Virus record (IMG/VR): IMGVR_UViG_3300032132_000001
Span: 106,573-170,572 of that record
Source of the DNA: a virus
Strand: one strand, 5' to 3'
Length of the DNA stretch: 64,000 nucleotides
Shown: positions 1-64,000 of the stretch, one piece after another
Layout of the letters: each line of letters starts with the position of its first letter
Position numbering within the stretch: position 1 is the stretch's first letter
Notes under the pieces: model-generated
Seen by the model: the letters and a program-made list of their open reading frames with translations, nothing else
Told to the model about the DNA's origin: nothing
Database searches by the model: none
Made by a program: the position numbers and the translations under genes

Positions 1-44
1 TGTGGAGACGTCTATATCAAGAGCTTCGAAGAGAAGGGAGAGCT

Positions 45-614
45 TCATCTCTGACCGAGATGTCTTGCCAATCTATCGGTGGACCTTTTCTGGTCTGCTC
101 TCTTCATCGCTCGTGGCTGGGTTCTCGCCATGTTAGAACGAGTGACCTGTTGCACTGTAGAAATTAGATTATCTAGATGCTGCTTGAGTTTGATATTCCC
201 CATCGTCAACGGCTGTGCTAGATGGGCAATTTCTGGTACTAGCGCTTTATACTGATCCATAGCTGCTGCCAGGGTACCAACATCTTCTTGAGAAGTTAGA
301 CTGGCTCGCGCTGCCTTTGCTAAGCTGTAAATCTTACCATATGCTTGCATTCTTGCTTCTCTGGCCATAGGTACTTTCTCATACATCTGGCCTCTTTCTT
401 TTTCTGCCGCAGCCGCAGCGAGTTGTTCTTGGGATGGCCCTGCTCCCGCCGCTGTAGCTTCCGGATCCATTTCTGGTGGTGTCTCTTGCGGCATTCTCTT
501 CCGTTTGGAGGATAAACGTCGCTTGATCGCACCAGGTATGTCTCTGATCGGCATCTCATTCATCACATCTGGATCTTCAGTGATGAGAGCTGCAATGGTG
601 TCAATGTCATCCAT
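45..614 (-). CDS. hypothetical Ala-rich protein with conserved N-terminal leader motif MDDIDTIAALITEDPDVMNE
   Basis: ORF 45..632. The internal Met (res 7) starts a 20-aa motif shared with ORFs at 1830, 14963 and 34060. Confidence 0.5.
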   Translation of the reverse strand: MDDIDTIAALITEDPDVMNEMPIRDIPGAIKRRLSSKRKRMPQETPPEMDPEATAAGAGPSQEQLAAAAAEKERGQMYEKVPMAREARMQAYGKIYSLAKAARASLTSQEDVGTLAAAMDQYKALVPEIAHLAQPLTMGNIKLKQHLDNLISTVQQVTRSNMARTQPRAMKRADQKRSTDRLARHLGQR

Positions 615-645
615 ACTGTACGTTTGCACCACAAATATATACGGT

Positions 646-1125
646 ATGGATTTCAGCGTTTATGTTACTGATAACGTTTACTTCCTCGCTGATGTGGAAG
701 CGGACGAGATTTCGTTCCTCAAGGGGCAGTCGCCCACCACAATAGACTTCGCAAGAGATTCACTTCATCTTGATTTAGGTGGAATCTTCCGAGCACAAGA
801 TCTCGTAGAATTCGAAATTAAGGGATATAGATTCAAGATTCTATTATATAATCTACAAGCGATATTCGACCATTTATCTAAAGCACAGACTCTCACCGAA
901 TGCGATAAAGATGCAATCTTCACCCCTATTTACCCCCTCTACATAGTAATAATGAGCGGGGAGATGTGGCTAGAGGTGATGAAGAAACTTGTCGAAATCA
1001 GTAAAGAACAAGAAGATCGTATAATGTCATCCAGACTAGACTTGGAAGACTTCTGGCAGGGAGCAGAAGAAAGTGGTCTCTGGAAACGCCAAGGTGTAAT
1101 AAGAGAATCAGACCAACGTATTTGA
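646..1125 (+). CDS. hypothetical protein
   Basis: ORF 505..1125 trimmed to the first ATG (646) that does not overlap the upstream minus-strand gene. Confidence 0.4.
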   Translation: MDFSVYVTDNVYFLADVEADEISFLKGQSPTTIDFARDSLHLDLGGIFRAQDLVEFEIKGYRFKILLYNLQAIFDHLSKAQTLTECDKDAIFTPIYPLYIVIMSGEMWLEVMKKLVEISKEQEDRIMSSRLDLEDFWQGAEESGLWKRQGVIRESDQRI

Positions 1126-1553
1126 GCCTTCAACCTTTGGAGGGTTCTAACGTGTCTAAGAAGTACAAAGTAGAAGTGCCGACCACACACCGTAAAATCC
1201 GAGACGAAACTCGGACCAATCGTGCCAACAAGCGCGGCAGCAAAACGAAGTATAAAATCGCTTTCGTCACCCGGAAACGGAAGACGAAGGGGAAGAAGAA
1301 CGGTCGTATCTTCCAGTTGTTTGTTGATCCTACTACAAGGAACGACGGCGAAAAGAAGATTATCACCACTACTGAAGCCTACGAATTGACTAGAGAACAA
1401 GTCAACGTAATCAACGAGAAGAAGGAGTCCACTTGTTTGGATATTCTCACTTCTCCAGTTGGCAAGGTGGATTTCAGATGGATTTCTCGCGACGTTCTCC
1501 GTACCATTCGCCGGGACGTGCGCGAACGCGGAACAGTTCTTACCAAAGACTAG
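1122..1553 (+). CDS. hypothetical basic (Lys/Arg-rich) protein
   Basis: 143-aa ORF. ATGA-style overlap with the upstream gene. The antisense ORF 939..1625 is low-complexity. Confidence 0.4.
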   Translation: MSLQPLEGSNVSKKYKVEVPTTHRKIRDETRTNRANKRGSKTKYKIAFVTRKRKTKGKKNGRIFQLFVDPTTRNDGEKKIITTTEAYELTREQVNVINEKKESTCLDILTSPVGKVDFRWISRDVLRTIRRDVRERGTVLTKD

Positions 1554-1577
1554 ACCAGAGTGCCGCGTAGATAAAAT

Positions 1578-1826
1578 ATGCGCGGCACATTTTGGGTCTC
1601 CTTCCGCATACCTTACTCCCGTCAATGGCGTAAGGCATTAGACTTCTACATCGCTGAAATCACCAGCTTCGATGGTGTAGTAGTGGAAGAAACAGCTATC
1701 AATACTGAAGGGATCGGCTGTAAAATCAGCGCCCCGATCCTCACCATGGCAAAATATATCAACTCTGAGTATATGCCATACACCGTCTATGAGGTCTATC
1801 CTTTGGAACTGGAAGATCAAACATAG
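1578..1826 (+). CDS. hypothetical protein
   Basis: 82-aa ORF in the co-directional gene string. Confidence 0.3.
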   Translation: MRGTFWVSFRIPYSRQWRKALDFYIAEITSFDGVVVEETAINTEGIGCKISAPILTMAKYINSEYMPYTVYEVYPLELEDQT

Positions 1827-1829
1827 TGT

Positions 1830-2441
1830 GTGGACATACCAGACATCGTAGCGGCTTTACTCACTGAAGACCCCGACGTCCTCAATGAGATCTTGTCTCA
1901 TGACGAGATTACCAACCTAATTGCTCCCTTGATCGCTAGACATAAAGCGGGAAAGAAGGTGAGCAGCGGCGCTATCCATAAAATCATAAAAAGTGCCGAG
2001 CCAAAGACGCAAGAAGAAGCGTCGTCTCTTATGTGGCAAGTAAGACAGGCTATGATGCAGTATGGTATAGAATGGCCAGACCCAAAGGGCGCTGTTCCGA
2101 AAATTGCACCGGTACAGCCTGACCCAGAAGCGATCTCCAAAAGATATAAAGAATTTGACATTAATCCTGAGCGTAGAGATAAAAAAGCAGACCGTCGTCG
2201 TGAACGCCAGAAAGCCTGGAAGGGTGTAGAAAGGCGAAAGGCGCGGAGACGTAGTAGCCCTACCGATTCTTGGGTAGACGATTGCATCAAGACTACTAAA
2301 AATCCCAAGAAATGCAAAGAAGTAGCTCAGAGAGCCCGTTCTACTCCCCAACGCGGAGAGGAAGAGCAGGCACAGTGGTCTGGTCGCCCACGTCCAGTAC
2401 CTAAGCCCCCGAAAGAGGGGGAGCATGGGTTCAGAGGCTAG
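1830..2441 (+). CDS. hypothetical protein with N-terminal leader motif MDIPDIVAALLTEDPDVLNE and basic KR-rich C-terminus
   Basis: 203-aa ORF. The N-terminal 20 aa match the motif of ORFs at 614, 14963 and 34060. Confidence 0.55.
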   Translation: MDIPDIVAALLTEDPDVLNEILSHDEITNLIAPLIARHKAGKKVSSGAIHKIIKSAEPKTQEEASSLMWQVRQAMMQYGIEWPDPKGAVPKIAPVQPDPEAISKRYKEFDINPERRDKKADRRRERQKAWKGVERRKARRRSSPTDSWVDDCIKTTKNPKKCKEVAQRARSTPQRGEEEQAQWSGRPRPVPKPPKEGEHGFRG

Positions 2442-2456
2442 CAGTATCTGAGCTAT

Positions 2457-3098
2457 ATGCTCAATGTAATCTGTGTCAAGTGGGGCACCAAGTACAACCA
2501 CGATTACGTCAATAAGCTGTACAATATGACCCAGCGAAGGCTCAATTACGAGCATCGCTTCATCTGCCTCACCGACAACCCTGCCGGCATAGACCCTATA
2601 ATCGAGTCTTTGCCATTCCCGGAAGACGATACGGGATGGTGGAACAAACTAAACTTGTTTCGACCTTATCTCCACGACATCGAAGGTACTATCCTGTATA
2701 TGGATCTAGATGTCGTGCTTGTGGATAGTATCGACCCGTTGATCAACTACAAGGGCCGAAACTTCTGCATAATCGACGACTGGCTTCCACAGTTTCATCA
2801 TAATTCAAGTGTGATGCGCTTTGAGTTCGGCTCTCAACCACACATATGGACCAACTACGAAGAAAAGAAAGGGCTAATCCGCCAGAACTATAGAGGAGAT
2901 CAAGAATGGATCTCCAGACATGTACCAGATGCTACTACCTGGCCAGAAGGGTGGTGCTTCTCTTACAAATGGGGTGCCAAGCTCAAGGCGCTGAACAAAC
3001 CAGGTGTGGTGCCAGCCAACGGTAAGATTGGCGTATTTGCAGGAAGGCCAAAACAGGACGAAGTATCTGATCTCTGGGTGAAGCGTAACTGGAAGTAG
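2457..3098 (+). CDS. glycosyltransferase-like protein (DxD motif, nucleotide-sugar transferase fold)
   Basis: 213 aa. 'YMDLDVVLVD' DxD motif. N-terminal VICVKWGTKY is typical of sugar transferases. Confidence 0.45.
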   Translation: MLNVICVKWGTKYNHDYVNKLYNMTQRRLNYEHRFICLTDNPAGIDPIIESLPFPEDDTGWWNKLNLFRPYLHDIEGTILYMDLDVVLVDSIDPLINYKGRNFCIIDDWLPQFHHNSSVMRFEFGSQPHIWTNYEEKKGLIRQNYRGDQEWISRHVPDATTWPEGWCFSYKWGAKLKALNKPGVVPANGKIGVFAGRPKQDEVSDLWVKRNWK

Positions 3099-3133
3099 AT
3101 ACGCTGTTCACGAAACCTCAACCCAGGAAGAAA

Positions 3134-3547
3134 ATGAGATACGTATTGATTCTGTTGACTGTGTTTCTGACCGCTTGTTCTAATCCTCCTACGGAGAAGA
3201 AGGCACCTACCATCTCCTTCGAAACCCAGAGGACACTGAAGCTGTCAGTCACGCATTTCCACGACCACAACCGTACCCAATTCTACAGTACCATCGGCGA
3301 GATGGAAGCGTGGGACGGGAAGCAAAGCTCCGGGAAACTGGCGTTCAAGGCCGAAGAAGGAGCTGAAAACCAGGAAACGCCCTTTAGACCACTTGCTGGT
3401 CTACTGCTAGTCACTCAAGACGCAGTGAAGGCGTACACCACTCGCAATGAAGAGATCAACGAACTGCAAAGGTTCATCGATCTGAAGCAGTGGAACAATG
3501 CCTTGAAGGCTCAAGAAGCCCTGATCAGAACTCAAACTACTAAGTAA
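3134..3547 (+). CDS. putative lipoprotein
   Basis: Signal peptide ending in lipobox L-T-A-C (MRYVLILLTVFLTAC). Confidence 0.55.
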   Translation: MRYVLILLTVFLTACSNPPTEKKAPTISFETQRTLKLSVTHFHDHNRTQFYSTIGEMEAWDGKQSSGKLAFKAEEGAENQETPFRPLAGLLLVTQDAVKAYTTRNEEINELQRFIDLKQWNNALKAQEALIRTQTTK

Positions 3548-3553
3548 ACATTG

Positions 3554-3576
3554 GGAGGCCCTCCTAGAGGGCCTCC
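3554..3576. terminator. bidirectional stem-loop terminator (GGAGGCCCT/AGGGCCTCC, 5-nt loop) followed by a T-rich tract
   Basis: Perfect 9-bp GC-rich inverted repeat between convergent genes 3134..3547(+) and 3564..4382(-). Confidence 0.5.
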
Positions 3577-4382
3577 ATTATTTCCCCTGCTCTATCGAAC
3601 CCGTAAAGCCAGATATTTTCCATAGCTTTCGGGTTGAAATCTAGCACGTCGCCCAGGTGCCTCTCTGGGCTGATAATGATCAATTCCCTATTCCTACACA
3701 TTTGGGGTAGGTCGTTGCGCGCGATCTCGGATACCATAATATCTACGGTGCGCATCAAAATATCGATCAGGCCCGAAGGGTTTCTCTCTAGATGCTTGGT
3801 CTCAAGCGGGCTGTTGATTACTACTATGATCCGGTCAATGTGACGATCCCAAAGTACCGGTGCAACCGGGATAGTATCAATCAGACCTCCATCCCCGTAG
3901 TCGTCACCGTGGATGTTGACCAGAGGCATGATAGCTGGCATAGAGGCAGACGCTAGGACGTACTTCTCCCAGTTGTCCATATTCTCCATGGACGACTCGA
4001 TCCTTGCTACCATACCAGTTCTCATATTGGTAGCGGTTACGACGGCTTTCCGCCCGTTCACGTAAGCCTGTTGCAGCGCTTCTTTATCAGAGTAGCGTTC
4101 GATTAGGTTGGCGAGAGGGGAAGTATCAACGAGAGATCCGTGGACGAAAGCAGAGATTAGATCTCTATCTCTCAAAATGTCAGTATCTTCTATTCCACCT
4201 CGATAGACGTCATTTATTACTTCGATGTTGTCCAGGAGAATCGGACCTGCCATCAATGCTCCGGTCGAGGTCCCCGACACTATATCCCATCTGAAATCGT
4301 ACTGGGACATCAACCGGTAGATCGCACCCACCGCGAATGCCCCATTCCTTCCGCCTCCGCTGATTACTAATGCGTCGCTCAT
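3564..4382 (-). CDS. patatin-like phospholipase
   Basis: N-terminal GGGxxG oxyanion motif (ISGGGRNGAF), GTSTG serine lipase motif, and DGG catalytic Asp motif. Confidence 0.7.
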   Translation of the reverse strand: MSDALVISGGGRNGAFAVGAIYRLMSQYDFRWDIVSGTSTGALMAGPILLDNIEVINDVYRGGIEDTDILRDRDLISAFVHGSLVDTSPLANLIERYSDKEALQQAYVNGRKAVVTATNMRTGMVARIESSMENMDNWEKYVLASASMPAIMPLVNIHGDDYGDGGLIDTIPVAPVLWDRHIDRIIVVINSPLETKHLERNPSGLIDILMRTVDIMVSEIARNDLPQMCRNRELIIISPERHLGDVLDFNPKAMENIWLYGFDRAGEIMEAL

Positions 4383-4725
4383 TGGTTATTTCCAGGGCAG
4401 CTGTTATGAACAAGTGAACCACCTTAGACTCTGGTAGAGGTTCTACGCCTCTACGTTCTGCGATTCTCTTATATCGCAGATGTCCTAGTGACCCGGTTAC
4501 GTTTATTTTTCTTAGCTCAGCTTGTAACTTGACAATCGTTGGGATCTTAGTATCGTCCAGCCTGGATATTGTTACAGTCTTCCCAGGATCTCGGACCCAA
4601 GCTTTTATCCACGATTTGCAATCTGATCGTACTTCATCAACATGAGAACGATCATAGTCGGGTAGCTTGTCCCCGCAAGTGCAACCAGCAAGTACAAGAA
4701 GAGCGGCAAAGAGTAGTGTGCGCAT
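4210..4725 (-). CDS. putative lipoprotein (3' end uncertain; last ~57 codons overlap the patatin start out of frame)
   Basis: Lipobox LAGC (MRTLLFAALLVLAGC). The stop-to-stop ORF runs 173 nt into the patatin gene, with a low-complexity tail. Confidence 0.4.
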   Translation of the reverse strand: MRTLLFAALLVLAGCTCGDKLPDYDRSHVDEVRSDCKSWIKAWVRDPGKTVTISRLDDTKIPTIVKLQAELRKINVTGSLGHLRYKRIAERRGVEPLPESKVVHLFITAALEITNERRISNQRRRKEWGIRGGCDLPVDVPVRFQMGYSVGDLDRSIDGRSDSPGQHRSNK

Positions 4726-4729
4726 ATCC

Positions 4730-4741
4730 TATGTATACATA
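4730..4741. promoter_or_regulatory. perfect 12-bp palindrome TATGTATACATA in a divergent intergenic region, flanked by the inverted repeat ATCCTA/TAGGAT (candidate operator)
   Basis: Read directly in the 190-nt gap between the minus gene starting at 4725 and the plus gene starting at 4919. Confidence 0.3.
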
Positions 4742-4918
4742 AAGTATGTGCGAAATACCTTCTGAAAAGTATCTTTTGTGCTGTAGGATATTCGTCTTTT
4801 TAGATGAGTGGCTATTCTACTTGCTATTGCTTTATCTCTGGTTCCAGAGCGAACTCCTTTTGTTCGGGATAGTTGTTGCGCTGGGGTCTATCTTTATCGT
4901 TACATCGTACATAGGACA

Positions 4919-5110
4919 ATGGACACTCGAAAGAAAGAGGTTTGGGAGCTTGTTTACGTCTGTGCATGGTGTCAAGAAGACATTGTGGAAGACGGAACCC
5001 CCAAAACAATCTTAGTAGACAAGAAAGATCAAGCTGGGGTTTCGCACGGCATGTGTAAATCCTGCTTCGACATAAAGGTAGCTGAACTAAGGAGCGGCAA
5101 GAATGCCTAA
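4919..5110 (+). CDS. small zinc-ribbon protein
   Basis: MDTRKKE start inside ORF 4808..5110. CxxC...CxxC arrangement (CAWCQ...CKSC). Confidence 0.4.
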   Translation: MDTRKKEVWELVYVCAWCQEDIVEDGTPKTILVDKKDQAGVSHGMCKSCFDIKVAELRSGKNA

Positions 5111-5309
5111 GATGCGCGGAATCATCCTGAGACATGGCAAGATGAACAGTGATGGTAGAGTCTTCTCCAAGAAAGACGTAAAAGGGATCTGCGAGCGACT
5201 CACCAAGCGTGGGTATCCTGTAGAGCTTGATGATAATGGTAATCTCGTATCCAACGGGATGGAAATCCGAGATATCAAGAATGAGCTTAGTGTACCACAC
5301 GACGGCTAA
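5103..5309 (+). CDS. hypothetical protein
   Basis: 68-aa ORF. 8-nt overlap with the upstream gene (translational coupling). Confidence 0.4.
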   Translation: MPKMRGIILRHGKMNSDGRVFSKKDVKGICERLTKRGYPVELDDNGNLVSNGMEIRDIKNELSVPHDG

Positions 5310-5342
5310 AGAAATGCAAGTAACCCCACTGGGAGTAGCATC

Positions 5343-5795
5343 ATGCGATTCTCGCTTCTGCTTTTGCTTCTGTTGGTTGCCTGTAGTTTATCTGGATGTA
5401 TCTCGCTCGGACAAGACGAGCGATTGACGGAAATCGCACAAGAAGAATGGTTGCGCAGTGGGCCCCCTGATATGTTCAGGTACACCTATATTAGAGGAAA
5501 ACTGTGCATTGGGTCTCCTGCCGCAAGAGGACATTTTGATGGTACTCTATCAGTATATGTCCCATGGCCTTGGAACTATTGCGAATTTATGACTCGTATC
5601 ATAATGAGATATGAGCTGAGTAAAGTAGCCTGGCAGTTACATGGGGCTCAATTAGTAGAAGAGAATGGCCCATATGCTGCGCCGGTTACGATCCCTATTT
5701 GTATGTATATGTGGCTAGATGCTGTCTTCCATCTTCCAACCAGCGAACTCCACTCTTGGTACCGTTCGTTGTTTCCTGGGGAAATTCAAAAATAG
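5343..5795 (+). CDS. putative lipoprotein
   Basis: Signal peptide with lipobox LSGC (MRFSLLLLLLLVACSLSGC). Confidence 0.55.
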   Translation: MRFSLLLLLLLVACSLSGCISLGQDERLTEIAQEEWLRSGPPDMFRYTYIRGKLCIGSPAARGHFDGTLSVYVPWPWNYCEFMTRIIMRYELSKVAWQLHGAQLVEENGPYAAPVTIPICMYMWLDAVFHLPTSELHSWYRSLFPGEIQK

Positions 5796-5799
5796 GAAA

Positions 5800-6069
5800 A
5801 TGGAACCTCTCAAAATCAAGACCTATTGCGTCGTAGAGCGGACTCAAGAAACTGCTTGCAAGTATGCAACTGAGAGGTACATGTTCGACCATGGTGGGAT
5901 CGAAGAAGCCCGCATGTTGATTATTAAGGCGGGCGGATCCCTCAACTTCCGAATCACTGATGCTGTGATGATCCCTGGATCTCAAGAATTCATATTCCAG
6001 GTACAGATTGGGATCCCACATCCAGAAGAAGAAGAGGTCGAAGAAGACGACGACTACGATTTCATATAA
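5800..6069 (+). CDS. hypothetical protein with acidic C-terminus
   Basis: ATG at 5800 with an upstream AGGAAAA SD. C-terminus EEEEVEEDDDYDFI. Confidence 0.4.
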   Translation: MEPLKIKTYCVVERTQETACKYATERYMFDHGGIEEARMLIIKAGGSLNFRITDAVMIPGSQEFIFQVQIGIPHPEEEEVEEDDDYDFI

Positions 6070-6078
6070 ATATAAGTC

Positions 6079-6996
6079 ATGAGAAAGGCACTAATTGTAG
6101 GTATCAATAGATACAAAGACCCGCGTGATAATCTACGCGGATGTGTGCCCGATGCTAGAGGTATGCGCCGAGTTCTCAAGAACGTTTACAAGTTCCACCC
6201 TGATAATATCAGGATGCTCCTGAACGAGAGAGCCACCAGGCGTAACATCCTAGTTCGCTTGGAGTGGCTAGTTGGCAAAGCCAAGCCTGGCGACGTGCTA
6301 TTCTTCCATTTCAGTGGCCACGGCTCTCAGATCCGAGATCGCAACGGCGACGAACTCAACGACCATCTCGATGAGATTATTTGCCCATATGACATGGATT
6401 GGGCAAATCCGCTCTCGGACGACGTATTGAAAAGAAAGTTCGCCAAGCTTCCGCGCGGCGCACACATGTACTTGGTGTTCGATTGTTGCCACTCTGGTTC
6501 GGTTGACAGAGGCAACCCTCATTCACCTGATGCCGATGGTGACAGCTACCGTAAATCTCGGTTCCTGTTGCCACCATTGGACATAGCGATGCGCGCAGAC
6601 GAGCGTGAACTCAAACGTAGGAAAGTCGGTTTAAAAAACGCGGAGGCTTGTTGGTGCAGCCGCAAGTTTCCAAAAGTAATGAACTATCTTGGAGGGTTGG
6701 TTCCAGCGATCGCAGAGAGAGCAAGGAAAAAACCCCCAGAGCCTAAACAAAGACACATCATGATTTCCGGATGTCGCGATAATCAGACGAGCGCAGACGC
6801 CTTTATTCAAGGCGCTTACGCAGGGGCCCTATCTTGGCACCTAATCGACGCTCTCACGCGATATCCCGGCCTACCAGTGCAAGAGGTGCATAGAAGGGCA
6901 CGTCGGGCAATCCTACAGCGTGGATTCACGCAGGATTCCCAATTCAGGGGGCCCAAGGCCCTCCGAAATCTGCCCTTCTGCAGCGCCCCGGCCTAA
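6079..6996 (+). CDS. caspase-like peptidase (C14 metacaspase/orthocaspase, p20+p10)
   Basis: Catalytic His in HFSGHGSQ and Cys in LVFDCCHSG. A p10-like SGCRDNQTSADA segment is present. Confidence 0.75.
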   Translation: MRKALIVGINRYKDPRDNLRGCVPDARGMRRVLKNVYKFHPDNIRMLLNERATRRNILVRLEWLVGKAKPGDVLFFHFSGHGSQIRDRNGDELNDHLDEIICPYDMDWANPLSDDVLKRKFAKLPRGAHMYLVFDCCHSGSVDRGNPHSPDADGDSYRKSRFLLPPLDIAMRADERELKRRKVGLKNAEACWCSRKFPKVMNYLGGLVPAIAERARKKPPEPKQRHIMISGCRDNQTSADAFIQGAYAGALSWHLIDALTRYPGLPVQEVHRRARRAILQRGFTQDSQFRGPKALRNLPFCSAPA

Positions 6997-7214
6997 CCGC
7001 CGAAGTATCTGACCGATGCGGCGATTTCAAAACGAGGTTAGGCAATGTCTGTATGCGAACTGTGCTGGGTCAACGAGGGTTTCATCACCATTCCGATGGC
7101 CCCTCTACCAGACGCTCAAGTATGTGAGTACTGCGAAGGAGATCTAGAAGAAGTAAAGAAGCCAGCGATCCAGAAGATCGTAAATATCATCGGATGGCTA
7201 AGCAAAAAACGGAA

Positions 7215-7291
<77 letters not shown>

Positions 7292-7516
7292 GTGATTACA
7301 GTAAGACGGCTTTTGCCGAAGTACAGAACAGAACAGTTAGCTGAGTTCAACTCAGTGGAGGAGGCAACTAGAGCGGTGAGAGCATTCCGCAAAGAGGGTT
7401 ATACGGGGAGTTTGGTTGTAGAGGAGTGGGAAGAGGGCTATATGGCCCACTACTATCCTCCGCTTCCAACTCGTGTATCGGTTCGGTTGTACCAGAACCG
7501 CATATACCACCCGTAG
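7292..7516 (+). CDS. hypothetical small protein (GTG start immediately after tRNA-Pro)
   Basis: 74-aa ORF filling the inter-tRNA gap. Confidence 0.3.
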   Translation: MITVRRLLPKYRTEQLAEFNSVEEATRAVRAFRKEGYTGSLVVEEWEEGYMAHYYPPLPTRVSVRLYQNRIYHP

Positions 7517-7582
7517 CTCAACTGGCAGAGCGCTTGGCTGTAAACCAAGAGGTTGTAGGTTCGACTCCTACCGGGTGGACCA
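7507..7582 (+). tRNA. tRNA with anticodon GTA (Tyr), class I type with short variable loop
   Basis: Acceptor CCACCCG/CGGGTGG, anticodon stem CTTGG/CCAAG, loop CTGTAAA, CCA encoded. Confidence 0.6.
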
Positions 7583-7801
7583 ATGGATGAAAAAGATCTA
7601 AACAGACTGATCCACATGTCAGACCAAGCTGGAAAGGCAGTGGAGCTTCAGGCAGAGTTCTACAAGAAGTTCTTCTGGACTCTAGTTGCGGAACCACAGC
7701 CTATGCCACTAGAGGCTGCAATAGCTCTTGTGGTCGGGTATCAAAAGGCTGTTCTTTACGCCGCGCTTAACCAACAAGGAAATCAAGAAAATCAAGAATA
7801 A
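7583..7801 (+). CDS. hypothetical small protein
   Basis: 72-aa ORF starting at the base after the tRNA 3' end. Confidence 0.35.
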   Translation: MDEKDLNRLIHMSDQAGKAVELQAEFYKKFFWTLVAEPQPMPLEAAIALVVGYQKAVLYAALNQQGNQENQE

Positions 7802-7807
7802 CAAGAT

Positions 7808-7883
7808 GGGGTCTTAGCTCAATTGGGAGAGCACCTGCCTTGCACGCAGGGGGTTGAGGGTTCGAGTCCCTCAGGCTCCACCA
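7808..7883 (+). tRNA. tRNA-Ala(TGC)
   Basis: Acceptor GGGGTCT/AGGCTCC, anticodon loop CTTGCAC, CCA encoded. Confidence 0.8.
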
Positions 7884-7888
7884 TCTAA

Positions 7889-7963
7889 TCTGGGGTAACT
7901 CAATTGGTAGAGTACCTGGCTGTTAACCAGGGAGTTGCGGGTTCGAGTCCCGCCCCCAGAGCC
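7889..7963 (+). tRNA. tRNA-Asn(GTT)
   Basis: Acceptor TCTGGGG/CCCCAGA, anticodon loop CTGTTAA, CCA encoded. Confidence 0.8.
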
Positions 7964-8312
7964 AATGTGCACTAAATCCAAGGGAATGGGAAGCTTCCAG
8001 GCCGAGCTTCCCGCTGAGGAGGGAGATTGGCTCTGGGTATGCCAATGGGGATGCGGCTGCGTGCGTCGAGCTGGCATCGCTTGGATAGTGTCGATTCAAG
8101 ATGCGCCTGATGCTTTGGATCTTGGAAATGGCTTCGCTCTTTCCTGGGAAGGGCAGAGTCCGAATGACACGATAGACCGGATGGATTCTAGCCAGCTACA
8201 AGATGTAGCCGGTTGGATGAAGCTGGACCTTCCGGAAAGTTATGATAACAAGATGGACAGACAGAAAGAAGAAGACCTGCTGGAAGCTGTGAAAAATTGC
8301 CCTGTGGTGTAA
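7964..8312 (+). CDS. hypothetical protein
   Basis: ATG directly after the tRNA-Asn CCA. Trimmed from ORF 7935..8312. Confidence 0.35.
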
Positions 8313-8371
8313 TGGAAGCACGTTTGGCTCTGGACCAGACGGTCGAGGTTCGAATCCTCGCAGGGTAGCCA
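8298..8371 (+). tRNA. tRNA-Gln(CTG)
   Basis: Acceptor TGCCCTG/CAGGGTA, anticodon loop CTCTGGA, CCA encoded. Confidence 0.75.
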
Positions 8372-8617
8372 ATGTGGTGTGATTATCTAGAAAGCATGAG
8401 CGAAGCGGAGCTAAAAGCGTTCCGCCTCTCCCTATGGAAGCACGCGGGCGATGCGAGCAAGAAGATTCGCTGTCCGAAGTGCAACAAGAGGGTAGGGGTA
8501 CGCTCTGTATTCGACTCCAAGCTGGGAGAAACCGTGATCAACCTAAGTCCACATAAGGTCAGGACCACCAAAGCCAAGACGCCTAAGAATAAAGACAAGC
8601 GCATACGACAACGCTAA
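8372..8617 (+). CDS. hypothetical small protein with CPKC zinc-ribbon-like motif
   Basis: 81-aa ORF starting right after the tRNA. Confidence 0.35.
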   Translation: MWCDYLESMSEAELKAFRLSLWKHAGDASKKIRCPKCNKRVGVRSVFDSKLGETVINLSPHKVRTTKAKTPKNKDKRIRQR

Positions 8618-8621
8618 CCAT

Positions 8622-8695
8622 TGCCCTGTGGTGTAATGGTAGCACGAGAGGTTTTGGTCCTCCAGGCGCGAGTTCGATTCTTGCCAGGGCAGCCA
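8622..8695 (+). tRNA. tRNA-Gln(TTG)
   Basis: The 5' half is nearly identical to the tRNA-Gln(CTG) copy. Anticodon loop TTTTGGT, CCA encoded. Confidence 0.75.
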
Positions 8696-8703
8696 AAGGA
8701 GAA

Positions 8704-9042
8704 GTGATGAGTGAAGTAATTCGTGGTCTGTGTGTAACCATCTCAGGTCAAGAGATCGTAGAGCGAGCGCATAGGCGTTTGGAAGATGCTGAAGAACGTC
8801 TGGAGAAGTTGAGGGAAGCTCTCACTCGGGTCGATGAAATGGACCCTCGTGATCGTGAGCTTGCTGGGCTCAAGACTCGCGGAGGCGACATGAAGGACGA
8901 GGTCGAGCAGAAGATCAGACAGCAAGAGTCGGCTATTGAATTCTACGAGTTCTTGTCTGAACACGTCGAAACGGATTCTAGCTACCGGATCGATATCTCT
9001 CAACTCAAGATCTTCGGTATCGAGAGCCCTTACCGATACTAG
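8704..9042 (+). CDS. hypothetical coiled-coil protein
   Basis: 112-aa ORF. Confidence 0.35.
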   Translation: MMSEVIRGLCVTISGQEIVERAHRRLEDAEERLEKLREALTRVDEMDPRDRELAGLKTRGGDMKDEVEQKIRQQESAIEFYEFLSEHVETDSSYRIDISQLKIFGIESPYRY

Positions 9043-9046
9043 AGCC

Positions 9047-9457
9047 ATGAAGACCTACAAAAACATCGTCCAGTGTGGTGCGGATGATCTGAGGAAGATG
9101 CTTCTTCAGAAAGAGCAAGAAGAAATCAGCGGTGTAGTAAACGTCGCTTGGAATGTGAACCCTCCTATTGCTCACGATGCGTGGCGTCCTGTTCTTTGGC
9201 AACCTTATCACGATGAAAAAACACCAGAGGTAGATTGGTTCAAGCCAATCATTGCATTTTACGAACTCTGGAGCAAGAGTGGTAAGGTAGTAATCCACTG
9301 CCAAGCTGGTGGGAATCGTTCAAGAGGAACTTTCGGCGTACTTCTGGTCGCTTGTCACGGGATGACGGCTCAAGAAGCGATAAAGATCACTGGGCAGCCA
9401 GGGTACTCAGCATGGCGAATAGCGATTGAAAACCAAGCGAGACATCTGGGAAGATGA
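9047..9457 (+). CDS. dual-specificity/tyrosine protein phosphatase (CX5R)
   Basis: Active-site loop VVIHCQAGGNRSRG (HCxxGxxRS). The start was taken at the internal Met of ORF 8936..9457. Confidence 0.6.
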   Translation: MKTYKNIVQCGADDLRKMLLQKEQEEISGVVNVAWNVNPPIAHDAWRPVLWQPYHDEKTPEVDWFKPIIAFYELWSKSGKVVIHCQAGGNRSRGTFGVLLVACHGMTAQEAIKITGQPGYSAWRIAIENQARHLGR

Positions 9458-9738
9458 CGTACGACTACGAAGACAACGACGACACATACGTTTGCAGACT
9501 ACCAGGTGGGTACCATCTGTTTAGGAAGCCAAACGAAGCTGGTGGCTTCACTTATTACTCTGATGAAGTAGGTGGAGGCGTCTTCGTTTGGGACACCGGC
9601 TTGGTAGCTGACACCACCTTGATGGCAGCGATCGTAGCAGAGCAGGCAAGAGCGTTCGAAACAGAGATATTCCTCAAGAGAGAGACAAGAGACCAAGTTA
9701 ACGAGATCATAAGGGCCGACTCGGAGGACGAGGCGTGA
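9454..9738 (+). CDS. hypothetical acidic protein
   Basis: 94-aa ORF with an ATGA overlap. Confidence 0.4.
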   Translation: MTYDYEDNDDTYVCRLPGGYHLFRKPNEAGGFTYYSDEVGGGVFVWDTGLVADTTLMAAIVAEQARAFETEIFLKRETRDQVNEIIRADSEDEA

Positions 9739-9739
9739 C

Positions 9740-9812
9740 AAAGGCGACTAGTTACGGCACTTAGGTGTAGGACCTGTCACGAACGGTGGTTCAATTCCAT
9801 CTCGGTTCACCA
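9740..9812 (+). other. tRNA-like 3' fragment (T-arm GGTGG-TTCAATT-CCATC, acceptor 3' strand, CCA) with no matching 5' acceptor or anticodon arm found
   Basis: The T-loop and CCA end are canonical. The upstream 70 nt do not fold into D and anticodon arms. Confidence 0.3.
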
Positions 9813-10048
9813 TGAAAGTATACGCAGTAACGTTCAAAGTCCATCACCAGTTACCTAAATTGTTTTTGGAGCTTACTAAAGCTATAGGGTACGCACAGAA
9901 AGAGATGCCTAATTCTTTCTATCTTCCCTATGATAAGAATTGGGGTTGGCAGTTGAGCGCTATCACAAAAGATTGCAAATTCTGGAGGACAGTAGACGGT
10001 AACGTTTTTATACGTGAGACAACTTTAGACCAAGTATTGCGGGTGTAG
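9812..10048 (+). CDS. hypothetical protein
   Basis: 78-aa ORF. The ATG shares the A of the preceding CCA. Confidence 0.35.
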   Translation: MKVYAVTFKVHHQLPKLFLELTKAIGYAQKEMPNSFYLPYDKNWGWQLSAITKDCKFWRTVDGNVFIRETTLDQVLRV

Positions 10049-10113
10049 CTCAGTGGTAGAGCTTCGGGTTTCCAACCCGATGGTCGCGGGTTCGAATCCC
10101 GCCGCCCGCTCCA
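10039..10113 (+). tRNA. tRNA-Gly(TCC)
   Basis: Acceptor GCGGGTG/CGCCCGC, anticodon loop TTTCCAA, CCA encoded. Confidence 0.8.
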
Positions 10114-10323
10114 ATGACAACTCCAAGACAGTACAGTCTGGTGAAAGCAGTGCTGGCCGAGGAATATGAAGATCAATACCCGTTTGCAAACGGTGACACC
10201 TTCATCTTCCTCGGTGAGATAATCCAGATGCCTGGGCATTGTGTGATAGCAGCTAAAAATGGACAAGTTCTTTTCGGCTATCACACCGACAATTTTGTCG
10301 AACTAACTGAAGACGAAGCATGA
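10114..10323 (+). CDS. hypothetical small protein
   Basis: 69-aa ORF starting immediately after the tRNA. Confidence 0.35.
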   Translation: MTTPRQYSLVKAVLAEEYEDQYPFANGDTFIFLGEIIQMPGHCVIAAKNGQVLFGYHTDNFVELTEDEA

Positions 10324-10499
10324 AAGAGCTTGTCAGTAGGATTGAAGAACTGACACGAGAGAATCACGACCTGCGAAAGCAGGTCAAACAGTTGAGTAAG
10401 ACCAACATCGACGCTTTGGCATCGATGACGATCATTACTCAGAACACAGAGTTGAAAGACCTGAGGCGGCAGGTCGAGGAGTTGAAAGATGGGATATAA
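10320..10499 (+). CDS. small coiled-coil protein (59 aa, below the ORF-track cutoff)
   Basis: MKELVSRIEELTRENHDLRKQVKQL... Read by hand. ATGA overlap with the upstream gene. Confidence 0.3.
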   Translation: MKELVSRIEELTRENHDLRKQVKQLSKTNIDALASMTIITQNTELKDLRRQVEELKDGI

Positions 10500-11343
10500 A
10501 AAGATCGTGAACATGTACAAGGACACTGGAGTCCTTATGTTCCGGGAAGTCTACGCCATGGAGAAAATCCACGGCACATCCGCTCATATCAAGTACCATG
10601 AAGGGGAGATCACCTTCTTCTCTGGAGGCGGCAAACACGAGACGTTCGTAGCGCTGTTCGATCTAGAGAAGTTGGCTGAGGCTTTCAAGGCGATCGGTCA
10701 CGACGAAGTTACCATCTACGGTGAGTCCTACGGTGGCAAGCAGCAGGGTATGTCTGACACCTACGGTAAAGAGGCTCGCTTCGTAGCTTTCGAAGTGAAG
10801 GTACACGATTGCTGGCTCAATGTGCCGAACGCGCACGACGTCGTAACCAAGCTCGACCTTGAGTTCGTGCACTACGAGAAGGGCCCGGCTGAGCTTGACT
10901 GGCTCAACGAGCAACGGGACGCACCGTCTGTACAGGCGAAGCGGAACGGGATCGAAGAGGATAAGCTCCGGGAAGGTGTCGTTGTACGGCCTCTCATGGA
11001 GATGTGGAAGTCTAACGGCGAGCGGGTCATGTGCAAGCACAAGCATGATAAGTTCCGTGAGACTAAAACTCCCCGTGAGGTGGACCCTGAGAAAATGAAG
11101 GTCCTAGAAGACGCGCGGGCTGTTGCAGAAGAGTGGGTTGTAGATATGCGGCTCCAGCACGTCATGGACAAGATGGAGAAGGTGGGGGAGATGGAGCATA
11201 CCCCTCTCGTCATCAAGGCTATGATCGCTGACGTCAAGGCAGAGAGCGAGGGCGAAGTAGTATGGTCGAAGGACGTGGAGAAGGCGATCGGTCGGGCGAC
11301 AGCTCAGCTGTACAAGAAGACGGTCTCCAAGATCCCGGTGTAA
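10489..11343 (+). CDS. RNA ligase, Rnl2-like (T4 RnlB family)
   Basis: Motif I EKIHGTS (KxHGxN/S adenylation lysine), motif III YGESYGG, motif IV EGVVVRP, motif V MCKHK. Confidence 0.65.
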   Translation: MGYKKIVNMYKDTGVLMFREVYAMEKIHGTSAHIKYHEGEITFFSGGGKHETFVALFDLEKLAEAFKAIGHDEVTIYGESYGGKQQGMSDTYGKEARFVAFEVKVHDCWLNVPNAHDVVTKLDLEFVHYEKGPAELDWLNEQRDAPSVQAKRNGIEEDKLREGVVVRPLMEMWKSNGERVMCKHKHDKFRETKTPREVDPEKMKVLEDARAVAEEWVVDMRLQHVMDKMEKVGEMEHTPLVIKAMIADVKAESEGEVVWSKDVEKAIGRATAQLYKKTVSKIPV

Positions 11344-11423
11344 AACATCCTACTACCCTGTCAGGTTATTCAATAGACGACCTGGCAGGGGAGTTGGCCA
11401 ACCTACGATACGACGCGCTGACT

Positions 11424-11594
11424 ATGCTTTTGGCAAAGCTCGGGGCTAAACTGTGTAACGATGCTGTGGCTGATCTTGGAAGAGGTCGGCCACAGCTTGC
11501 AGGACACCTCAAGAAAGCTGGAGTGAGCACCTTTGATGCCGCTCGGGAAATGCGAAAGGCGTGGTTGGTCTGCGAACCTTTCATGAAAACCTAA
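11424..11594 (+). CDS. hypothetical small protein (start uncertain)
   Basis: Part of ORF 11262..11594 downstream of the ligase stop. Confidence 0.2.
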   Translation: MLLAKLGAKLCNDAVADLGRGRPQLAGHLKKAGVSTFDAAREMRKAWLVCEPFMKT

Positions 11595-11598
11595 AGAT

Positions 11599-11676
11599 GG
11601 TGGACGTAGCTCAGTCTGGTAGAGCGCCTGGTTGTGGTCCAGGTCCGCGCGGGTTCGAATCCCGTCGTCCACCCCA
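11599..11676 (+). tRNA. tRNA-His(GTG) with encoded G-1
   Basis: Acceptor GTGGACG/CGTCCAC with an extra 5' G opposite discriminator C. Anticodon loop TTGTGGT, CCA encoded. Confidence 0.8.
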
Positions 11677-12045
11677 TTGGATGAGCCACCTAATTTCTGC
11701 TGCATTTGTCGGGAGCCGATTTTCGACTCCTGGTTTCACGGGCAGGGGATGCGGTGTGGCAAGACCGAATGTGAAATCCTATTTGAGTTGAAAATGGCTG
11801 TTGGCTTAATGTGGATGAGGTACGTTGGATCTCCAGCTTTTGTTTGGGGATGTGCGGGTTCTGGAGATATAGCAGACCCAAACTTCAACCCAGCAGGTGT
11901 GAGGATCAACCAGTACATCATAAACTTCCAGAACGACGAAGTGTTTTATGTAAGTAACTGCTTTGGCGCTTACTGGCGAAAGCAGCGAGATTGTTCTGCT
12001 TTCGAATCTGAGATGGTAAGGAAGGAATTCGCAAAGAGAATATGA
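11677..12045 (+). CDS. hypothetical Cys-rich protein (CCICREP...CGKTEC), start codon uncertain (TTG?)
   Basis: ORF 11632..12045 trimmed to begin after the tRNA. Confidence 0.3.
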   Translation: MDEPPNFCCICREPIFDSWFHGQGMRCGKTECEILFELKMAVGLMWMRYVGSPAFVWGCAGSGDIADPNFNPAGVRINQYIINFQNDEVFYVSNCFGAYWRKQRDCSAFESEMVRKEFAKRI

Positions 12046-12296
12046 GCATTCTCCGACCTCAAAAAGACCCGCGAACCGCCGCGCAGAAAGAGTCAGATAA
12101 TCGCATACAAGAGAATATGAGTCCAGTCTACGACCTTTGGCGACAAGACGACAACGGGAATAGGTTCTTCGTCCAAACGTATGTAAGCTTGACTGAAGGG
12201 CAAGAAGTAAGAGATAACTTGGAAAGCAAAAATCACAAGCAACTTTACTTGCTTGTAACACGGAGTTGTGGCAGAGATGGTAATGCGCGGGATTGA
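12042..12296 (+). CDS. hypothetical protein (3' end overlaps tRNA-Phe)
   Basis: 84-aa ORF. Confidence 0.25.
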   Translation: MSILRPQKDPRTAAQKESDNRIQENMSPVYDLWRQDDNGNRFFVQTYVSLTEGQEVRDNLESKNHKQLYLLVTRSCGRDGNARD

Positions 12297-12336
12297 AGAT
12301 CCCGTGATCCCGGTTCGACTCCGGGCAACTCCACCA
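12262..12336 (+). tRNA. tRNA-Phe(GAA)
   Basis: Acceptor GGAGTTG/CAACTCC, anticodon loop TTGAAGA, CCA encoded. Confidence 0.75.
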
Positions 12337-12389
12337 AGGATGGAAACGATGGACGAACTCAAGCGAAAACCCTGGGGTAAACACAACCA

Positions 12390-12461
12390 CGGGGCGTAAC
12401 TCAACGGTAGAGTAGCTGGCTCTTAACCAGTCTGTTGTAGGTTCGAATCCTGCCGCCCTGA
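12390..12461 (+). tRNA. tRNA-Lys(CTT), no encoded CCA
   Basis: Acceptor CGGGGCG/CGCCCTG, anticodon loop CTCTTAA. Confidence 0.7.
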
Positions 12462-12465
12462 CTTC

Positions 12466-12538
12466 CGGGGTGTAGCTCAGCTGGTAGAGCATCCGGCTTT
12501 TAACCGGGCGGTCGTGGGTTCGAATCCCTCCACCCTGA
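12466..12538 (+). tRNA. tRNA-Lys(TTT), no encoded CCA
   Basis: Acceptor CGGGGTG/CACCCTG, anticodon loop CTTTTAA. Confidence 0.7.
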
Positions 12539-12819
12539 CTAGAAATGAGAATCTGGATCCTGAAAGGTCTTTACGGTCGAGGCAGATGTTTTCAACTTTG
12601 GAAGCATCTGGAAGAAATCTATGACACCTTTGAAGAAGCAGTCAAAGAGGTTGTCAACCTTCGGAAAAGTGGAATAACACTCCACATCAAGGTAGCAAGA
12701 GAAGTTGGGTTTATCGAACGATAACCCACTAACGAAGACCAATGAATAACACAACCACTCCCAACGGACCGAAGCGGCGATGGCGCCGACGATGTACTCG
12801 CCAACTATCGCGAGTATAT

Positions 12820-12894
12820 GGCCGTGTGGTAGAGTGGTTCATGCGCTAGACTGCAAATCTAGAGACCTGGGTTCGAATCCCAGCACGGCCTCCA
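12820..12894 (+). tRNA. tRNA-Cys(GCA)
   Basis: Acceptor GGCCGTG/CACGGCC, anticodon loop CTGCAAA, CCA encoded. Confidence 0.75.
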
Positions 12895-12900
12895 CGATTT

Positions 12901-12971
12901 AGGGAGGGTGCTGGGCATAGACCGGTCTCCAAAGCTAGTCCTCGCGGGTTCGATTCCCGTCCTCCCTGCCA
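12901..12971 (+). tRNA. atypical tRNA-like gene, possible Trp (CTCCAAA loop, anticodon CCA) with imperfect anticodon stem and short D-arm
   Basis: Perfect acceptor AGGGAGG/CCTCCCT, canonical T-arm GCGGG-TTCGATT-CCCGT, CCA encoded. The core does not fold canonically. Confidence 0.35.
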
Positions 12972-12978
12972 TACAATT

Positions 12979-13049
12979 AGGGGGCGGTCGGTGCCCACGC
13001 AGACCATCGAAAGTCCGTAAGCCAGGTTCGACTCCTGGGCCCCCTGCCA
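12979..13049 (+). tRNA. atypical tRNA-like gene, anticodon not assignable
   Basis: Perfect acceptor AGGGGGC/GCCCCCT, T-arm CCAGG-TTCGACT-CCTGG, CCA encoded. No canonical anticodon arm. Confidence 0.3.
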
Positions 13050-13128
13050 GAGACAACCTAGGATGTAGCTGCGAGTGCGCACAGAAAAGGCCACTCTCTA
13101 AGCTGGCAGCTGAAGGTTAGTCTCATTT

Positions 13129-13205
13129 GCACCCGTAGCTCAGTGGACTAGAGCATCTCGCTACGGACGAGGGGGTCGTAGGTTCGAATCCTACCGGGTG
13201 TGCCA
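13129..13205 (+). tRNA. tRNA-Arg(ACG)
   Basis: Acceptor GCACCCG/CGGGTGT, anticodon loop CTACGGA, CCA encoded. Confidence 0.75.
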
Positions 13206-13221
13206 CAAAGGAGGCAGTACC

Positions 13222-13373
13222 ATGGCAAAGCAGGCGAAGGGTCACCAGAAGAGGAAGTGTGAGCGTTGTGGTGGGACCGGGAGGACCTGGACCCAGATCA
13301 TCCCACTCAAAGGCAAGAAGAAGATGGTTTCTGCACCATGCGATAAGTGCGGCGTATCTAAGCAGAATGGCTA
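13222..13373 (+). CDS. small zinc-ribbon protein (50 aa), strong SD AAAGGAGG
   Basis: MAKQAKGHQKRKCERCGGTG...CDKCGVSKQNG. Read by hand; absent from the ORF track because it is under 60 aa. Confidence 0.5.
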
Positions 13374-13495
13374 GAAAATACGAGAAAGCGTTCTTCAAGA
13401 AGAGGTGGCTAACCACCATCTATGTTGATGGCGATATAGAGTCTGCTATCTCTGGTCTAGAATCTGCAAAAGAAAAAGAATCAAGGACGCAATAA
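13366..13495 (+). CDS. hypothetical small protein
   Basis: MARKYEKAFFKKRW... The internal start of ORF 13259..13495, overlapping the upstream gene by 8 nt. Confidence 0.25.
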
Positions 13496-13508
13496 GCCTA
13501 TTGCGTCG
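13487..13508. terminator. stem-loop GACGCAAT-aagcct-ATTGCGTC
   Basis: 8-bp perfect inverted repeat following the small-gene cluster. Confidence 0.3.
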
Positions 13509-13544
13509 TCACGGGTATTCAGTAGTCAAGAAAAAGGGAAAGAA

Positions 13545-13826
13545 ATGAAACTCCGTACATTTCTATCATTCACCGCTGGGATGATGTCAGCTTCGGCCTT
13601 GGCCTTTGCTGTCGCGTCCTTCATGGCGGAACCCCATATTGCCTGGCGCTGTCAAGCGACCGCTCTTATCCTCTTAGTCATCTCTTATTTCTGGACTCAC
13701 GAAGCTGTGAGGTTAGAGAAAGAAGAGAAGCGCCCAAAGGGAGCAGACAAAGAGAAGCAGAAGGAGATAGAAGGCGGTTATAAATTCTCAACGGCTCACT
13801 CTGCAGCTCTTAGGAGCAAGCCGTAA
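13545..13826 (+). CDS. small membrane protein (2 TM helices), in frame with the downstream RRF homolog across a single TAA
   Basis: Hydrophobic segments. SD AAGGGAAAG. The stop TAA at 13824 is in the same frame as the RRF-like sequence that follows. Confidence 0.45.
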   Translation: MKLRTFLSFTAGMMSASALAFAVASFMAEPHIAWRCQATALILLVISYFWTHEAVRLEKEEKRPKGADKEKQKEIEGGYKFSTAHSAALRSKP

Positions 13827-14330
13827 GGCAACCTACGGCAGGACCTCGATAAGCCGGTACAACATCTCAAAGATCTATATTCTGGAATCAGCGTAGGGAG
13901 AGCCAATCCGGCTCTCCTCGATGGTGTGAAGGTTGAGTGCTATGATGATCTACTCCCTCTCACCCAAATCGCATATGTGTCGATCCTAGGGCCTGAAATT
14001 CTTCAGGTTATACCTTATGATCGAGCACTCATTGGTGCTATCCGAAGAGGGTTGCACAATTCCAAGCTTCCGCTCAGCCCGACCGTAGAAGGTGATCGGC
14101 TGATCGTCAAGGTCCCGATCCCCGACATAGATGATCGGAAGAAGCTAGAGAAGCACGTCAAGAAGCTCGCTGAGGCTCAACGCGTTGCTATCAGGCAGAT
14201 CCGGCGCAAAGCGAGAAAGGCGGGCGAAAACGAAAAGACCGTTGAAGACCTGGTGAAAGAGTATATTAACAAAATAGACGACCTTCTAGCGAAGAAGGTC
14301 GAAGACCTAAACCCAAAGAGCTTCTTCTGA
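13827..14330 (+). CDS. frr: ribosome recycling factor homolog (frr-like); no canonical start codon before the GTG at 13926
   Basis: Residues align with E. coli RRF (LLDGVKVECYDD ~ LLDGIVVEYYG; AIRQIRRKARK ~ AVRNVRRDAND). The homology continues 33 codons upstream of the annotated start to the TAA. Confidence 0.55.
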   Translation, partial: GNLRQDLDKPVQHLKDLYSGISVGRANPALLDGVKVECYDDLLPLTQIAYVSILGPEILQVIPYDRALIGAIRRGLHNSKLPLSPTVEGDRLIVKVPIPDIDDRKKLEKHVKKLAEAQRVAIRQIRRKARKAGENEKTVEDLVKEYINKIDDLLAKKVEDLNPKSFF

Positions 14331-14650
14331 TGTTTCCTACTCGACCAGATGGGACTACCGAGCAATGGTTAGATGATCAGTTTATTAACGATCATCCCTA
14401 TGCTATGCTCACCAGAAGAGGGAAATTATATGATGTACACAGGCATTGGGGAGAAGATCTAGCAGACCCAAGGAATGAATATGATGCTATATTCTTCGTG
14501 TGCGACGGGATATCCTTCATAGCTGAAGATGATGGTTGCATCGGAGTAGCGGAATGGTCAAAAGTCGAGAAAGCATGGTTCGTCTGGTTCTGGGTAGATA
14601 AACATGGCGAACTAGAATATCTCAACCAACACCTGAGGGAAATACTATGA
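14330..14650 (+). CDS. hypothetical protein
   Basis: 106-aa ORF with an ATGA overlap. Confidence 0.4.
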   Translation: MFPTRPDGTTEQWLDDQFINDHPYAMLTRRGKLYDVHRHWGEDLADPRNEYDAIFFVCDGISFIAEDDGCIGVAEWSKVEKAWFVWFWVDKHGELEYLNQHLREIL

Positions 14651-14949
14651 ACAAATCCTACTTCGGAAATGTCAAGGTCCACCTTACTTGGCTCGTTCTT
14701 GCTACTCTGATGTCCTTCGTGTCCTACACGGTCGGTCAGTTCAAGTACAGCTACTTCGAAAACCTGGCCGACGACGCTACAAAGCAGCTAGTCGAGACCA
14801 AGGAAATTATGGAACGTCAACAGACGACCCTCGTCTCGGCTATCCGTAAGAAGAACCAAGCCGAAGGCCAGCTTGAAGGTCTCAAAGACGACGTAGACAA
14901 CCTCAAACTGCAAATCGAGATGTACAAGAAGCTATTGAAAAAGCAGTAG
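14647..14949 (+). CDS. membrane-anchored coiled-coil protein
   Basis: N-terminal TM helix then coiled-coil. ATGA overlap. Confidence 0.4.
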   Translation: MNKSYFGNVKVHLTWLVLATLMSFVSYTVGQFKYSYFENLADDATKQLVETKEIMERQQTTLVSAIRKKNQAEGQLEGLKDDVDNLKLQIEMYKKLLKKQ

Positions 14950-14962
14950 GCAAACCTAGAAT

Positions 14963-15967
14963 ATGGACGACATTATCGACGACATCGCTTCGCTAATCAC
15001 TGACGACCCAGACGTTGTAAATGAGAAGCGCGCTAAGCCTACAAGGCCCCAGAAAAAGCGCACGCTCAATGAAGACGTCCACACCGTCAAAGGGGAAAGC
15101 CCGAGGGGCGAAGAGAAGCGCAGCCTGATCCAGTATATCCGAGAGGGCAACACCTTTCGGCCGGCTGGCAAGATTGAGCTTCACGAGGAGCTTCCTCCTG
15201 CGTCCTACAATGTTGGGTCGGATATGCAAGGGCCCTTCCTTGAACTATTCCAGCCTGTAACAGATGAGTTGGTCCATTTCGAAGACAGCAAGATGGATTC
15301 TGTCATCAAAGAAGTGGATAAGTTCTGGGGTTTGAAAGAGAACTTCAAGCGCCTTGGGTACCTCCACAACCGTGGTATCCTTCTCCATGGTCCTCCGGGA
15401 ACTGGGAAGACCTGTCTGGTCCACCAAATCACCGAGAGCATGGTAGACAGCGGCGACTTGATCTTCCACGCGAACAACGTCTACGGCCTCAAAAGCGCTC
15501 TAAGCGCTTACCGCTCCGTCGAACCAGAGCGCCGTACGGTGATTGTACTTGAAGATATGGACGAGTATATCGGCCACCAGGAGCGTGCTATGCTCCAGCT
15601 GCTCGATGGCTCAAGCGCGACTGATAATGTGCTCTTCCTGGGTTCTACTAACTACATCAGCAAATTCCCGCCGCGTCTCCTCCGTCCAGGCCGGTTCGAC
15701 AAGAAGGTACACATTGACATGCCGCCGATGAACGGCCGTGCAGCGTACCTTGAACACAAGCTTGGCGAGATTGAAGAAGCTGACGTCATTGAATCTCTAG
15801 CAGAGAAGACAGACGGCTTCAGCTTCGGCCACCTCCGTGAATTGGTGATCGCTGGTTATGCTTTCCAGGAAGACCTGGATAGTACAATCAGTAGATTGCG
15901 GACACTCGATACTGAGTCCTTGCCCTTGCGCGAGGGTAAAGAACACGAGTTGTCCGCGCGTATCTAA
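14963..15967 (+). CDS. AAA+ ATPase carrying the N-terminal leader motif MDDIIDDIASLITDDPDVVNE
   Basis: Walker A GPPGTGKT, Walker B VLEDMDE, second-region-of-homology RPGRFD. The N-terminal 21 aa match the shared motif. Confidence 0.7.
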   Translation: MDDIIDDIASLITDDPDVVNEKRAKPTRPQKKRTLNEDVHTVKGESPRGEEKRSLIQYIREGNTFRPAGKIELHEELPPASYNVGSDMQGPFLELFQPVTDELVHFEDSKMDSVIKEVDKFWGLKENFKRLGYLHNRGILLHGPPGTGKTCLVHQITESMVDSGDLIFHANNVYGLKSALSAYRSVEPERRTVIVLEDMDEYIGHQERAMLQLLDGSSATDNVLFLGSTNYISKFPPRLLRPGRFDKKVHIDMPPMNGRAAYLEHKLGEIEEADVIESLAEKTDGFSFGHLRELVIAGYAFQEDLDSTISRLRTLDTESLPLREGKEHELSARI

Positions 15968-15981
15968 GACTCACCAAAACT

Positions 15982-16073
15982 GGAGAGGTGGCAGAGTGGC
16001 CGATTGCGCTGCCTTGCTAAGGCAGTGAGCCCTTTACGGGGCTCCGTGGGTTCGAATCCCACCCTCTCCGCCA
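15982..16073 (+). tRNA. tRNA-Ser(GCT), class II long variable arm
   Basis: Acceptor GGAGAGG/CCTCTCC, anticodon loop TTGCTAA, long variable stem-loop, CCA encoded. Confidence 0.8.
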
Positions 16074-16074
16074 T

Positions 16075-16254
16075 ATGTCTAGATTACCAGAGCTAAAGCG
16101 CCTAGAGAAAGCTCTAGAAACCGGAAATGAAACGGAACTAGAGTGGGCGGCTAAATATTGTAGTAGCAGACTCTCCTGGGTGCCTAACAGAAAACACCAA
16201 AGGCACTGGGAGAAAATGCTTAGAAAAGTAGAAGCTGCCCAAACAGAAGACTAA
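16075..16254 (+). CDS. hypothetical small protein (59 aa)
   Basis: Read by hand. Starts 2 nt after the tRNA and ends at the next gene's ATG. Confidence 0.3.
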   Translation: MSRLPELKRLEKALETGNETELEWAAKYCSSRLSWVPNRKHQRHWEKMLRKVEAAQTED

Positions 16255-16255
16255 C

Positions 16256-16603
16256 ATGCATTATATCGGCACCTATTTCTGCGACATCGACGGAACCTTA
16301 GTCCAGCACGGAACCACCACGTTCCTACCAGGCGCCAAAGAGTTCCTCCAGAAACTAAGAGACGAAGACTTTAGGATCATCTTCGTCACTCGTAGAGGCG
16401 ATTTTGAGTTCAAGGGGCATCCAGCCTATAGCAAAGCTGCTACGGAAAAGATGCTCCGAGATAACGGCCTAGATGACTGTACGATCATCTATGACGTGAT
16501 GAGCCCTAGGTTCATCGTGGATGATAGCCAAGCTTTTGTTCTAGAGCGTGATACCAACATTGGTTTCACTCAAGAAGAAATAGACATGGTAGGGAGGAGA
16601 TAG
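16256..16603 (+). CDS. small HAD-superfamily phosphatase
   Basis: Motif I FCDIDGTL (DxDGT). Confidence 0.5.
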   Translation: MHYIGTYFCDIDGTLVQHGTTTFLPGAKEFLQKLRDEDFRIIFVTRRGDFEFKGHPAYSKAATEKMLRDNGLDDCTIIYDVMSPRFIVDDSQAFVLERDTNIGFTQEEIDMVGRR

Positions 16604-16605
16604 AG

Positions 16606-16734
16606 ATGAATTGGGATGCGATAATGATGTGGGCAGGAGTGGCGCTAATCATGTTCGCTTGGATCCCTGTCAAATGGGCCATGACTATCCTCGGTGCGCT
16701 ATGGGTAATCGTAGCACTCTTACCTAGAAAGTAA
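16606..16734 (+). CDS. small membrane protein (42 aa)
   Basis: Read by hand. SD GGGAGGAG. Hydrophobic throughout. Confidence 0.3.
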   Translation: MNWDAIMMWAGVALIMFAWIPVKWAMTILGALWVIVALLPRK

Positions 16735-16737
16735 ACT

Positions 16738-16829
16738 GGAGAGGTGGCAGAGCGGCCGAATGCGCTCGCTTGGAAAGCGAGTAGGGGGTTCACGCCCCCT
16801 CGCGGGTTCGAATCCCGCCCTCTCCGCCA
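16738..16829 (+). tRNA. tRNA-Ser(GGA), class II
   Basis: Same acceptor as Ser(GCT). Anticodon loop TTGGAAA, long variable arm, CCA encoded. Confidence 0.8.
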
Positions 16830-17132
16830 GTGGATAACAGAGAAGACTCAATACTGTCTGTATTGGCGATCTCTGTCGTAAACTCTAAGGGTTATGACAG
16901 TCGCCTATTCGACATAGTGCGCAACGACACCAATAGTGGTGAGCTGCAGAGGGCGCTTTTTGCTCTGGAAGAAGCGCTCAAGAAAACCCAAGCGGGAAGA
17001 TGGCCAGAACAACTCCAAATCATCTGTGAGTTCCTAAAGTCTAGAGACAATGTAGATTGTAGGAGAGCAGGTTACGCTCTAGACTGGGCTATCATCACCA
17101 ACAAAAGGAAGCCCAGACCGCCTAAAAGATAA
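16830..17132 (+). CDS. hypothetical protein (GTG start)
   Basis: 100-aa ORF directly after the tRNA. Confidence 0.35.
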   Translation: MDNREDSILSVLAISVVNSKGYDSRLFDIVRNDTNSGELQRALFALEEALKKTQAGRWPEQLQIICEFLKSRDNVDCRRAGYALDWAIITNKRKPRPPKR

Positions 17133-17135
17133 GGG

Positions 17136-17333
17136 ATGGAAAACATCCCAGAAGGCGCAGGCGACAAACTACTTCATTTCATAGTCGAATCAGGGTTGAT
17201 AGGGTTCGAAGAAGGCGACGAAGAAGGTGCTACACTATTCTTCACAGCCAACGCGGGCGAACAAGTGGAAGCGTGGTTAAGAGATGAGCTTTGCAGAAGA
17301 TCTGGACCCTCTCCAGAAGAAGATCCTAGCTAA
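17136..17333 (+). CDS. hypothetical acidic protein
   Basis: 65-aa ORF. Confidence 0.3.
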   Translation: MENIPEGAGDKLLHFIVESGLIGFEEGDEEGATLFFTANAGEQVEAWLRDELCRRSGPSPEEDPS

Positions 17334-17775
17334 CACGCTAAAGCAACCTAATGCTCCTATAGATTTCTCTAGGTTCGCCCTACCTTTAATCAAGAAATCA
17401 CACCCAAGACTGATAGCTGAAGACTTAGTAAAAGTCCAGCCAATGTCTCAGCCTTCTAGTCTTCTGTTCTACATGAAGTATAAGTATGCACTCCAGAAGC
17501 CGCAGGGGGTAGTAGCACTTCTAGAGCGCATCAGCCCGTGCGGGATGTTCGGCTACCCTTGCGAAGAAGTACACAATCCAGAATACGACCCACAGCACGC
17601 AGTATTCCGGTACGACGGCGATCTTTACTGGGTCAACCTAAATAAGACTAGGATCTGGGAAGCTCTGGACCATATAATGGTCTTACCAAAAGAAGAGATG
17701 CGTTTCGAACGCGTCAAACAGGTGAGTGTTGAACGACGCCGGGCTCTCTATATTGCCTTCGCTGAGATGCTATGA
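17284..17775 (+). CDS. hypothetical protein
   Basis: 163-aa ORF. Confidence 0.4.
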   Translation: MSFAEDLDPLQKKILANTLKQPNAPIDFSRFALPLIKKSHPRLIAEDLVKVQPMSQPSSLLFYMKYKYALQKPQGVVALLERISPCGMFGYPCEEVHNPEYDPQHAVFRYDGDLYWVNLNKTRIWEALDHIMVLPKEEMRFERVKQVSVERRRALYIAFAEML

Positions 17776-18089
17776 TCACTTACGACGCTTGGTTCGTCGG
17801 CTTCCTCTTCAACATCATGGAAGTAGGAGATGGGGCTCAAGTAAAAGGGACGAAGAGCGATACCAAGCATTTCGACCCGAATTTCAAACCAACGGATGCG
17901 ATCTTCGGTACGAAATCCAGCCTTTGGTGGGTAGAACTAGAAACAAGTAAAATCTGGCCAGCTACCAACATATATGATAACGGATGGAAAGATCCTACCG
18001 ATAGATGCAACTATTGGAGAGGCCACTCAGAAGTCACCGATCCTAAAATAAAATCGGGCCTGCTCAGCATGTTCAGAGGAGCAATGTGA
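17772..18089 (+). CDS. hypothetical protein
   Basis: 105-aa ORF with an ATGA overlap. Confidence 0.4.
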   Translation: MITYDAWFVGFLFNIMEVGDGAQVKGTKSDTKHFDPNFKPTDAIFGTKSSLWWVELETSKIWPATNIYDNGWKDPTDRCNYWRGHSEVTDPKIKSGLLSMFRGAM

Positions 18090-18358
18090 ACTTCCGCAAG
18101 TTGATATGGGTGGACGATTTTGGGCTAGCCTTAGACCCTCTTGACCCGAGAACTAACCCTGAAGCGGCTATCGTTCATTTTGAAGAAAGCGATTGGCTCG
18201 CTACCGACTATTATTACTGGATAGATCTCGAAAGAGAAAGAATCTTCAAATCCCATTTAGATTGTACAGATTGCGGTAGATATCAATGGTGGAAGAACGG
18301 ACTAGTAGACGTTCCTACACACATTGAAGTCTTAGCCATCTTCAAAGCAAATATCTAA
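18086..18358 (+). CDS. hypothetical protein
   Basis: 90-aa ORF with a GTGA/ATGA-type overlap. Confidence 0.4.
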   Translation: MNFRKLIWVDDFGLALDPLDPRTNPEAAIVHFEESDWLATDYYYWIDLERERIFKSHLDCTDCGRYQWWKNGLVDVPTHIEVLAIFKANI

Positions 18359-18548
18359 CTATGAACACGACCAACGGAATCAAGCAGCTCTCGCGAAGAC
18401 AAAGACGCGATAGAGCCTCCGTATGGTCGCCCTCATCGCGCTCCTAGCGCGCGTCTGTATCTCATCTACAGATGTGGGGCCACAACTTCGTCATGCGTTG
18501 TAGATTATACGCATTCGGCCTAGCGCCGCCGCCAGTAGAAGTAACCGA

Positions 18549-18669
18549 GATGCAAAAAGAACTACTAGAAGAGAAGAGAGCAGAGGAGCTTTGCCAAGCA
18601 TTACAGAATTACCTGGAGCGCATCCGGCTGGATGAGGAGCTGGTTTTGAAAACCAGTAACGGGCGTTAA
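18549..18669 (+). CDS. hypothetical small coiled-coil protein (overlaps the 5' half of the putative tRNA-Ser(TGA))
   Basis: MQKELLEEKRAEEL... The internal ATG of ORF 18472..18669. Confidence 0.2.
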
Positions 18670-18708
18670 TAGCGTCCGTTCGGGGTTCGAGTCCCTGGCG
18701 TTCCGCCA
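18615..18708 (+). tRNA. putative tRNA-Ser(TGA), class II, irregular D-arm
   Basis: Anticodon arm CTGGT-TTTGAAA-ACCAG, variable arm AACGG...CCGTT, T-arm CGGGG-TTCGAGT-CCCTG, acceptor GGAGCGC/GCGTTCC with one G-U, CCA encoded. Confidence 0.4.
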
Positions 18709-18723
18709 CTTAGGAGAATAACG

Positions 18724-18954
18724 ATGGGTAAACTCACGCTTGTAAGCGATATCATGGCCGGGACAGAGGGTGCTCCTTTTTGTGCCCCAGCCAAGCCTCG
18801 TCTATGCCCACTATGCTTTGCCCTTGCTGTTCTACCGCTCGATGAAAAGAATCTAGCCAAGCAACCAGATGCTACTACTCACGTATGTCACCCCTCGATT
18901 GATGGGTGCAACTTCGGCTTTGAACATATGCCCGAGGAGAAGAACGATGGGTAA
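18724..18954 (+). CDS. hypothetical small Cys-rich protein
   Basis: AGGAG SD. 76 aa. Confidence 0.35.
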   Translation: MGKLTLVSDIMAGTEGAPFCAPAKPRLCPLCFALAVLPLDEKNLAKQPDATTHVCHPSIDGCNFGFEHMPEEKNDG

Positions 18955-19675
18955 AGACACAGGGATAAGCTGGACAACGCACACGTGGAATCCATGGCGA
19001 GGTTGCCTAAAGGTTAGCCCTGGCTGCAAGATCTGTTACATGTATCGCGACCAGACGCGCTATGGAAAGAATCCAGCAGAGGTGGTCCGTGCAAAGCCAA
19101 CCACTTTCAACGCACCTCAGCGCTGGAAGGAACCAGCACACGTATTCACCTGCTCGTGGTCAGATTGGTTTATCGAAGAAGCAGACGAGTACCGGCCGGA
19201 AGCATGGGAGATCATCAAGAACACCCCGCACCTCATCTACCAAATCCTGACCAAACGCCCTGAAAATATTGCAGGTCGATTGCCGGCCGATTGGGGTGCT
19301 GGATATCCGAATGTCTGGTTGGGCGTAAGCGTTGAAAGTCAGGAATATGCAGATGAACGTATACCGACCTTGCTTGAGCAGCCGGCTGCTCTCCACTTCC
19401 TGAGCATTGAGCCTCTATTATCTGAGGTGACGCTCAATAATACCGACGAATGGCTAAATAAGGTCGGATGGGTAATCGTCGGCGGTGAGAGTGGTGGTGG
19501 GTACCGTCCCATGGAACCAGCCTGGGCGTTGTCGGTTCGCGACCAGTGCGGTGCATATGGTGTCCCATTCTTCTTCAAGCAGCACGGTGGTACGAAGAAA
19601 ATCGATGGAGAATGGGGCGGTAATAAGCTGTCTGGTCGAACATGGCAAGATATGCCAAAGGAAACACATGTTTGA
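18947..19675 (+). CDS. DUF5131 (phage Gp37/Gp68 family) protein
   Basis: N-terminus GISWTTHTWNPWRGC...SPGCKICY is typical of the family. The start is the internal Met of ORF 18869..19675. Confidence 0.6.
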   Translation: MGKDTGISWTTHTWNPWRGCLKVSPGCKICYMYRDQTRYGKNPAEVVRAKPTTFNAPQRWKEPAHVFTCSWSDWFIEEADEYRPEAWEIIKNTPHLIYQILTKRPENIAGRLPADWGAGYPNVWLGVSVESQEYADERIPTLLEQPAALHFLSIEPLLSEVTLNNTDEWLNKVGWVIVGGESGGGYRPMEPAWALSVRDQCGAYGVPFFFKQHGGTKKIDGEWGGNKLSGRTWQDMPKETHV

Positions 19676-20060
19676 AGAGCTGCTTGGCGTGCCAAATCAG
19701 CACACGATCAACTTGGAACTCAGGGAGTCCATAAAGAGTCTCTCGATCCAAATAGCTTGTTTGATGTACGTGCTAAATGAGAAAGGGTGGCTCAACCCAG
19801 ATGAATGGCCGAAGATCCAAGCCAAAGTAACAAGTGAAATGGATCAAATCTGGACCAAGACCGAAAGAGACTACGTAGAGAAGTTCATCAAGGAGCAACG
19901 GAGCGATCCGGGGAAGAAGCTCTTATTCGACATGTTCCTTAGGAAGGGTCTTGAGGAACAAGGTTACAAGATCGAGGACGAAGAAGATGGCGCAAGTACA
20001 GATGACTCTGGTGGATCTACCACACAACCAGGTGAAGATGGAATGGAAGATTCAGCCTGA
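19668..20060 (+). CDS. hypothetical protein with acidic C-terminus
   Basis: ATGTTTGA overlap with the upstream gene. Confidence 0.4.
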   Translation: MFEELLGVPNQHTINLELRESIKSLSIQIACLMYVLNEKGWLNPDEWPKIQAKVTSEMDQIWTKTERDYVEKFIKEQRSDPGKKLLFDMFLRKGLEEQGYKIEDEEDGASTDDSGGSTTQPGEDGMEDSA

Positions 20061-20181
20061 GATCCCAGAAGACGCAGAACCAACTGACCTCAGCACCGCG
20101 CAGAAGATCGCACTGGAGCTTATGAGGTTCATGGCCGAAGATCTCGGCAAGATTTCCAAACTCACCCCACAAGGCGAGTGA
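19987..20181 (+). CDS. hypothetical small protein (overlapping, different frame)
   Basis: MAQVQMTL... inside ORF 19951..20181. Confidence 0.2.
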   Translation: MAQVQMTLVDLPHNQVKMEWKIQPEIPEDAEPTDLSTAQKIALELMRFMAEDLGKISKLTPQGE

Positions 20182-20187
20182 TCAATC

Positions 20188-20263
20188 GCGCCCGTAGCTC
20201 AGGGGACAGAGCAACGGCCTTCTAAGCCGTGGGTCGTAGGTTCGAATCCTACCGGGCGTGCCA
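20188..20263 (+). tRNA. tRNA-Arg(TCT)
   Basis: Acceptor GCGCCCG/CGGGCGT, anticodon loop CTTCTAA, CCA encoded. Confidence 0.8.
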
Positions 20264-20281
20264 GTCTAGTATCTTAGGTGC

Positions 20282-20680
20282 ATGAAATACCTCATGCTCC
20301 TACTGTTGTTCGTCGGCTGCGCCCCCACCTCCCAGCAGCTCGTCGATAGGACTCTCCAAAAACACCCAAATCTGGCTCATCGTGTAACGGTAATCTTGAG
20401 CCAAGATCTACGGATCCACATCGGTGGTGTCCGTGGGATGTACGACCCAGCCACTCGGACAATAACGGTGGCAGATACCCCAGATCGTCTAGAATCTTGG
20501 CTTATCCACGAACTAGGCCATGCTCATTGGTATCTTGTGCTGACCAAAGAACAGCGAGAAGTGTGGATGCAAGATTGGGTGGATCGGACAGATGCCGGTG
20601 GGCCGTGGCCTTCCGATTATGCTGCTACAAACCCGAGCGAGTTCTATGCAGAATCTTTCCGGTTAGAACACGAAGGCTAG
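20282..20680 (+). CDS. lipoprotein with HExxH zinc-metallopeptidase motif
   Basis: Lipobox FVGC. Motif LIHELGHAHW. Confidence 0.55.
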   Translation: MKYLMLLLLFVGCAPTSQQLVDRTLQKHPNLAHRVTVILSQDLRIHIGGVRGMYDPATRTITVADTPDRLESWLIHELGHAHWYLVLTKEQREVWMQDWVDRTDAGGPWPSDYAATNPSEFYAESFRLEHEG

Positions 20681-20817
20681 CCCCAGGGACCTTGGCCTCC
20701 ACCACGCCCACGATTCTCTCTTGCGAGCTGAGCAGAAAGTTTCGAACCACCGACGACTTGCTTTAGCTCTTCGTCGGTGAGTTCCCGCGATTCGTCTACA
20801 ACAGACTTTTCGTTCAT
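20677..20817 (-). CDS. double-glycine leader peptide (bacteriocin/RiPP-precursor-like), Gly-rich core
   Basis: MNEKSVVDESRELTDEELKQVVGG|SKLSAQLARENRGRGGGQGPWG. The internal Met of ORF 20677..20931, with an AAAGG SD 8 nt upstream. Confidence 0.45.
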   Translation of the reverse strand: MNEKSVVDESRELTDEELKQVVGGSKLSAQLARENRGRGGGQGPWG

Positions 20818-20832
20818 GGTTGTACCTTTGCT

Positions 20833-21099
20833 TTGTATTTGAGGTGCATGAGCGCTGAAATATGGTACAGGATTTGGTGCCCCAACCCTGAATGTGGAAC
20901 TACGAACTGGGTTTATGGTGGCGACCCACAAGATTGTACCTTCTGTGATTCAGAAGCTGTGAAGTGCCACAAGTGTGGGCAATGTTGGTGGGTCGATAGT
21001 GAATGGAAGGATATGGTTGGAGAAGATGCTTCAGTAGAAGATCACGCGGAAGAAGGTGACCCCGCACCTTCCGGTTGCCAGAAGATAGAAAAGAAATGA
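20833..21099 (+). CDS. Cys-rich zinc-ribbon protein
   Basis: CPNPEC...CTFC...CHKCGQC. Confidence 0.4.
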   Translation: MYLRCMSAEIWYRIWCPNPECGTTNWVYGGDPQDCTFCDSEAVKCHKCGQCWWVDSEWKDMVGEDASVEDHAEEGDPAPSGCQKIEKK

Positions 21100-21449
21100 A
21101 ACTCATCATTGCTGGCTCTCGCACTATCACCGATGTGGAATATGTAGTTGAATGTATCGAAGATTTCATCTCCAACTTGTGAGGGGAAGAGATCACCGAA
21201 GTCGTCAGCGGTCTAGCTGGCGGCGTAGACTCCATTGGCAAAGCCTGGGCCGATGAGATGGGCATTCACGTTGAACCTTTCCCTTATCCGGACGGTTATG
21301 GGCGTGCGGGTGGTCCGATCCGCAATGCTAAAATGGCCGAATACGGAGACGCACTACTACTCATTTGGGATGGGAAATCTCGCGGGAGCCAAAGTATGTT
21401 ACGAGAGGCAACAAAACGAAAGCTCCGCGTGCAAACTTACATGGTGTAA
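21096..21449 (+). pseudogene. SLOG/DUF2493 (YpsA-like) nucleotide-binding protein interrupted by an in-frame TGA at 21180
   Basis: MKLIIAGSRTITD...SNL*GEEITEVVSGLAGGVDSIGKAWADEMG...GPIRNAKMAEYGDALLLIWDGKSRGS. A continuous DUF2493-like sequence in one frame, except for the TGA. Confidence 0.5.
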
Positions 21450-21450
21450 C

Positions 21451-21654
21451 ATGAGAACTCTAGCCCTTTTCGCTCTGATCCTTTGTGGTTGTGGCACGTC
21501 TCGCCTAGACGTGATGGAAGAGCGTGTAGATGGGCTCGAAAAGCGGTTACACCACACTGAGACCGTATTGGTCTTAGAAGTGACGGGACAGATCGACCGA
21601 GAACGGGTCCGAGAATACATCCTTAAGCGCGCTCAAGAACAAGAGCAGCGCTAG
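21451..21654 (+). CDS. small lipoprotein
   Basis: MRTLALFALILCGC lipobox. The internal start of ORF 21235..21654. Confidence 0.45.
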   Translation: MRTLALFALILCGCGTSRLDVMEERVDGLEKRLHHTETVLVLEVTGQIDRERVREYILKRAQEQEQR

Positions 21655-21661
21655 GTACTAC

Positions 21662-21738
21662 GGCCCTATCGTCTAGTCTGGTTAGGACACCAGGTTTTCA
21701 TCCTGGCAACACCGGTTCGAATCCGGTTAGGGTCACCA
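21662..21738 (+). tRNA. tRNA-Glu(TTC)
   Basis: Acceptor GGCCCTA/TAGGGTC, anticodon loop TTTTCAT, CCA encoded. Confidence 0.75.
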
Positions 21739-21757
21739 GACATCTATAACATAACAG

Positions 21758-23083
21758 GTGGAATCCATGCTCCCAGCCCCAAAAGAAATCCATATCATCG
21801 GCGGCGGCACCTTCTTCCATGTTCGACCTCACCTAGCGCTCGCTGCTCCAGCTTTTGGAGCAACAGCAGAGAAGCTCATCAAGCTATGTGAAGATCGATT
21901 CCAGGAGAAGATGCTGGTATACTGCCATCGCACTAAGATGGCAGACTATGGAAGTGATATCGAGACAAATGAAGATGTCTCCAAGCTGTTAGATGAACTG
22001 ATCGAAGATCTCAATGTACGAGTAATCTTCCTCTCTGCTGCGCTGTGTGACTACGAAGGTACCATCCTGGATAAGAGCACTCCACATTGGGTGCAACCCA
22101 TGGACCAGGTACGCACGCCAAGCGGCAAACAGGCTGAACGCCTCCGCACGCAAGATGGTGAGCAGACCATGCTGCTTACTCCTGCTCGGAAGATCATCAG
22201 CAAGATCAGGAAGAAAAGGAAAGATATCTTCCTCATCGGGTTCAAGACCACTGCTGGGGCAAGCATAGAGGAACAGTTCGCCAGAGGGTTGAACCTGCTG
22301 AAGTCCTCGTCATGTAATCTTGTTCTCGCGAATGATATCCACACTCGCATGAACATGATCATCACTCCTGAAGAGTCCAACTACCATCAGACCACCGACA
22401 GGAATGAGGTTCTGAAAGAGCTAGTTGATATGGTGTGGCACCGCACCCACCTGACCTTCACAAGGTCAACTGTAGTGGACGGTCATCCAATCCCATGGAG
22501 TGACCATAGAGTTCCCACTGCTCTACGCACTGTGGTAGATCATTGCCGATTCAATGGCGCCTACAAAGAATTCAGAGGCTCGACCGTAGGGCATTTCGCC
22601 GCCAAGATCGACGAGACCACCTTCCTCACGTCCATCCGGAAGACTGATTTCAACGATCTCCACAACACGGGCCTGGTCATGATCAAGACCGATGGGCCCG
22701 ACTCTGTAATCGCCTATGGCGCAAAGCCGAGTGTAGGAGGCCAGAGCCAGCGGATCGTGTTCTCCGAGCATCAAGACTGCGACTCTATCGTCCACTTCCA
22801 CTGCCCGATGAAGGAAGGAAGCGAAGTACCCGTGATGAGCCAACGCGAGTACGAGTGTGGGAGCCACCAGTGTGGCCAAAACACCAGTAACGGCTTGAAG
22901 AGGTTTGGCAACCTCTACGCTGTAATGCTCGACCAGCATGGCCCCAACATCGTATTCAACAGCGACATTAACCCGCAAGAGGTCATCGACTTCATCGAGG
23001 CCAATTTCGATCTGAGCGGGAAAACTGACGGACTACATCAGACTCACTCCCCTGCTGGGATCCCCGCCGCTCCGCGTATTTGA
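21758..23083 (+). CDS. two-domain hypothetical protein; N-terminal Rossmann domain resembling CoaB/DFP (phosphopantothenoylcysteine synthetase family)
   Basis: HIIGGGTFFHVRP and SAALCDY resemble the CoaB motifs ITAGPT...VR and AAVADY. The C-terminal domain is unassigned. Confidence 0.35.
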   Translation: MESMLPAPKEIHIIGGGTFFHVRPHLALAAPAFGATAEKLIKLCEDRFQEKMLVYCHRTKMADYGSDIETNEDVSKLLDELIEDLNVRVIFLSAALCDYEGTILDKSTPHWVQPMDQVRTPSGKQAERLRTQDGEQTMLLTPARKIISKIRKKRKDIFLIGFKTTAGASIEEQFARGLNLLKSSSCNLVLANDIHTRMNMIITPEESNYHQTTDRNEVLKELVDMVWHRTHLTFTRSTVVDGHPIPWSDHRVPTALRTVVDHCRFNGAYKEFRGSTVGHFAAKIDETTFLTSIRKTDFNDLHNTGLVMIKTDGPDSVIAYGAKPSVGGQSQRIVFSEHQDCDSIVHFHCPMKEGSEVPVMSQREYECGSHQCGQNTSNGLKRFGNLYAVMLDQHGPNIVFNSDINPQEVIDFIEANFDLSGKTDGLHQTHSPAGIPAAPRI

Positions 23084-23134
23084 GCTGCAAAGATAGAAAA
23101 AGCGCTCCTGTCTCACCTCAAAAAGGAGGCAACC

Positions 23135-24085
23135 ATGCAAGTGCGCACTCCGGACACCGATGTAGGTGTCATCATCGGTCGATTCCAGGTTCCAACCCTG
23201 CACGATGGCCATAAGGGCCTCATCGACCATGTGCTGTCCAAGCACAAGAAGGTCTTGATCCTCGTAGGATCAACCCCCGGCATTCGCGCCACGAGGCGGC
23301 AACCCCTCGATTACCACACGCGATTGCTGATGATCCAGGAAGAGTATTCACAAGTCCTGGTCGCTCCCATCACCGACATGCCCTCTGATGAGGATTGGTC
23401 GAGAATGGTGGACGGCAAGATTTATGATACCTTCCAAACTCCATCTGCTGCGCTATATGGCTCCCGTGATGGTTTCATCCCCCACTACAGTGGCAGGTAT
23501 GAGACTGTAGAGCTTGCTTCTTCGATTGACACTTCCGGTTCGAAAGTGCGGAAGGATATTTCAGATGAAGTGCGCCAGCACGAAGAGTTCCGCCGAGGCG
23601 TCATCTATTCGTCGTTCGCCCGCTTCCCCACGATGTATGCTACCGTGGATGTTGCGATCCTGAACGATCTAAACGACTGGATGATCGCACTTTGCAGGAA
23701 ACACAATGATCCTCCTGGGATGTACCGATTCCCAGGCGGCTTCGCAGACCCAAACCAGGATAAGACATTCCTGGAAGCTGCGAAGAGAGAGGCTGAGGAA
23801 GAGTTGGTAGGAGGAATCTTCAAGGATTTCGAATACGTAGGCTCCACCTTAGTCCATGACTGGCGCTACCGCAGCGAAAGCGACAGCATCATGACCACTC
23901 TGTTCGCTGCGAAGCATCATGGTGGTGAACTTGAGCCAGGTGATGATCTCCGAGGTGGAGAGATCAAGTGGTTCAACGTGAGGGACATGGACGATGAAAT
24001 CCTCCTCCCTCAACACCGTGGTCTGATTACTTTGGTGCGGAACCATATTGGTTGCGCAGTCAAGAAAACCAAAACCAAAAAGTAA
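23135..24085 (+). CDS. natV: bifunctional NMN adenylyltransferase / Nudix hydrolase (NatV-like)
   Basis: Nucleotidyltransferase HxGH motif (GRFQVPTLHDGH). C-terminal Nudix box REAEEELVG. SD AAAAGGAGG. Confidence 0.75.
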   Translation: MQVRTPDTDVGVIIGRFQVPTLHDGHKGLIDHVLSKHKKVLILVGSTPGIRATRRQPLDYHTRLLMIQEEYSQVLVAPITDMPSDEDWSRMVDGKIYDTFQTPSAALYGSRDGFIPHYSGRYETVELASSIDTSGSKVRKDISDEVRQHEEFRRGVIYSSFARFPTMYATVDVAILNDLNDWMIALCRKHNDPPGMYRFPGGFADPNQDKTFLEAAKREAEEELVGGIFKDFEYVGSTLVHDWRYRSESDSIMTTLFAAKHHGGELEPGDDLRGGEIKWFNVRDMDDEILLPQHRGLITLVRNHIGCAVKKTKTKK

Positions 24086-24110
24086 CCCGCCTTACGAAAA
24101 GGAGGCAATC

Positions 24111-25511
24111 ATGGGTAAGCAGAATCTGTTGCTCCTCACCGACTCGTACAAGCTCTCACACTACAAGCAGTACCCGGCGAACACATCCAACGTGTACTCG
24201 TACTTCGAGAGCCGAGCAGGAGCTAAGTACAAGACTACCACCTTCTTCGGTCTACAGTACTATCTATACAAGTACCTCGTAGGCCGAGTGGTGACAAGAG
24301 GCGATATCGAAGTGGCTGCGAATATCGCCAAGACTCACTTCAACTCCGATGCACTTTTCTACAAGGAAGGGTGGGAGTACATTCTCAAAGAGCATGACGG
24401 CCACTTGCCGATCAGCATCAAGGCAGTGCCAGAAGGTACCAAAGTTCCCGAAAGCAACGTCATGATGACGATTGAGAACACCGACCCCAACTGTTGGTGG
24501 CTCCCAAACTATCTGGAAACGTTGCTCGTGATGTTGTGGTACCCGAGCACCGTAGCGACGACTTCAGGCCACGTGCGGGACCTCATCAAGCTTGGTCTGG
24601 AAGAGACTGGCGATATTGCCGGCCTTCCTTTCAAATTGCACGATTTCGGTTTCCGTGGCTCGACTAGCGTCGAGTCGGCTGGCATCGGCGGTTTGGCCCA
24701 CCTGGTCAACTTCATGGGCACCGATACTATCGCTGCCTTGACTACGGGCATGGAGTACTACGATAGCGGTTGCGCCGGTTTCTCGATCCCGGCCTCGGAA
24801 CACAGCACGATCACGTCCTGGGGTGAAGATGGAGAGCTGGAAGCGTTCCGCAATATGCTGAAGCAGTATCCGACCGGTCTGGTCGCCTGCGTAAGCGACA
24901 GCTTCGACATCACAGCCGCTTGCAGCGACCTGTGGGGAACCAAGCTCAAGGACGAGGTACTGGCACGGGAAGGTTGCCTGGTCGTAAGGCCGGATAGCGG
25001 CGATATCGTTCCCACGGTGTTGCACGTCTTGGATACTCTAGGTGAGAAGTTTGGCACCTACGAGAACGACAAGGGCTACCGGACGCTGAACGACAAAGTG
25101 AGGGTTATCCAGGGTGACGGTTGTACGCCCGAGACTATCTCACAGGTCGTGCGGAACATGGTGCGCGAGAAGTGGTCGGTGGACAACATCGCCTTCGGCA
25201 TGGGCGGTGGGTTGCTCCAGAGGCTGGACCGCGACACGCAGCGCTTCGCTTTTAAGTGCAGCAGCGTCGTTGTGGACGGCAAGGAGCGGGACGTGTACAA
25301 GCGGCCCGCCACAGATCCCACGAAGAACTCCAAGCGCGGCCGGCTGGCCCTGGTCCGCGAAGATGGGCAGTTGACCACGATCCGTGAAGAGGATCTCGGC
25401 AACCGTGAGGACCATCTCAAAGAGGTGTTCCGGGACGGTGAGATCTTGATCACCGAGGAATGGGGCAACATTCGCGACCGAGCGGCTGGTCTGGCACCAG
25501 TCAGCGCGTAA
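24111..25511 (+). CDS. nadV: nicotinamide phosphoribosyltransferase (NAMPT/NadV)
   Basis: LLTDSYKLSHYKQYP and overall NAMPT-like sequence. The start was taken at the Met with SD AAAAGGAGG (ORF track 24048). Confidence 0.8.
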   Translation: MGKQNLLLLTDSYKLSHYKQYPANTSNVYSYFESRAGAKYKTTTFFGLQYYLYKYLVGRVVTRGDIEVAANIAKTHFNSDALFYKEGWEYILKEHDGHLPISIKAVPEGTKVPESNVMMTIENTDPNCWWLPNYLETLLVMLWYPSTVATTSGHVRDLIKLGLEETGDIAGLPFKLHDFGFRGSTSVESAGIGGLAHLVNFMGTDTIAALTTGMEYYDSGCAGFSIPASEHSTITSWGEDGELEAFRNMLKQYPTGLVACVSDSFDITAACSDLWGTKLKDEVLAREGCLVVRPDSGDIVPTVLHVLDTLGEKFGTYENDKGYRTLNDKVRVIQGDGCTPETISQVVRNMVREKWSVDNIAFGMGGGLLQRLDRDTQRFAFKCSSVVVDGKERDVYKRPATDPTKNSKRGRLALVREDGQLTTIREEDLGNREDHLKEVFRDGEILITEEWGNIRDRAAGLAPVSA

Positions 25512-25519
25512 CCATAAGG

Positions 25520-25552
25520 GCTCATATCCGTCAAGGTCCGATCTTGACGGAT
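25520..25552. terminator. 13-bp perfect stem-loop CATATCCGTCAAG-gtccgat-CTTGACGGATATG
   Basis: Read directly, just downstream of the nadV stop. Confidence 0.45.
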
Positions 25553-25559
25553 ATGACCC

Positions 25560-26045
25560 GTGGAGGAGCCGATGCCTATCATCAGAGTAATGCGTAAGCA
25601 GTATACTATCGCAGGCCGCCGTAATTGGGATAGGGTATATTGGGCGATCGATTTGCATTCTACCCTCATCATGCCCAATTACCAGAGAATGAAAGCGGAA
25701 GATGTGGAGTACTACCCACATTCTCTGGAAGTAATGCAAGCACTATCAGAGAGGTCGGATGCCAAACTGATGATGTATACATGCTCATGGGACCGTGAGA
25801 TCCTCGAATATCAGAAGCGCTTCCGTGCTGACGGAATCCTCTTCGATTGGGAGGGTCACAACCCTGAAGTGAATCAGACGGAGTATGGGTGCTACACCAA
25901 AAAGCCGTATTTCAACATCCTGCTCGACGATAAAGCCGGCTTTGATCCGGATAACGATTGGATACGTTTATTGGAGGCGCTGGAGCAACTTCCAGTGCTA
26001 GATCCAAATGGCCCAGTCCTACCTTCTACAAATAGTACGGGTTAA
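25560..26045 (+). CDS. hypothetical protein
   Basis: 161-aa ORF. Confidence 0.4.
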   Translation: MEEPMPIIRVMRKQYTIAGRRNWDRVYWAIDLHSTLIMPNYQRMKAEDVEYYPHSLEVMQALSERSDAKLMMYTCSWDREILEYQKRFRADGILFDWEGHNPEVNQTEYGCYTKKPYFNILLDDKAGFDPDNDWIRLLEALEQLPVLDPNGPVLPSTNSTG

Positions 26046-26376
26046 CAGAGTCTTCCCGGTCAGGCGCACACCGAAGCGCGGCTGGCTACGACACAGAGGG
26101 ACTCTGAGTCCATATGCTAGGGTAGACGGAGTCTTGTTTGAATGTAAAGCAAGGCTCCGTCGCCCTTCTACCAATGGTGTGAAAGGCGATACGATCCTAT
26201 ATTCTACCAGTTTTCTTATCGTCGCTAAAGAGAACGAAGATCTTGTAGTGATCGGTAACAATCAAGCTGTCCACGAGATAGCTGTGCTAGAAGAATCAAG
26301 AGTGGACAGAACCGAGCTGGTGATTCACCCTAAGAATCTAATCAACGTGAAAAAGAAGCTGATAGCAGCGCTATAA
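26008..26376 (+). CDS. hypothetical protein (start uncertain)
   Basis: 122-aa ORF overlapping the upstream gene. Confidence 0.25.
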   Translation: MAQSYLLQIVRVNRVFPVRRTPKRGWLRHRGTLSPYARVDGVLFECKARLRRPSTNGVKGDTILYSTSFLIVAKENEDLVVIGNNQAVHEIAVLEESRVDRTELVIHPKNLINVKKKLIAAL

Positions 26377-26411
26377 GCGTATTTGACCCAAGCAAATATC
26401 TTCCTGCCGAT

Positions 26412-26489
26412 GGGGGCGTAACTCAGTCCGGTTAGAGTGCCACTCTGATAAAGTGGAAGTCGGCGGTTCAAATCCGCCCGCCCCCACCA
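26412..26489 (+). tRNA. tRNA-Ile(GAT)
   Basis: Acceptor GGGGGCG/CGCCCCC, anticodon loop CTGATAA, CCA encoded. Confidence 0.8.
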
Positions 26490-26493
26490 GTTC

Positions 26494-26565
26494 GCCACTG
26501 TAGCTCAACTGGAAGAGCCCTTCTTGGTAGGAAGGAAGATGCAGGTTCGATCCCTGTCAGTGGCT
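26494..26565 (+). tRNA. tRNA-Thr(GGT), no encoded CCA
   Basis: Acceptor GCCACTG/CAGTGGC, anticodon stem CCTTC/GAAGG, loop TTGGTAG. Confidence 0.7.
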
Positions 26566-26578
26566 TTAGGAGACACCC

Positions 26579-27718
26579 GTGTTCAACGGACGGTTACTAT
26601 TAGGTCCTGGTCCTAGTCTCGTCAGTGAAAAGGTCCTCTGGGCGATGTCCCGCCCAACGATTGGACACCTAGACCCCGAATTCATCAAGATAATGCGAGG
26701 GGTGCAGGACAAACTCCGCCAGGTCTTCCAAACCAGCAACGAGCTGACCTACCCTGTCTCTGGCACCGGCACAGCCGGCATGGAGACCTGCCTCACCAAC
26801 CTGATCGAACCAGAAGATAGGGTTGCCGTGTTGATCAACGGTGTCTTCGGTCAGAGAATGGCCAATCTGGTTCGTCGCCTAAGCGCCGGGACTTGCTACG
26901 AGATCAACTTCCCGTGGGGGTCCCCAATCGAACCTAGCACAGTCAAGGATATCCTTGACTCTGAAGGATCATTCGACGTAATTTGTGCGGTCCACATTGA
27001 TACCTCCACTGGTGTTCAGTCGGATATATGCTCTCTCGGTGAGATAATCCGAAGCGACAATGAAGATACTGTCTTCATAGTGGACGCGGTGACTTCCTTG
27101 GGTGGTTCGGAGCTTTACGTGGACGCCTGGCAGATCGACGCATGTTTCTCTGGTTCTCAGAAGTGTCTCTCTTGCCCTCCGGGCTTAGCTCCCGTCACGT
27201 TCGGCCCGAGAGCCCTCAAAAAGCGGAAAGCACGGAAGACGGCCCTTCCGAGCTTTTACTTTGACATCTTAGAGCTTGAGAAGTATTGGGGCGATGATCG
27301 GGCTTATCACCATACAGCCCCTGTAAACATGATTTACGCTCTAGACGCGGCACTCGATGACGTGCTAAGAGAAGGTCTAGAAAATAGGTGGGAGAGGCAC
27401 AGGAGGGTGTCGGTCAATCTGGTGCATCAGCTTGAGAAGATGGGTATAGAATTACTACCAACTTTCAATACTGCGTCGCGCCCTCTTACCGCAGTGAAGA
27501 TCCCCGAAGGAGTATCTGACTCTTTCGTGCGAGATGAACTTCTGTCCGGGTACAACATCGAGATTGGTGGTGGGCTTGGAGAGTTGAAAGGAAAAGTTTG
27601 GCGAATCGGCCTTATGGGCGAATCAGCTAGAAACGTACATGTACGGACGCTTGTGGAAGCACTAGAAGACGTCCTACGGAGAGAAAAATGGAAAGCGAGT
27701 TCCCAACCAAAGGCGTAG
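26579..27718 (+). CDS. class V aminotransferase (PLP-dependent, AGXT/PhnW-like)
   Basis: 379 aa, GTG start. SGSQKCLSCPPG contains the PLP lysine context. Global class V fold pattern. Confidence 0.6.
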   Translation: MFNGRLLLGPGPSLVSEKVLWAMSRPTIGHLDPEFIKIMRGVQDKLRQVFQTSNELTYPVSGTGTAGMETCLTNLIEPEDRVAVLINGVFGQRMANLVRRLSAGTCYEINFPWGSPIEPSTVKDILDSEGSFDVICAVHIDTSTGVQSDICSLGEIIRSDNEDTVFIVDAVTSLGGSELYVDAWQIDACFSGSQKCLSCPPGLAPVTFGPRALKKRKARKTALPSFYFDILELEKYWGDDRAYHHTAPVNMIYALDAALDDVLREGLENRWERHRRVSVNLVHQLEKMGIELLPTFNTASRPLTAVKIPEGVSDSFVRDELLSGYNIEIGGGLGELKGKVWRIGLMGESARNVHVRTLVEALEDVLRREKWKASSQPKA

Positions 27719-28107
27719 CAATCGGCTGCGGTATTCTTTTTACCCTTATCGTCGCCACGATGGTCGTCTGGCCACAGTATCGGGTATGGAGCAAGGAGCT
27801 GGAAGGTAAAGCGAAGCTCAAAGAGGCCGAGTGGAGCCGCCAGATCGAGATTCAAGAAGCCAAAGCCAAGATGGAAGCCGCAAAGAGCCTCGCGCAGGCC
27901 GAGATCGAGCGCGCCAAGGGTGTAGCCGAAGCCAACAAGATCATCGGAGATTCCCTCAAAGGGAACGAGTCTTACCTCCGATATCTCTGGATTCAGGGCC
28001 TCCACGACGGAAATAGTGAGGTCATCTATGTTCCGACCGAGACCAACCTACCAATCCTTGAAGCTACTCGCAAGCTTCAGAAACCAATAGAAAAGGCCAA
28101 GAAGTGA
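27688..28107 (+). CDS. membrane-anchored SPFH/prohibitin-like protein
   Basis: N-terminal TM helix. C-terminal Ala/Glu/Lys-rich region resembles the HflC/prohibitin C-terminus. Confidence 0.4.
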   Translation: MESEFPTKGVAIGCGILFTLIVATMVVWPQYRVWSKELEGKAKLKEAEWSRQIEIQEAKAKMEAAKSLAQAEIERAKGVAEANKIIGDSLKGNESYLRYLWIQGLHDGNSEVIYVPTETNLPILEATRKLQKPIEKAKK

Positions 28108-28283
28108 TGTTCTTAGACAAGCTCCTCGAATTCGGAGCAATGTTTATATGTTTCATGTTCAAGCTAGCAATGAGGCTAGTATTGTCGCCATTTGTTCTTT
28201 TTGAATGGCTAACCAAACCAAAGAAAAACAATGACCCTTGGCCAAATGTTCCAAGGCCAGGTGAGAGAGGCGGAATAAGATGA
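28107..28283 (+). CDS. small membrane protein (58 aa)
   Basis: Read by hand. The ATG overlaps the upstream TGA. Hydrophobic. Confidence 0.25.
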   Translation: MFLDKLLEFGAMFICFMFKLAMRLVLSPFVLFEWLTKPKKNNDPWPNVPRPGERGGIR

Positions 28284-28855
28284 AAATCCTACTAGATATG
28301 GATGGGGTATTGTGCAACTGGGTAAAGCCGGTTTGTGAGCTTCTCGATGTACCCTATCAAGAAACCTTGGATAACTGGAAGGTTGGTACTCACAATCTAG
28401 CCGGCAATCTTGAAATGGACAGAGCCAAGGTTTGGGAGGTCATCGATAGCGCAGGAGAAGATTTCTGGGCCAACCTGGAATTGTTCCCTTGGACTGAAGA
28501 CATGTGGGAGCACTGCGAGTCTCTCGCAGACACCTACATCCTCACCTGCCCTTCGCTCCACCCCCAGAGCTTGTCTGGTAAGCTGAGGTGGATGCAGAAG
28601 CACCGCAACCGCTTCTTCCGGAAGTACCTCGTCGGCCCTCCCAAGTTCTTGTGCGCCGCCGAAGACACGTTGCTGATCGATGACAAAGACGAGAACATCG
28701 AGAAATTCATCGAGAGAGGCGGCAATGGTATCCTGTTCCCACAGCCCTGGAACAGGAACCATGAACTAGCGACGGAGCCAGCGGTTCGACTCAAATATGT
28801 GAAAGATCAGCTCGCTGAGATCGTAGAAACTCACCGGACTGAATATATTCACTAG
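28280..28855 (+). CDS. HAD-family 5'(3')-deoxyribonucleotidase-like phosphatase
   Basis: Motif I LLDMDGVL. Later IDD motif. Confidence 0.55.
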   Translation: MKILLDMDGVLCNWVKPVCELLDVPYQETLDNWKVGTHNLAGNLEMDRAKVWEVIDSAGEDFWANLELFPWTEDMWEHCESLADTYILTCPSLHPQSLSGKLRWMQKHRNRFFRKYLVGPPKFLCAAEDTLLIDDKDENIEKFIERGGNGILFPQPWNRNHELATEPAVRLKYVKDQLAEIVETHRTEYIH

Positions 28856-28859
28856 TAAA

Positions 28860-28937
28860 GCCGGCGTAGCTCAGTCTGGTCAGAGCGGCTGATTTGTAAT
28901 CAGCGGGTCGGGGGTTCGAATCCCTCCGCCGGCTCCA
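28860..28937 (+). tRNA. tRNA-Thr(TGT)
   Basis: Acceptor GCCGGCG/CGCCGGC, anticodon loop TTTGTAA, CCA encoded. Confidence 0.75.
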
Positions 28938-28939
28938 CG

Positions 28940-29263
28940 ATGACTAGTTGGAATAAACTAAGAAAACGTGCTCACCTAGCTGCAATCTGGGACGGATCTT
29001 CCATACCCAAAGTCACTATGCTCGCAAAAGTCGCGATCAGTGAAGCAAAATACAGAAATTTCAAACCGGTAATAGACGAAGAAACTCTGGCTGATCCAGA
29101 ATTTATACCGGATGGCATCCTCCTGGACCTCTTCGCCAACGAAGAAGAGGAATATCTACTTGATTTAGAAACCGATATAGTATACATAATGGCGCGCGGT
29201 TGCGCTCAAAGCCAAGCCAAAAACGCGGAAGATATCAAGGCGATCATTGGCGCCTGTATATAA
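28940..29263 (+). CDS. hypothetical protein
   Basis: 107-aa ORF starting right after the tRNA. Confidence 0.4.
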   Translation: MTSWNKLRKRAHLAAIWDGSSIPKVTMLAKVAISEAKYRNFKPVIDEETLADPEFIPDGILLDLFANEEEEYLLDLETDIVYIMARGCAQSQAKNAEDIKAIIGACI

Positions 29264-29290
29264 CCATACAAGCCTACCAGGAGGGCAAGT

Positions 29291-29770
29291 ATGCGAGTAA
29301 TCGAAGGGGTGAGAGTCCGTGATTTGAAGGTGATCACGGACGAACGTGGGCGTCTCATGGAGATGCTACGTTCTGACTCTGATATCTTCATCAAGTTCGG
29401 ACAGATGTACATGACCACTGCTTATCCCGGCGTGGTCAAAGCATGGCACTATCATAAAAAGCAGACTGATTACTTCGTCTGCGTAAAGGGTATGATGAAA
29501 GTCGTCCTTTATGATGATCGCCACGAGAGCCCTACCTTTGGAGAACTAAACGAGTTCTTCATCGGTGAACATAGCCCCCGAGTCATCGTCATTCCGCCTC
29601 TTGTTTACCACGGTTTCAAGTGCATCTCAGACACAGAAGCTATGGTGATCAATTGCCCCACTGAAGTGTACAACTACGATCAGCCTGACGAATATCGAAT
29701 CTCACCGCATCGCGGAGTAACAGAGTCAGGCGATCTGATTCCATACGATTGGAAGAGATCAGATGGGTAA
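29291..29770 (+). CDS. cupin-fold dTDP-sugar epimerase/isomerase (RmlC/FdtA-like)
   Basis: 159 aa with an RmlC-like cupin pattern. Adjacent to the sugar nucleotidylyltransferase. Confidence 0.5.
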   Translation: MRVIEGVRVRDLKVITDERGRLMEMLRSDSDIFIKFGQMYMTTAYPGVVKAWHYHKKQTDYFVCVKGMMKVVLYDDRHESPTFGELNEFFIGEHSPRVIVIPPLVYHGFKCISDTEAMVINCPTEVYNYDQPDEYRISPHRGVTESGDLIPYDWKRSDG

Positions 29771-30119
29771 CATTCAAGTTTGGTTTATCCCGGCGATGAT
29801 GGCCATTATGGTAGTCATCCTATTGGCCCGCCGCGAGATGAGGAAGCGTGCTTGTGCCCGGGGCGACCACCAGATCATGAGGAAGCATTGGTGCGGATAC
29901 TCCCTAGATGCGCCACAAGGGCACAGCGGATTTCGAGCTGTGGCCTACAGCCTGCACACGAGCTGGTTACAGTGCCGCTGTGGGTATCTCCCAGAAAGTG
30001 AAAAACGAGAAGTCCACGATTGTGATTCTATTCAGAGTTTGGAGATGCCAGACTACGATTGGCGTCGACTACGATCTGATCGTATACTGACCCAATCAAC
30101 ATGGTGGCGAAAAGCATGA
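29763..30119 (+). CDS. hypothetical membrane protein
   Basis: N-terminal TM helix. 118 aa. Confidence 0.35.
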   Translation: MGNIQVWFIPAMMAIMVVILLARREMRKRACARGDHQIMRKHWCGYSLDAPQGHSGFRAVAYSLHTSWLQCRCGYLPESEKREVHDCDSIQSLEMPDYDWRRLRSDRILTQSTWWRKA

Positions 30120-30874
30120 AGGGTATAATCCTAGCTGGAGGGTTGGGCACTCGCCTTTATCCTCTCACCAAGATCACCAACAAGCACCTCTTGCCGGTCT
30201 GGAATAGGCCGATGATCCACTACCCTCTCCAGATGTTGAGGGAGGAGGGGATCGATGAGATCTGTCTCGTCGTCGGAGGTACCTTCGCTGGCCAGTTCAT
30301 CCAACTCTTGGGTAACGGCGAATGCTTCAACCTGAAGCACCTTCACTACGTCTACCAGGAAGGGGAAGGCGGGATCGCTGAAGCTCTCCGCCTTACTCGA
30401 TCATTCGTAGAAGGGGAAGACGTCATCGTAGCTCTCGGTGATAACATCTTCGATTACCCGATTGATGATTTCATCAACGATTTCCATTCCCAGGAAGGTC
30501 CGAAGAAAGCACAGATCTACCTGGCAGAAGTAGACGATCCATGTCGCTTTGGTAATCCTGAAATCAGCGAAGATGATAAGATCGTCCGCATCATAGAAAA
30601 GCCAGATAAGCCTGTATCCAAGTACGCTGTAACCGGGCTGTACTGCTACGATTCTTCCGTTTTTGATGTGATCGACACTCTCGTGCCATCTGCACGAGGA
30701 GAGCTTGAAATCACGGATGTCAACAACGCCTATCTGAAAATGGGCGCTCTGGAACACACCTATGCAGATGGCTGGTGGACCGACGCCGGCACTTTTGAGT
30801 CTCTGCGTCTAGCTAGCGACCTAGTTTACAAGAAAGAGCGCCGCGAGTTTCGCGAGTTCGACAAGATGCTTTAG
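30116..30874 (+). CDS. sugar-1-phosphate nucleotidylyltransferase (RmlA/RfbF-like)
   Basis: MKGIILAGGLGTRLYPLT signature. The start is the internal Met of ORF 30101..30874. Confidence 0.7.
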   Translation: MKGIILAGGLGTRLYPLTKITNKHLLPVWNRPMIHYPLQMLREEGIDEICLVVGGTFAGQFIQLLGNGECFNLKHLHYVYQEGEGGIAEALRLTRSFVEGEDVIVALGDNIFDYPIDDFINDFHSQEGPKKAQIYLAEVDDPCRFGNPEISEDDKIVRIIEKPDKPVSKYAVTGLYCYDSSVFDVIDTLVPSARGELEITDVNNAYLKMGALEHTYADGWWTDAGTFESLRLASDLVYKKERREFREFDKML

Positions 30875-31128
30875 GGTAACTGGCATCTCACCACGAAGCG
30901 TGGCGGATTCCGTTGGTATTCCCAGTCTTCTGGGTTATATCCGTCAATGATAAATGGTCGGGTCCCCCCAAGCTTTTCCATTATTCCTCGTAAACTATTA
31001 AACTCAAAAGTCTGTACAGGACCGCCATATGGCTCGCTGCTACAAGCGATACCCATGTTTTCGATCTTGTCACGAGTCAATAATTCTGGCATTCGATGAT
31101 CTCCAAAAAATTCCTGCGTTAGATACAT
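30871..31128 (-). CDS. hypothetical protein
   Basis: ORF 30871..31254 trimmed to Met43. Its start overlaps the divergent plus gene in a CATG palindrome. Confidence 0.3.
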   Translation of the reverse strand: MYLTQEFFGDHRMPELLTRDKIENMGIACSSEPYGGPVQTFEFNSLRGIMEKLGGTRPFIIDGYNPEDWEYQRNPPRFVVRCQLP

Positions 31129-31531
31129 GAGTAGAGAAAAACCAACCCTCCCAGAAATAGTACATTTCTGGATTAGAGAATATATTGAAACGGTAGATGA
31201 TGTCTTTATTTCCTTCCCGGTTTTCATGGACGATGATTGGTATAGATCATTCAATGTGATCCACTTAGCACATAAGAAGTTCCGAACTAGAATGCACTTT
31301 GATATTCAGCTGAAGTATGTTGGGCTCTTTTGGGCTGTGGAGACTTACAGCAAGAAAGATATGACCAAGACGGAACTGAAAAGAGGGAAACCAGTCTTCC
31401 CTTATGATCCGGAGTTCTTTGACGATATAGGTACATATATTCAAGAGTGGATAACGGAGAATCTGGAGAAGGAAGATGAAGAAGAAATGCAGCAAATGCA
31501 AGGACCCGAAGGACCCGAGCGAATTCTATAA
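31127..31531 (+). CDS. hypothetical protein
   Basis: 134-aa ORF. Confidence 0.4.
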   Translation: MSREKPTLPEIVHFWIREYIETVDDVFISFPVFMDDDWYRSFNVIHLAHKKFRTRMHFDIQLKYVGLFWAVETYSKKDMTKTELKRGKPVFPYDPEFFDDIGTYIQEWITENLEKEDEEEMQQMQGPEGPERIL

Positions 31532-32099
31532 AGATAGTCGCAATAAAGATGGCCTACAGTCCGCTTGCATAGTATGCCACAAAGAAGTCTTGGCAGACTG
31601 GCGCTCCCGAAACAAGGATAAGGTCAAGAAGTATAATAAAGATAAGCGGCAGAGGAAGAAAGAAGGCATCGTGAAGAAACATCGATTCCAAAAGATTGCC
31701 ACGCTTTATTCCGAGATGGCAAAGGAAAGTGGTGTTCGCAACGAGCTGACCAAAGAACAGCTCGATACCGTCGCAGCGCATTGGCATAGCCGGTGCGTGT
31801 ACTGCGGAGAGATCTCTGAGACCTTCGACCATCTTTCTCCAATCACAGGTACCGGCCCAAACATCCTCTACAACGTAGTGCCAGCCTGCGAAGGGTGTGC
31901 CCTCAAGAAGAACGAGACAGACCTATTCTTCTGGGCGTTCATCGCGGGCAAGAAGATAGGCCCTATCTTGACCTGGGCAGCTCGCGACACCGAACTCATC
32001 AAAGAGTTGAACCGAATAAGGGAGAGGTCTTGCGCTCACTCTTTCCAATCAGAGATGAGAATAGCACTGAAGGCGGCGATCAGTAACCCTCAAAAATAA
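31476..32099 (+). CDS. HNH endonuclease-like protein with N-terminal zinc ribbon
   Basis: CSKCK...CIVCH. HNH core FDHLSPITGTGPNILYNVVPACEGCALKKNE. Confidence 0.5.
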   Translation: MKKKCSKCKDPKDPSEFYKDSRNKDGLQSACIVCHKEVLADWRSRNKDKVKKYNKDKRQRKKEGIVKKHRFQKIATLYSEMAKESGVRNELTKEQLDTVAAHWHSRCVYCGEISETFDHLSPITGTGPNILYNVVPACEGCALKKNETDLFFWAFIAGKKIGPILTWAARDTELIKELNRIRERSCAHSFQSEMRIALKAAISNPQK

Positions 32100-32102
32100 T
32101 CT

Positions 32103-32357
32103 ATGGACACTTCCGGTCTCATAGAAATCGCCCACATCCAAAATCTGACGCGCCAACCGGTCCAGATTATCGTAGACGAACCGGAAGAAGACACGGCTCC
32201 CATCCTGTTTGCAGGGAGCGGCTTAGTCTACCTCGCTCCAGGTGAGACGATCGAGGTGAGAGAGGAGCGGGTGAATCGCGGCCAACTGGAGTACCTGTTC
32301 CAGGAGCGGTTCATCTTCTTACGTTATATGCAGCGGGATATCGACGCCGTTACGTAA
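32103..32357 (+). CDS. hypothetical protein
   Basis: 84-aa ORF. Confidence 0.35.
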   Translation: MDTSGLIEIAHIQNLTRQPVQIIVDEPEEDTAPILFAGSGLVYLAPGETIEVREERVNRGQLEYLFQERFIFLRYMQRDIDAVT

Positions 32358-32724
32358 GTTCTTTGAGAAACGGTCGTCTCACCCCATCCGGCCCAAAGTT
32401 GGCAATTTGCCATCTTAGGGACGCAAACCGGACATTGATCCAGTAGCCGTCTGGGAATTCTGCTGCTTTGCCGTTCCTGTAATACGAAGGCGGGAGAGAC
32501 CAACTCTCTTCAGTAAGACTGACTTCCCAATCGGCCTTCTTGAAACCTCGCGCTCGTGCTTCTTGTCTGATTCGTTTCCAAACGGCTTCCCGAGCGGTCC
32601 ACCATCCGCATTCGACCCCGTACCGATGCTGAGATTCAGCTATTATTACTTCTACTAGATCTATAGTTTCTAGCTGTAGCTGATCTATAGAAACCGGAGT
32701 TAGTCCAAACAGCCATCTAAGCAT
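32350..32724 (-). CDS. hypothetical protein
   Basis: 124-aa ORF. Confidence 0.35.
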   Translation of the reverse strand: MLRWLFGLTPVSIDQLQLETIDLVEVIIAESQHRYGVECGWWTAREAVWKRIRQEARARGFKKADWEVSLTEESWSLPPSYYRNGKAAEFPDGYWINVRFASLRWQIANFGPDGVRRPFLKELT

Positions 32725-33214
32725 CTCTCAATATCCTTCGCACGTCGGTTAGGACCTCTCCCAACCAGTTCTTGCCGAGCCAGTCGATCCGGCGCTGGGC
32801 TGCAGGGTCACTCTCTCGCAGGCCAATGCCCCAGATCTTGTCATAGGGCGAAGCTTCTACTAGGGTAGTGCCTTCGGTATTTTCTAGTCTGTGTAGTAGA
32901 TGGGCGTTCTGAGTGAACTTAGCCACGTTTCCACGATGGACTATGTTCCAACAGCGTGGGCGGCCGTTTTCTTCGTCTTCAGTCCACGTGTCGAAGTCGA
33001 AATTCTGGACCTGACGCCCAAGCTTTTTCTGCACCTTGGGGCTGTCGCTCTCCATGATCATTCGGAGAGTCTCTTCGTCCTTGAAGAGACGTGCTTTCTC
33101 CGCCATCATGTACTGTTCTGCACAGTTATATTCTATGGTATCAATTGTGAAGTAGCTATAATACCATTGAGAGAAGGGGCCGTTCCAGAAGAACGTGAAC
33201 TGTTCGTCATGCAT
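32717..33214 (-). CDS. NADAR-domain protein (YbiA-like, DUF1768)
   Basis: FTFFWNGPFSQW...EQYMMAEKARLF...DWLGKNWLGEVL matches NADAR signatures. The start is the internal Met of ORF 32717..33406. Confidence 0.6.
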   Translation of the reverse strand: MHDEQFTFFWNGPFSQWYYSYFTIDTIEYNCAEQYMMAEKARLFKDEETLRMIMESDSPKVQKKLGRQVQNFDFDTWTEDEENGRPRCWNIVHRGNVAKFTQNAHLLHRLENTEGTTLVEASPYDKIWGIGLRESDPAAQRRIDWLGKNWLGEVLTDVRRILRDA

Positions 33215-33410
33215 TGATTTGGATTTCCATTCTCTTCTTGCACTTGGGACATTCGCACCGGAACTTGACATATTCGATCTGGTCAATTCCAGAGTCGTAC
33301 GACGTGACTCGGAGCCACATATTCTTGGGCGGAATGTCAACCTCACCACAGTCAGGGCATAGCACCTTGAAAGACACCATGGCAGGCTCGATAGTATAAG
33401 TATCACCCAT
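33207..33410 (-). CDS. small zinc-ribbon protein
   Basis: CPDCG...CECPKC. Confidence 0.4.
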   Translation of the reverse strand: MGDTYTIEPAMVSFKVLCPDCGEVDIPPKNMWLRVTSYDSGIDQIEYVKFRCECPKCKKRMEIQINA

Positions 33411-33576
33411 CTGATTTCTTACCGTAAACCTTTTGGAACTTTTCTTCTAAGCACTTCAGCCTATATTGCATTTGGGATATAGTACAATCCATACTGTGCT
33501 TCATGCCATTCAGACTGCTTTTCGCAGACTTAATTTCGTCAGCTAGTCTGGCTTGGACTTGATCCGTCTCTTCCAT
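33403..33576 (-). CDS. small coiled-coil protein (57 aa)
   Basis: MEETDQVQARLADEIKSAKSSLNGMKHS... Read by hand. ATGGGTGA overlap with the downstream gene. Confidence 0.25.
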   Translation of the reverse strand: MEETDQVQARLADEIKSAKSSLNGMKHSMDCTISQMQYRLKCLEEKFQKVYGKKSDG

Positions 33577-34060
33577 CTGACGCCTCCGTGCTTAGATCGG
33601 ACAGATCAAATACGGGAACGGCCGCTTCATTTGGATGTAAGAGCTTGTGGCAATGACGACATTTCGAGTCAGATAATAGGTTCTTAGTATGACAACTGCT
33701 ACATGCGGCTGTTTCTATCTTCTTGGGGCTCTTCTGGGAACGTTTCTTTGGCGCCCCTTCGCGGATGAAGAACTTTTTCGACTTTCGTAGTACCTTGTTG
33801 CCGCTCTTCTCTTCTCTGAGCATGAAGAGAACGCCCCGTTTGGTAATTTGGACGCCCTCGATGACAGCTGGTTGGTTGGAGCGGATACCGATAGCCGTCA
33901 CTGGCTCCCCGATAAGCTCGATCAGATTCTTAACTGTGAGTTTTTCAAGCTTCTTCTTATCGAGATTTTCTAGTATCTCTTTGGGAGTCATGAGGACATA
34001 CCTTCTGTTTGGAACGTCAGGGTCGTCGGTGATCAAGTCTGCGATGTCGTCAGGCTTCAT
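33539..34060 (-). CDS. hypothetical basic protein with N-terminal leader motif MKPDDIADLITDDPDVPN and C-terminal CxxCH...CxHCH
   Basis: 173-aa ORF. The N-terminal motif is shared with three other ORFs. Confidence 0.5.
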   Translation of the reverse strand: MKPDDIADLITDDPDVPNRRYVLMTPKEILENLDKKKLEKLTVKNLIELIGEPVTAIGIRSNQPAVIEGVQITKRGVLFMLREEKSGNKVLRKSKKFFIREGAPKKRSQKSPKKIETAACSSCHTKNLLSDSKCRHCHKLLHPNEAAVPVFDLSDLSTEASDGRDGSSPSQTS

Positions 34061-34062
34061 GG

Positions 34063-34323
34063 TTAGGTATACCGTAGAGCTTTCCCGATCATCATCCAGA
34101 GCGCTTCCAGCTCTGAGGTTGACATGTTAGCGTAGGAGCTGCCTAGATCCAGAGAGTAGAACGAGTTCTCTTCCATCTCTATTTTAGAAATTCCAACTCT
34201 AGTGATCAATTGGTGGATCTCATCCCCTACTACTTGGTCGTCTGGTCTCCGGACCAGGACAAATTTCTTGGCAGGAATTTCCATTTCATCGTGCCAGACA
34301 AGCTCAGCAGGGTCGTCGGTCAT
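34063..34323 (-). CDS. hypothetical protein
   Basis: 86-aa ORF with an ATGA overlap. Confidence 0.4.
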   Translation of the reverse strand: MTDDPAELVWHDEMEIPAKKFVLVRRPDDQVVGDEIHQLITRVGISKIEMEENSFYSLDLGSSYANMSTSELEALWMMIGKALRYT

Positions 34324-36269
34324 AGGTATTTCCTAACCACGTTGGGGTATTGTGCTCTTAGTCTGTTCCGAAGTTCATTTAGGGCTAATGGTTTGTTCGC
34401 ATTGTAGCGATTATAGAACCGCTGCATGATACCCTTATTTATCCTATGCCGCTTCTCCCATCCGGGAGATCTACCATGCCATAGATGGAACAAAGACACT
34501 GTTCTTTCATTGAAGAATTTGCAATTGTCCTTCAATCGAATGAAGAAGTCGCAATCTTCACACCCATAGCCAACGTAGGCATCATTGAACCCACCAACCT
34601 GGAAGTAAGTTTTCCTGTGGCAAGCTAGAGACCCTCCCTCGAAGTATCCCACTGCACGTTCGCATTCATTAGTTTCGGTCACCTTGCCCTTATTGAATAT
34701 CTCATGGGTGGTCCCATGGTTGAAATAGAGGACATATTTTCCAACGTGAACACCTTCATATTCATTTAGCAGTTTGAATATCTTCCCTGCATAGTCATTG
34801 GACATCATGATGTCCGCATCTTGGAGTAGTAGGCGTTCGGTCTGCGCCACTGCGGCCCCAAGGTTGAAGGCTACCGCTTTCGTGAATGGTTGGTCAGGAG
34901 ATTTCCCGGCGATTTGCCTGTGGGTGCATGGCCCAATCTTGTCATAGCGAACTTTCTTCATCACATCTTGTTCTACTACGATCAAATCAATGTGGGGGAA
35001 CAGTTGCCCCTTCATGTTCATGGCGACCGTTTCGATTACTCTTACATCGCGATCTTCGGCCCGGCACGGGATAATAATAGACATCCCAGGAACATCACAG
35101 CTTGGCGTAGCGTTTACTTTGATGCGGTTGTGATCTTTCTTGTGTTGGTTGAAGATCGACCTATTATCTCGAAGCCCAGATTTGGGCACTGAGGTGATCT
35201 CAGGGTGGATTTTGAAGAACTTATCAGCGCCATCAACGTCGTGGAAACCGGGCGGTTGAATCTTAGATAATCCCACGCGGTTAGACCAATCTACGTGCTC
35301 CATCCCATAGTAGCCAAACTGTTCATCGAAATATCCGACGCGCTGGAAGGCTGTTTCATCTAGTGCCATCACAGCACCATGTGGTTTATCGTGTATAGTC
35401 TTGATTATCTTGCCGCTGACTCTAGATCCTGAACCGTCTTTGGCCGTTGCACCATATACACCAGCCTGGCGATAGCAGAAGTGGTGGTACTTCTTGGTAA
35501 GCTCCATCACTTCAAAGTAGAAGCTGTCCCAACCACGGCTCATAATCTGAACGTCGTCATTCAGCAAGAGCTTATACTTGAATCTTCTCAAGCAGTTCAG
35601 TAAACGGTTGCTTTGACCAGCGATCCCCAACCGTACCGAATTGTCCAATAATACTATATCTTTCTGCTCTCGAAGCCATTTCTTCACTTCGGGCCTGTCG
35701 GACTCATCGCTTACGAAGATCGTCGTCTTGGACAGATCTGTGAAATTCCGGATTGAATCGAGCAGTCGTCGTATGCAGTGTAGCCTATTGTAACTTAGGA
35801 TTCCTACTCCGATGTTGTTGGAAATAGGAATGGTGAGACCAGAGGATTCAGCACGAAAGAGGCGCGTTGCATCTCCAGAAATAGCTCTGCCAACCATACG
35901 GCCTCTAGTTCGGCGACCAACATAGTTAGCTCGTCCTCGTTTCCGGGTCGGCTGTCTAGGCTTTCTCTGTCCACGTGGCGATTTCTTCCTATCACTATTG
36001 GGGTTTACCCCTGCAGCGCGTCTTCGTTTCACGATTTTTACTGCGCTCTTTTTTTTCAGTTTCCCCTTCTTAGTAGAAGGGCTCGGAAGGCTTATTTGCT
36101 CTTTCTGGGCGTCCCCTATGACCCGTACTTCCCGTAAGAACTGAGGAGAGTATTTGGAGAACCACTTGGGTAGTACAACCCTTGCCGACTTAGGTACTCT
36201 GATGACTTTGCCATCAGGCCCAGGCAGGGTTATACTGTACGGATGTGGGTTTACGTACTCTATCAGCAT
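34320..36269 (-). CDS. large glycosyltransferase with two GT2/GT-A-like domains and an N-terminal Lys/Arg-rich region
   Basis: Two separate GT-A modules: ILSYNRLHCIRRLLDSI...VSDESD and MSIIIPCRAEDRDVRVIETV...VEQD. Basic 90-aa N-terminus. Confidence 0.55.
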   Translation of the reverse strand: MLIEYVNPHPYSITLPGPDGKVIRVPKSARVVLPKWFSKYSPQFLREVRVIGDAQKEQISLPSPSTKKGKLKKKSAVKIVKRRRAAGVNPNSDRKKSPRGQRKPRQPTRKRGRANYVGRRTRGRMVGRAISGDATRLFRAESSGLTIPISNNIGVGILSYNRLHCIRRLLDSIRNFTDLSKTTIFVSDESDRPEVKKWLREQKDIVLLDNSVRLGIAGQSNRLLNCLRRFKYKLLLNDDVQIMSRGWDSFYFEVMELTKKYHHFCYRQAGVYGATAKDGSGSRVSGKIIKTIHDKPHGAVMALDETAFQRVGYFDEQFGYYGMEHVDWSNRVGLSKIQPPGFHDVDGADKFFKIHPEITSVPKSGLRDNRSIFNQHKKDHNRIKVNATPSCDVPGMSIIIPCRAEDRDVRVIETVAMNMKGQLFPHIDLIVVEQDVMKKVRYDKIGPCTHRQIAGKSPDQPFTKAVAFNLGAAVAQTERLLLQDADIMMSNDYAGKIFKLLNEYEGVHVGKYVLYFNHGTTHEIFNKGKVTETNECERAVGYFEGGSLACHRKTYFQVGGFNDAYVGYGCEDCDFFIRLKDNCKFFNERTVSLFHLWHGRSPGWEKRHRINKGIMQRFYNRYNANKPLALNELRNRLRAQYPNVVRKYL

Positions 36270-36321
36270 CTATACTATCTACCAACGTAGAATGTACAGT
36301 ATGTTTGATAGTGCCGACAGG

Positions 36322-36579
36322 CTATTTGGGCTTTAGTATCTGCTTATCGTGCGCAGCTTTGCCCTTGGTGGTAGACTTGCCAGGAGTATTATAGTCATGA
36401 TCAAAGTCCGAAGTAGCATACTTCATCATGAACCGGGAGCCCTTTCCAGCCTTCGCTCCCTTCGGCAAGCCCGTCTTCTCATCCTCCCAGCCTTTGTAGG
36501 GGTCCGTAACGCCCTTGCTTGGCTGTGAACCCGTCTTTACCGGGGTCGTATAGTCTTCGTAGAGGAGAGAAAGTTTCAT
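36322..36579 (-). CDS. hypothetical protein
   Basis: 85-aa ORF. Confidence 0.35.
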   Translation of the reverse strand: MKLSLLYEDYTTPVKTGSQPSKGVTDPYKGWEDEKTGLPKGAKAGKGSRFMMKYATSDFDHDYNTPGKSTTKGKAAHDKQILKPK

Positions 36580-37415
36580 AGATATTCGCCGTACCAGCTT
36601 ACTTTATCGTCTTGCTGGTCTTCCCACTTCTTCCTTTTGCGACCCATCAAGATATCTCGATCTTTCTTATCGAGCACTTGAGTGGTCATCGGCATCGCGA
36701 TGGAACCAGTGGTTGTAGTCGCTTCATCTAGCAGTTGGTTGATTGCGCCGTAAAGGATGGTCTTCTCGTTTTCCGTGAGGCCGATCTCTTCGATGGCGTT
36801 CTCTACGAGCCCAAGCCCGCGCTCGATGCTCGCCATCGGGACTTCAGGAACCTCAGCAGCAGGCCGAGCCCCAACATCGTCTGGCATCTCTTGATCAGGA
36901 GCCTGGGCGCCCATTGGAGCCCTGGCGCCTTCGGGGGTGGGGTCCCCGAGCTTTTCGCCAGCCGCCGATCCTTGTGGGATCTCATCGTAGTAGTTGTATA
37001 CTGCGAGGGCTTCGGCACCACGCTTCGCGGACATCTGCATCAGAGTGCCGCTAAGCTTGATCAGAGCCGCTTCAAGAGCCCTGTTCGGTCCGCTAAGAAG
37101 ACCAGTGATCTGGTTGGCGTATTCGCCGAGACCAACACTGACCTGGTTGTTCCCTAAAACGTTAGCTGCTTGGCTGAGAAATTGCTTAGCAGCATGGAGT
37201 TTGTGGAACGCCCTCATAGACTCACGCATCTTATCGGCGTCTGAGAACTCTACAGCCTCAGGTTTCGGAGGTTTCTCCGCACCGCCAGCAAGTTCAGGTC
37301 TGTCTAGAGGGACTTCTGGTTCTGCGGCCAAGTCTGCGTCGAGTTCCGCGTCAAGCGGGTCCTCTCCGATAGCTTCGGCCAACAGTCGGCGTTGTCTTGA
37401 TGATAGTTTGTTCAT
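36576..37415 (-). CDS. hypothetical Ala/Glu/Pro-rich protein
   Basis: 279-aa ORF. The antisense plus ORFs are low complexity. Confidence 0.4.
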   Translation of the reverse strand: MNKLSSRQRRLLAEAIGEDPLDAELDADLAAEPEVPLDRPELAGGAEKPPKPEAVEFSDADKMRESMRAFHKLHAAKQFLSQAANVLGNNQVSVGLGEYANQITGLLSGPNRALEAALIKLSGTLMQMSAKRGAEALAVYNYYDEIPQGSAAGEKLGDPTPEGARAPMGAQAPDQEMPDDVGARPAAEVPEVPMASIERGLGLVENAIEEIGLTENEKTILYGAINQLLDEATTTTGSIAMPMTTQVLDKKDRDILMGRKRKKWEDQQDDKVSWYGEYL

Positions 37416-37429
37416 TTAGATATATTTGA

Positions 37430-38608
37430 TCATTCGGGCCTCAAACACATCCTAGTTACCCATTCCAAAAATTCAGCGGGATCACATACATCATGCTTGA
37501 TGTCCCAGATCGCGACCATCTCCCGAGCCAACATGGAACAGTCTGGGTCATCACCATCTACAACGTCCTGGACCTTCTTGAAGATCTCAGTATTGTTTCC
37601 ATTAGCCACAATGGTTTTTAAGACCTCTTCAAAGGGGTCTCCAGCCTCTAAGGCTAATTTCTCTGCGCGGAGGCGCATTTTTCGCCGCCTTTGCCAATGT
37701 TTACCACCCAGACCTTTATAAGTGTCATCCCTATCTCTGCGGAACTTCCCATGTTCCGCTCTGGTAAAGATGCCCAGATTGTCTAGAGAGTTATTATGGC
37801 CGTTCCCGTCCAGATGAACCACAAACATGTCATCTACGTTGAAACCTGCTCGCTCTAAGAGCCACCGATGCTCCTGGACGCGATGGTCTTTCCCGTCATC
37901 CCCTCGCCATTTGAGCATAATAGTTTTCTGACGAGTCCAGCGGATGGGGCGTTCTGCCGTGCCAAGGTAACACGCGTCACTACACGTCTTTTTGCGCGAG
38001 TTGCTGCGAATGAAGTCGCCACAAACTGCACAACGGCGCTTTCGTTGGCCTTCTCCAGCGCAAGCAGTGCTACAGTACTTGAGCTTGGCTTGCTTCACTT
38101 CGGTTCCGCAGATCAGACAAGGCTGCCGTTTCCGCCTACCGATATATTGACATTCGGCTGAGCAGTACTTCTTCTGGCTCTGTTTCCGTGGGCCTTCACA
38201 AACTAGGCATTTCAGGTCTTTGAATTGCCTAGACGCGTTATAGCAGGTCCTGGAGCAGTATAGCCTACCAGCTCTGGGTGTAGTCCCACCGCACGTGCGA
38301 CATCGAGGGCGTCTTGGGAAGCGTGACGCGTTATAGCAGCTCTGGCTACAAAACTGTCGGTGCGGCTCTTTGACAGGCTCGCCACAGTGCTGGCACGGAT
38401 TTCGATCTTTGGTGTTATAGACCGATCTGCAGTCAGTACCGCAGACTATGCGATGAGAAGCTTTGACTGGCTTCGTGCACACCTTACATTTTGGCCACTT
38501 CTTGAAGCACTCTTTACTACAAATTGCTACTGGGCAATCTTCTATCCCCGTACCCCAATCAACGAGGTTTTGGCATATACGGCACTTTTTTCGTTGTTTT
38601 CGGCGCAT
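37430..38608 (-). CDS. HNH endonuclease with N-terminal array of ~7 tandem zinc-ribbon repeats
   Basis: Repeats of CxxCG-x9-10-(Y/F)CSxxC(Y)N. C-terminal HLDGNGHNNSLDNLGIFTRAEH HNH motif. Confidence 0.55.
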   Translation of the reverse strand: MRRKQRKKCRICQNLVDWGTGIEDCPVAICSKECFKKWPKCKVCTKPVKASHRIVCGTDCRSVYNTKDRNPCQHCGEPVKEPHRQFCSQSCYNASRFPRRPRCRTCGGTTPRAGRLYCSRTCYNASRQFKDLKCLVCEGPRKQSQKKYCSAECQYIGRRKRQPCLICGTEVKQAKLKYCSTACAGEGQRKRRCAVCGDFIRSNSRKKTCSDACYLGTAERPIRWTRQKTIMLKWRGDDGKDHRVQEHRWLLERAGFNVDDMFVVHLDGNGHNNSLDNLGIFTRAEHGKFRRDRDDTYKGLGGKHWQRRRKMRLRAEKLALEAGDPFEEVLKTIVANGNNTEIFKKVQDVVDGDDPDCSMLAREMVAIWDIKHDVCDPAEFLEWVTRMCLRPE

Positions 38609-39272
38609 TGACTACTTTTCTGGTTACGGTGGCGTATAGCGGGAACATTGACTTCCCACGCGGCGTCTGTCGCTCTACCGTCTCAAATGCGCTTGTTTTA
38701 ATTGTTAATTCCCCAGCGAAGTTGCCCTTCCCCGCTTGTATAGCATCCAAAGTCGCATCATCTATATTCACGACCTTGTTGACTTCCTGGGTTGGCACGA
38801 TCTTAGAAAACAAGTCTCTGATCATGCCAGGCCCAACGAACTTGTTGAGCGAAAGACGGACGTCTACGAGCTGCATCTTGCCTTCTCGCAGGCCCATGTA
38901 CAGGAGAGCTTGGCTAAGTCCAATCGTCCGGAATAATCGAATAGTATTGTCCAGATACTTCCCAATAAACTCATTCGCCAACTTGGATAGCTCGCCGGCC
39001 TTTTGTATATCGATCTGCTTCCCGTTCCAATCTCCGAACCTTACACAGATATTATCGTCTTGAATCAGAACGTTGGCTGCGATGCCGTCTTCATAGCCTT
39101 TGATAATATAGGCTAATTTACCATTCAGCTCAGGCACTTCCGACAGTGGAAGGACGTCCGGATAAGGCAGGAAATCAGGAAGTTCTATAGTTTCAGACGA
39201 ACCAGACATAGCTAGTCCCATTTCTTTGTTGGATGGCGTACTTTCCGCCTCGGGATGATGTGACCTTGCCAA
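38559..39272 (-). CDS. hypothetical protein (start uncertain)
   Basis: 237-aa ORF. Confidence 0.35.
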   Translation of the reverse strand: MARSHHPEAESTPSNKEMGLAMSGSSETIELPDFLPYPDVLPLSEVPELNGKLAYIIKGYEDGIAANVLIQDDNICVRFGDWNGKQIDIQKAGELSKLANEFIGKYLDNTIRLFRTIGLSQALLYMGLREGKMQLVDVRLSLNKFVGPGMIRDLFSKIVPTQEVNKVVNIDDATLDAIQAGKGNFAGELTIKTSAFETVERQTPRGKSMFPLYATVTRKVVNAPKTTKKVPYMPKPR

Positions 39273-39498
39273 TATCCACGGTCCTCTTTCTCTTTTCCAT
39301 ATCGGAAGGGGTCATCGTAAAGAGGAGAAAAGGCAGACCGGCTTGGATCACTTCGACTGTATAGTTTCGCACATTGAGGGAAGATACTACCCCGTACCAG
39401 TGGAACAACCAACCATGATGCACAATGAAGTCGCCTACCTGTGGCTGCCACTTGTCAATTGGCAGATACTGAGCCAGAGGCATTGTCGAGATGTTCAT
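39193..39498 (-). CDS. hypothetical protein
   Basis: 101-aa ORF. Confidence 0.3.
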   Translation of the reverse strand: MNISTMPLAQYLPIDKWQPQVGDFIVHHGWLFHWYGVVSSLNVRNYTVEVIQAGLPFLLFTMTPSDMEKRKRTVDIGKVTSSRGGKYAIQQRNGTSYVWFV

Positions 39499-39979
39499 TC
39501 GTTTCCCTCGTTAGTTTGCCGCTCTTGGGATCAAATACAAATGTCCCATCGTCCAGCTGCCACTCAATCATATTATCTGAACGGCGTTTTGCGTCAAGAC
39601 AGCGCTTGATCATCAGGTCCACCCAGCCGAAACGAGTGCCACTTGGGAGCGAGACTGGTGTAAAGCCCCCGAACGCATCATCGTCTGCAGGGTTCCCCTG
39701 CGCAGCAAATAGTTCTTGCTGACGCGTCACCATCTCTAACCCTTGCAGGAGCAGTTTACGCTTATTCGTGCTGCTTAGGGTCGCTTTGATAGTGCCGGAT
39801 CTTTTGATCGTGTCGTCATCTGGGTCGAACTTGACGTCAGATGCGTCAGTCTCAATCGTGACATCTTGATTGGCGTGGTGATCTGGGAGGAACGGAGCAA
39901 TCGCTTTCTTAAGCTCCGATAGATTCCTCACTTGGACCCCTTCCTTCAAGAGATTCTTCTGTTCGTCCGTTAATTTCAT
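39455..39979 (-). CDS. hypothetical protein
   Basis: 174-aa ORF. Confidence 0.4.
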   Translation of the reverse strand: MKLTDEQKNLLKEGVQVRNLSELKKAIAPFLPDHHANQDVTIETDASDVKFDPDDDTIKRSGTIKATLSSTNKRKLLLQGLEMVTRQQELFAAQGNPADDDAFGGFTPVSLPSGTRFGWVDLMIKRCLDAKRRSDNMIEWQLDDGTFVFDPKSGKLTRETNEHLDNASGSVSAN

Positions 39980-40322
39980 CGTCTTCCTCTTTTGCGTTAA
40001 TAATTACCAATTGGAAGGGTTCACCATTCAACCTTCTATTCATCAATACATGCAGGAGGTTAGAAAGGCGATGTAAAGCGAATGTCTTCACTACACCATC
40101 GAAGACCCATAGGCCAATAATGGTGCCGGGAAGAAAGAATCCAACGGTCAGAGCAGCCCAGACGGACATACAATAGCCGCAGGTGACAAGCGTAGCCGGT
40201 AGTCCGGGCCATTTTGTCGCCACTTTGTCCCGGAAGTCGAAGAACAGTACGGAGGTCGTGATGATCTCTGAGACTGCTTCGACGTACAAAATGGCCAAAA
40301 GCCAAATTGCGACGTATTCCAT
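39909..40322 (-). CDS. hypothetical membrane protein
   Basis: Multiple hydrophobic helices. Confidence 0.35.
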   Translation of the reverse strand: MEYVAIWLLAILYVEAVSEIITTSVLFFDFRDKVATKWPGLPATLVTCGYCMSVWAALTVGFFLPGTIIGLWVFDGVVKTFALHRLSNLLHVLMNRRLNGEPFQLVIINAKEEDDEINGRTEESLEGRGPSEESIGA

Positions 40323-40325
40323 TTG

Positions 40326-40511
40326 TTATCTATTGAAGAGTTTCTTGCAGGCTCTATTCAAGCAGACATATCTGATTGCTGTGCGCCTGGTCCTGTGGTC
40401 ATACTTATGTACTTTCCTGGTAGCAGACCCACAGGCGGGGCATTCCGGATTATTGTTCCGGATGCTTATTGATCTTGGTGGTCTCTTTTTTCCTTGTCCG
40501 CAACATCCCAT
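40326..40511 (-). CDS. small zinc-ribbon protein
   Basis: CPACG...CLNRAC. Confidence 0.35.
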   Translation of the reverse strand: MGCCGQGKKRPPRSISIRNNNPECPACGSATRKVHKYDHRTRRTAIRYVCLNRACKKLFNR

Positions 40512-40512
40512 A

Positions 40513-41436
40513 CTACATCTTTGATTTTACTCGCTCGATGATGGTTTCTCGGGATAGCTTCAAAAGATCGTCTAACAGGACCACGTGGACGTCCATGATC
40601 GGCATGTTCGCACCGTAGAGCGGCGCGCCAAGCTGTCGATATAGATCGTCGTGGAGCATCGCAAATAGAGGTAGATGATTGCGGGTAAAAATGGTCAGAG
40701 GTTGGAGACCTGATATTTCCGCTTCTTCTCTGGTCTGCTCCCAGAATTTGTGGAGCACCGACTTGGTAGAAACAAGAGAAGTGGAGAACTTCCACGCTTC
40801 GTTGTTCTTGATCTCTACACAGAAGGGGAATTCTTCGTCAGTAGTGACGATATCTCCCTTCATCTTGAAGTCGCCACCTTTATCCCAACCGCCGGAAGAA
40901 GGTGTAGGACGAAAATCGCCAGTCCCCCACCATTCTTGAAGGATCTTGGCTACTTCTCGCTCTTTCCGTTTTCCCTTTCTGCGGGAATGCTTACCACTCG
41001 CGCTCGCAGAACGCTTACTAGCAATTTCAGCGAAGGGGAAGATAGCAAGATTGCGAATGTCATTATTACTAACGCATCCATCCAGGTGATATGGTATCTC
41101 ATAGTCTTCTAGGCGGCGATGGTAATAGTGCTCAATCTTTAGCTCGTGGACCAAGCGTCTGCGCTTGCTTCTTATCATCCACTCATGCGGCTCGTTTTCT
41201 TCTTTGTCCAGCCAGCCTTTTGGATAGTCCACATAGACGAACCCATCTTTCCGCAGCTTCTGCGAGAGCCGTTCCCACCACTTCTCCCCTGCCTTTCTAG
41301 ATAGAGGAGTGCCCCCGTAGAAGTAGAAATAACCCTCGGGGGCAATGCAGTGTTTGGAAATGAGATGCTTTAGAAACTTCTCATTCTTGTCGAACTGCTC
41401 GGCGCAGATCTCACATTCGTTTTTATATTCATTCAT
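40513..41436 (-). CDS. nuclease with N-terminal C2H2-like zinc finger and C-terminal Hjc-like PD-(D/E)xK resolvase domain
   Basis: CEICAEQF...HLISKH. GKHSRRKGKRKEREVAKIL...GDIV...VEIK resembles archaeal Hjc. Confidence 0.45.
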   Translation of the reverse strand: MNEYKNECEICAEQFDKNEKFLKHLISKHCIAPEGYFYFYGGTPLSRKAGEKWWERLSQKLRKDGFVYVDYPKGWLDKEENEPHEWMIRSKRRRLVHELKIEHYYHRRLEDYEIPYHLDGCVSNNDIRNLAIFPFAEIASKRSASASGKHSRRKGKRKEREVAKILQEWWGTGDFRPTPSSGGWDKGGDFKMKGDIVTTDEEFPFCVEIKNNEAWKFSTSLVSTKSVLHKFWEQTREEAEISGLQPLTIFTRNHLPLFAMLHDDLYRQLGAPLYGANMPIMDVHVVLLDDLLKLSRETIIERVKSKM

Positions 41437-42350
41437 CCACTCTTAGATACTAATCGCTTGAATGGCTTAATATACTGGTTCCCTTCCATAACCACGCCGT
41501 TTACCTTATTCTTGCGCAGCGATTCTACCACTTTGCTATACTCGAAGATAGTCTTCGAAGTAAGCTTACCCTCGACGTACATCATGTTGTCGAGGAGGTG
41601 AGGGCAGAGCGACATGTCAATCAGCGCTCGGTTGCGGCGGAACAGAGTAGACCCTACAATCTCTGCTACTCCTTCGTTCATCACTTTGGCTCGATCAGAC
41701 TTGAAGAACTCCTTCCTGCGAACCAAGTCTACAACCAAGCTTTGCGACTTCACCTTGCCTACACCGTAGTACCCGGCGATGTTGTCTGACTTGTCCCCGG
41801 CGAACGCCTTGGCAAGAACCGGATCGTGACGTGGCACATCTTCGATGCGCTTTTTGTACCGGTTCATCGGGTTGTGGATGTCAATCGTGCCGTACTGGTA
41901 GCTGATCTGCTTGAAGTCAGCATCACTCGATATGATCAGGACCCTCTCGCCAAGAGTAGACCGGCAGAATGCATAAATCAGGTCGTCAGCTTCCTGGCTC
42001 TCACGGAAGTACTGCCGTAATCCCATGTTCTTGAGGATGTTGACGCAGATGTGGGTCTGTCTTTTCAGTTCCTTCCGCACGTCGATCTCGTAATCAGCGT
42101 ACATTCCCTTCCGGTGTCCCTTGTAGGTCGGCATGATCTCATGCCTCCAGGACGGTGAAGAGTCCCAGAATATGTGCATATTCTTGGGCTTGAAGGAGTC
42201 TAGGTATTTGTGCAGGAACTTGACCATGATTGCGAAATAGTCATGGCCCTTCGCACGGAAAGCTGCATCCCTATACCCGGCAAAGATCGCTCGATATAAG
42301 GCGTTCTTACCATCTATGAGAAGATGGTCATAGTCTTTCGTTGTACTCAT
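41433..42350 (-). CDS. flap endonuclease / 5'-3' exonuclease (T4 RNase H, T5 D15 family)
   Basis: LLIDGKNALYRA N-terminus, ISSDADFKQI, helix-3-turn-helix AGDKSDNIAGYYGVGKVK. Confidence 0.75.
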   Translation of the reverse strand: MSTTKDYDHLLIDGKNALYRAIFAGYRDAAFRAKGHDYFAIMVKFLHKYLDSFKPKNMHIFWDSSPSWRHEIMPTYKGHRKGMYADYEIDVRKELKRQTHICVNILKNMGLRQYFRESQEADDLIYAFCRSTLGERVLIISSDADFKQISYQYGTIDIHNPMNRYKKRIEDVPRHDPVLAKAFAGDKSDNIAGYYGVGKVKSQSLVVDLVRRKEFFKSDRAKVMNEGVAEIVGSTLFRRNRALIDMSLCPHLLDNMMYVEGKLTSKTIFEYSKVVESLRKNKVNGVVMEGNQYIKPFKRLVSKSG

Positions 42351-42423
42351 GTGACCTCCTGAAAACAGGACGAGCCCCCTTGCGGAGGCTCGTCCCTACC
42401 TGAATTTGCCGAAACCGACTAAA

Positions 42424-43539
42424 CTACTCGTCGGAGTGGATCTCAGCGAGGAGGCCCGCCAGCTCCTCGTCGTCCTCTTCCTCGGTCTCGGTCTGCTCCG
42501 TGGCTTTCGTGGCCTTTGGCTTTGCAGCCTTCTTTGCTTTGGCCTTCGGTGCAGGTGTCTCTTCTTCAGGCTCGTCCAGCAGCTCTTCCGTGTCCTCGGT
42601 CGTGTCCTCTACCAGATTGTCGCTGGTATCGGCCTTGGTATCGACCTTGGTGTTGGTGTTTGCTGTGGACTTGGTGTCCTGCTCCTCGTCCCCGTCGAAC
42701 TCAGAGGTAGCGTCACCGTCGTCCTCAGCGAGGATTTCGTTGACGATCTCCTTGAGCTTCGCCGGGTTCCGCTCATCGAACTTGGCGTGGAGGTCATGGC
42801 GTGCATCCAAGATCTTCTGGATCTTGACTGCGTTGGTGCCACCCTGACCATCCTTGACCAGCGGCCCGAGTGAGTTGGGCAGGAACTTCGAGGTCTTGTA
42901 GTTGTTGAAGCCGCTTTCCTTCACGGCCACAAGCTGGAAGGTGTAACCACCCGGGTTAGGGGTTCCATCATCGAACTCTTCCAGTCCGGTCAGGTAGAAG
43001 ACGCCGAACGCTTCGGGATCATCCGGATCACCACCATCATCATCCTTGGCGATGGTCTTCTCCATGATCTCAGCGATCGTCTTGGGCAGCTGTACCCACT
43101 TCACCTGGCCCCGGAGTTCTTCCGGAGTGGACTCGTACGGCGGGAACCAGACGTTCACAGCATACCGCGTATTCGGCAAGTAGGTCTTGCCGATGTACGA
43201 ACGCTGCTCCTTGTCATCGGTCTCGCTGAAGAGTTCGAACCCGAACTCGCACATCGGGCAGTCTTCACCGTCGAAGATGCGCGGGCAGGGGTGGGGGCGC
43301 TTCTTGTACCAGTGGTATCCCACCGGGACGTAGAAGATTTCGTCCATGCCACGGGAGGCGTTACCCGTTGCGCAGACATCCCCTTCTTCCAGAGGTGGAA
43401 GGACCACCAACTTGAACTTCTTGGTGTCGCCTTCCTTGTCGATCTTGGGCGGGTACCATTCGTTGGGATCCCGTTGGTTGCCGCCCTTCTTGTCGGCCAA
43501 CTTCTTACGAATTCGGTCAAGCATTTTCTGCTTATTCAT
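42424..43539 (-). CDS. single-stranded DNA-binding protein, T4 gp32-like, acidic C-terminal tail
   Basis: Zn-binding region HWYKKRPHPCPRIFDGEDCPMCEF. YTFQLVAVKESGFNNYKTSKFL matches gp32 [22 protein letters not shown]. Confidence 0.8.
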   Translation of the reverse strand: MNKQKMLDRIRKKLADKKGGNQRDPNEWYPPKIDKEGDTKKFKLVVLPPLEEGDVCATGNASRGMDEIFYVPVGYHWYKKRPHPCPRIFDGEDCPMCEFGFELFSETDDKEQRSYIGKTYLPNTRYAVNVWFPPYESTPEELRGQVKWVQLPKTIAEIMEKTIAKDDDGGDPDDPEAFGVFYLTGLEEFDDGTPNPGGYTFQLVAVKESGFNNYKTSKFLPNSLGPLVKDGQGGTNAVKIQKILDARHDLHAKFDERNPAKLKEIVNEILAEDDGDATSEFDGDEEQDTKSTANTNTKVDTKADTSDNLVEDTTEDTEELLDEPEEETPAPKAKAKKAAKPKATKATEQTETEEEDDEELAGLLAEIHSDE

Positions 43540-43600
43540 AGCCTTTTGCTCCTTTTGCTGTTTGGCTATTCGGACTGTTTGGACTGTTTTGCTACGATCG
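43540..43600 (-). promoter_or_regulatory. 5' leader of the gp32-like gene with four tandem CAAAACAG-type repeats and AAAGGAG SD (candidate autoregulatory operator)
   Basis: mRNA sense: CAAAACAGTCCAAACAGTCCGAATAGCCAAACAGCAAAAGGAGCAAAAGGCT-ATG. Confidence 0.3.
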
Positions 43601-43639
43601 CTACGTTGCTCTTTCAGATACGTTTGTTCCCCACCTATA

Positions 43640-44149
43640 TTATATATTGCTCTGTTGCATTTCCATTCGTTTGAACCCAGCCAACGAACGGAGATGCTCA
43701 GATTTCATCCGCAACGCTTCCACGATCCCGTACAACTTGCTTTCGGTTCTCTTCTCTTGGATATAGGTCGCATCCAACTTGATCATCTTGACATCTTTTT
43801 CCATCAGGTCTTTGATGTCTTCGCGGCGCAGTCCAGCTCTAGTGCCGATTCCTCCGCCGGATGCGGCGATCTTCTTGCTCTCGTCCAGAAGCTCTTGCGT
43901 CACCATCCCTCTTCGCGCTTTGATTTTCCGCTCGATCACCATGACTCTGGCCCGTTGCTCGGCTAGAACTGAAGACCACCAAGCGAACATCCCTGGCATT
44001 TCAGTCAGTTGCTCTTCTAGGAGGTCATAGTCTATAGCTATGTCGCCCCGGAAATCTCTATCGATTTCTTCGCCGTTCGGGAGCTTGACCTTAATTCGGA
44101 TTACAGCTTTTGCGACATCTTCGTCTATTTGATCGAACCAGCTTTTCAC
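43640..44149 (-). CDS. hypothetical protein
   Basis: 169-aa ORF. Confidence 0.4.
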   Translation of the reverse strand: MKSWFDQIDEDVAKAVIRIKVKLPNGEEIDRDFRGDIAIDYDLLEEQLTEMPGMFAWWSSVLAEQRARVMVIERKIKARRGMVTQELLDESKKIAASGGGIGTRAGLRREDIKDLMEKDVKMIKLDATYIQEKRTESKLYGIVEALRMKSEHLRSLAGFKRMEMQQSNI

Positions 44150-45291
44150 TTTCTGAACTCCTTATATCGCTTCCACTTTCGCCATCGCTTCCCTATGCTC
44201 ACCTTTACCGGAAATACGGGGTTTGAGGACAGAACCCCATCGAACGGTCTCAACATCACTGGGAGCACTTCCTTGAGAACGTTAGATACCGAGGATTTAT
44301 CGCAAGATATTATCACGGAGTCATGCACTTCGGTGAGGATCTGATCTGGCATCATAGCAAATAGCTTGATCAGTACCAGCTGCATCGCATGGGCTACTGT
44401 TCCCTGGATGATCGCGTTGAAAGCGGTCTTTTCCCCGCTTTCAACGGAGAACCTGCGACCGAGTATCGTCTCAGTATAGCCTGTGTCTCTCATCTCTACT
44501 AGAGCTTCTTTCATCCAGTTGAGAAAGCCTGGATAGTACTCGAACACTGGGCTTTCCACATTGAGCGAGTACATGCTCTTGAGAAATTCGACTTTCAAGT
44601 CTTCACGGTTTGCTTCGTACCCACAATGCTTCTGCAGGTCTTCAGCTAGAACCGTATACGGATCTGACTTTTCGAAGACTGCCTGCATCTTCTCGTCTTT
44701 GGACAGGACTGAAGCAGCTCGGAGGTCCGCGCCCATCCAGTCGAAATGGACCAGATAATCTTCACTACCCTCAGCGATCCGGACGTCTGATTCTTCTGTT
44801 GCACCCTGAATGTTGAACCCGGAAGTGGAAGACCTACCGGTAATGGTGAACCCGTAGAGAGGTTTCTCAAGCTTCCAATCTACAATCACACCCCGGTTCT
44901 GGAGATGCTGATAGACTAGACATGCGTCAGCCAGTATCTTCTGCCATCTCGATGGCTTTGTCTTCTTCATCGAGATCAACTTGCTGGCGATGTACTTCTT
45001 AGCTTGCTTGAGGTCGTCTGGTTGCACTCTGAGGCTTGGGAACGTATAAGCGTCATACGTGCAAAAGGTGGGCAGATCTAAAGCCCAGATATGGGTCTTC
45101 ATGTCGTTGACGAAGACCTTTGTTGTCAGAGCTTCGATGACCTTCTGTTTATTCTCTTCCACCTGGTACAGTGACAGTCCGGTACCCTTCATGTACATGG
45201 GGTAGAACTTCACCGTTTTGTCAATGACCACGCCAGAAATTAACGGTTTCGGCGGGTCATGCTCATCGAAGAGGGTGTAGAGGAGCTGCAC
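44146..45291 (-). CDS. minimal family-A DNA polymerase (polymerase domain only, no exonuclease)
   Basis: Motif A HFDWMGADLRAAS, motif B region REDLKVEFLKSMYS, motif C EVHDSVII, O-helix-like AFNAIIQGT. Confidence 0.6.
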   Translation of the reverse strand: MQLLYTLFDEHDPPKPLISGVVIDKTVKFYPMYMKGTGLSLYQVEENKQKVIEALTTKVFVNDMKTHIWALDLPTFCTYDAYTFPSLRVQPDDLKQAKKYIASKLISMKKTKPSRWQKILADACLVYQHLQNRGVIVDWKLEKPLYGFTITGRSSTSGFNIQGATEESDVRIAEGSEDYLVHFDWMGADLRAASVLSKDEKMQAVFEKSDPYTVLAEDLQKHCGYEANREDLKVEFLKSMYSLNVESPVFEYYPGFLNWMKEALVEMRDTGYTETILGRRFSVESGEKTAFNAIIQGTVAHAMQLVLIKLFAMMPDQILTEVHDSVIISCDKSSVSNVLKEVLPVMLRPFDGVLSSNPVFPVKVSIGKRWRKWKRYKEFRK

Positions 45292-45353
45292 GACGTTCAG
45301 ATACGATGCGTGGGGAGCGGTTCCAGGACTATATAGAAGAAAGGAGACTTATT

Positions 45354-45566
45354 ATGAAAATGCACGTTCGACTCAACCCAGAGAACCCTTCGGCGATGGA
45401 ATCCGTCACAGAATATCTCGGCCGGATGGGTATTGTTATGCTAGAACAGCATAACAATCTTATCGTTATCGACATGGCTGGAGACCAGCTGAAACACTTG
45501 ATCTCTCACACGGACGTCCAAGGGGTAGTAAACCCGGAGAACGGCAAGAGCTACATGTCTAAGTGA
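45354..45566 (+). CDS. hypothetical small protein
   Basis: AAGGAG SD then MKMHVRLNPENP... The internal start of ORF 45306..45566. Confidence 0.4.
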   Translation: MKMHVRLNPENPSAMESVTEYLGRMGIVMLEQHNNLIVIDMAGDQLKHLISHTDVQGVVNPENGKSYMSK

Positions 45567-46035
45567 TCTTCCCGCCGCCCTGATTACCTTTCCCAAACCC
45601 AAAATAGCTGGTCTTCCTATTGCCGTGGCGGTCGTAGCCTATCTTCCCTGCATTGCGCAGCTTCTGGGCTAAGTCGTCCTTCTCTCCCGCCTGGCGCATA
45701 TGACCGTATGGGTCTTCCTTCATCAGCTTGTACAAGTTCATATCTCTTGTACAACCTTGTTTGTCTAGATAGCCGTCACCTCTAACATAGCTGACGACCT
45801 CTACACCGATCATAGTCTTCTTACAGACTACTCCGCAGCAAGGACACGAGATCTCCGGATCATCGAAGATTGAGTGGCGCTCTTCCCAGACTAGAGGCTG
45901 GGCCCCATCTTTCCTAAAGTCGATCTGAACCTTCTTCTCGATTTTAGTCTCTAGATGGAGTACCCCATCTTCCTCGACCTCTTCTACAGCGTCGGAAAGA
46001 GTGCAGGTTTCGCAGAGATAGTTATACCAGGGCAT
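45559..46035 (-). CDS. hypothetical Cys-rich protein
   Basis: 158-aa ORF. Confidence 0.4.
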   Translation of the reverse strand: MPWYNYLCETCTLSDAVEEVEEDGVLHLETKIEKKVQIDFRKDGAQPLVWEERHSIFDDPEISCPCCGVVCKKTMIGVEVVSYVRGDGYLDKQGCTRDMNLYKLMKEDPYGHMRQAGEKDDLAQKLRNAGKIGYDRHGNRKTSYFGFGKGNQGGGKIT

Positions 46036-47777
46036 TACTTATTGTATCTCTTGTGGCTCTCGGGCGACCACTTCATCTTGACACCGCTTTCTCCAGCGAC
46101 GAAGTGGTAAGACTCATTCGACGTCGAAGTGTGGGAGCTTGGGTTGTGTACCGGCTTCGGCTTATTTGAGGTTGCATCCAAGGCTGCTTTGTACCGATCG
46201 GATGTCTTGCTGTTCCATTTGCAGGCCATACAAGACTGGTGATCGTCAGAAGAAAGCAGCTCATGCTCTCCACAGCTCGGGCAAGCATCCTTTAGTCGCT
46301 CAATCCTCTTGGTCGGACGCTCTGCTGGATCAGTCTCAACCTCGTCAGCATAACCTACTATCGAAGCTAGATCCACCCCGATTTCCATGTTTTCGAATTC
46401 TTCGTATCGACCAAGCCCCGGCTCTCCAACTTCTCCAGGTTCCCCCTCGGGGCAATCGGTACCCGCAATCTCTGTTCCAAATGAGATTACAATGTCGTCG
46501 CTTGTTTCAACGAGAATCTCAGTAGGCGCTTCTATTTTAACTGGCGCTACAATAGAGATCTCATCAGAGATTGTGATCGATGGGGTATTGCAACCACCAG
46601 GTGGTGAGTAGACTGCTGGAGGTGGAGGGGTTGGCCTCTTTCTCTTAGTCCTGTCGAACATGCCCTTGCCATTGCAACGTGGGCAGGGAGGGTTATCTCC
46701 GTCTTGGGCTACCTTGGAGAATCCAGTACTGTTACAGAGAAGGCACTCACCAAGATCGCCGTAAATCCCTCGGCCATCTTCGTTGAGAGACTTGAACCGC
46801 TCCTGAATTTCCTTGTCAGAAGTCGGTACGATCGTCACACATGTGGTACCAGCATCGCCAACGATCTTAGTTGGAATTTCAATGCCAGCACCTAGCTTGT
46901 TCTTTACCGTCTTGGTCTTCTTGACATTCGTCTTGAATGCTTTCTTCGCACCATGTTTGTCAGCAAGCGGTGCCGTCGTATCGTATGGATCGATAGCTTC
47001 TTTTTGGAGTGGCGGTGTGACGATTTCTTTCGCTTCGTGGCGAAAGGGGCCTTTCCCATCCTCCGTTTTCTCAGCGATTAGGCCAAGCACGAGCTGGTCA
47101 GCCACTGCCTGTTCTTCTTTGGTGGGTGGCTTCTTTTTCTGCTTGTCCAGCTCCTCAGCGATCCTATCGATGTCTTCATTGCCACCGCTTAGTTTGTACT
47201 GTAGCTTATCGAACTTCTCTTGTAGTTCAGCGCGAAGCTTCTTCTCGTCGTTGACTGCATCTTCTGCAGTCGCCTTGATCAGTTGGTAATCGAGTTGAAG
47301 GTTACGGAGATTTTCGCGAGTCTCAGCTAGCTTGATTTCGGTAGCTTCTAGCTTACTGTTGGCGATATCGAGAGCCAACCTCTTGGAGTCTATAGTATCT
47401 TGAGCTGCATCGAAATCGCTCAGACACTTATTGAGTGTCACCCCTTGGGCGACCTTCTCTTCTAGGATCTTCTTGATTTTCTCAGCTTGCCAGTCACGGG
47501 CTCGCGTCAGATCCTTGATCTCTTTATCCTTGCGATCGATCTCCATAGAAGCTAGCCATTCTTCAAGCTCCATGAAGTCGCCAATCGGCTTATCTTTACG
47601 AGTATTCAGGACGCGGATAGACTCAGCATCTCGGAAGCTCATAAACTCCCCGCCTTCCACACCCACTTTAGTGCGGACCAGCGCGCCGTTGTCACCCAAG
47701 ATGATTACAAGGTCTCCAACTTCAAGGAAGAGGTGCTTCTTGACTACGCCTTGGTGGAGTGCTTCTTTTGCGCCCAT
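46035..47777 (-). CDS. large coiled-coil protein with DnaJ-type CxxCxGxG zinc-finger module
   Basis: Long coiled-coil N-half. ERFKSLNEDG...CLLCNSTGF...CPRCNGKGMF. Confidence 0.45.
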   Translation of the reverse strand: MGAKEALHQGVVKKHLFLEVGDLVIILGDNGALVRTKVGVEGGEFMSFRDAESIRVLNTRKDKPIGDFMELEEWLASMEIDRKDKEIKDLTRARDWQAEKIKKILEEKVAQGVTLNKCLSDFDAAQDTIDSKRLALDIANSKLEATEIKLAETRENLRNLQLDYQLIKATAEDAVNDEKKLRAELQEKFDKLQYKLSGGNEDIDRIAEELDKQKKKPPTKEEQAVADQLVLGLIAEKTEDGKGPFRHEAKEIVTPPLQKEAIDPYDTTAPLADKHGAKKAFKTNVKKTKTVKNKLGAGIEIPTKIVGDAGTTCVTIVPTSDKEIQERFKSLNEDGRGIYGDLGECLLCNSTGFSKVAQDGDNPPCPRCNGKGMFDRTKRKRPTPPPPAVYSPPGGCNTPSITISDEISIVAPVKIEAPTEILVETSDDIVISFGTEIAGTDCPEGEPGEVGEPGLGRYEEFENMEIGVDLASIVGYADEVETDPAERPTKRIERLKDACPSCGEHELLSSDDHQSCMACKWNSKTSDRYKAALDATSNKPKPVHNPSSHTSTSNESYHFVAGESGVKMKWSPESHKRYNK

Positions 47778-48232
47778 TATTCTTCTCCTGTGTGTTCCTT
47801 CGCTATATTTACTTCTCCAAGTATTTTGTCAACTATGAGTCGATCGATCTCTTCTTTCATCTTAGGCAACATGCGGCGTGATAAAGCCTGTTCGTGATAT
47901 TCTTGGTCACTATAGCTCTTGCCGTTCATCTGTTCTTCTAGAAGAATCTCGAAATCGATCTTGTCGGTCGATTCGGGCCAAGTATCGGGATCACACTCTG
48001 GGTCTGCCAAACGTTCTAGTAGTTCGGCTTTCTTTTTCTTCCAGGTATTGCCTAAGATGGCGTCTTCTGCGGCTATACTATGAACCGATATAAGGTCCTG
48101 CTTCGCTTCCAGGCTCCACGTTGTCCTTAGCTTGGAGTTCTTCGCGGAGCACTCGTCTGAAGTTATCTCGATCTTCACCGGTCCAAAGATCGGGGTCGCA
48201 TTCGGGGTCTGAGAGTCGTTCGATGAGTTCAC
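47777..48232 (-). CDS. hypothetical protein, tandem paralog of 48078..48521 (shared ERLxDPECDPDxW motif)
   Basis: 151-aa ORF whose N-terminal region overlaps the paralog's C-terminus out of frame. Confidence 0.35.
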   Translation of the reverse strand: MNSSNDSQTPNATPIFGPVKIEITSDECSAKNSKLRTTWSLEAKQDLISVHSIAAEDAILGNTWKKKKAELLERLADPECDPDTWPESTDKIDFEILLEEQMNGKSYSDQEYHEQALSRRMLPKMKEEIDRLIVDKILGEVNIAKEHTGEE

Positions 48233-48521
48233 GCTTAATACCCGGCCACGGGTCCTCCGTTAGTGTAAGGTTAATTACATGGAGAGGTTGAACCGGTGTG
48301 ATGTTGACCTTGACAGTTAATCTATTATTTTCTATATCTTCCGGTGTTGGTTCTACTGATTCTACTTCCACCTTTGCAGAAGATTCTCCATAGATTTGAA
48401 GATTCCGGAGAACTTCCATTATAGCTTCTTGATCTGTTGATGTCTCTATCAACGGAGACAGAGCCAGACGGCCCTTCTCATTTATTATGTCAATCAGCTT
48501 TTGTGGGTCTACTTTGCTCAT
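48078..48521 (-). CDS. hypothetical protein, tandem paralog
   Basis: 147-aa ORF. Confidence 0.4.
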   Translation of the reverse strand: MSKVDPQKLIDIINEKGRLALSPLIETSTDQEAIMEVLRNLQIYGESSAKVEVESVEPTPEDIENNRLTVKVNITPVQPLHVINLTLTEDPWPGIKRELIERLSDPECDPDLWTGEDRDNFRRVLREELQAKDNVEPGSEAGPYIGS

Positions 48522-49909
48522 AGCTCGGCTTTCATGGTCATTGTCGCGTAGTCCACCTTTGCACGCACAGTCTCCTGGTACGCACCGTTGCGATTCTTCG
48601 CGATGTAAAGCCTCACCCGTCCAGCGTTATATTCTTCCGGCGACTGGTTGATGCTGATCATATAGTCGATAGGCATCGCCTTACCATACGATTCGGCAAT
48701 CCGGTTCAGTCCGATAATGCCTCCACTCGTGTCCTCTCCGCCTCCTTGCTTCGCCGGGTTACGGTTGGTCTGCGTGGCAGTGATGACTAGGACGTTTTCC
48801 TGCGCAGCGAGGCCGCGCACCTCAGTGGTGACCTTCTTCTGACGCTTGTACTCTTCCTTGTTGTACTCCGCTTTTCTGGAGTTCATCAGCTCCAGGTAGT
48901 CGAGAATCACAACATCTGGATTCCACCGCTCCACACGCCGCAGACGCTTGATGAGGGCGTAGATTGTGTCTACGGTGATCTCATCTGGCGGGTATTCGTA
49001 GATCAGAAGGTCATCACCGTACGTGTTCTTCTGAGCGGTGAGCTTCCGCTCGATCTCACTCTTCTTCTGCTGTCGCCTGATGATCTGCTCGCCGGTCAAC
49101 GCACCCATGTAACGCCGCTTCGTCTTCTGCTCGGACAGCTCCAAGGTGATGTGAAGGACCTTGAAGCCCATACGGTAGTTCGCGATGCCAGAATTGACCA
49201 GAGCGATAGACTTACCAACGCCTGTGGGAGCCATGAAACACACGACCTCACCTCTGGTCGGCCCTCCGTCGTTGAGGAATCGGTCCAGGGGTTTGAACCC
49301 GCAGGTCAGTTTCTCTTCCAGGTCTTCTTGGAACAACGTAGGGATCTCTCTGAAGAACCAAGATCCACGAGCGGTGGCGTCCGTCAACCGCTTGGCAGAA
49401 TCGAAAATCTCTTCCAAGCTGTCATAGTCACCGATCTCATACCTTTCGAAGGCTTCCTCGGTGTACAGCATGCCGAATGCGCGGTTGCGCGCCCACTCGA
49501 TCAGGCGTGCCTTGATTGTCGGCGATTCTCGCGGGTCTGCGGCGCGGTCCAGGAGTGCTACGATGTCTTCGTAGTCATCATCTACTGTAAACTTCCGCAG
49601 AATCGCGTCCCTGACCAGGCCCTTGGTCGGGATGACATCATGTTGATCGAACTGGTCGTGAATCTCTTGGTAGATCGCACGAGCTTCCGGTAGTTGGAAG
49701 TAGTCTGGTTCAATCTGATGGCAAATAGACGAAAAGAAATCTGGGTTCTCAAGAGCAAGGGAGATTATCGCACGCTCTTCATTTGGTCCAAACGGGTGTT
49801 CTTGTTCTTCGTCTGACATTCTCTCATCCGGTTGTGTCTGCCTCGTCACATACGGCCACAAAGTCAGACGCCATCTTGATGATAGCACGTTCAAGATGGT
49901 CGATAGCAT
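48518..49909 (-). CDS. replicative DNA helicase, DnaB-like
   Basis: Walker A APTGVGKS. DnaB-family C-terminal RecA-like fold, N-terminal helical domain. Confidence 0.75.
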   Translation of the reverse strand: MLSTILNVLSSRWRLTLWPYVTRQTQPDERMSDEEQEHPFGPNEERAIISLALENPDFFSSICHQIEPDYFQLPEARAIYQEIHDQFDQHDVIPTKGLVRDAILRKFTVDDDYEDIVALLDRAADPRESPTIKARLIEWARNRAFGMLYTEEAFERYEIGDYDSLEEIFDSAKRLTDATARGSWFFREIPTLFQEDLEEKLTCGFKPLDRFLNDGGPTRGEVVCFMAPTGVGKSIALVNSGIANYRMGFKVLHITLELSEQKTKRRYMGALTGEQIIRRQQKKSEIERKLTAQKNTYGDDLLIYEYPPDEITVDTIYALIKRLRRVERWNPDVVILDYLELMNSRKAEYNKEEYKRQKKVTTEVRGLAAQENVLVITATQTNRNPAKQGGGEDTSGGIIGLNRIAESYGKAMPIDYMISINQSPEEYNAGRVRLYIAKNRNGAYQETVRAKVDYATMTMKAEL

Positions 49910-50525
49910 AATTCAGAGCATCGCACTCTGTAATTAGCTCGTTCTCAAGGAAGTACATTCTTGGCACAACAGTCTGCGCAGGTCGGAGTATGAAATTTCC
50001 ATTCCTATCTCGCTGACGCTGGTCTCCCTTGATGTCTAGGAAGTATTTCCACTGCCTTTGGTCTGCGGTGCGGTAGATGTTGGTTATCGTATGGCTTTCC
50101 AAGAATCCGATCTTGGCAGATTCTCGGATAAAGATGCAATCTCCTACGTTGAACACAGGAGATTGCTGCTGGCGGAGGGCGACTCTTGGGGGCCTAGATT
50201 CAAAATCGGACCCTACGCAGATCTCATCTCGCCGGTCCATCATCCGACCAATCTGGGCATCTAGTGAAAGCAAGGCGAAATCCATAGCTTCACACCCCGA
50301 GATAAGCTCGCTCTCGGTGAAGAAGAGTTGACGCTCTTCTTTGAGATCATTCAAGCCGCCCACAGTTGCTTCTGCGGGCGGCTTTTGGTCGATAAAGATC
50401 TGGTAAATGAACTTACCTAAACCCTTATCGTGGATCCCACCTACTTTATACGATTCTAGCTGTCCAACTCTAGCAGAAGATGCTAGGTACGCTAGATCAT
50501 TTATCCGAAACTTTGGTATTGGCAT
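49824..50525 (-). CDS. hypothetical protein with internal tandem duplication
   Basis: Two ~90-aa repeats (KFIYQIFIDQK...ESELISGCEAMDFAL / WKYFLDIKGDQ...ENELITECDALNYAI). Confidence 0.35.
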   Translation of the reverse strand: MPIPKFRINDLAYLASSARVGQLESYKVGGIHDKGLGKFIYQIFIDQKPPAEATVGGLNDLKEERQLFFTESELISGCEAMDFALLSLDAQIGRMMDRRDEICVGSDFESRPPRVALRQQQSPVFNVGDCIFIRESAKIGFLESHTITNIYRTADQRQWKYFLDIKGDQRQRDRNGNFILRPAQTVVPRMYFLENELITECDALNYAIDHLERAIIKMASDFVAVCDEADTTG

Positions 50526-51525
50526 CTTGATAGGCTTTTAGAATGTCGTGTTGAAGCAAGTCGTATACTTCCTCATTATCTTTTAGGAAGGATACCGCAT
50601 TCTGCTTGCCCATGCCAAGCTTGACGTCGCCGAAAGAGTAGTGGGAACCCCTCTTCTGGATGATCTTGTACTTCTCACCCATGTCCATGAGACAACCGCC
50701 AGCGCTGATACCATCGCCAAAGATGATGTCATATTCGCAGACCCGGTACGGCGGGGCTACCTTATTCTTGACGATCTTCACCTTGGTGCGGTTACCGATA
50801 GGAGAAGTTTCCTTGCTTCCCTGACGAACAGCTGCAATTCGCCTGATGTCCATTCGCAGAGTGGAGTAGAACTTCAAGGCACGACCGCCAGGGGTCGTCT
50901 CAGGGGAACCGTAGCCGAACCCGCCGATCTTATCCCTGATCTGGTTAATGAAAATGACCGCCACATTCGCCCTATTGATCTCCGCCTTAATCATGCGGAT
51001 GGACTTACTCATCATTCGGGCCTGGGCGCCTACCTGCTTGTCGCTGATGTCGCCTTTCAGCTCTTCTTCTGGCGCGAGAGCGGCAACCGAGTCGATCACG
51101 ATCACACCGACCGCACCAGATGTTGTGAGATGCTCCAACGTTTCCAAAGCCTCTTCGCCCGAGTCTGGCTGGGCGAAGATCAGGTCGTCCCAGTTCACCC
51201 CGATACCTTCGGTGGCATATACGGGATCTAGGGCGTGTTCAGCGTCGATGAACGCGGCAACTAAGCCCATCTCTTGTGCTTGAGCTACCACGTGGAGGGC
51301 TAGAGTGGTCTTCCCACACCCTTCTGGGCCGTAGATTTCGGTAATTCGGCCTCTCGGAATACCCCCTACACCCAGAGCGAGGTCTAAAGAGAGTGCTCCG
51401 GTGGGTATCACATCCACGTCTTTTACTTCTAGTTCACCTATCGTAACTGCCGCGTCGGCATATTTTTTATGAATCTTCTCGATCGCTCCGTCAATCTTGC
51501 TCCGCTCTTCTGCTGGAATTGCCAT
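50497..51525 (-). CDS. recA: recombinase RecA (bacterial type)
   Basis: Near-collinear match to E. coli RecA, including GRITEIYGPEGCGKTTLAL, FIDAEHALDP and IFINQIR. Confidence 0.9.
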   Translation of the reverse strand: MAIPAEERSKIDGAIEKIHKKYADAAVTIGELEVKDVDVIPTGALSLDLALGVGGIPRGRITEIYGPEGCGKTTLALHVVAQAQEMGLVAAFIDAEHALDPVYATEGIGVNWDDLIFAQPDSGEEALETLEHLTTSGAVGVIVIDSVAALAPEEELKGDISDKQVGAQARMMSKSIRMIKAEINRANVAVIFINQIRDKIGGFGYGSPETTPGGRALKFYSTLRMDIRRIAAVRQGSKETSPIGNRTKVKIVKNKVAPPYRVCEYDIIFGDGISAGGCLMDMGEKYKIIQKRGSHYSFGDVKLGMGKQNAVSFLKDNEEVYDLLQHDILKAYQDANTKVSDK

Positions 51526-51940
51526 CTGTAGTTCCTCTTTCCCTTAGGTAGGCCAGTGCTTTTTGCTTTTCGCTCTCTGAGCTTACTTGATACGGCAGGT
51601 TGTACTTTAGAAGAAGTTTCCGGGCTTCCTCTTCACCTACCGTTAGCTTCTCAGATACCGTGGCCACCATGTCTATATTATTAATATTCCTCCCCACTTG
51701 CTTGACTTGTCTCATGAAGTTGACAAGATCGTAAGCGGCTATTCGACGAATGTCCGTAACCGGGGCTACGACTATTGTATTTTGTTTAGCAAGAACCACA
51801 TCAACACCCATGAACCCTACAACGGACCAGTTCCCGTGAGGAAGGGCCGCTCGGTTTCTGGGTCCTGACAGAAAACGTATATTTTTGGTTCTTAGGATCT
51901 GAACTACGTCAAACTGGTTCCACATGGGTCTTGTGCTCAA
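51491..51940 (-). CDS. hypothetical protein
   Basis: 149-aa ORF. Confidence 0.35.
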   Translation of the reverse strand: MSTRPMWNQFDVVQILRTKNIRFLSGPRNRAALPHGNWSVVGFMGVDVVLAKQNTIVVAPVTDIRRIAAYDLVNFMRQVKQVGRNINNIDMVATVSEKLTVGEEEARKLLLKYNLPYQVSSESEKQKALAYLRERGTTDGNSSRRAEQD

Positions 51941-51991
51941 AAATATTTGTGCTGATATATATCGTCGTACGGCAATTTCCGGGAAGGTACG

Positions 51992-52738
51992 ATGCCTTTG
52001 AAATCGAACGAGAAGAAAGTCCTAAAAGCAATTAGCAGCATGCTAAGCCACGACCTCTTAGGTTTGGATGTGCATGAAGGTGAGGAGACTTCTCACCACT
52101 CACAATTTAGATGGGAAGAGATTGCAAGCGCATTCCGATTGAAGTGTGCAAAATCCCCATACTGTGAGTCTATGGCTGCTGCATTCCGCAAAACTCATGA
52201 CTACAAATATATTGACCATCCAACGTTCAAGTTGGCTATGGAAGCAGATATGCGTAGTATGGGTTTGCCACGTCACGTAATCGAGCAGGCGCTTGGATAC
52301 GTAGATGGCATCGTGAATGAGCTGAAAGAGAGTATGCCTTCCGAGAAAGATGCCGGTTGGCCTGACATGGACGCATTGCACGATGTTACCACTATGGCAC
52401 ACGATCGCAAGCCGAAGGCCGAACAGCCCTTCACTGGTGGTGGTCCGAGCCCAGAAGGTGATAAGCGCAAGCTGAAGATGGAAAGCCGGCGTAAAAGGAT
52501 CCGCGTTTCCAGAATCCTAGACGAAGGATTATTGGAACCTCGACAGGCTATCAAGCGGCTTATGGGTGAGATCAAGGGTGTTTCTGATCCTAGTCAGCTG
52601 AAAGACCTAGAGAAAGCTGTCCAGCGCTTGAATGATATGGTCCCACCCCAGAGGGGTAATGAGGACTTCTATGGCGCCTGCGATAAAGCCCGGACCTTAC
52701 TCCAGAGAAAGAAGAAAGCTCTAGTAGCCCAGGTGTAA
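51992..52738 (+). CDS. hypothetical protein
   Basis: 248-aa ORF in a plus-strand island. Confidence 0.4.
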   Translation: MPLKSNEKKVLKAISSMLSHDLLGLDVHEGEETSHHSQFRWEEIASAFRLKCAKSPYCESMAAAFRKTHDYKYIDHPTFKLAMEADMRSMGLPRHVIEQALGYVDGIVNELKESMPSEKDAGWPDMDALHDVTTMAHDRKPKAEQPFTGGGPSPEGDKRKLKMESRRKRIRVSRILDEGLLEPRQAIKRLMGEIKGVSDPSQLKDLEKAVQRLNDMVPPQRGNEDFYGACDKARTLLQRKKKALVAQV

Positions 52739-53145
52739 TGCTTCTCTCTGAGCTTCACAGCACCTATGTAGATGATAGCCGATTTATCCCAAAACTACCA
52801 ACTGTAGTGGGAAATCGAGCTGCTGTGATGCAAGACCCTAACCGCCCCGAACCCCTCGGCACTCAAACCGGGGATAGTAGCGAACTTGGGATGCGGTCAG
52901 GAAACCAGTACGCCATGCCAGCCAACCGAGGAGACGGCAAATTCTTCCAGCATGGCCCTCAGGACGCTGAGGGGATTGCCAGCCGGCGTCCGGTGAAGGT
53001 AAGCTCTGTAGAAGGAGAGCCTTCGGACGAGTTTCAGGGCGATTTTGACGACGATGAAGAACCCGAGGACGACCTTGCTGGCATCCTGCAGGGAATTATT
53101 CAGAAGATGCAGACTACAAACACCGACAATCAGTTCTTCAATTAG
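52738..53145 (+). CDS. hypothetical acidic protein
   Basis: 135-aa ORF. Confidence 0.4.
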   Translation: MLLSELHSTYVDDSRFIPKLPTVVGNRAAVMQDPNRPEPLGTQTGDSSELGMRSGNQYAMPANRGDGKFFQHGPQDAEGIASRRPVKVSSVEGEPSDEFQGDFDDDEEPEDDLAGILQGIIQKMQTTNTDNQFFN

Positions 53146-53927
53146 CCGAGATATCCACGGCCGTTGCACTTCGGGCATTTCTGCCCTCCCACTCTCGTCC
53201 TACCAGTTGCGTTGCAGAACGTGCAATCCCTAGTTACACCATATGCTCCAGGGATTGGGGTATCATTGAGGCTTTTGAACCGGTCTAGCATCTCTTGTGG
53301 TGTCACCTTGATGATCGAAATCTCTGTCTGGCCAGTGTCGCCTTGCACTTTAGCTGGAATCTGAACAGGGATACCTTCACGACCGGGGACGATCTGGCTT
53401 TCTGTAATGAAGTCTACCGGCTTGGCTACTTCACCATCTTTGGTCTTGATTTCGCGATCAAGAGAATATTGTTGTCCTTGTTGACCGTTCCAGTTGATAC
53501 CTCTTGCTGCACCCGCACCGGCAGCCGATGTAGGTGTGTGGATGCCTCCCATCGCTAGTGCTTCAGATGATTTGATCTTCTCTACTGAGCCTGGCGCTAT
53601 TGGTTGTTTCGGTCGCCTTGCTGGTAGTTGGCGCTCCGGTTCTGGTTCCGGTTCGATTTCAGATGGGTGTAATGGTACATCACTCGGGTCAGCCAAGACC
53701 AACCCCATCTCCTTTGCTCTTCTGATGAGATCTTCCTTTTCTTTATCGATTGCGCTCTTTTCACTTATAAGCGATCCTGCAGCTTTCTTTACGGCCTTTG
53801 GAGTGGCCATATCTTCACAGTTTTCGCAGACAGCCACTCGATACTTATTACTCTCGATTGTGACGTTCATTACCGTATCTAAAGAGCGGGTCGAATCGCA
53901 GAAGACGCATTTCTTTGAGAAATCCAT
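53142..53927 (-). CDS. DnaJ-type zinc-finger protein, paralogous C-terminal module to 46035..47777
   Basis: DRFKSLNDTPIPGAYGVTRDCTFCNATGRTRVGGQKCPKCNGRGYLG. The ATG at 53927 overlaps the divergent gene in a CATG palindrome. Confidence 0.45.
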   Translation of the reverse strand: MDFSKKCVFCDSTRSLDTVMNVTIESNKYRVAVCENCEDMATPKAVKKAAGSLISEKSAIDKEKEDLIRRAKEMGLVLADPSDVPLHPSEIEPEPEPERQLPARRPKQPIAPGSVEKIKSSEALAMGGIHTPTSAAGAGAARGINWNGQQGQQYSLDREIKTKDGEVAKPVDFITESQIVPGREGIPVQIPAKVQGDTGQTEISIIKVTPQEMLDRFKSLNDTPIPGAYGVTRDCTFCNATGRTRVGGQKCPKCNGRGYLG

Positions 53928-54327
53928 GACCAAGCCTCGCGTTCACGTCGTCAAAATTGATCTAGACATAGATTTAGATGAAGAGATCAAGAAGGCAACC
54001 GCAGTGTCCGATGAAATAAAAGTCCATATTAAAGGCTTCTTAGAAGAGAAGCAGATGCGCCGCCAGGAGATCTCAAAGAGAGTCAAGCCGACTCCCAAAG
54101 AATGGCTTCCGAAGATGGACCGACTTTTCGACGCCCTCCAGAAAGCTGGAGACGGCGCACTGAACAAAGACGAGATGGCACAGACCATTGACGTGCCACC
54201 CAACGAGATCGGACCGATCATCCAGCGGTTCAAGTCTTACCTCAAAGCCGAAAAGAACAATGATTGGCACCTAGAAATCAAGGTGCGCTCCAAAATACGT
54301 ACTTATCGGCTACGCAAGCTAATCTAA
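53926..54327 (+). CDS. hypothetical protein
   Basis: MTKPRVHVVKIDLD... The internal start of ORF 53494..54327. Confidence 0.4.
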   Translation: MTKPRVHVVKIDLDIDLDEEIKKATAVSDEIKVHIKGFLEEKQMRRQEISKRVKPTPKEWLPKMDRLFDALQKAGDGALNKDEMAQTIDVPPNEIGPIIQRFKSYLKAEKNNDWHLEIKVRSKIRTYRLRKLI

Positions 54328-55008
54328 ATTCTTCACAATACCGCACAGAAGTTCTATCTGACGATAGAAGTCCTTCTTGCGCTGCTCGTCTTCTAGATTC
54401 CTAGGGGACGGGTGATGTATGGCGAATACTTTCACGCCATAGACATCAGATCGAGATATTCGGCCTCGGCGATCTGAATATCTCTGCCCTGGGCAGAGCC
54501 GCTCGAACGCCACTGCGCCCAATGTGACTACCAACTTGGGTCGCATGATGCGGATTTCCATCCGCAAGTAGGGCTCACAAGCATCTGACTCATCAAGGGC
54601 CGGCTTTTCGTTGCTAGACGTGGCACACTTGACGGTGTTTGTGATATAGAAGCTGTTTCTCTTGACTCCGTGCGCTCTCACAGCCTTATTGAAGGTCTTC
54701 CCAGCTTCTCCGACGAAAGGAAGGTCCTCGTGGCACTCGTCGTAGCCTGGGTTTTGACCTATGATCATAACCCGGCTTGGCAGCATGTTACTAAAGACGC
54801 GATGGTCTTTTACCTGCTCGCCACGAATAGTCGGCTGTCGCATTCCTAAACGACACATGGTGCAGTCTTTGCACATGTCCCTTAGGGGCCTGAGCATCAC
54901 TAGGGCATCTTGGGCTCGCTTCTCTAGATGAGACACAGCAACCCAATCCCAGCGCCGGAAAGTGCGCTCAAAATAGTCTTTATCAGGATCATACTTCTTC
55001 AGGCGCAT
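54319..55008 (-). CDS. uracil-DNA glycosylase superfamily protein (family 4/5-like, Fe-S)
   Basis: IGQNPGYDE...PFVGEAGKTFNKA motif A, HPSPRN motif B, Cys cluster CKDCTMC. Confidence 0.7.
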   Translation of the reverse strand: MRLKKYDPDKDYFERTFRRWDWVAVSHLEKRAQDALVMLRPLRDMCKDCTMCRLGMRQPTIRGEQVKDHRVFSNMLPSRVMIIGQNPGYDECHEDLPFVGEAGKTFNKAVRAHGVKRNSFYITNTVKCATSSNEKPALDESDACEPYLRMEIRIMRPKLVVTLGAVAFERLCPGQRYSDRRGRISRSDVYGVKVFAIHHPSPRNLEDEQRKKDFYRQIELLCGIVKNLD

Positions 55009-55447
55009 GCTTTTGCCGTAGCTTCTTTCGGCAGTCTGAGCACAAAAGAGTTCCTGTCATCACTGGTTCTGCTAAACCTGGGATCGGCGTAAACACAGCC
55101 GCTCCTCCGCATTCTTCGCAGATTTCCATCGATTTCCGTCCAGCTTCTGCTATTATCTCTCGGAGGTTTTCTAATATCTCTTTACTCGCTTTACACCTGA
55201 TGTAGATACGCAATGTGCAGAACTTCTGTTTCACCTGCACAATTCTTACTTTAGATAATCCTTCATCTACAACAGATAGGTAGTCGTGCATCTTCTTGGA
55301 AGTTTCCCAAACGAGATCATGCCAACCGTCTCCGACACAGACCCCACATCGGACATCTTCATATAATTGAGGGAAAGCTTTCTGAAGCTTTCCATAGAAT
55401 AGATTCTTTTCAGGATCTAAGTAATCAGGGACTCTTCCGCGTCTCAT
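54989..55447 (-). CDS. hypothetical Cys-rich protein
   Basis: 152-aa ORF. Confidence 0.35.
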   Translation of the reverse strand: MRRGRVPDYLDPEKNLFYGKLQKAFPQLYEDVRCGVCVGDGWHDLVWETSKKMHDYLSVVDEGLSKVRIVQVKQKFCTLRIYIRCKASKEILENLREIIAEAGRKSMEICEECGGAAVFTPIPGLAEPVMTGTLLCSDCRKKLRQKHAPEEV

Positions 55448-56375
55448 GCTTATTAGATACGATCTTAGTCAAGCGATTTAGACAGGATGATACACACATG
55501 AGATCATCGTGTTGAGCTAAGCTGCCCACACAATAGATACCATCTTTCTCAAGGTAGTCCAGATTGGGAGGTGGGCCAAGAGGGAAAGCGTTAGAAATAG
55601 AAGTGTGATTCACACTTTGGAAGTCATCTACAAACGCGTGGAGTACCGCATCGTTGAGCCAGGAGAAGGATTCAAAGACGAAATCGACAGGAGAATAACG
55701 AGATACCTTGTAGAACGGAATCTCTTCATCTGCTACATGCACGATATACGATTCTTCGAAATCTAACGATTTGGTTGCGATATGTCTATAGTAAACATCG
55801 TTAGACTTAAACGAAAGATCATATTCACACCATTTATTTAAAACATCTAGCGGCACTGTGCTGATTATATTTTCATATTCTAACACGCCACCATCGAGCA
55901 GCCTTATAAGTCTGTTGATTGGATCAATAGATGCTATGCCGCCATAGCCTTCATTGTTTTCTGTTAGTTCCTTCATGTACCTCTTTTGAAGCCTCTGGTA
56001 CACATCTTGGGCGCTGACACCGTACACGAAACGTTCAAGCTTCATGAGGTCTTTAGCGATCGGGTGCATATCTTCGCCATAGACCTTGCTAAGATAGGTC
56101 TGAATGGCAAGAGGGGAACTAAAGAAAACGAGAGAGCCGCTCAGAGATATTGCATTTTGGACCATATAGGTCATCGAATGCGGAGCAACGTCCTTGATAA
56201 ACGGCTCAATTTCAGGGTGAGCTATAATATAGTTGTCGGCCAATGGTGGGTTGAAACTATAAAACAGGCTTTGCCCCATAGGGATGATTTCCCAATCGGG
56301 GCACATAACCTTGGCCGCGAGAGCAATCAGCCCTCCGCCTAGGATATAGTTCTTAGACTTCAAAGGTTCCGGCAA
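55425..56375 (-). CDS. FAD-dependent oxidoreductase, UDP-galactopyranose mutase-like
   Basis: N-terminal dinucleotide-binding motif NYILGGGLIALAA. Overall Glf-like length and pattern. Confidence 0.4.
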   Translation of the reverse strand: MPEPLKSKNYILGGGLIALAAKVMCPDWEIIPMGQSLFYSFNPPLADNYIIAHPEIEPFIKDVAPHSMTYMVQNAISLSGSLVFFSSPLAIQTYLSKVYGEDMHPIAKDLMKLERFVYGVSAQDVYQRLQKRYMKELTENNEGYGGIASIDPINRLIRLLDGGVLEYENIISTVPLDVLNKWCEYDLSFKSNDVYYRHIATKSLDFEESYIVHVADEEIPFYKVSRYSPVDFVFESFSWLNDAVLHAFVDDFQSVNHTSISNAFPLGPPPNLDYLEKDGIYCVGSLAQHDDLMCVSSCLNRLTKIVSNKHETRKSP

Positions 56376-56784
56376 TTACGGGATTCTGGAAGACATCGCA
56401 GGTGTTTTGGTACACCTCTTCTTGAGTGTCTTGAGTATTGTCTTCTAGAATCTGTTGTAGCTCAGCTTGAAGCTCAGTCGGCGGCGTGGTGTTGACCAGA
56501 TCTACTACTTTGTCTCTGCCGATGTTACAGGTTTCGCAGCTGACGAAGACCGACTCATCTTCCATGGCACAATTTTCCATGGAAAACTCGATCAATTGAG
56601 CGCAACCAGGGCAGGTCGTGTGCCACTTGGTCGCATGGACATATTCTCCGTCCTTATCTCGTCCAAAGCCGTCTTCATCTTGGCCCGACCACTCGACTGG
56701 TCTGGCGTGTAGTACTTCCTTATTGATCTTCACTTCTAGTAGATCGTACGGCAGTTTCGACTTCAGCAGTTCTAACATAATCAC
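56353..56784 (-). CDS. hypothetical Cys-rich protein
   Basis: 143-aa ORF. Confidence 0.35.
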   Translation of the reverse strand: MIMLELLKSKLPYDLLEVKINKEVLHARPVEWSGQDEDGFGRDKDGEYVHATKWHTTCPGCAQLIEFSMENCAMEDESVFVSCETCNIGRDKVVDLVNTTPPTELQAELQQILEDNTQDTQEEVYQNTCDVFQNPVIAGTFEV

Positions 56785-57217
56785 GCCTAGTCTCCTTGAC
56801 TTTATCCGAAATCTCGTTATAGCATTTGCTATCTAGTTTTAGATCTAGGACATTCTTATCTACTTCTAGGTTGTACTGGACTTCGTCGGTGTTGGGGTTT
56901 GTTCCAGGCGGCGTAGAGACCCGGACCTTGGAGAATATGAACCAGATGTACTCAAAATCGCCATGGTGTACTTCACCACACTGTTCACATTGGACTATGT
57001 GCGGATTGGGATTTAGATGATCGAGGCATCTTTTTACCATTTTGGCATGGCAGTCTTCGCACATGTCGAAATCGACTACTTTACCCATATTATTGGTAGC
57101 TTTTACGCTCTCACGCACAAGCACCATTTGACCTTCTATAGAGTAATAGGTGAAGTCTCGTTTATATTGATTACCACATGTGTCGCATAGAATGCCATCA
57201 GTTTCTCTGAGGAGCAT
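56720..57217 (-). CDS. hypothetical Cys-rich protein
   Basis: 165-aa ORF. Confidence 0.35.
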   Translation of the reverse strand: MLLRETDGILCDTCGNQYKRDFTYYSIEGQMVLVRESVKATNNMGKVVDFDMCEDCHAKMVKRCLDHLNPNPHIVQCEQCGEVHHGDFEYIWFIFSKVRVSTPPGTNPNTDEVQYNLEVDKNVLDLKLDSKCYNEISDKVKETRRDYVRTAEVETAVRSTRSEDQ

Positions 57218-57219
57218 TA

Positions 57220-59805
57220 TTAGACTCTTTCAAGGGGGATGCAAATGGTGTTTTTCCGGAGATTGAAACTCCGATACTTTTCATTCCAATTAACTTTCAT
57301 TCGGAGACCAATGCCTGGGTCGAACACCTCGTCCCCATTATTTTGCCAGGCATCGCTCCACACCATGACTTTGGCGCTCTCCACTCCGTCAGTCACGATC
57401 AGTTGGAGGAAAGTAGAGCTGGCCCCTTGACGCTCCTCTCTTTCCTCAATCACCACTTCTAAGGTCTCATGAGACCTAGCATAGTTAATAGAACATCCAT
57501 CATGCTTGAATTGATCTAACGGTGAGTTCCAATAGAACCCTAGGAAACTTTTCTCGAATTCTAAGATCTCAGTGAGAGTATAATCAAACTCAAACAACTG
57601 CATCACATGCTTGGACTGGATGACGACTTTGTTTGAAGTCTTGTACTCTTCTGCTGCTTCATCGTCCAATCTGAGCTGAGACAGGTCCTTTGCTACTTTG
57701 TCCCAGAAACCTTCATCGCCTGGGCTGCGCCGTTCCAGAATGGTAGTCTCTTTGCCCACTTTCTCAACGAACAAGACTGCATTCTCTAACACATTGAATC
57801 GAGGTTTGTCGATTGGTAGTGTGGGGACCCAGTTGGTGATCTTTACTGGTACCTTCGTCCTGTTCGGGTATTCTTTGCGCCATGCGCGCTCTTTCCGCAG
57901 CCGCTCTTCTTGGATCTCTTCGTTGGTCCAGCAATAACAGCACCGAATCAGCCGTCTCAGGGCTGTCATGTAGGTGCCAGACCCGTGCTTGTATAGGTAC
58001 CACATCCACAAGGCTTTCTTGTTGTCGTGCTTGGCTCGGAAACCACCAAGCTTGATCAGCCGTTCAAGTACCGTTTTGCTTTTGCCGTGTCTCTCTACGA
58101 AGTGGTCCAAGCTGTCGTACGGACCCTTCCCGGAGAACTCTTTTGCTGCGCTTTCTCCGATGCCCTTCACGCCCATCAGACCGGGAGTGACGTGATCACC
58201 GAGAACTGTGAATTTAGTGGTCAGCTTGTCACAGTGCATATCTGTGAACTCTACGCCCTCTGCACGCGCCACACTCATATACCGCTTCAGCTTTTCTGAG
58301 TGACAGTCGGACATCACTGCTGCCCACCACTCTGCTGGGAAGTGTGCCTTCAACCAGATGCAGCGATAAGCGATGGTAATGTAAGCGCTCACGTGGCTGA
58401 CGTTGAAGGCGTAGCGACCGAAGGTGACCATCTTCTCCCACCATTCTTTGGCGCTCTCTTCTCCAAGCGTTTTGGATGCTCCGCGCAGCCACTTCTCTTC
58501 GATTGGTACTAGTTTCTCAACCCACTTTTTGGCGACTGCTTTCCTGGCTGCTTCTGCCTCGGGCGCTGTGAAACCCGCGAGCTTCCGCCAGATAGTAGCA
58601 AGCTGCTCTTGATAGACGATTACCCCGTACGTGTCTCCCAAGATGTCGATGATTCGCTCATCTTCACCGTCCATCCACTTGCTTTCGTCGATTCGCTCAC
58701 CGGTCTCACCATCTACTCTCACCTTGCCGTCCCGGCGCGCGATGTACACGTCTACCATGGGTAGTGGGCCAGGGCGACCGAGAGCTGAATAAACGACGAG
58801 GTCCTTGAATTCCTTTACCCCGCCTTTCTGGATGATCGACTTAGATAGTTCAGTCTCGAACTGGAAGATAGAGTCTACCTGCACTCGATCAGCTGACTGG
58901 ATGGCTTTCTCATCGTTGAACAAGATGGGGTGGTCGCCCTTCTCATCTTTCTGCCATCCAGCACGATCTACGTCTGGGTCCATGTCTTCCCAGTCGATTT
59001 CGATGCCCCGGTTCTCTTTGATGAGGTTACAAGCTGTCCAGATGTACAGGAGATTCTTCAAGCCGAGGAAGTCGAACTTGATAAACCCAAACTTAGACAG
59101 CTGTGTATTACGACCTTCTGTCCAGGCGGAGGTCCAGACATCGTTACTCATAGTGAGCGGAAGGTGGTCCCGCACTGGGACGCTGGAGATGATCAGACCG
59201 CCAGCATGTCTCAGCTGGGTCTTGATCATGCCCTTCATCCGATAGGCGATATCTACTAGATCTTTATTATCTTCATAGAATTTCTTGAAAGCCTCAAACT
59301 CATCCAAGGCTTGTTTCAGCGTCAGATCATCAAACGCCTGAGGCAGCTCTCTCGTCAGAGCTATTGACTTATGTCTATCATAGCCGAGAGCAGGAGCAGC
59401 ATCTTGCAACGCCAATTTCGGGCCATAAGTCTGCCAAGCCCCGACTGCACATACTTTATCAGCACCATATTGCTGAATCGCGAATTCCCGGACAGGCCCG
59501 CGCGCATGGGGGAGAAAGTCAATATCGATGTCCGGGAAGTCAGGCTGATACTGAATGTTATGCTCTATACCTTCAGCTATTGGGTCTATCCTAGTGATGC
59601 CCAGCAACCAAGGGAGAACCAGCCCGTTGTCGTTGTGATCGAAGGTCTTCTCTGCATTGAGTAGTTCTACCCAATAATCAGATGCACCTTGCTTGTTTAT
59701 TTCTTTGAATTCGAATAATAGACGGTCTTTATATTCCCCGTCTAGCTTCCTTTTGAGAAGCTCTTGTGCAGCTCTCTTCTGCACATCTGCCCACTCTATG
59801 CTCAT
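57220..59805 (-). CDS. dnaE: DNA polymerase III alpha (DnaE-type) C-terminal fragment: catalytic palm/fingers onward
   Basis: PDFPDIDIDF catalytic Asp motif. GFIKFDFLGLKNL ~ E. coli LVKFDFLGLRTL. RPGPLPMVD ~ RPGPLQSGMVD. Confidence 0.75.
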   Translation of the reverse strand: MSIEWADVQKRAAQELLKRKLDGEYKDRLLFEFKEINKQGASDYWVELLNAEKTFDHNDNGLVLPWLLGITRIDPIAEGIEHNIQYQPDFPDIDIDFLPHARGPVREFAIQQYGADKVCAVGAWQTYGPKLALQDAAPALGYDRHKSIALTRELPQAFDDLTLKQALDEFEAFKKFYEDNKDLVDIAYRMKGMIKTQLRHAGGLIISSVPVRDHLPLTMSNDVWTSAWTEGRNTQLSKFGFIKFDFLGLKNLLYIWTACNLIKENRGIEIDWEDMDPDVDRAGWQKDEKGDHPILFNDEKAIQSADRVQVDSIFQFETELSKSIIQKGGVKEFKDLVVYSALGRPGPLPMVDVYIARRDGKVRVDGETGERIDESKWMDGEDERIIDILGDTYGVIVYQEQLATIWRKLAGFTAPEAEAARKAVAKKWVEKLVPIEEKWLRGASKTLGEESAKEWWEKMVTFGRYAFNVSHVSAYITIAYRCIWLKAHFPAEWWAAVMSDCHSEKLKRYMSVARAEGVEFTDMHCDKLTTKFTVLGDHVTPGLMGVKGIGESAAKEFSGKGPYDSLDHFVERHGKSKTVLERLIKLGGFRAKHDNKKALWMWYLYKHGSGTYMTALRRLIRCCYCWTNEEIQEERLRKERAWRKEYPNRTKVPVKITNWVPTLPIDKPRFNVLENAVLFVEKVGKETTILERRSPGDEGFWDKVAKDLSQLRLDDEAAEEYKTSNKVVIQSKHVMQLFEFDYTLTEILEFEKSFLGFYWNSPLDQFKHDGCSINYARSHETLEVVIEEREERQGASSTFLQLIVTDGVESAKVMVWSDAWQNNGDEVFDPGIGLRMKVNWNEKYRSFNLRKNTICIPLERV

Positions 59806-60218
59806 GCACTTTCAGATACAGACGCTTTGGTGAGCTTCGAAAGATCTTCAATCGTGGGATTTTTCTTTACCAACTCAGCAGAGAAACCAGGCACCGAATC
59901 CAGAATCGTTCGGATCTTTTTCACGGTTTCTTTGTTTTTCTTTGGTTCGTTATTCCAAACCATGCCTTCCTGCGTCTGGGTGCGCTGAAGCATGCCGTAG
60001 ACATATGGGTTGGCCACGTTGATTTGAATGTGCGATTCAGATAGTTCCACGATAGCACAAAGCGCATACTCAACGGCCCTAAGCTCTGCTTGGTTTTTGG
60101 TACACTCATCTAGGGCAAGCACGTTGCGGTGCACACCCTTTTCGCATTCTAGGAAGGCTCCGATGCTTGTGCCTTCACCCGTCTTGGTGTACCCGGTTGT
60201 GTATACTGCTATGTTCAT
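59802..60218 (-). CDS. RNase H-like fold protein with non-canonical active site
   Basis: Pattern IAVYTTGY...TKNQAELRAVEYAL...INVANPYV aligns to RNase HI. The conserved Asp positions read T and A/N. Confidence 0.4.
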   Translation of the reverse strand: MNIAVYTTGYTKTGEGTSIGAFLECEKGVHRNVLALDECTKNQAELRAVEYALCAIVELSESHIQINVANPYVYGMLQRTQTQEGMVWNNEPKKNKETVKKIRTILDSVPGFSAELVKKNPTIEDLSKLTKASVSESA

Positions 60219-60669
60219 CGTTGGCCTCCGTATTGGTCACCATATTTACATATGGCTTCACCCTACGAAACTTCGTACCATTATGTTGCTCTATCTTGAG
60301 GAAAAGAGCATTTACAAGATCAATAGCTGCTCTTTTCCCTCGGAGGCCCTTCAGAGATCTAACATAACCAAGCCCTTCCACCGGATCAGCATACCACTTA
60401 AGATTGTTACAGTGGTCAACTACGGCTTCGGCAATCCACAGCATGGGGAGATAGGCGATTTCGTTCAAATCGTCCCGGACTGTATTTAGATGCTTAACAT
60501 CTCCAGTTTCTACAAATTGAAGGTAGGCATCGCATACATCAGGCCATTTGAAAGCTAGAATATCTCCACGGCTGCCGAAAGTCCCAGCCATACCGGCTTG
60601 GGTTGCCATAGAATGCTTAGCTTCATTATGAAGCGTGTGCAGGACTTCAAGCACTTTGTCGTCGATCAC
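60175..60669 (-). CDS. hypothetical protein inside the dnaE split
   Basis: 164-aa ORF. Confidence 0.35.
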   Translation of the reverse strand: MIDDKVLEVLHTLHNEAKHSMATQAGMAGTFGSRGDILAFKWPDVCDAYLQFVETGDVKHLNTVRDDLNEIAYLPMLWIAEAVVDHCNNLKWYADPVEGLGYVRSLKGLRGKRAAIDLVNALFLKIEQHNGTKFRRVKPYVNMVTNTEANDEHSSIHNRVHQDG

Positions 60670-62156
60670 ATCGTCACCTGTAACATGTTTCCGCCACGGC
60701 TGGGTGACAGGAAGCGGTCAAAGCTCAACCCCCACTTCAGCGGATCCATGTCGTGGATCCCGAGCGCGAAGCACACCACGCTCCCGCCTGCGCTGCCCCG
60801 AGCAGGACCAATAGGCCAACCTGAATCGCGGGAGAATTTCACCAGCTCTTCTGTGATCAAGAAGTATGAAGCGAACCCCTTGTCAATGAACCGCTTTAGT
60901 TCGATCTCTGTCTGCTCTAAGTGGGTTACCATTCGGTTGTCGATTTCGTACTTCTTCTCTGAGTTTAGAATACCTCTCCACTCTAGACCTTTCATTGTCT
61001 GCGCTCGCAGACGTTCATTGGCGTCTGCGATTTCAGGAAGCTTTGGGTCTAGGTCAGGATCGAATGTCTGACACATCCCTGCGACCATCAGAGTGTTTTC
61101 ACAGCTTGTTTCGAAGTCTGTCAATGTCGAATGCTGATCATACCCACCCTCTAGGTAGGTCTGTCTGAGTTGTGCTCGCGTCTTCATGAACTGGTTGTCA
61201 GAGTTGACGTGAAAAAGCTGGTCTTCCCATCCGTCCTTGCTCAAGTCCACACCCTGAGAGATCGCCATCATTGTCAGCTGAAGCTGGAAGTCGCGACGTT
61301 CCAAATAGTGTACATCGTTCGTGAGGACGCTTGGAATCTTCCGCTTCTTACTCATCCTATTCAGATGCCAGAAGATCTGTTGCTGGTTGGGGATGTCTGG
61401 GCCTGGCATCTGGAGTTCGATGAAGTAATGGTCGCCGAAGATCTCTCGGAAACGATCTACTAACGCATTCGCGTTGTGCCAGAATTCCTTGATTTTAGCT
61501 GGCTTCTTGTCCCTTATTGATTCTTCCATTCTCCAGAATTCATGTGCCACTGGACCGTTGAGGCAACCGGAAAGGACAATTAGACCTTCCCGATGCTCAT
61601 CCAACTTGTCCAGCCAGATCCTGGGCTTGTTGATGAAAGTATGCTGCCAAGCCTGGGATGTCAGCTGAATCAGGTTCTTATATCCGACCATATCCTTGGC
61701 AAGCACTGTGAGGTGCCGGTTGCGCCTGAATCTTGCTGCGAGGTCGGGCTCTTCTTCTTTGAAGGCTTGCAGTTTGTCTGGTAGCTCTACCGTTTCTCCA
61801 CCGCGCAGGTACGGATGTGGCAGGACTACCGGTTCTCCAGCGCGTCTCGCTTCATTCGCGTGATAGTAATCGCAGTAGTAGATCTCACAGCCTGGTATGA
61901 ACTTGATATCATGAGCCTTTGCGGCCCAGTATGCATCGGGAAAAGAAGAAAGCTGGCCGTGGTCCGTAATAGCCATGGCCGGCATCTCAAACTCTGCACA
62001 CCGTTCGAAGAGCGCATCGGGAGTCGCGACACCATCGAGCGGACTGAAAATGGTATGCAAATGGAGATGTGCGAAACCGGTTGGACCTGGATATTGTTCA
62101 GCTGCTTTCGCAGCTTCGGTTTTGGCTATGCTTTCGGTCATCGTAGGTCCTAACAA
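60666..62156 (-). CDS. dnaE: DNA polymerase III alpha (DnaE-type) N-terminal fragment: PHP domain to just before the catalytic aspartates
   Basis: HLHLHTIFSPLDG PHP motif. C-terminus GPARGSAGGSVVCFALGIHDMDPLKWGLSFDRFLSPSR ~ E. coli [38 protein letters not shown]. Confidence 0.75.
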   Translation of the reverse strand: MLGPTMTESIAKTEAAKAAEQYPGPTGFAHLHLHTIFSPLDGVATPDALFERCAEFEMPAMAITDHGQLSSFPDAYWAAKAHDIKFIPGCEIYYCDYYHANEARRAGEPVVLPHPYLRGGETVELPDKLQAFKEEEPDLAARFRRNRHLTVLAKDMVGYKNLIQLTSQAWQHTFINKPRIWLDKLDEHREGLIVLSGCLNGPVAHEFWRMEESIRDKKPAKIKEFWHNANALVDRFREIFGDHYFIELQMPGPDIPNQQQIFWHLNRMSKKRKIPSVLTNDVHYLERRDFQLQLTMMAISQGVDLSKDGWEDQLFHVNSDNQFMKTRAQLRQTYLEGGYDQHSTLTDFETSCENTLMVAGMCQTFDPDLDPKLPEIADANERLRAQTMKGLEWRGILNSEKKYEIDNRMVTHLEQTEIELKRFIDKGFASYFLITEELVKFSRDSGWPIGPARGSAGGSVVCFALGIHDMDPLKWGLSFDRFLSPSRGGNMLQVTM

Positions 62157-62170
62157 GAATTCGGCGCGCG

Positions 62171-62198
62171 ACCCGCCCGGATCGCGCGCCTTGATACC
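62171..62198. promoter_or_regulatory. GC-rich stem-loop GGCGCGCGA-cccgcccgga-TCGCGCGCC in a divergent intergenic region
   Basis: 9-bp perfect inverted repeat between the dnaE N-fragment start and plus gene 62249. Confidence 0.3.
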
Positions 62199-62248
62199 CT
62201 TTGATGCCCGTTAGATACTGACACAGCCCGCTTATCAAAATATACTGT

Positions 62249-62692
62249 ATGAAGCTCTCCTTAATTCATACAGCACCTCCAGACCTTTTACTGGAAGAAG
62301 AACTCTTACTAGAGAACTTCTTATCAGATATATACGATAAAGCTGTTGGCTGGATGAAAGCAGGGAAAGAGATCGGCAAAGAGCATGTCATGCCCAAGGT
62401 ACGATCTGCCCAGGAGATGGTCCAGAAGTTCAAACAGAAAGTTACCGACTTTAATAATGATCCGAGGGTCCAGAAAGCGAAGGAAATCGCTGATTGGATC
62501 ACTTCCAAAAAACTGGCAGCCAATTGGCAGGACCGGCTTGCCAACGCTGGTCGATTCTTCTCTTTCTATGTTATTATCGCATTCTCGTCTTTGGTAACAG
62601 GCGCGGGTGCAGGGATTATTACCCCACTAATAGCTGCACTGGTCATCCACTTCATCTATAAGAAGGGACTGACCATGATGCCTTCAGAGTAG
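62249..62692 (+). CDS. hypothetical protein with C-terminal TM helices
   Basis: 147-aa ORF. Confidence 0.4.
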   Translation: MKLSLIHTAPPDLLLEEELLLENFLSDIYDKAVGWMKAGKEIGKEHVMPKVRSAQEMVQKFKQKVTDFNNDPRVQKAKEIADWITSKKLAANWQDRLANAGRFFSFYVIIAFSSLVTGAGAGIITPLIAALVIHFIYKKGLTMMPSE

Positions 62693-63085
62693 CATCTCGA
62701 AAGCTTTCCGCACAGCCGCAGCTTCTCTCGTCTCGTAACTCACACAGCAATATGGCCTGATGGCTGTGTCTATTACCATATCCCATACTTCAGGATATGG
62801 TAAGGTATCGAGGATTAGGAGGTACTCTCTCGGAACTCTAGTGCGGGGACCTATATGTCTAAGATCCCCAGGTTTCCCCTGAGCAGACACTGATACTTCC
62901 AGTATCACCACTGCTCCTTCTGGGACAAAATCTGGATCAGCAGGCTCTATACTCTCGCAGGTCCACAACCCAGGATCGTATGGGGCATCGTAATCTTGGG
63001 ATTCTTCGTAGGCATGCATTCGCTTGGCGAACTGGTAGCTAAGCGGTCGGTGGATCTTCATCGCTTTTCTCGTTCTACATCCCAA
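62684..63085 (-). CDS. hypothetical protein
   Basis: 133-aa ORF. Confidence 0.35.
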   Translation of the reverse strand: MGCRTRKAMKIHRPLSYQFAKRMHAYEESQDYDAPYDPGLWTCESIEPADPDFVPEGAVVILEVSVSAQGKPGDLRHIGPRTRVPREYLLILDTLPYPEVWDMVIDTAIRPYCCVSYETREAAAVRKAFEMLL

Positions 63086-63402
63086 TTCGCCGGCATAAAT
63101 TCTGGAGTGAGAATGTCGAGGAAGTGCTGTCGCCAGAGGAGAACCAGAGCCCGAATGCCCATCTTCTCAAGGATCGCCTCTCCGAACCGCTTAGAGTCCT
63201 CATCCTCGATAAGGTACTCAAGAGAAGAAATCTCTTCAAGCACATGCTGCGTTACATTCTCGATCCCCGTCAGTTCCATGATCACCATAATCATGTCATC
63301 TTGGCGTTCTGGTGGGATCTTCTCACTATGACGCAGCAGAGTGCTTGCAAAAGCTCGCACTTTTAGGACGTCTTTGTCGATATATCGACCTACACCCATC
63401 AA
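63058..63402 (-). CDS. hypothetical protein
   Basis: 114-aa ORF. Confidence 0.35.
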   Translation of the reverse strand: MMGVGRYIDKDVLKVRAFASTLLRHSEKIPPERQDDMIMVIMELTGIENVTQHVLEEISSLEYLIEDEDSKRFGEAILEKMGIRALVLLWRQHFLDILTPEFMPANWDVEREKR

Positions 63403-63477
63403 AGGGACATCATATTCCTTTGATAATTCTTTACGTAGGTCCCAAGCATGATCCTCATACTCACTATGACACTCAAG

Positions 63478-63819
63478 TCACAATGGCACAATATCATGAT
63501 AAGAATGTTGCTTTTGCTCCATCGGAAAGAATTTCCGGAAGCAATATGGGACAATATGGTGTCGAGATAAAAACTCCTCGGCACCGCAATTTACGCATCG
63601 GTTGACGAATTCCTGAGAGTAATATTCGTCACCGGCATGTCCTGGCCCGTTAGGCTCGAATATCAACCGTATAGTCTGGGGGTCATCACAGACTTGGGTC
63701 GCCAAGCCCTTCTTAAGGTACCAGTTGACCTTGCGTTGGCTTACCTTGCAAAGGAAAGTCCCATCAGGACCCTCCATTATGCAGTTGCTGTACAGGTCCT
63801 TGGATAGGTGCCGTTGCAT
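63478..63819 (-). CDS. hypothetical Cys/His-rich protein
   Basis: 113-aa ORF. Confidence 0.35.
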   Translation of the reverse strand: MQRHLSKDLYSNCIMEGPDGTFLCKVSQRKVNWYLKKGLATQVCDDPQTIRLIFEPNGPGHAGDEYYSQEFVNRCVNCGAEEFLSRHHIVPYCFRKFFPMEQKQHSYHDIVPL

Positions 63820-63822
63820 AAC

Positions 63823-64000
63823 TATTCTTCCGGAAGACGTGCTCCTGCCTCTGCGTCGAGCATCATGAGGCCAGTTGCGGTATCAGCACGGGCTGTACGT
63901 TCCAGCCACTCTTGAGCCAAAGCTTCTTCCTCGACTTGCTCGGTGACGAACCAGTCAAGCTCGCGCTGTAGTGCGAGATCCTCAACTTCGACTGCACGCT
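63823..64000 (-). CDS. partial CDS running off the window end
   Basis: Open minus-strand frame with no start inside the window. Confidence 0.25.

Follow-up and report, generated by a model that had tools for sequence, protein, structure and literature searches.

Giant viruses encode polypeptides with several glycosyltransferase domains, PBCV-1 A064R being a further multi-domain example, and these enzymes, together with virus-encoded sugar-nucleotide pathways (rhamnose included), glycosylate capsids or fibrils. Chloroviruses alter the surface of the infected cell with hyaluronan. In jumbo phages, clusters of cupin, nucleotidyltransferase and glycosyltransferase genes have been read as surface-polysaccharide modification (Iyer et al. 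2021, PMC7824862), and glycans have been reported on capsid proteins of the F1 phages Che8 and Rita (PMC11256854). We analysed 64 kb (the window) of the 397,419-bp contig of an uncultured jumbo phage of ~397 kb. The window encodes DnaB, RecA, PolA, gp32, DnaE and 22 tRNA genes, and no major capsid gene was found within its 64 kb. An earlier note had grouped six of its ORFs as a dispersed set for sugar-nucleotide synthesis and glycosyl transfer. All six are present at the coordinates claimed, with family matches far beyond chance, and the phage does encode several glycosyltransferases as well as RmlA and an RmlC-like cupin for sugar-nucleotide synthesis. To speak of a set of linked genes was nevertheless an overstatement, since the six ORFs belong to separate modules and form no single pathway.

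The most informative of them is a 649-aa core bifunctional glycosyltransferase (34320..36269, minus strand), here called the dual GT, whose architecture of an N-terminal domain, a polybasic linker and two GT-A domains was assigned from Pfam, homologues, an AF2 model (pLDDT 89.8, pTM 0.81), Foldseek and synteny. Its two glycosyltransferase domains had been recognised before; the supposed Lys/Arg-rich first 90 aa did not stand, because residues 1-54 form a conserved, folded beta domain (36108..36269, minus strand; alignments A1 and A2, pLDDT ~95) and the basic stretch is a linker at about aa 55-125 (35895..36107, minus strand). In a phmmer search of 1.84 billion representatives, the N-terminal domain was confined to its own family and fragments thereof, apart from spurious repeat matches. 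The linker was defined by pLDDT and charge: it is the sole disordered part of the model (pLDDT <50 at aa 55-120) and holds 27 K/R versus 3 D/E in 73 aa, a net charge of +24. Across 104 aligned homologues its sequence is unconserved and its net charge has a median of +13 (range +5 to +30). GT-A domain 1 (about aa 128-375; 35145..35888, minus strand) matches Glycos_transf_2 at aa 156-243 and phrog_2456 (2.5e-22) and has the invariant residues D188 and N237-D238-D239 (DxD). GT-A domain 2 (about aa 390-649; 34320..35102, minus strand) matches Glyco_tranf_2_2 and Glyco_transf_7C at aa 397-594, its invariant residues being D484/D486 (DAD), E571-D572 and H595/H598. No variation occurs in either DxD motif or in the E-D/His motifs across the 104 sequences; judged by these motifs, a single chain unites two GT-A domains that are metal-dependent (DxD) and catalytically intact. 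Its stop codon overlaps by 4 bp with an 86-aa gene in the ORF list (34063..34323, minus strand), which is 88% identical at the equivalent position in L170, the closest relative (76% identity).

Full-length homologues at 40-76% identity number at least 478, on contigs of up to about 372-388 kb; 158 IMG/VR loci carry the gene, the phages come from marine, freshwater and sediment samples, and among 185,579 species genomes it was found on only 3 MAG contigs. By this distribution the dual GT qualifies as a phage-exclusive, clade-defining core gene of uncultured giant phages. That it might be an accessory gene was rejected, as it occurs clade-wide and the majority of its relatives have neither RmlA nor other sugar-nucleotide genes close by. 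In a synteny survey of 84 loci, the dual GT was the terminal conserved gene of a replication-gene block, with the upstream block kept in ~75 of the 84 and a variable downstream side. A CgeB-like GT-B adjoins it in 77/84 loci and is even fused to it in one relative, but is missing beside it in this phage. Thirty loci have an additional GT-A gene, and 16 have an SDR epimerase/dehydratase-like gene. One locus (L171) has a NeuB/formyltransferase/PIG-L/GNAT cluster downstream of the dual GT and GT-B pair, and differing sugar-biosynthesis genes directly follow the dual GT in other relatives.

We tentatively propose, as the best explanation of the whole but with less than even confidence, that the dual GT builds a glycan on an acceptor supplied by the phage, that an accessory rml cassette accompanies it and that the aminotransferase discussed below is unrelated. 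Since the dual GT ends the replication-gene block, it is probably expressed alongside early or middle genes. It would add two different sugars, drawn from common host UDP-sugars, sequentially or alternately, and in most relatives the adjacent CgeB-like GT-B would extend or prime the glycan. Virion-protein glycosylation and host-surface remodelling, both raised before, are possible; we favour a virion or other phage protein as the most probable acceptor, with a cell-envelope polymer as the chief rival. A hint towards protein comes from the resemblance of domain 1 to mycobacteriophage glycosyltransferases, at least some of them from cluster F1, although this similarity is weak (22-24% identity, best E 5e-10) and the best structural analogues of the dual GT are polysaccharide polymerases working at membranes. 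The best PDB matches of the AF2 model in Foldseek were K4CP (2e-16), LARGE1, CHSY3-CHPF and PmHS2 (range 2e-16 to 1e-12), and the A2 profile of domain 2 matches the N-terminal GT2 domain of PmHS2 (5e-9), K4CP and beta4GalT7/1. Analogues of the K4CP type, and a 2-TM DUF1360-like gene conserved within the block of the dual GT, are just as compatible with an envelope polymer. The dual GT would then act early in infection as a true two-site co-polymerase, synthesising a glycosaminoglycan-like polysaccharide of repeating disaccharides at the inner membrane face of the host while tethered by its polybasic linker to anionic lipids, and the remodelled surface of the infected cell might, for example, block superinfection, as has likewise been proposed for glycosyltransferase clusters of jumbo cyanophages. 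The conservation of linker charge without conservation of linker sequence agrees with such a tether, and the interpretation of jumbo-phage clusters by Iyer et al. 2021 (PMC7824862) points in the same direction. However, no transmembrane segment was found in the dual GT, and export, flippase and ABC-transporter genes are absent from all annotated neighbourhoods. Moreover, surface-glycan genes are usually sporadic and polymorphic, unlike the dual GT, which is strictly conserved across marine, freshwater and sediment phages whose hosts necessarily differ. We therefore consider envelope remodelling unlikely, though a serious competitor of the phage-protein acceptor.

The polybasic linker and the replication-block position would likewise suit a nucleic-acid substrate, and hypermodified or glycosylated phage DNA had been suggested by the earlier note. 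The dual GT would in that case glycosylate hydroxymethylated or otherwise modified bases of the phage DNA, comparable to the T-even glucosyltransferases or the GT-A base-J glucosyltransferase, with the disordered linker binding DNA. Besides the position of the gene and its linker, this is consistent with a P-loop AAA_33 kinase directly upstream in 38 loci, with the NT5C and UDG-like genes of the window, and with inteins that interrupt the catalytic GYG/CED motif of domain 2 between G569 and C570 in two relatives, phage inteins being most frequent in DNA-metabolism genes. Against it stands a strong depletion of 6-bp palindromes in the window (summed O/E 0.846, Mann-Whitney p = 2e-5): GAGCTC, CTCGAG, AGGCCT and CCGCGG do not occur at all versus 8-18 expected, while none of 3,714 non-palindromic hexamers of similar expectation is absent, and the palindrome ratio was <1 in 58/58 relatives tested. 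Palindrome avoidance, as Sharp in 1986 and Rocha in 2001 are said to have argued, is expected where DNA meets type II restriction; it is unexpected in wholesale hypermodified DNA such as that of T4. This restriction-site-like depletion thus disfavours wholesale DNA glycosylation. Furthermore, neither a thymidylate-synthase-like hydroxymethylase nor a TET/JBP gene was found among the scanned window ORFs (64 of 397 kb) or in the annotated neighbourhoods, and the structural neighbours of the dual GT use glycan or protein acceptors. A DNA substrate is therefore improbable in our view.

The sugar-nucleotide genes are candidate suppliers of the dual GT. A short-form glucose-1-phosphate thymidylyltransferase (RmlA-like; 30116..30874, plus strand; PF00483 (NTP_transferase) 7.7e-49, PDB 3hl3 3.7e-68) scores with TIGR01208 (1.8e-63) and TIGR01207 (3.4e-62), both under the equivalog cut-offs. 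RmlA genes are common in phages, and this one has 117 relatives in IMG/VR. Near it lies an RmlC-like cupin of the NDP-4-keto-6-deoxyhexose epimerase type (29291..29770, plus strand; dTDP_sugar_isom 6e-17, PDB 3ejk 1.8e-24), which also matches FdtA (1.5e-7) and cupin models and is likewise under the NCBIfam equivalog cut-offs. The equivalents of His53 and Tyr127 align to those of RmlC 1ep0, with an Asp in place of the enolate-stabilising Lys of canonical RmlC. Relatives of the cupin with 57-59% identity adjoin RmlA in four loci (L086-L088 and L090), and in L087 a 59%-identical cupin fills the rmlC slot of an rmlA-cupin-rmlD-rmlB operon. Neither RmlB (4,6-dehydratase) nor RmlD (reductase) is encoded in the 64-kb window, and the combination of RmlA and RmlC without RmlB was absent from 80 related loci. 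In L170 the RmlA-cupin pair is ~2.5-3.7 kb from the dual GT and convergent on it, the same as here; together with an NT5C-type 5'-deoxynucleotidase next to the cupin (28280..28855, plus strand; PF06941 1.6e-10, phrog_2643), it is retained there within 5.5 kb. From this one close relative we infer that the rml genes and the dual GT are linked. RmlA and the cupin would form an accessory two-gene cassette within an island of tRNA and metabolic genes, raising or redirecting the supply of dTDP-6-deoxyhexose (L-rhamnose-type) with the help of RmlB and RmlD from the host or another part of the genome, and they probably supply a lineage-specific decoration of the dual GT glycan.

The aminotransferase (26579..27718, plus strand) had been combined with these two enzymes into a route to an amino- or deoxy-sugar nucleotide, for which we found no support. 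Its sole Pfam match is Aminotran_5 (3.9e-19), the PLP-lysine motif SGSQK is visible in the translation, and its relatives are PDB 1vjo (4e-93), pucG (2e-78) and human AGT (~1e-64). As Pfam and NCBIfam gave no DegT/DnrJ/EryC1 match, a sugar aminotransferase was rejected in favour of the alanine-glyoxylate (AGXT)/serine-pyruvate class V type; going by these matches it is an amino-acid/glyoxylate enzyme unrelated to sugar synthesis. The three genes do lie within 4.3 kb on the same strand, and the FdtA score of the cupin could be taken to favour an amino-deoxy-sugar nucleotide used by the glycosyltransferases, given that FdtA-type 3,4-ketoisomerases act one step ahead of sugar aminotransferases. 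Apart from the AGXT/serine-pyruvate/PucG type of the enzyme, such a pathway is contradicted by the tRNA gene, membrane-protein gene, NT5C and one more ORF between aminotransferase and cupin, by the missing 4,6-dehydratase and reductase in the window, and by the absence of the aminotransferase from L170, which retains RmlA, cupin and NT5C, and from every other RmlA/cupin relative examined. We regard an integrated pathway as very improbable.

Two further ORFs lie apart from these genes. The gene at 55425..56375, on the minus strand like the dual GT (strands had not been given before), encodes a flavoprotein of a rare family within the replication block. It had been called Glf-like, which holds at the level of the fold: the AF2 model (pLDDT 86.6) found UDP-galactopyranose mutases as all of its top 34 Foldseek PDB matches (E 1.5e-14, TMq 0.62-0.69), and the 12 homologues conserve an N-terminal GxGxxA motif, a dinucleotide-binding motif accompanying the common fold. 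Compared with the mutases (370-510 aa), the phage protein is shorter (316 aa), only 11-13% identical and without a Pfam GLF match; indeed, Pfam, NCBIfam and PHROG gave no match at all. Its gene lies between those for DnaE and a UDG-like protein, away from glycan genes, in three phages (here, L178 and L179). The small DxD protein at 2457..3098 (plus strand) had been described as a transferase, and is supported as such by phrog_1962 ('glycosyltransferase', 7.5e-28) and as a homologue of phage P1 PmgQ, with tblastn matches to Pelagibacter phage Mosig (2e-26), XacN1 and P1 pmgQ; its GT8 match is weak (0.0026).

Among known systems, the dual GT shares with the two-site glycosaminoglycan/matriglycan co-polymerases (the chondroitin polymerase K4CP of E. 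coli K4, the Pasteurella heparosan synthase PmHS2, human LARGE1 and CHSY3-CHPF) two GT-A domains per chain, each with its own DxD site. It shares only 9-14% identity with these enzymes, and the whole-chain TM scores of 0.23-0.30 point to a different orientation of the domains; none of the enzymes matches domain 1 in sequence, and the N-terminal domain and polybasic linker are extra. Unlike the K4CP-type enzymes, the dual GT is phage-only and lies outside a capsule locus, and any likeness in polymerising is a prediction. The mycobacteriophage glycosyltransferases (343 records) are phage GT-A enzymes with a 'polypeptide N-acetylgalactosaminyltransferase'-like annotation, and domain 1 has no other relatives among cultured phages. 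Like the dual GT, they are encoded away from structural genes. They are, however, single-domain enzymes, accessory in phages of ~55-61 kb, and match one of the two domains of the dual GT, which belongs to the core genes of 200-400-kb phages. The best BFVD matches (2e-18) are multi-GT polypeptides of giant viruses (Megaviridae, Moumouvirus GT2), which belong to eukaryotic viruses, are 12-13% identical and have other domain orders; BFVD held no family homologue at ≥30% identity. Of the bacterial dTDP-L-rhamnose pathway (RmlA-RmlB-RmlC-RmlD), the 64-kb window encodes two of four steps, with a cupin of the short 3ejk subfamily lacking the canonical RmlC Lys, whereas the four genes stand together as a single operon on a related phage contig. 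The jumbo-phage clusters of Iyer et al. 2021 (PMC7824862) show the same mix of cupin isomerase, sugar-phosphate nucleotidyltransferase and multiple glycosyltransferases as this locus; those clusters are sporadic and polymorphic, whereas here variation is confined to the neighbourhood of the dual GT, which is itself invariant and keeps its synteny.

The picture that emerged is that of a fixed core enzyme, the 649-aa dual glycosyltransferase (dual GT) encoded at 34320-36269, adjoined by a variable region that often, although not always, carries sugar genes. At least 478 homologues, mostly of 620-660 aa and with 40-76% identity over 94-100% of the query, were found among 5.8 billion proteins, on contigs reaching 372 kb, and a scan of IMG/VR yielded 158 dual GT loci on contigs of up to 388 kb when an alignment-based query was used, a single-protein query having found nothing. 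Given that the gene occurred in just three MAG contigs when one genome per species was searched for 185,579 prokaryotic species, the family is in effect phage-exclusive. Upstream of the dual GT, genes for DnaB, PolA, gp32, an exonuclease, a PDDEXK nuclease and four small proteins were found on the same strand and in the same order in about 63-83 of 84 related loci. One of these small genes encodes a DUF1360-like protein with two TM helices, and this weak match was the only family match obtained for the four. The window has an insertion between the small genes and the dual GT, at 37430-38608 (-), which encodes a Cys-rich repeat protein of 392 aa containing an HNH_3 motif; neither this gene nor the stretch 36322-37415 was found in the 84 relatives, and different HNH genes occupy the same place in other relatives.

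The downstream side of the dual GT was variable among the 84 related loci. A gene of about 330 aa with a PF13524 match (CgeB-like GT-B) followed directly in 77 of them and in the homologous protein P0106 is joined to the dual GT as a fusion; it was found neither in the window nor in L170, the closest relative of the window locus, and searches with this GT-B partner against PDB and NCBIfam gave no informative match. An additional Glyco_tranf_2_5 GT was present in 30 loci and an SDR epimerase/dehydratase-like gene in 16. In the related locus L171, genes for LamG, Nudix, NeuB, two formyltransferases, PIG-L, GNAT and GFO directly follow the pair of dual GT and GT-B. Sugar genes of this type were not found in the window, and other relatives had no sugar genes at this place. 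Furthermore, 38 of the 84 relatives (e.g. the related locus L057, 9483-10010) have a gene for a P-loop kinase of 175 aa (AAA_33/KTI12-like) immediately upstream, touching or overlapping the dual GT start; the window does not have this gene.

The two glycosyltransferase domains previously read from the sequence were confirmed by Pfam, with Glycos_transf_2 at aa 156-243 and Glyco_tranf_2_2 and Glyco_transf_7C at aa 397-594. The Lys/Arg-rich N-terminus of 90 aa that the earlier note had described had to be redrawn, as residues 1-54 constitute a conserved folded domain and the basic stretch corresponds to a disordered linker spanning about aa 55-125. In the homologues, this linker varies in length and sequence and is always basic (median 68 aa, 25% K+R, 5% D+E, net charge +5 to +30). 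The N-domain was not found in any other architecture among 1.84 billion representatives; multi-stretch matches in P0133, P0141 and P0148 were spurious repeat matches to 'GPDGK'. An alignment of 104 sequences revealed invariant acidic motifs in GT-A domain 1 (D188, N237-D238-D239) and invariant residues D484/D486, E571-D572 and H595/H598 in domain 2. The AF2 model (pLDDT 89.8, pTM 0.81), in which disorder is confined to aa 55-120, best matched K4CP (2e-16), LARGE1, CHSY3-CHPF and PmHS2 in the PDB by Foldseek, followed by COLGALT1 and LH3. The family profile likewise matched the GT2 domains of PmHS2 (5e-9) and K4CP and the beta4GalT motif, and the nearest structures in BFVD were multi-GT proteins of giant viruses and uncultured tailed phages, with 12-13% identity. 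By Pfam domains, motifs and Foldseek matches, the single chain carries two GT-A domains with an intact DxD site apiece, as do enzymes of the K4CP/PmHS2/LARGE1 type, and a putative activity is the processive or alternating polymerisation of a disaccharide repeat. Inteins typically insert at highly conserved catalytic sites. LAGLIDADG inteins were detected in two distant homologues, P0002 and P0084, at the same site of domain 2, between G569 and C570 of GYG/CED (window numbering), and PF14890 (intein splicing) was also annotated in P0089, P0099, P0111 and P0116.

All six ORFs listed in the earlier note were present at the coordinates given there, with family matches far beyond chance, and those at 34320-36269 and 55425-56375 lie on the minus strand. 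The proposed sugar-1-phosphate nucleotidylyltransferase (ORF 30101/30116-30874, RmlA) matched NTP_transferase of Pfam (7.7e-49) and the short-form glucose-1-phosphate thymidylyltransferase of PDB 3hl3 (3.7e-68), with bit scores under the NCBIfam equivalog cut-offs (214.6 vs 320 for TIGR01208 and 210.2 vs 360.7 for TIGR01207). By its sequence, the product of 30116-30874 clearly belongs to the short-form glucose-1-phosphate thymidylyltransferase family, whereas nucleotide and sugar specificity can be predicted at most. The cupin at 29291-29770, correctly recognized before as RmlC/FdtA-like, exceeded the Pfam cut-off for dTDP_sugar_isom (PF00908, 6.4e-17), with further matches to FdtA and cupin models, and was most similar in the PDB to 3ejk, a 'dTDP sugar isomerase' (1.8e-24), followed by RmlC enzymes. 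Its H53 and Y127 align with the catalytic His and Tyr of RmlC 1ep0; the enolate-stabilising Lys (QGK) of 1ep0 is replaced by Asp, 3ejk likewise being without this Lys, and the score against the RmlC equivalog TIGR01221 was 44.9 bits, under the cut-off of 155.75. RmlA adjoins the cupin in each of its nearest viral relatives (57-59% identity), and on L087, a related contig with an rmlA-cupin-rmlD-rmlB operon, a 59%-identical homologue fills the rmlC slot, which together support an RmlC-type role of the cupin.

RmlA and the cupin form a genuine yet incomplete cassette within the window. RmlB and RmlD were not found in the 64 kb by tblastn with the L087 proteins (best E 0.15), and among the best 80 of 117 phage RmlA loci, obtained from IMG/VR with an alignment-based query (a single-protein query found nothing), the rml content at most 5 kb from RmlA was A alone in 48, AB in 19, ADB in 5, ACB in 4, AD in 2 and ACDB in 2, with not a single case of AC alone. 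It is therefore likely that another part of the 397-kb genome, or the host, provides the remaining steps. The spacer of 345 bp between cupin and RmlA (29771-30115) holds an ORF (29763-30119) for a Cys-rich, non-conserved protein with one predicted TM helix, which was ruled out as a pathway gene since it is missing in L170 and the related locus L088, where cupin and RmlA abut. In L170, whose dual GT is 76% identical, RmlA, cupin and NT5C converge on the dual GT within 5.5 kb, the same as in the window; no contig name was common to the best 80 of 117 RmlA loci and the best 80 of 158 dual GT loci, which, with these subsets, has no bearing on whether the two genes co-occur. The rml genes may be functionally tied to the dual GT.

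The class V PLP aminotransferase at 26579-27718 was verified as such by Aminotran_5, its sole Pfam match (3.9e-19), and by the AGT-type PLP-lysine motif SGSQK ('FSGSQKCL'). It aligned in full length (aa 4-367) with the alanine-glyoxylate aminotransferase of PDB 1vjo (4e-93), followed by PucG and by insect and human AGT/serine-pyruvate aminotransferases. The PDB and NCBIfam matches comprised AGXT, PucG, serine-pyruvate, BhcA and PhnW types; the NCBIfam models concerned (pyridoxamine-pyruvate, aspartate-glyoxylate and AEP transaminase) all scored under the equivalog cut-off. No Pfam match was obtained to the sugar-aminotransferase model DegT/DnrJ/EryC1 (PF01041), and the gene is missing from the otherwise conserved L170 neighbourhood and from the surroundings of every RmlA or cupin relative examined. 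Judged from its sequence, the enzyme belongs to the AGXT/serine-pyruvate class V family, in which the models do not fix the exact substrate pair, and is not a sugar enzyme. The idea that aminotransferase, cupin and nucleotidylyltransferase constitute one amino-sugar route is therefore unsupported.

The assignment of a Glf-like flavoenzyme at 55425-56375 (-) held at the level of the fold. With its rare family, which numbers 12 members, the protein shares a conserved GxGxxA at the start, a FAD-binding motif, and invariant I11, G13, G15 and A21; its top 34 Foldseek PDB matches were all UDP-galactopyranose mutases (UGM; 1.5e-14, TMq up to 0.69), with amine oxidases after them. No Pfam or NCBIfam match was obtained, and phmmer against 4dsg gave an E value of 0.054. 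We consequently describe it as a protein with a predicted UGM fold and FAD-binding motif and a putative role as a true UGM. Its gene lies between those for DnaE and a UDG-superfamily protein in three phages (window 54319-56375 (-), and the related loci L178, 7001-9571, and L179, 7001-8565), and in L178 a CTP_transf_3 cytidylyltransferase gene is located between them. DNA polymerase III alpha is encoded in the window by two ORFs (57220-59805 and 60666-62156 (-)) with two small ORFs between them, and DnaE of L178 and L179 shows intein or endonuclease domains, or further splitting. The transferase noted at 2457-3098 likewise stood; it matched phrog_1962 (7.5e-28 over aa 7-212) and P1 pmgQ (27% identity, 98% of length), and is assigned as a phage glycosyltransferase of the P1 PmgQ type.

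The window is part of an uncultured jumbo phage. A contig of 397,419 bp encodes a protein identical to one from the window, and the same sequence is partly present on Logan contigs of run SRR9663116. Neither window 26-37 kb (megablast) nor the gp32-like protein (tblastn) had a match among cultured phages, and by these comparisons the phage has no cultured relative. A minus-strand block at about 32-62 kb comprises split DnaE, UDG-like, RecA, DnaB, PolA, gp32, 5'-3' exonuclease and PDDEXK nuclease genes, with the dual GT near its end. The plus-strand island at about 5-32 kb holds genes for RNA ligase, an RRF-like protein, a caspase-like peptidase, NAMPT, NMNAT-Nudix, a CoaB-like/aldolase fusion, the aminotransferase, NT5C, the cupin and RmlA, and 22 tRNA genes among these auxiliary genes, scattered over 7215-28937 (+), one of them directly upstream of each of aminotransferase, NT5C and cupin. 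The phage-encoded ribosome-recycling-factor-like protein lies at 13926-14330 (+) (PF01765, 6.8e-26), and the NAD-related genes at 21758-25511 (+) (CoaB-like/class II aldolase fusion, phrog_35624; NMNAT-Nudix; NAMPT), with a NADAR-domain protein on the opposite strand (32717-33406 (-)). The auxiliary region also encodes the caspase-like peptidase C14 (6079-6996 (+), 1.3e-32), a patatin-like phospholipase (3564-4382 (-), 2.2e-21) and a dual-specificity phosphatase (8936-9457 (+)). Two small proteins, of 163 aa (17284-17775 (+)) and of 154 aa (1717-2181 in the related locus L169), match solely the N-terminal ~45 residues of the T4 major capsid protein gp23 (PF07068), which may represent a prohead-targeting-like prosequence. 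Past the left window edge, in L169, just small ORFs without assignment and no sugar genes were found.

Donor, acceptor and timing of the dual GT are matters that we infer, and the putative acceptors were ranked with phage-made structures first, a host envelope polymer second and DNA third. The acceptor would be phage-made, such as virion proteins, since an acceptor supplied by the phage itself best explains the strict conservation of the dual GT. Giant viruses provide a precedent, with virus-encoded multi-GT enzymes alongside virus-encoded sugar pathways. The only cultured-phage relatives of domain 1 are mycobacteriophage glycosyltransferases, at least some of cluster F1 (the cluster was checked for part of them), with 22-24% identity (aa 94/133-421; best E 5e-10); they are remote GT-A relatives and no more. 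For the F1 phages Che8 and Rita, glycosylated capsids have been reported (PMC11256854). The major capsid gene is not in the 64-kb window. Action on a host envelope polymer would agree with the resemblance of the fold to polymerases, with a basic tether and with a membrane protein gene close by. Such an acceptor does not fit with the result that no export gene was found in the annotated neighbourhoods, nor with the strict conservation of the dual GT across phages of very different habitats.

Glycosylation of phage DNA, raised in the earlier note, was ranked last, although a gene placed in the replication block and a protein with a basic linker would both fit. T4 DNA glucosyltransferases have a GT-B fold, in contrast to the GT-A fold of the dual GT, and no hydroxymethylase-like or TET-like gene was detected among the scanned ORFs. 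Palindrome avoidance marks DNA exposed to type II restriction and is not expected in wholesale hypermodified genomes. Yet 6-bp palindromes were strongly depleted in the window (summed O/E 0.846; Mann-Whitney p = 2e-5 vs non-palindromes), a depletion that bears on global rather than on rare or sequence-specific modification. GAGCTC, CTCGAG, AGGCCT and CCGCGG were absent, with 8-18 expected, whereas none of 3,714 non-palindromic hexamers of similar expectation was missing, and the palindrome O/E was below 1 in all 58 non-redundant relatives drawn from L002-L085 (median 0.879). GTCGAC occurred once in the window vs 12.9 expected, and TTAA at half of its expected count.

Sugar-nucleotide genes and glycosyltransferases are already known from jumbo phages (Iyer et al. 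2021, PMC7824862). RmlA/RmlC, the PmgQ-like GT and the aminotransferase represent ordinary auxiliary metabolism. No description of the dual GT family, of inteins in glycosyltransferases or of jumbo-phage core GTs was found in the literature. Apparently undescribed are thus the phage-exclusive architecture of N-domain, linker and tandem GT-A domains, the place of the dual GT in the syntenic core of a large clade known only from uncultured phages, the intein-invaded catalytic motif and the variable sugar surroundings. The dual GT is a single soluble enzyme, and its family may be used as a marker gene of the clade. It is conceivable, though in our estimate improbable, that it is the signature enzyme of a hitherto undescribed glycan system, specific to phages and present in a cosmopolitan clade with genomes of 200-400 kb, a polybasic-tethered two-site co-polymerase that lays a repeating glycan on a phage-made structure (capsid, fibres or intracellular replication compartment), with lineage-specific sugar islands (rhamnose here, nonulosonic/N-formyl in L171) diversifying the coat. 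Such a system would parallel, in bacterial viruses, the clade-specific glycosylation of fibrils in giant viruses.

Glycosyltransferase genes of phages are usually accessory and occur sporadically. In contrast, the dual GT is retained with 40-76% identity across hundreds of large phage contigs, keeps a constant place at the end of the replication block, is not in cellular genomes, and has inteins in its catalytic motif and variable sugar-biosynthesis genes around it. This combination of conservation, fixed place, phage exclusivity, inteins and variable sugar genes suggests that a widespread uncultured clade of jumbo phages cannot complete its life cycle without glycosylation. If the dual GT glycosylates virions, aquatic jumbo phages would join actinophages and giant viruses as viruses with glycan-coated virions.
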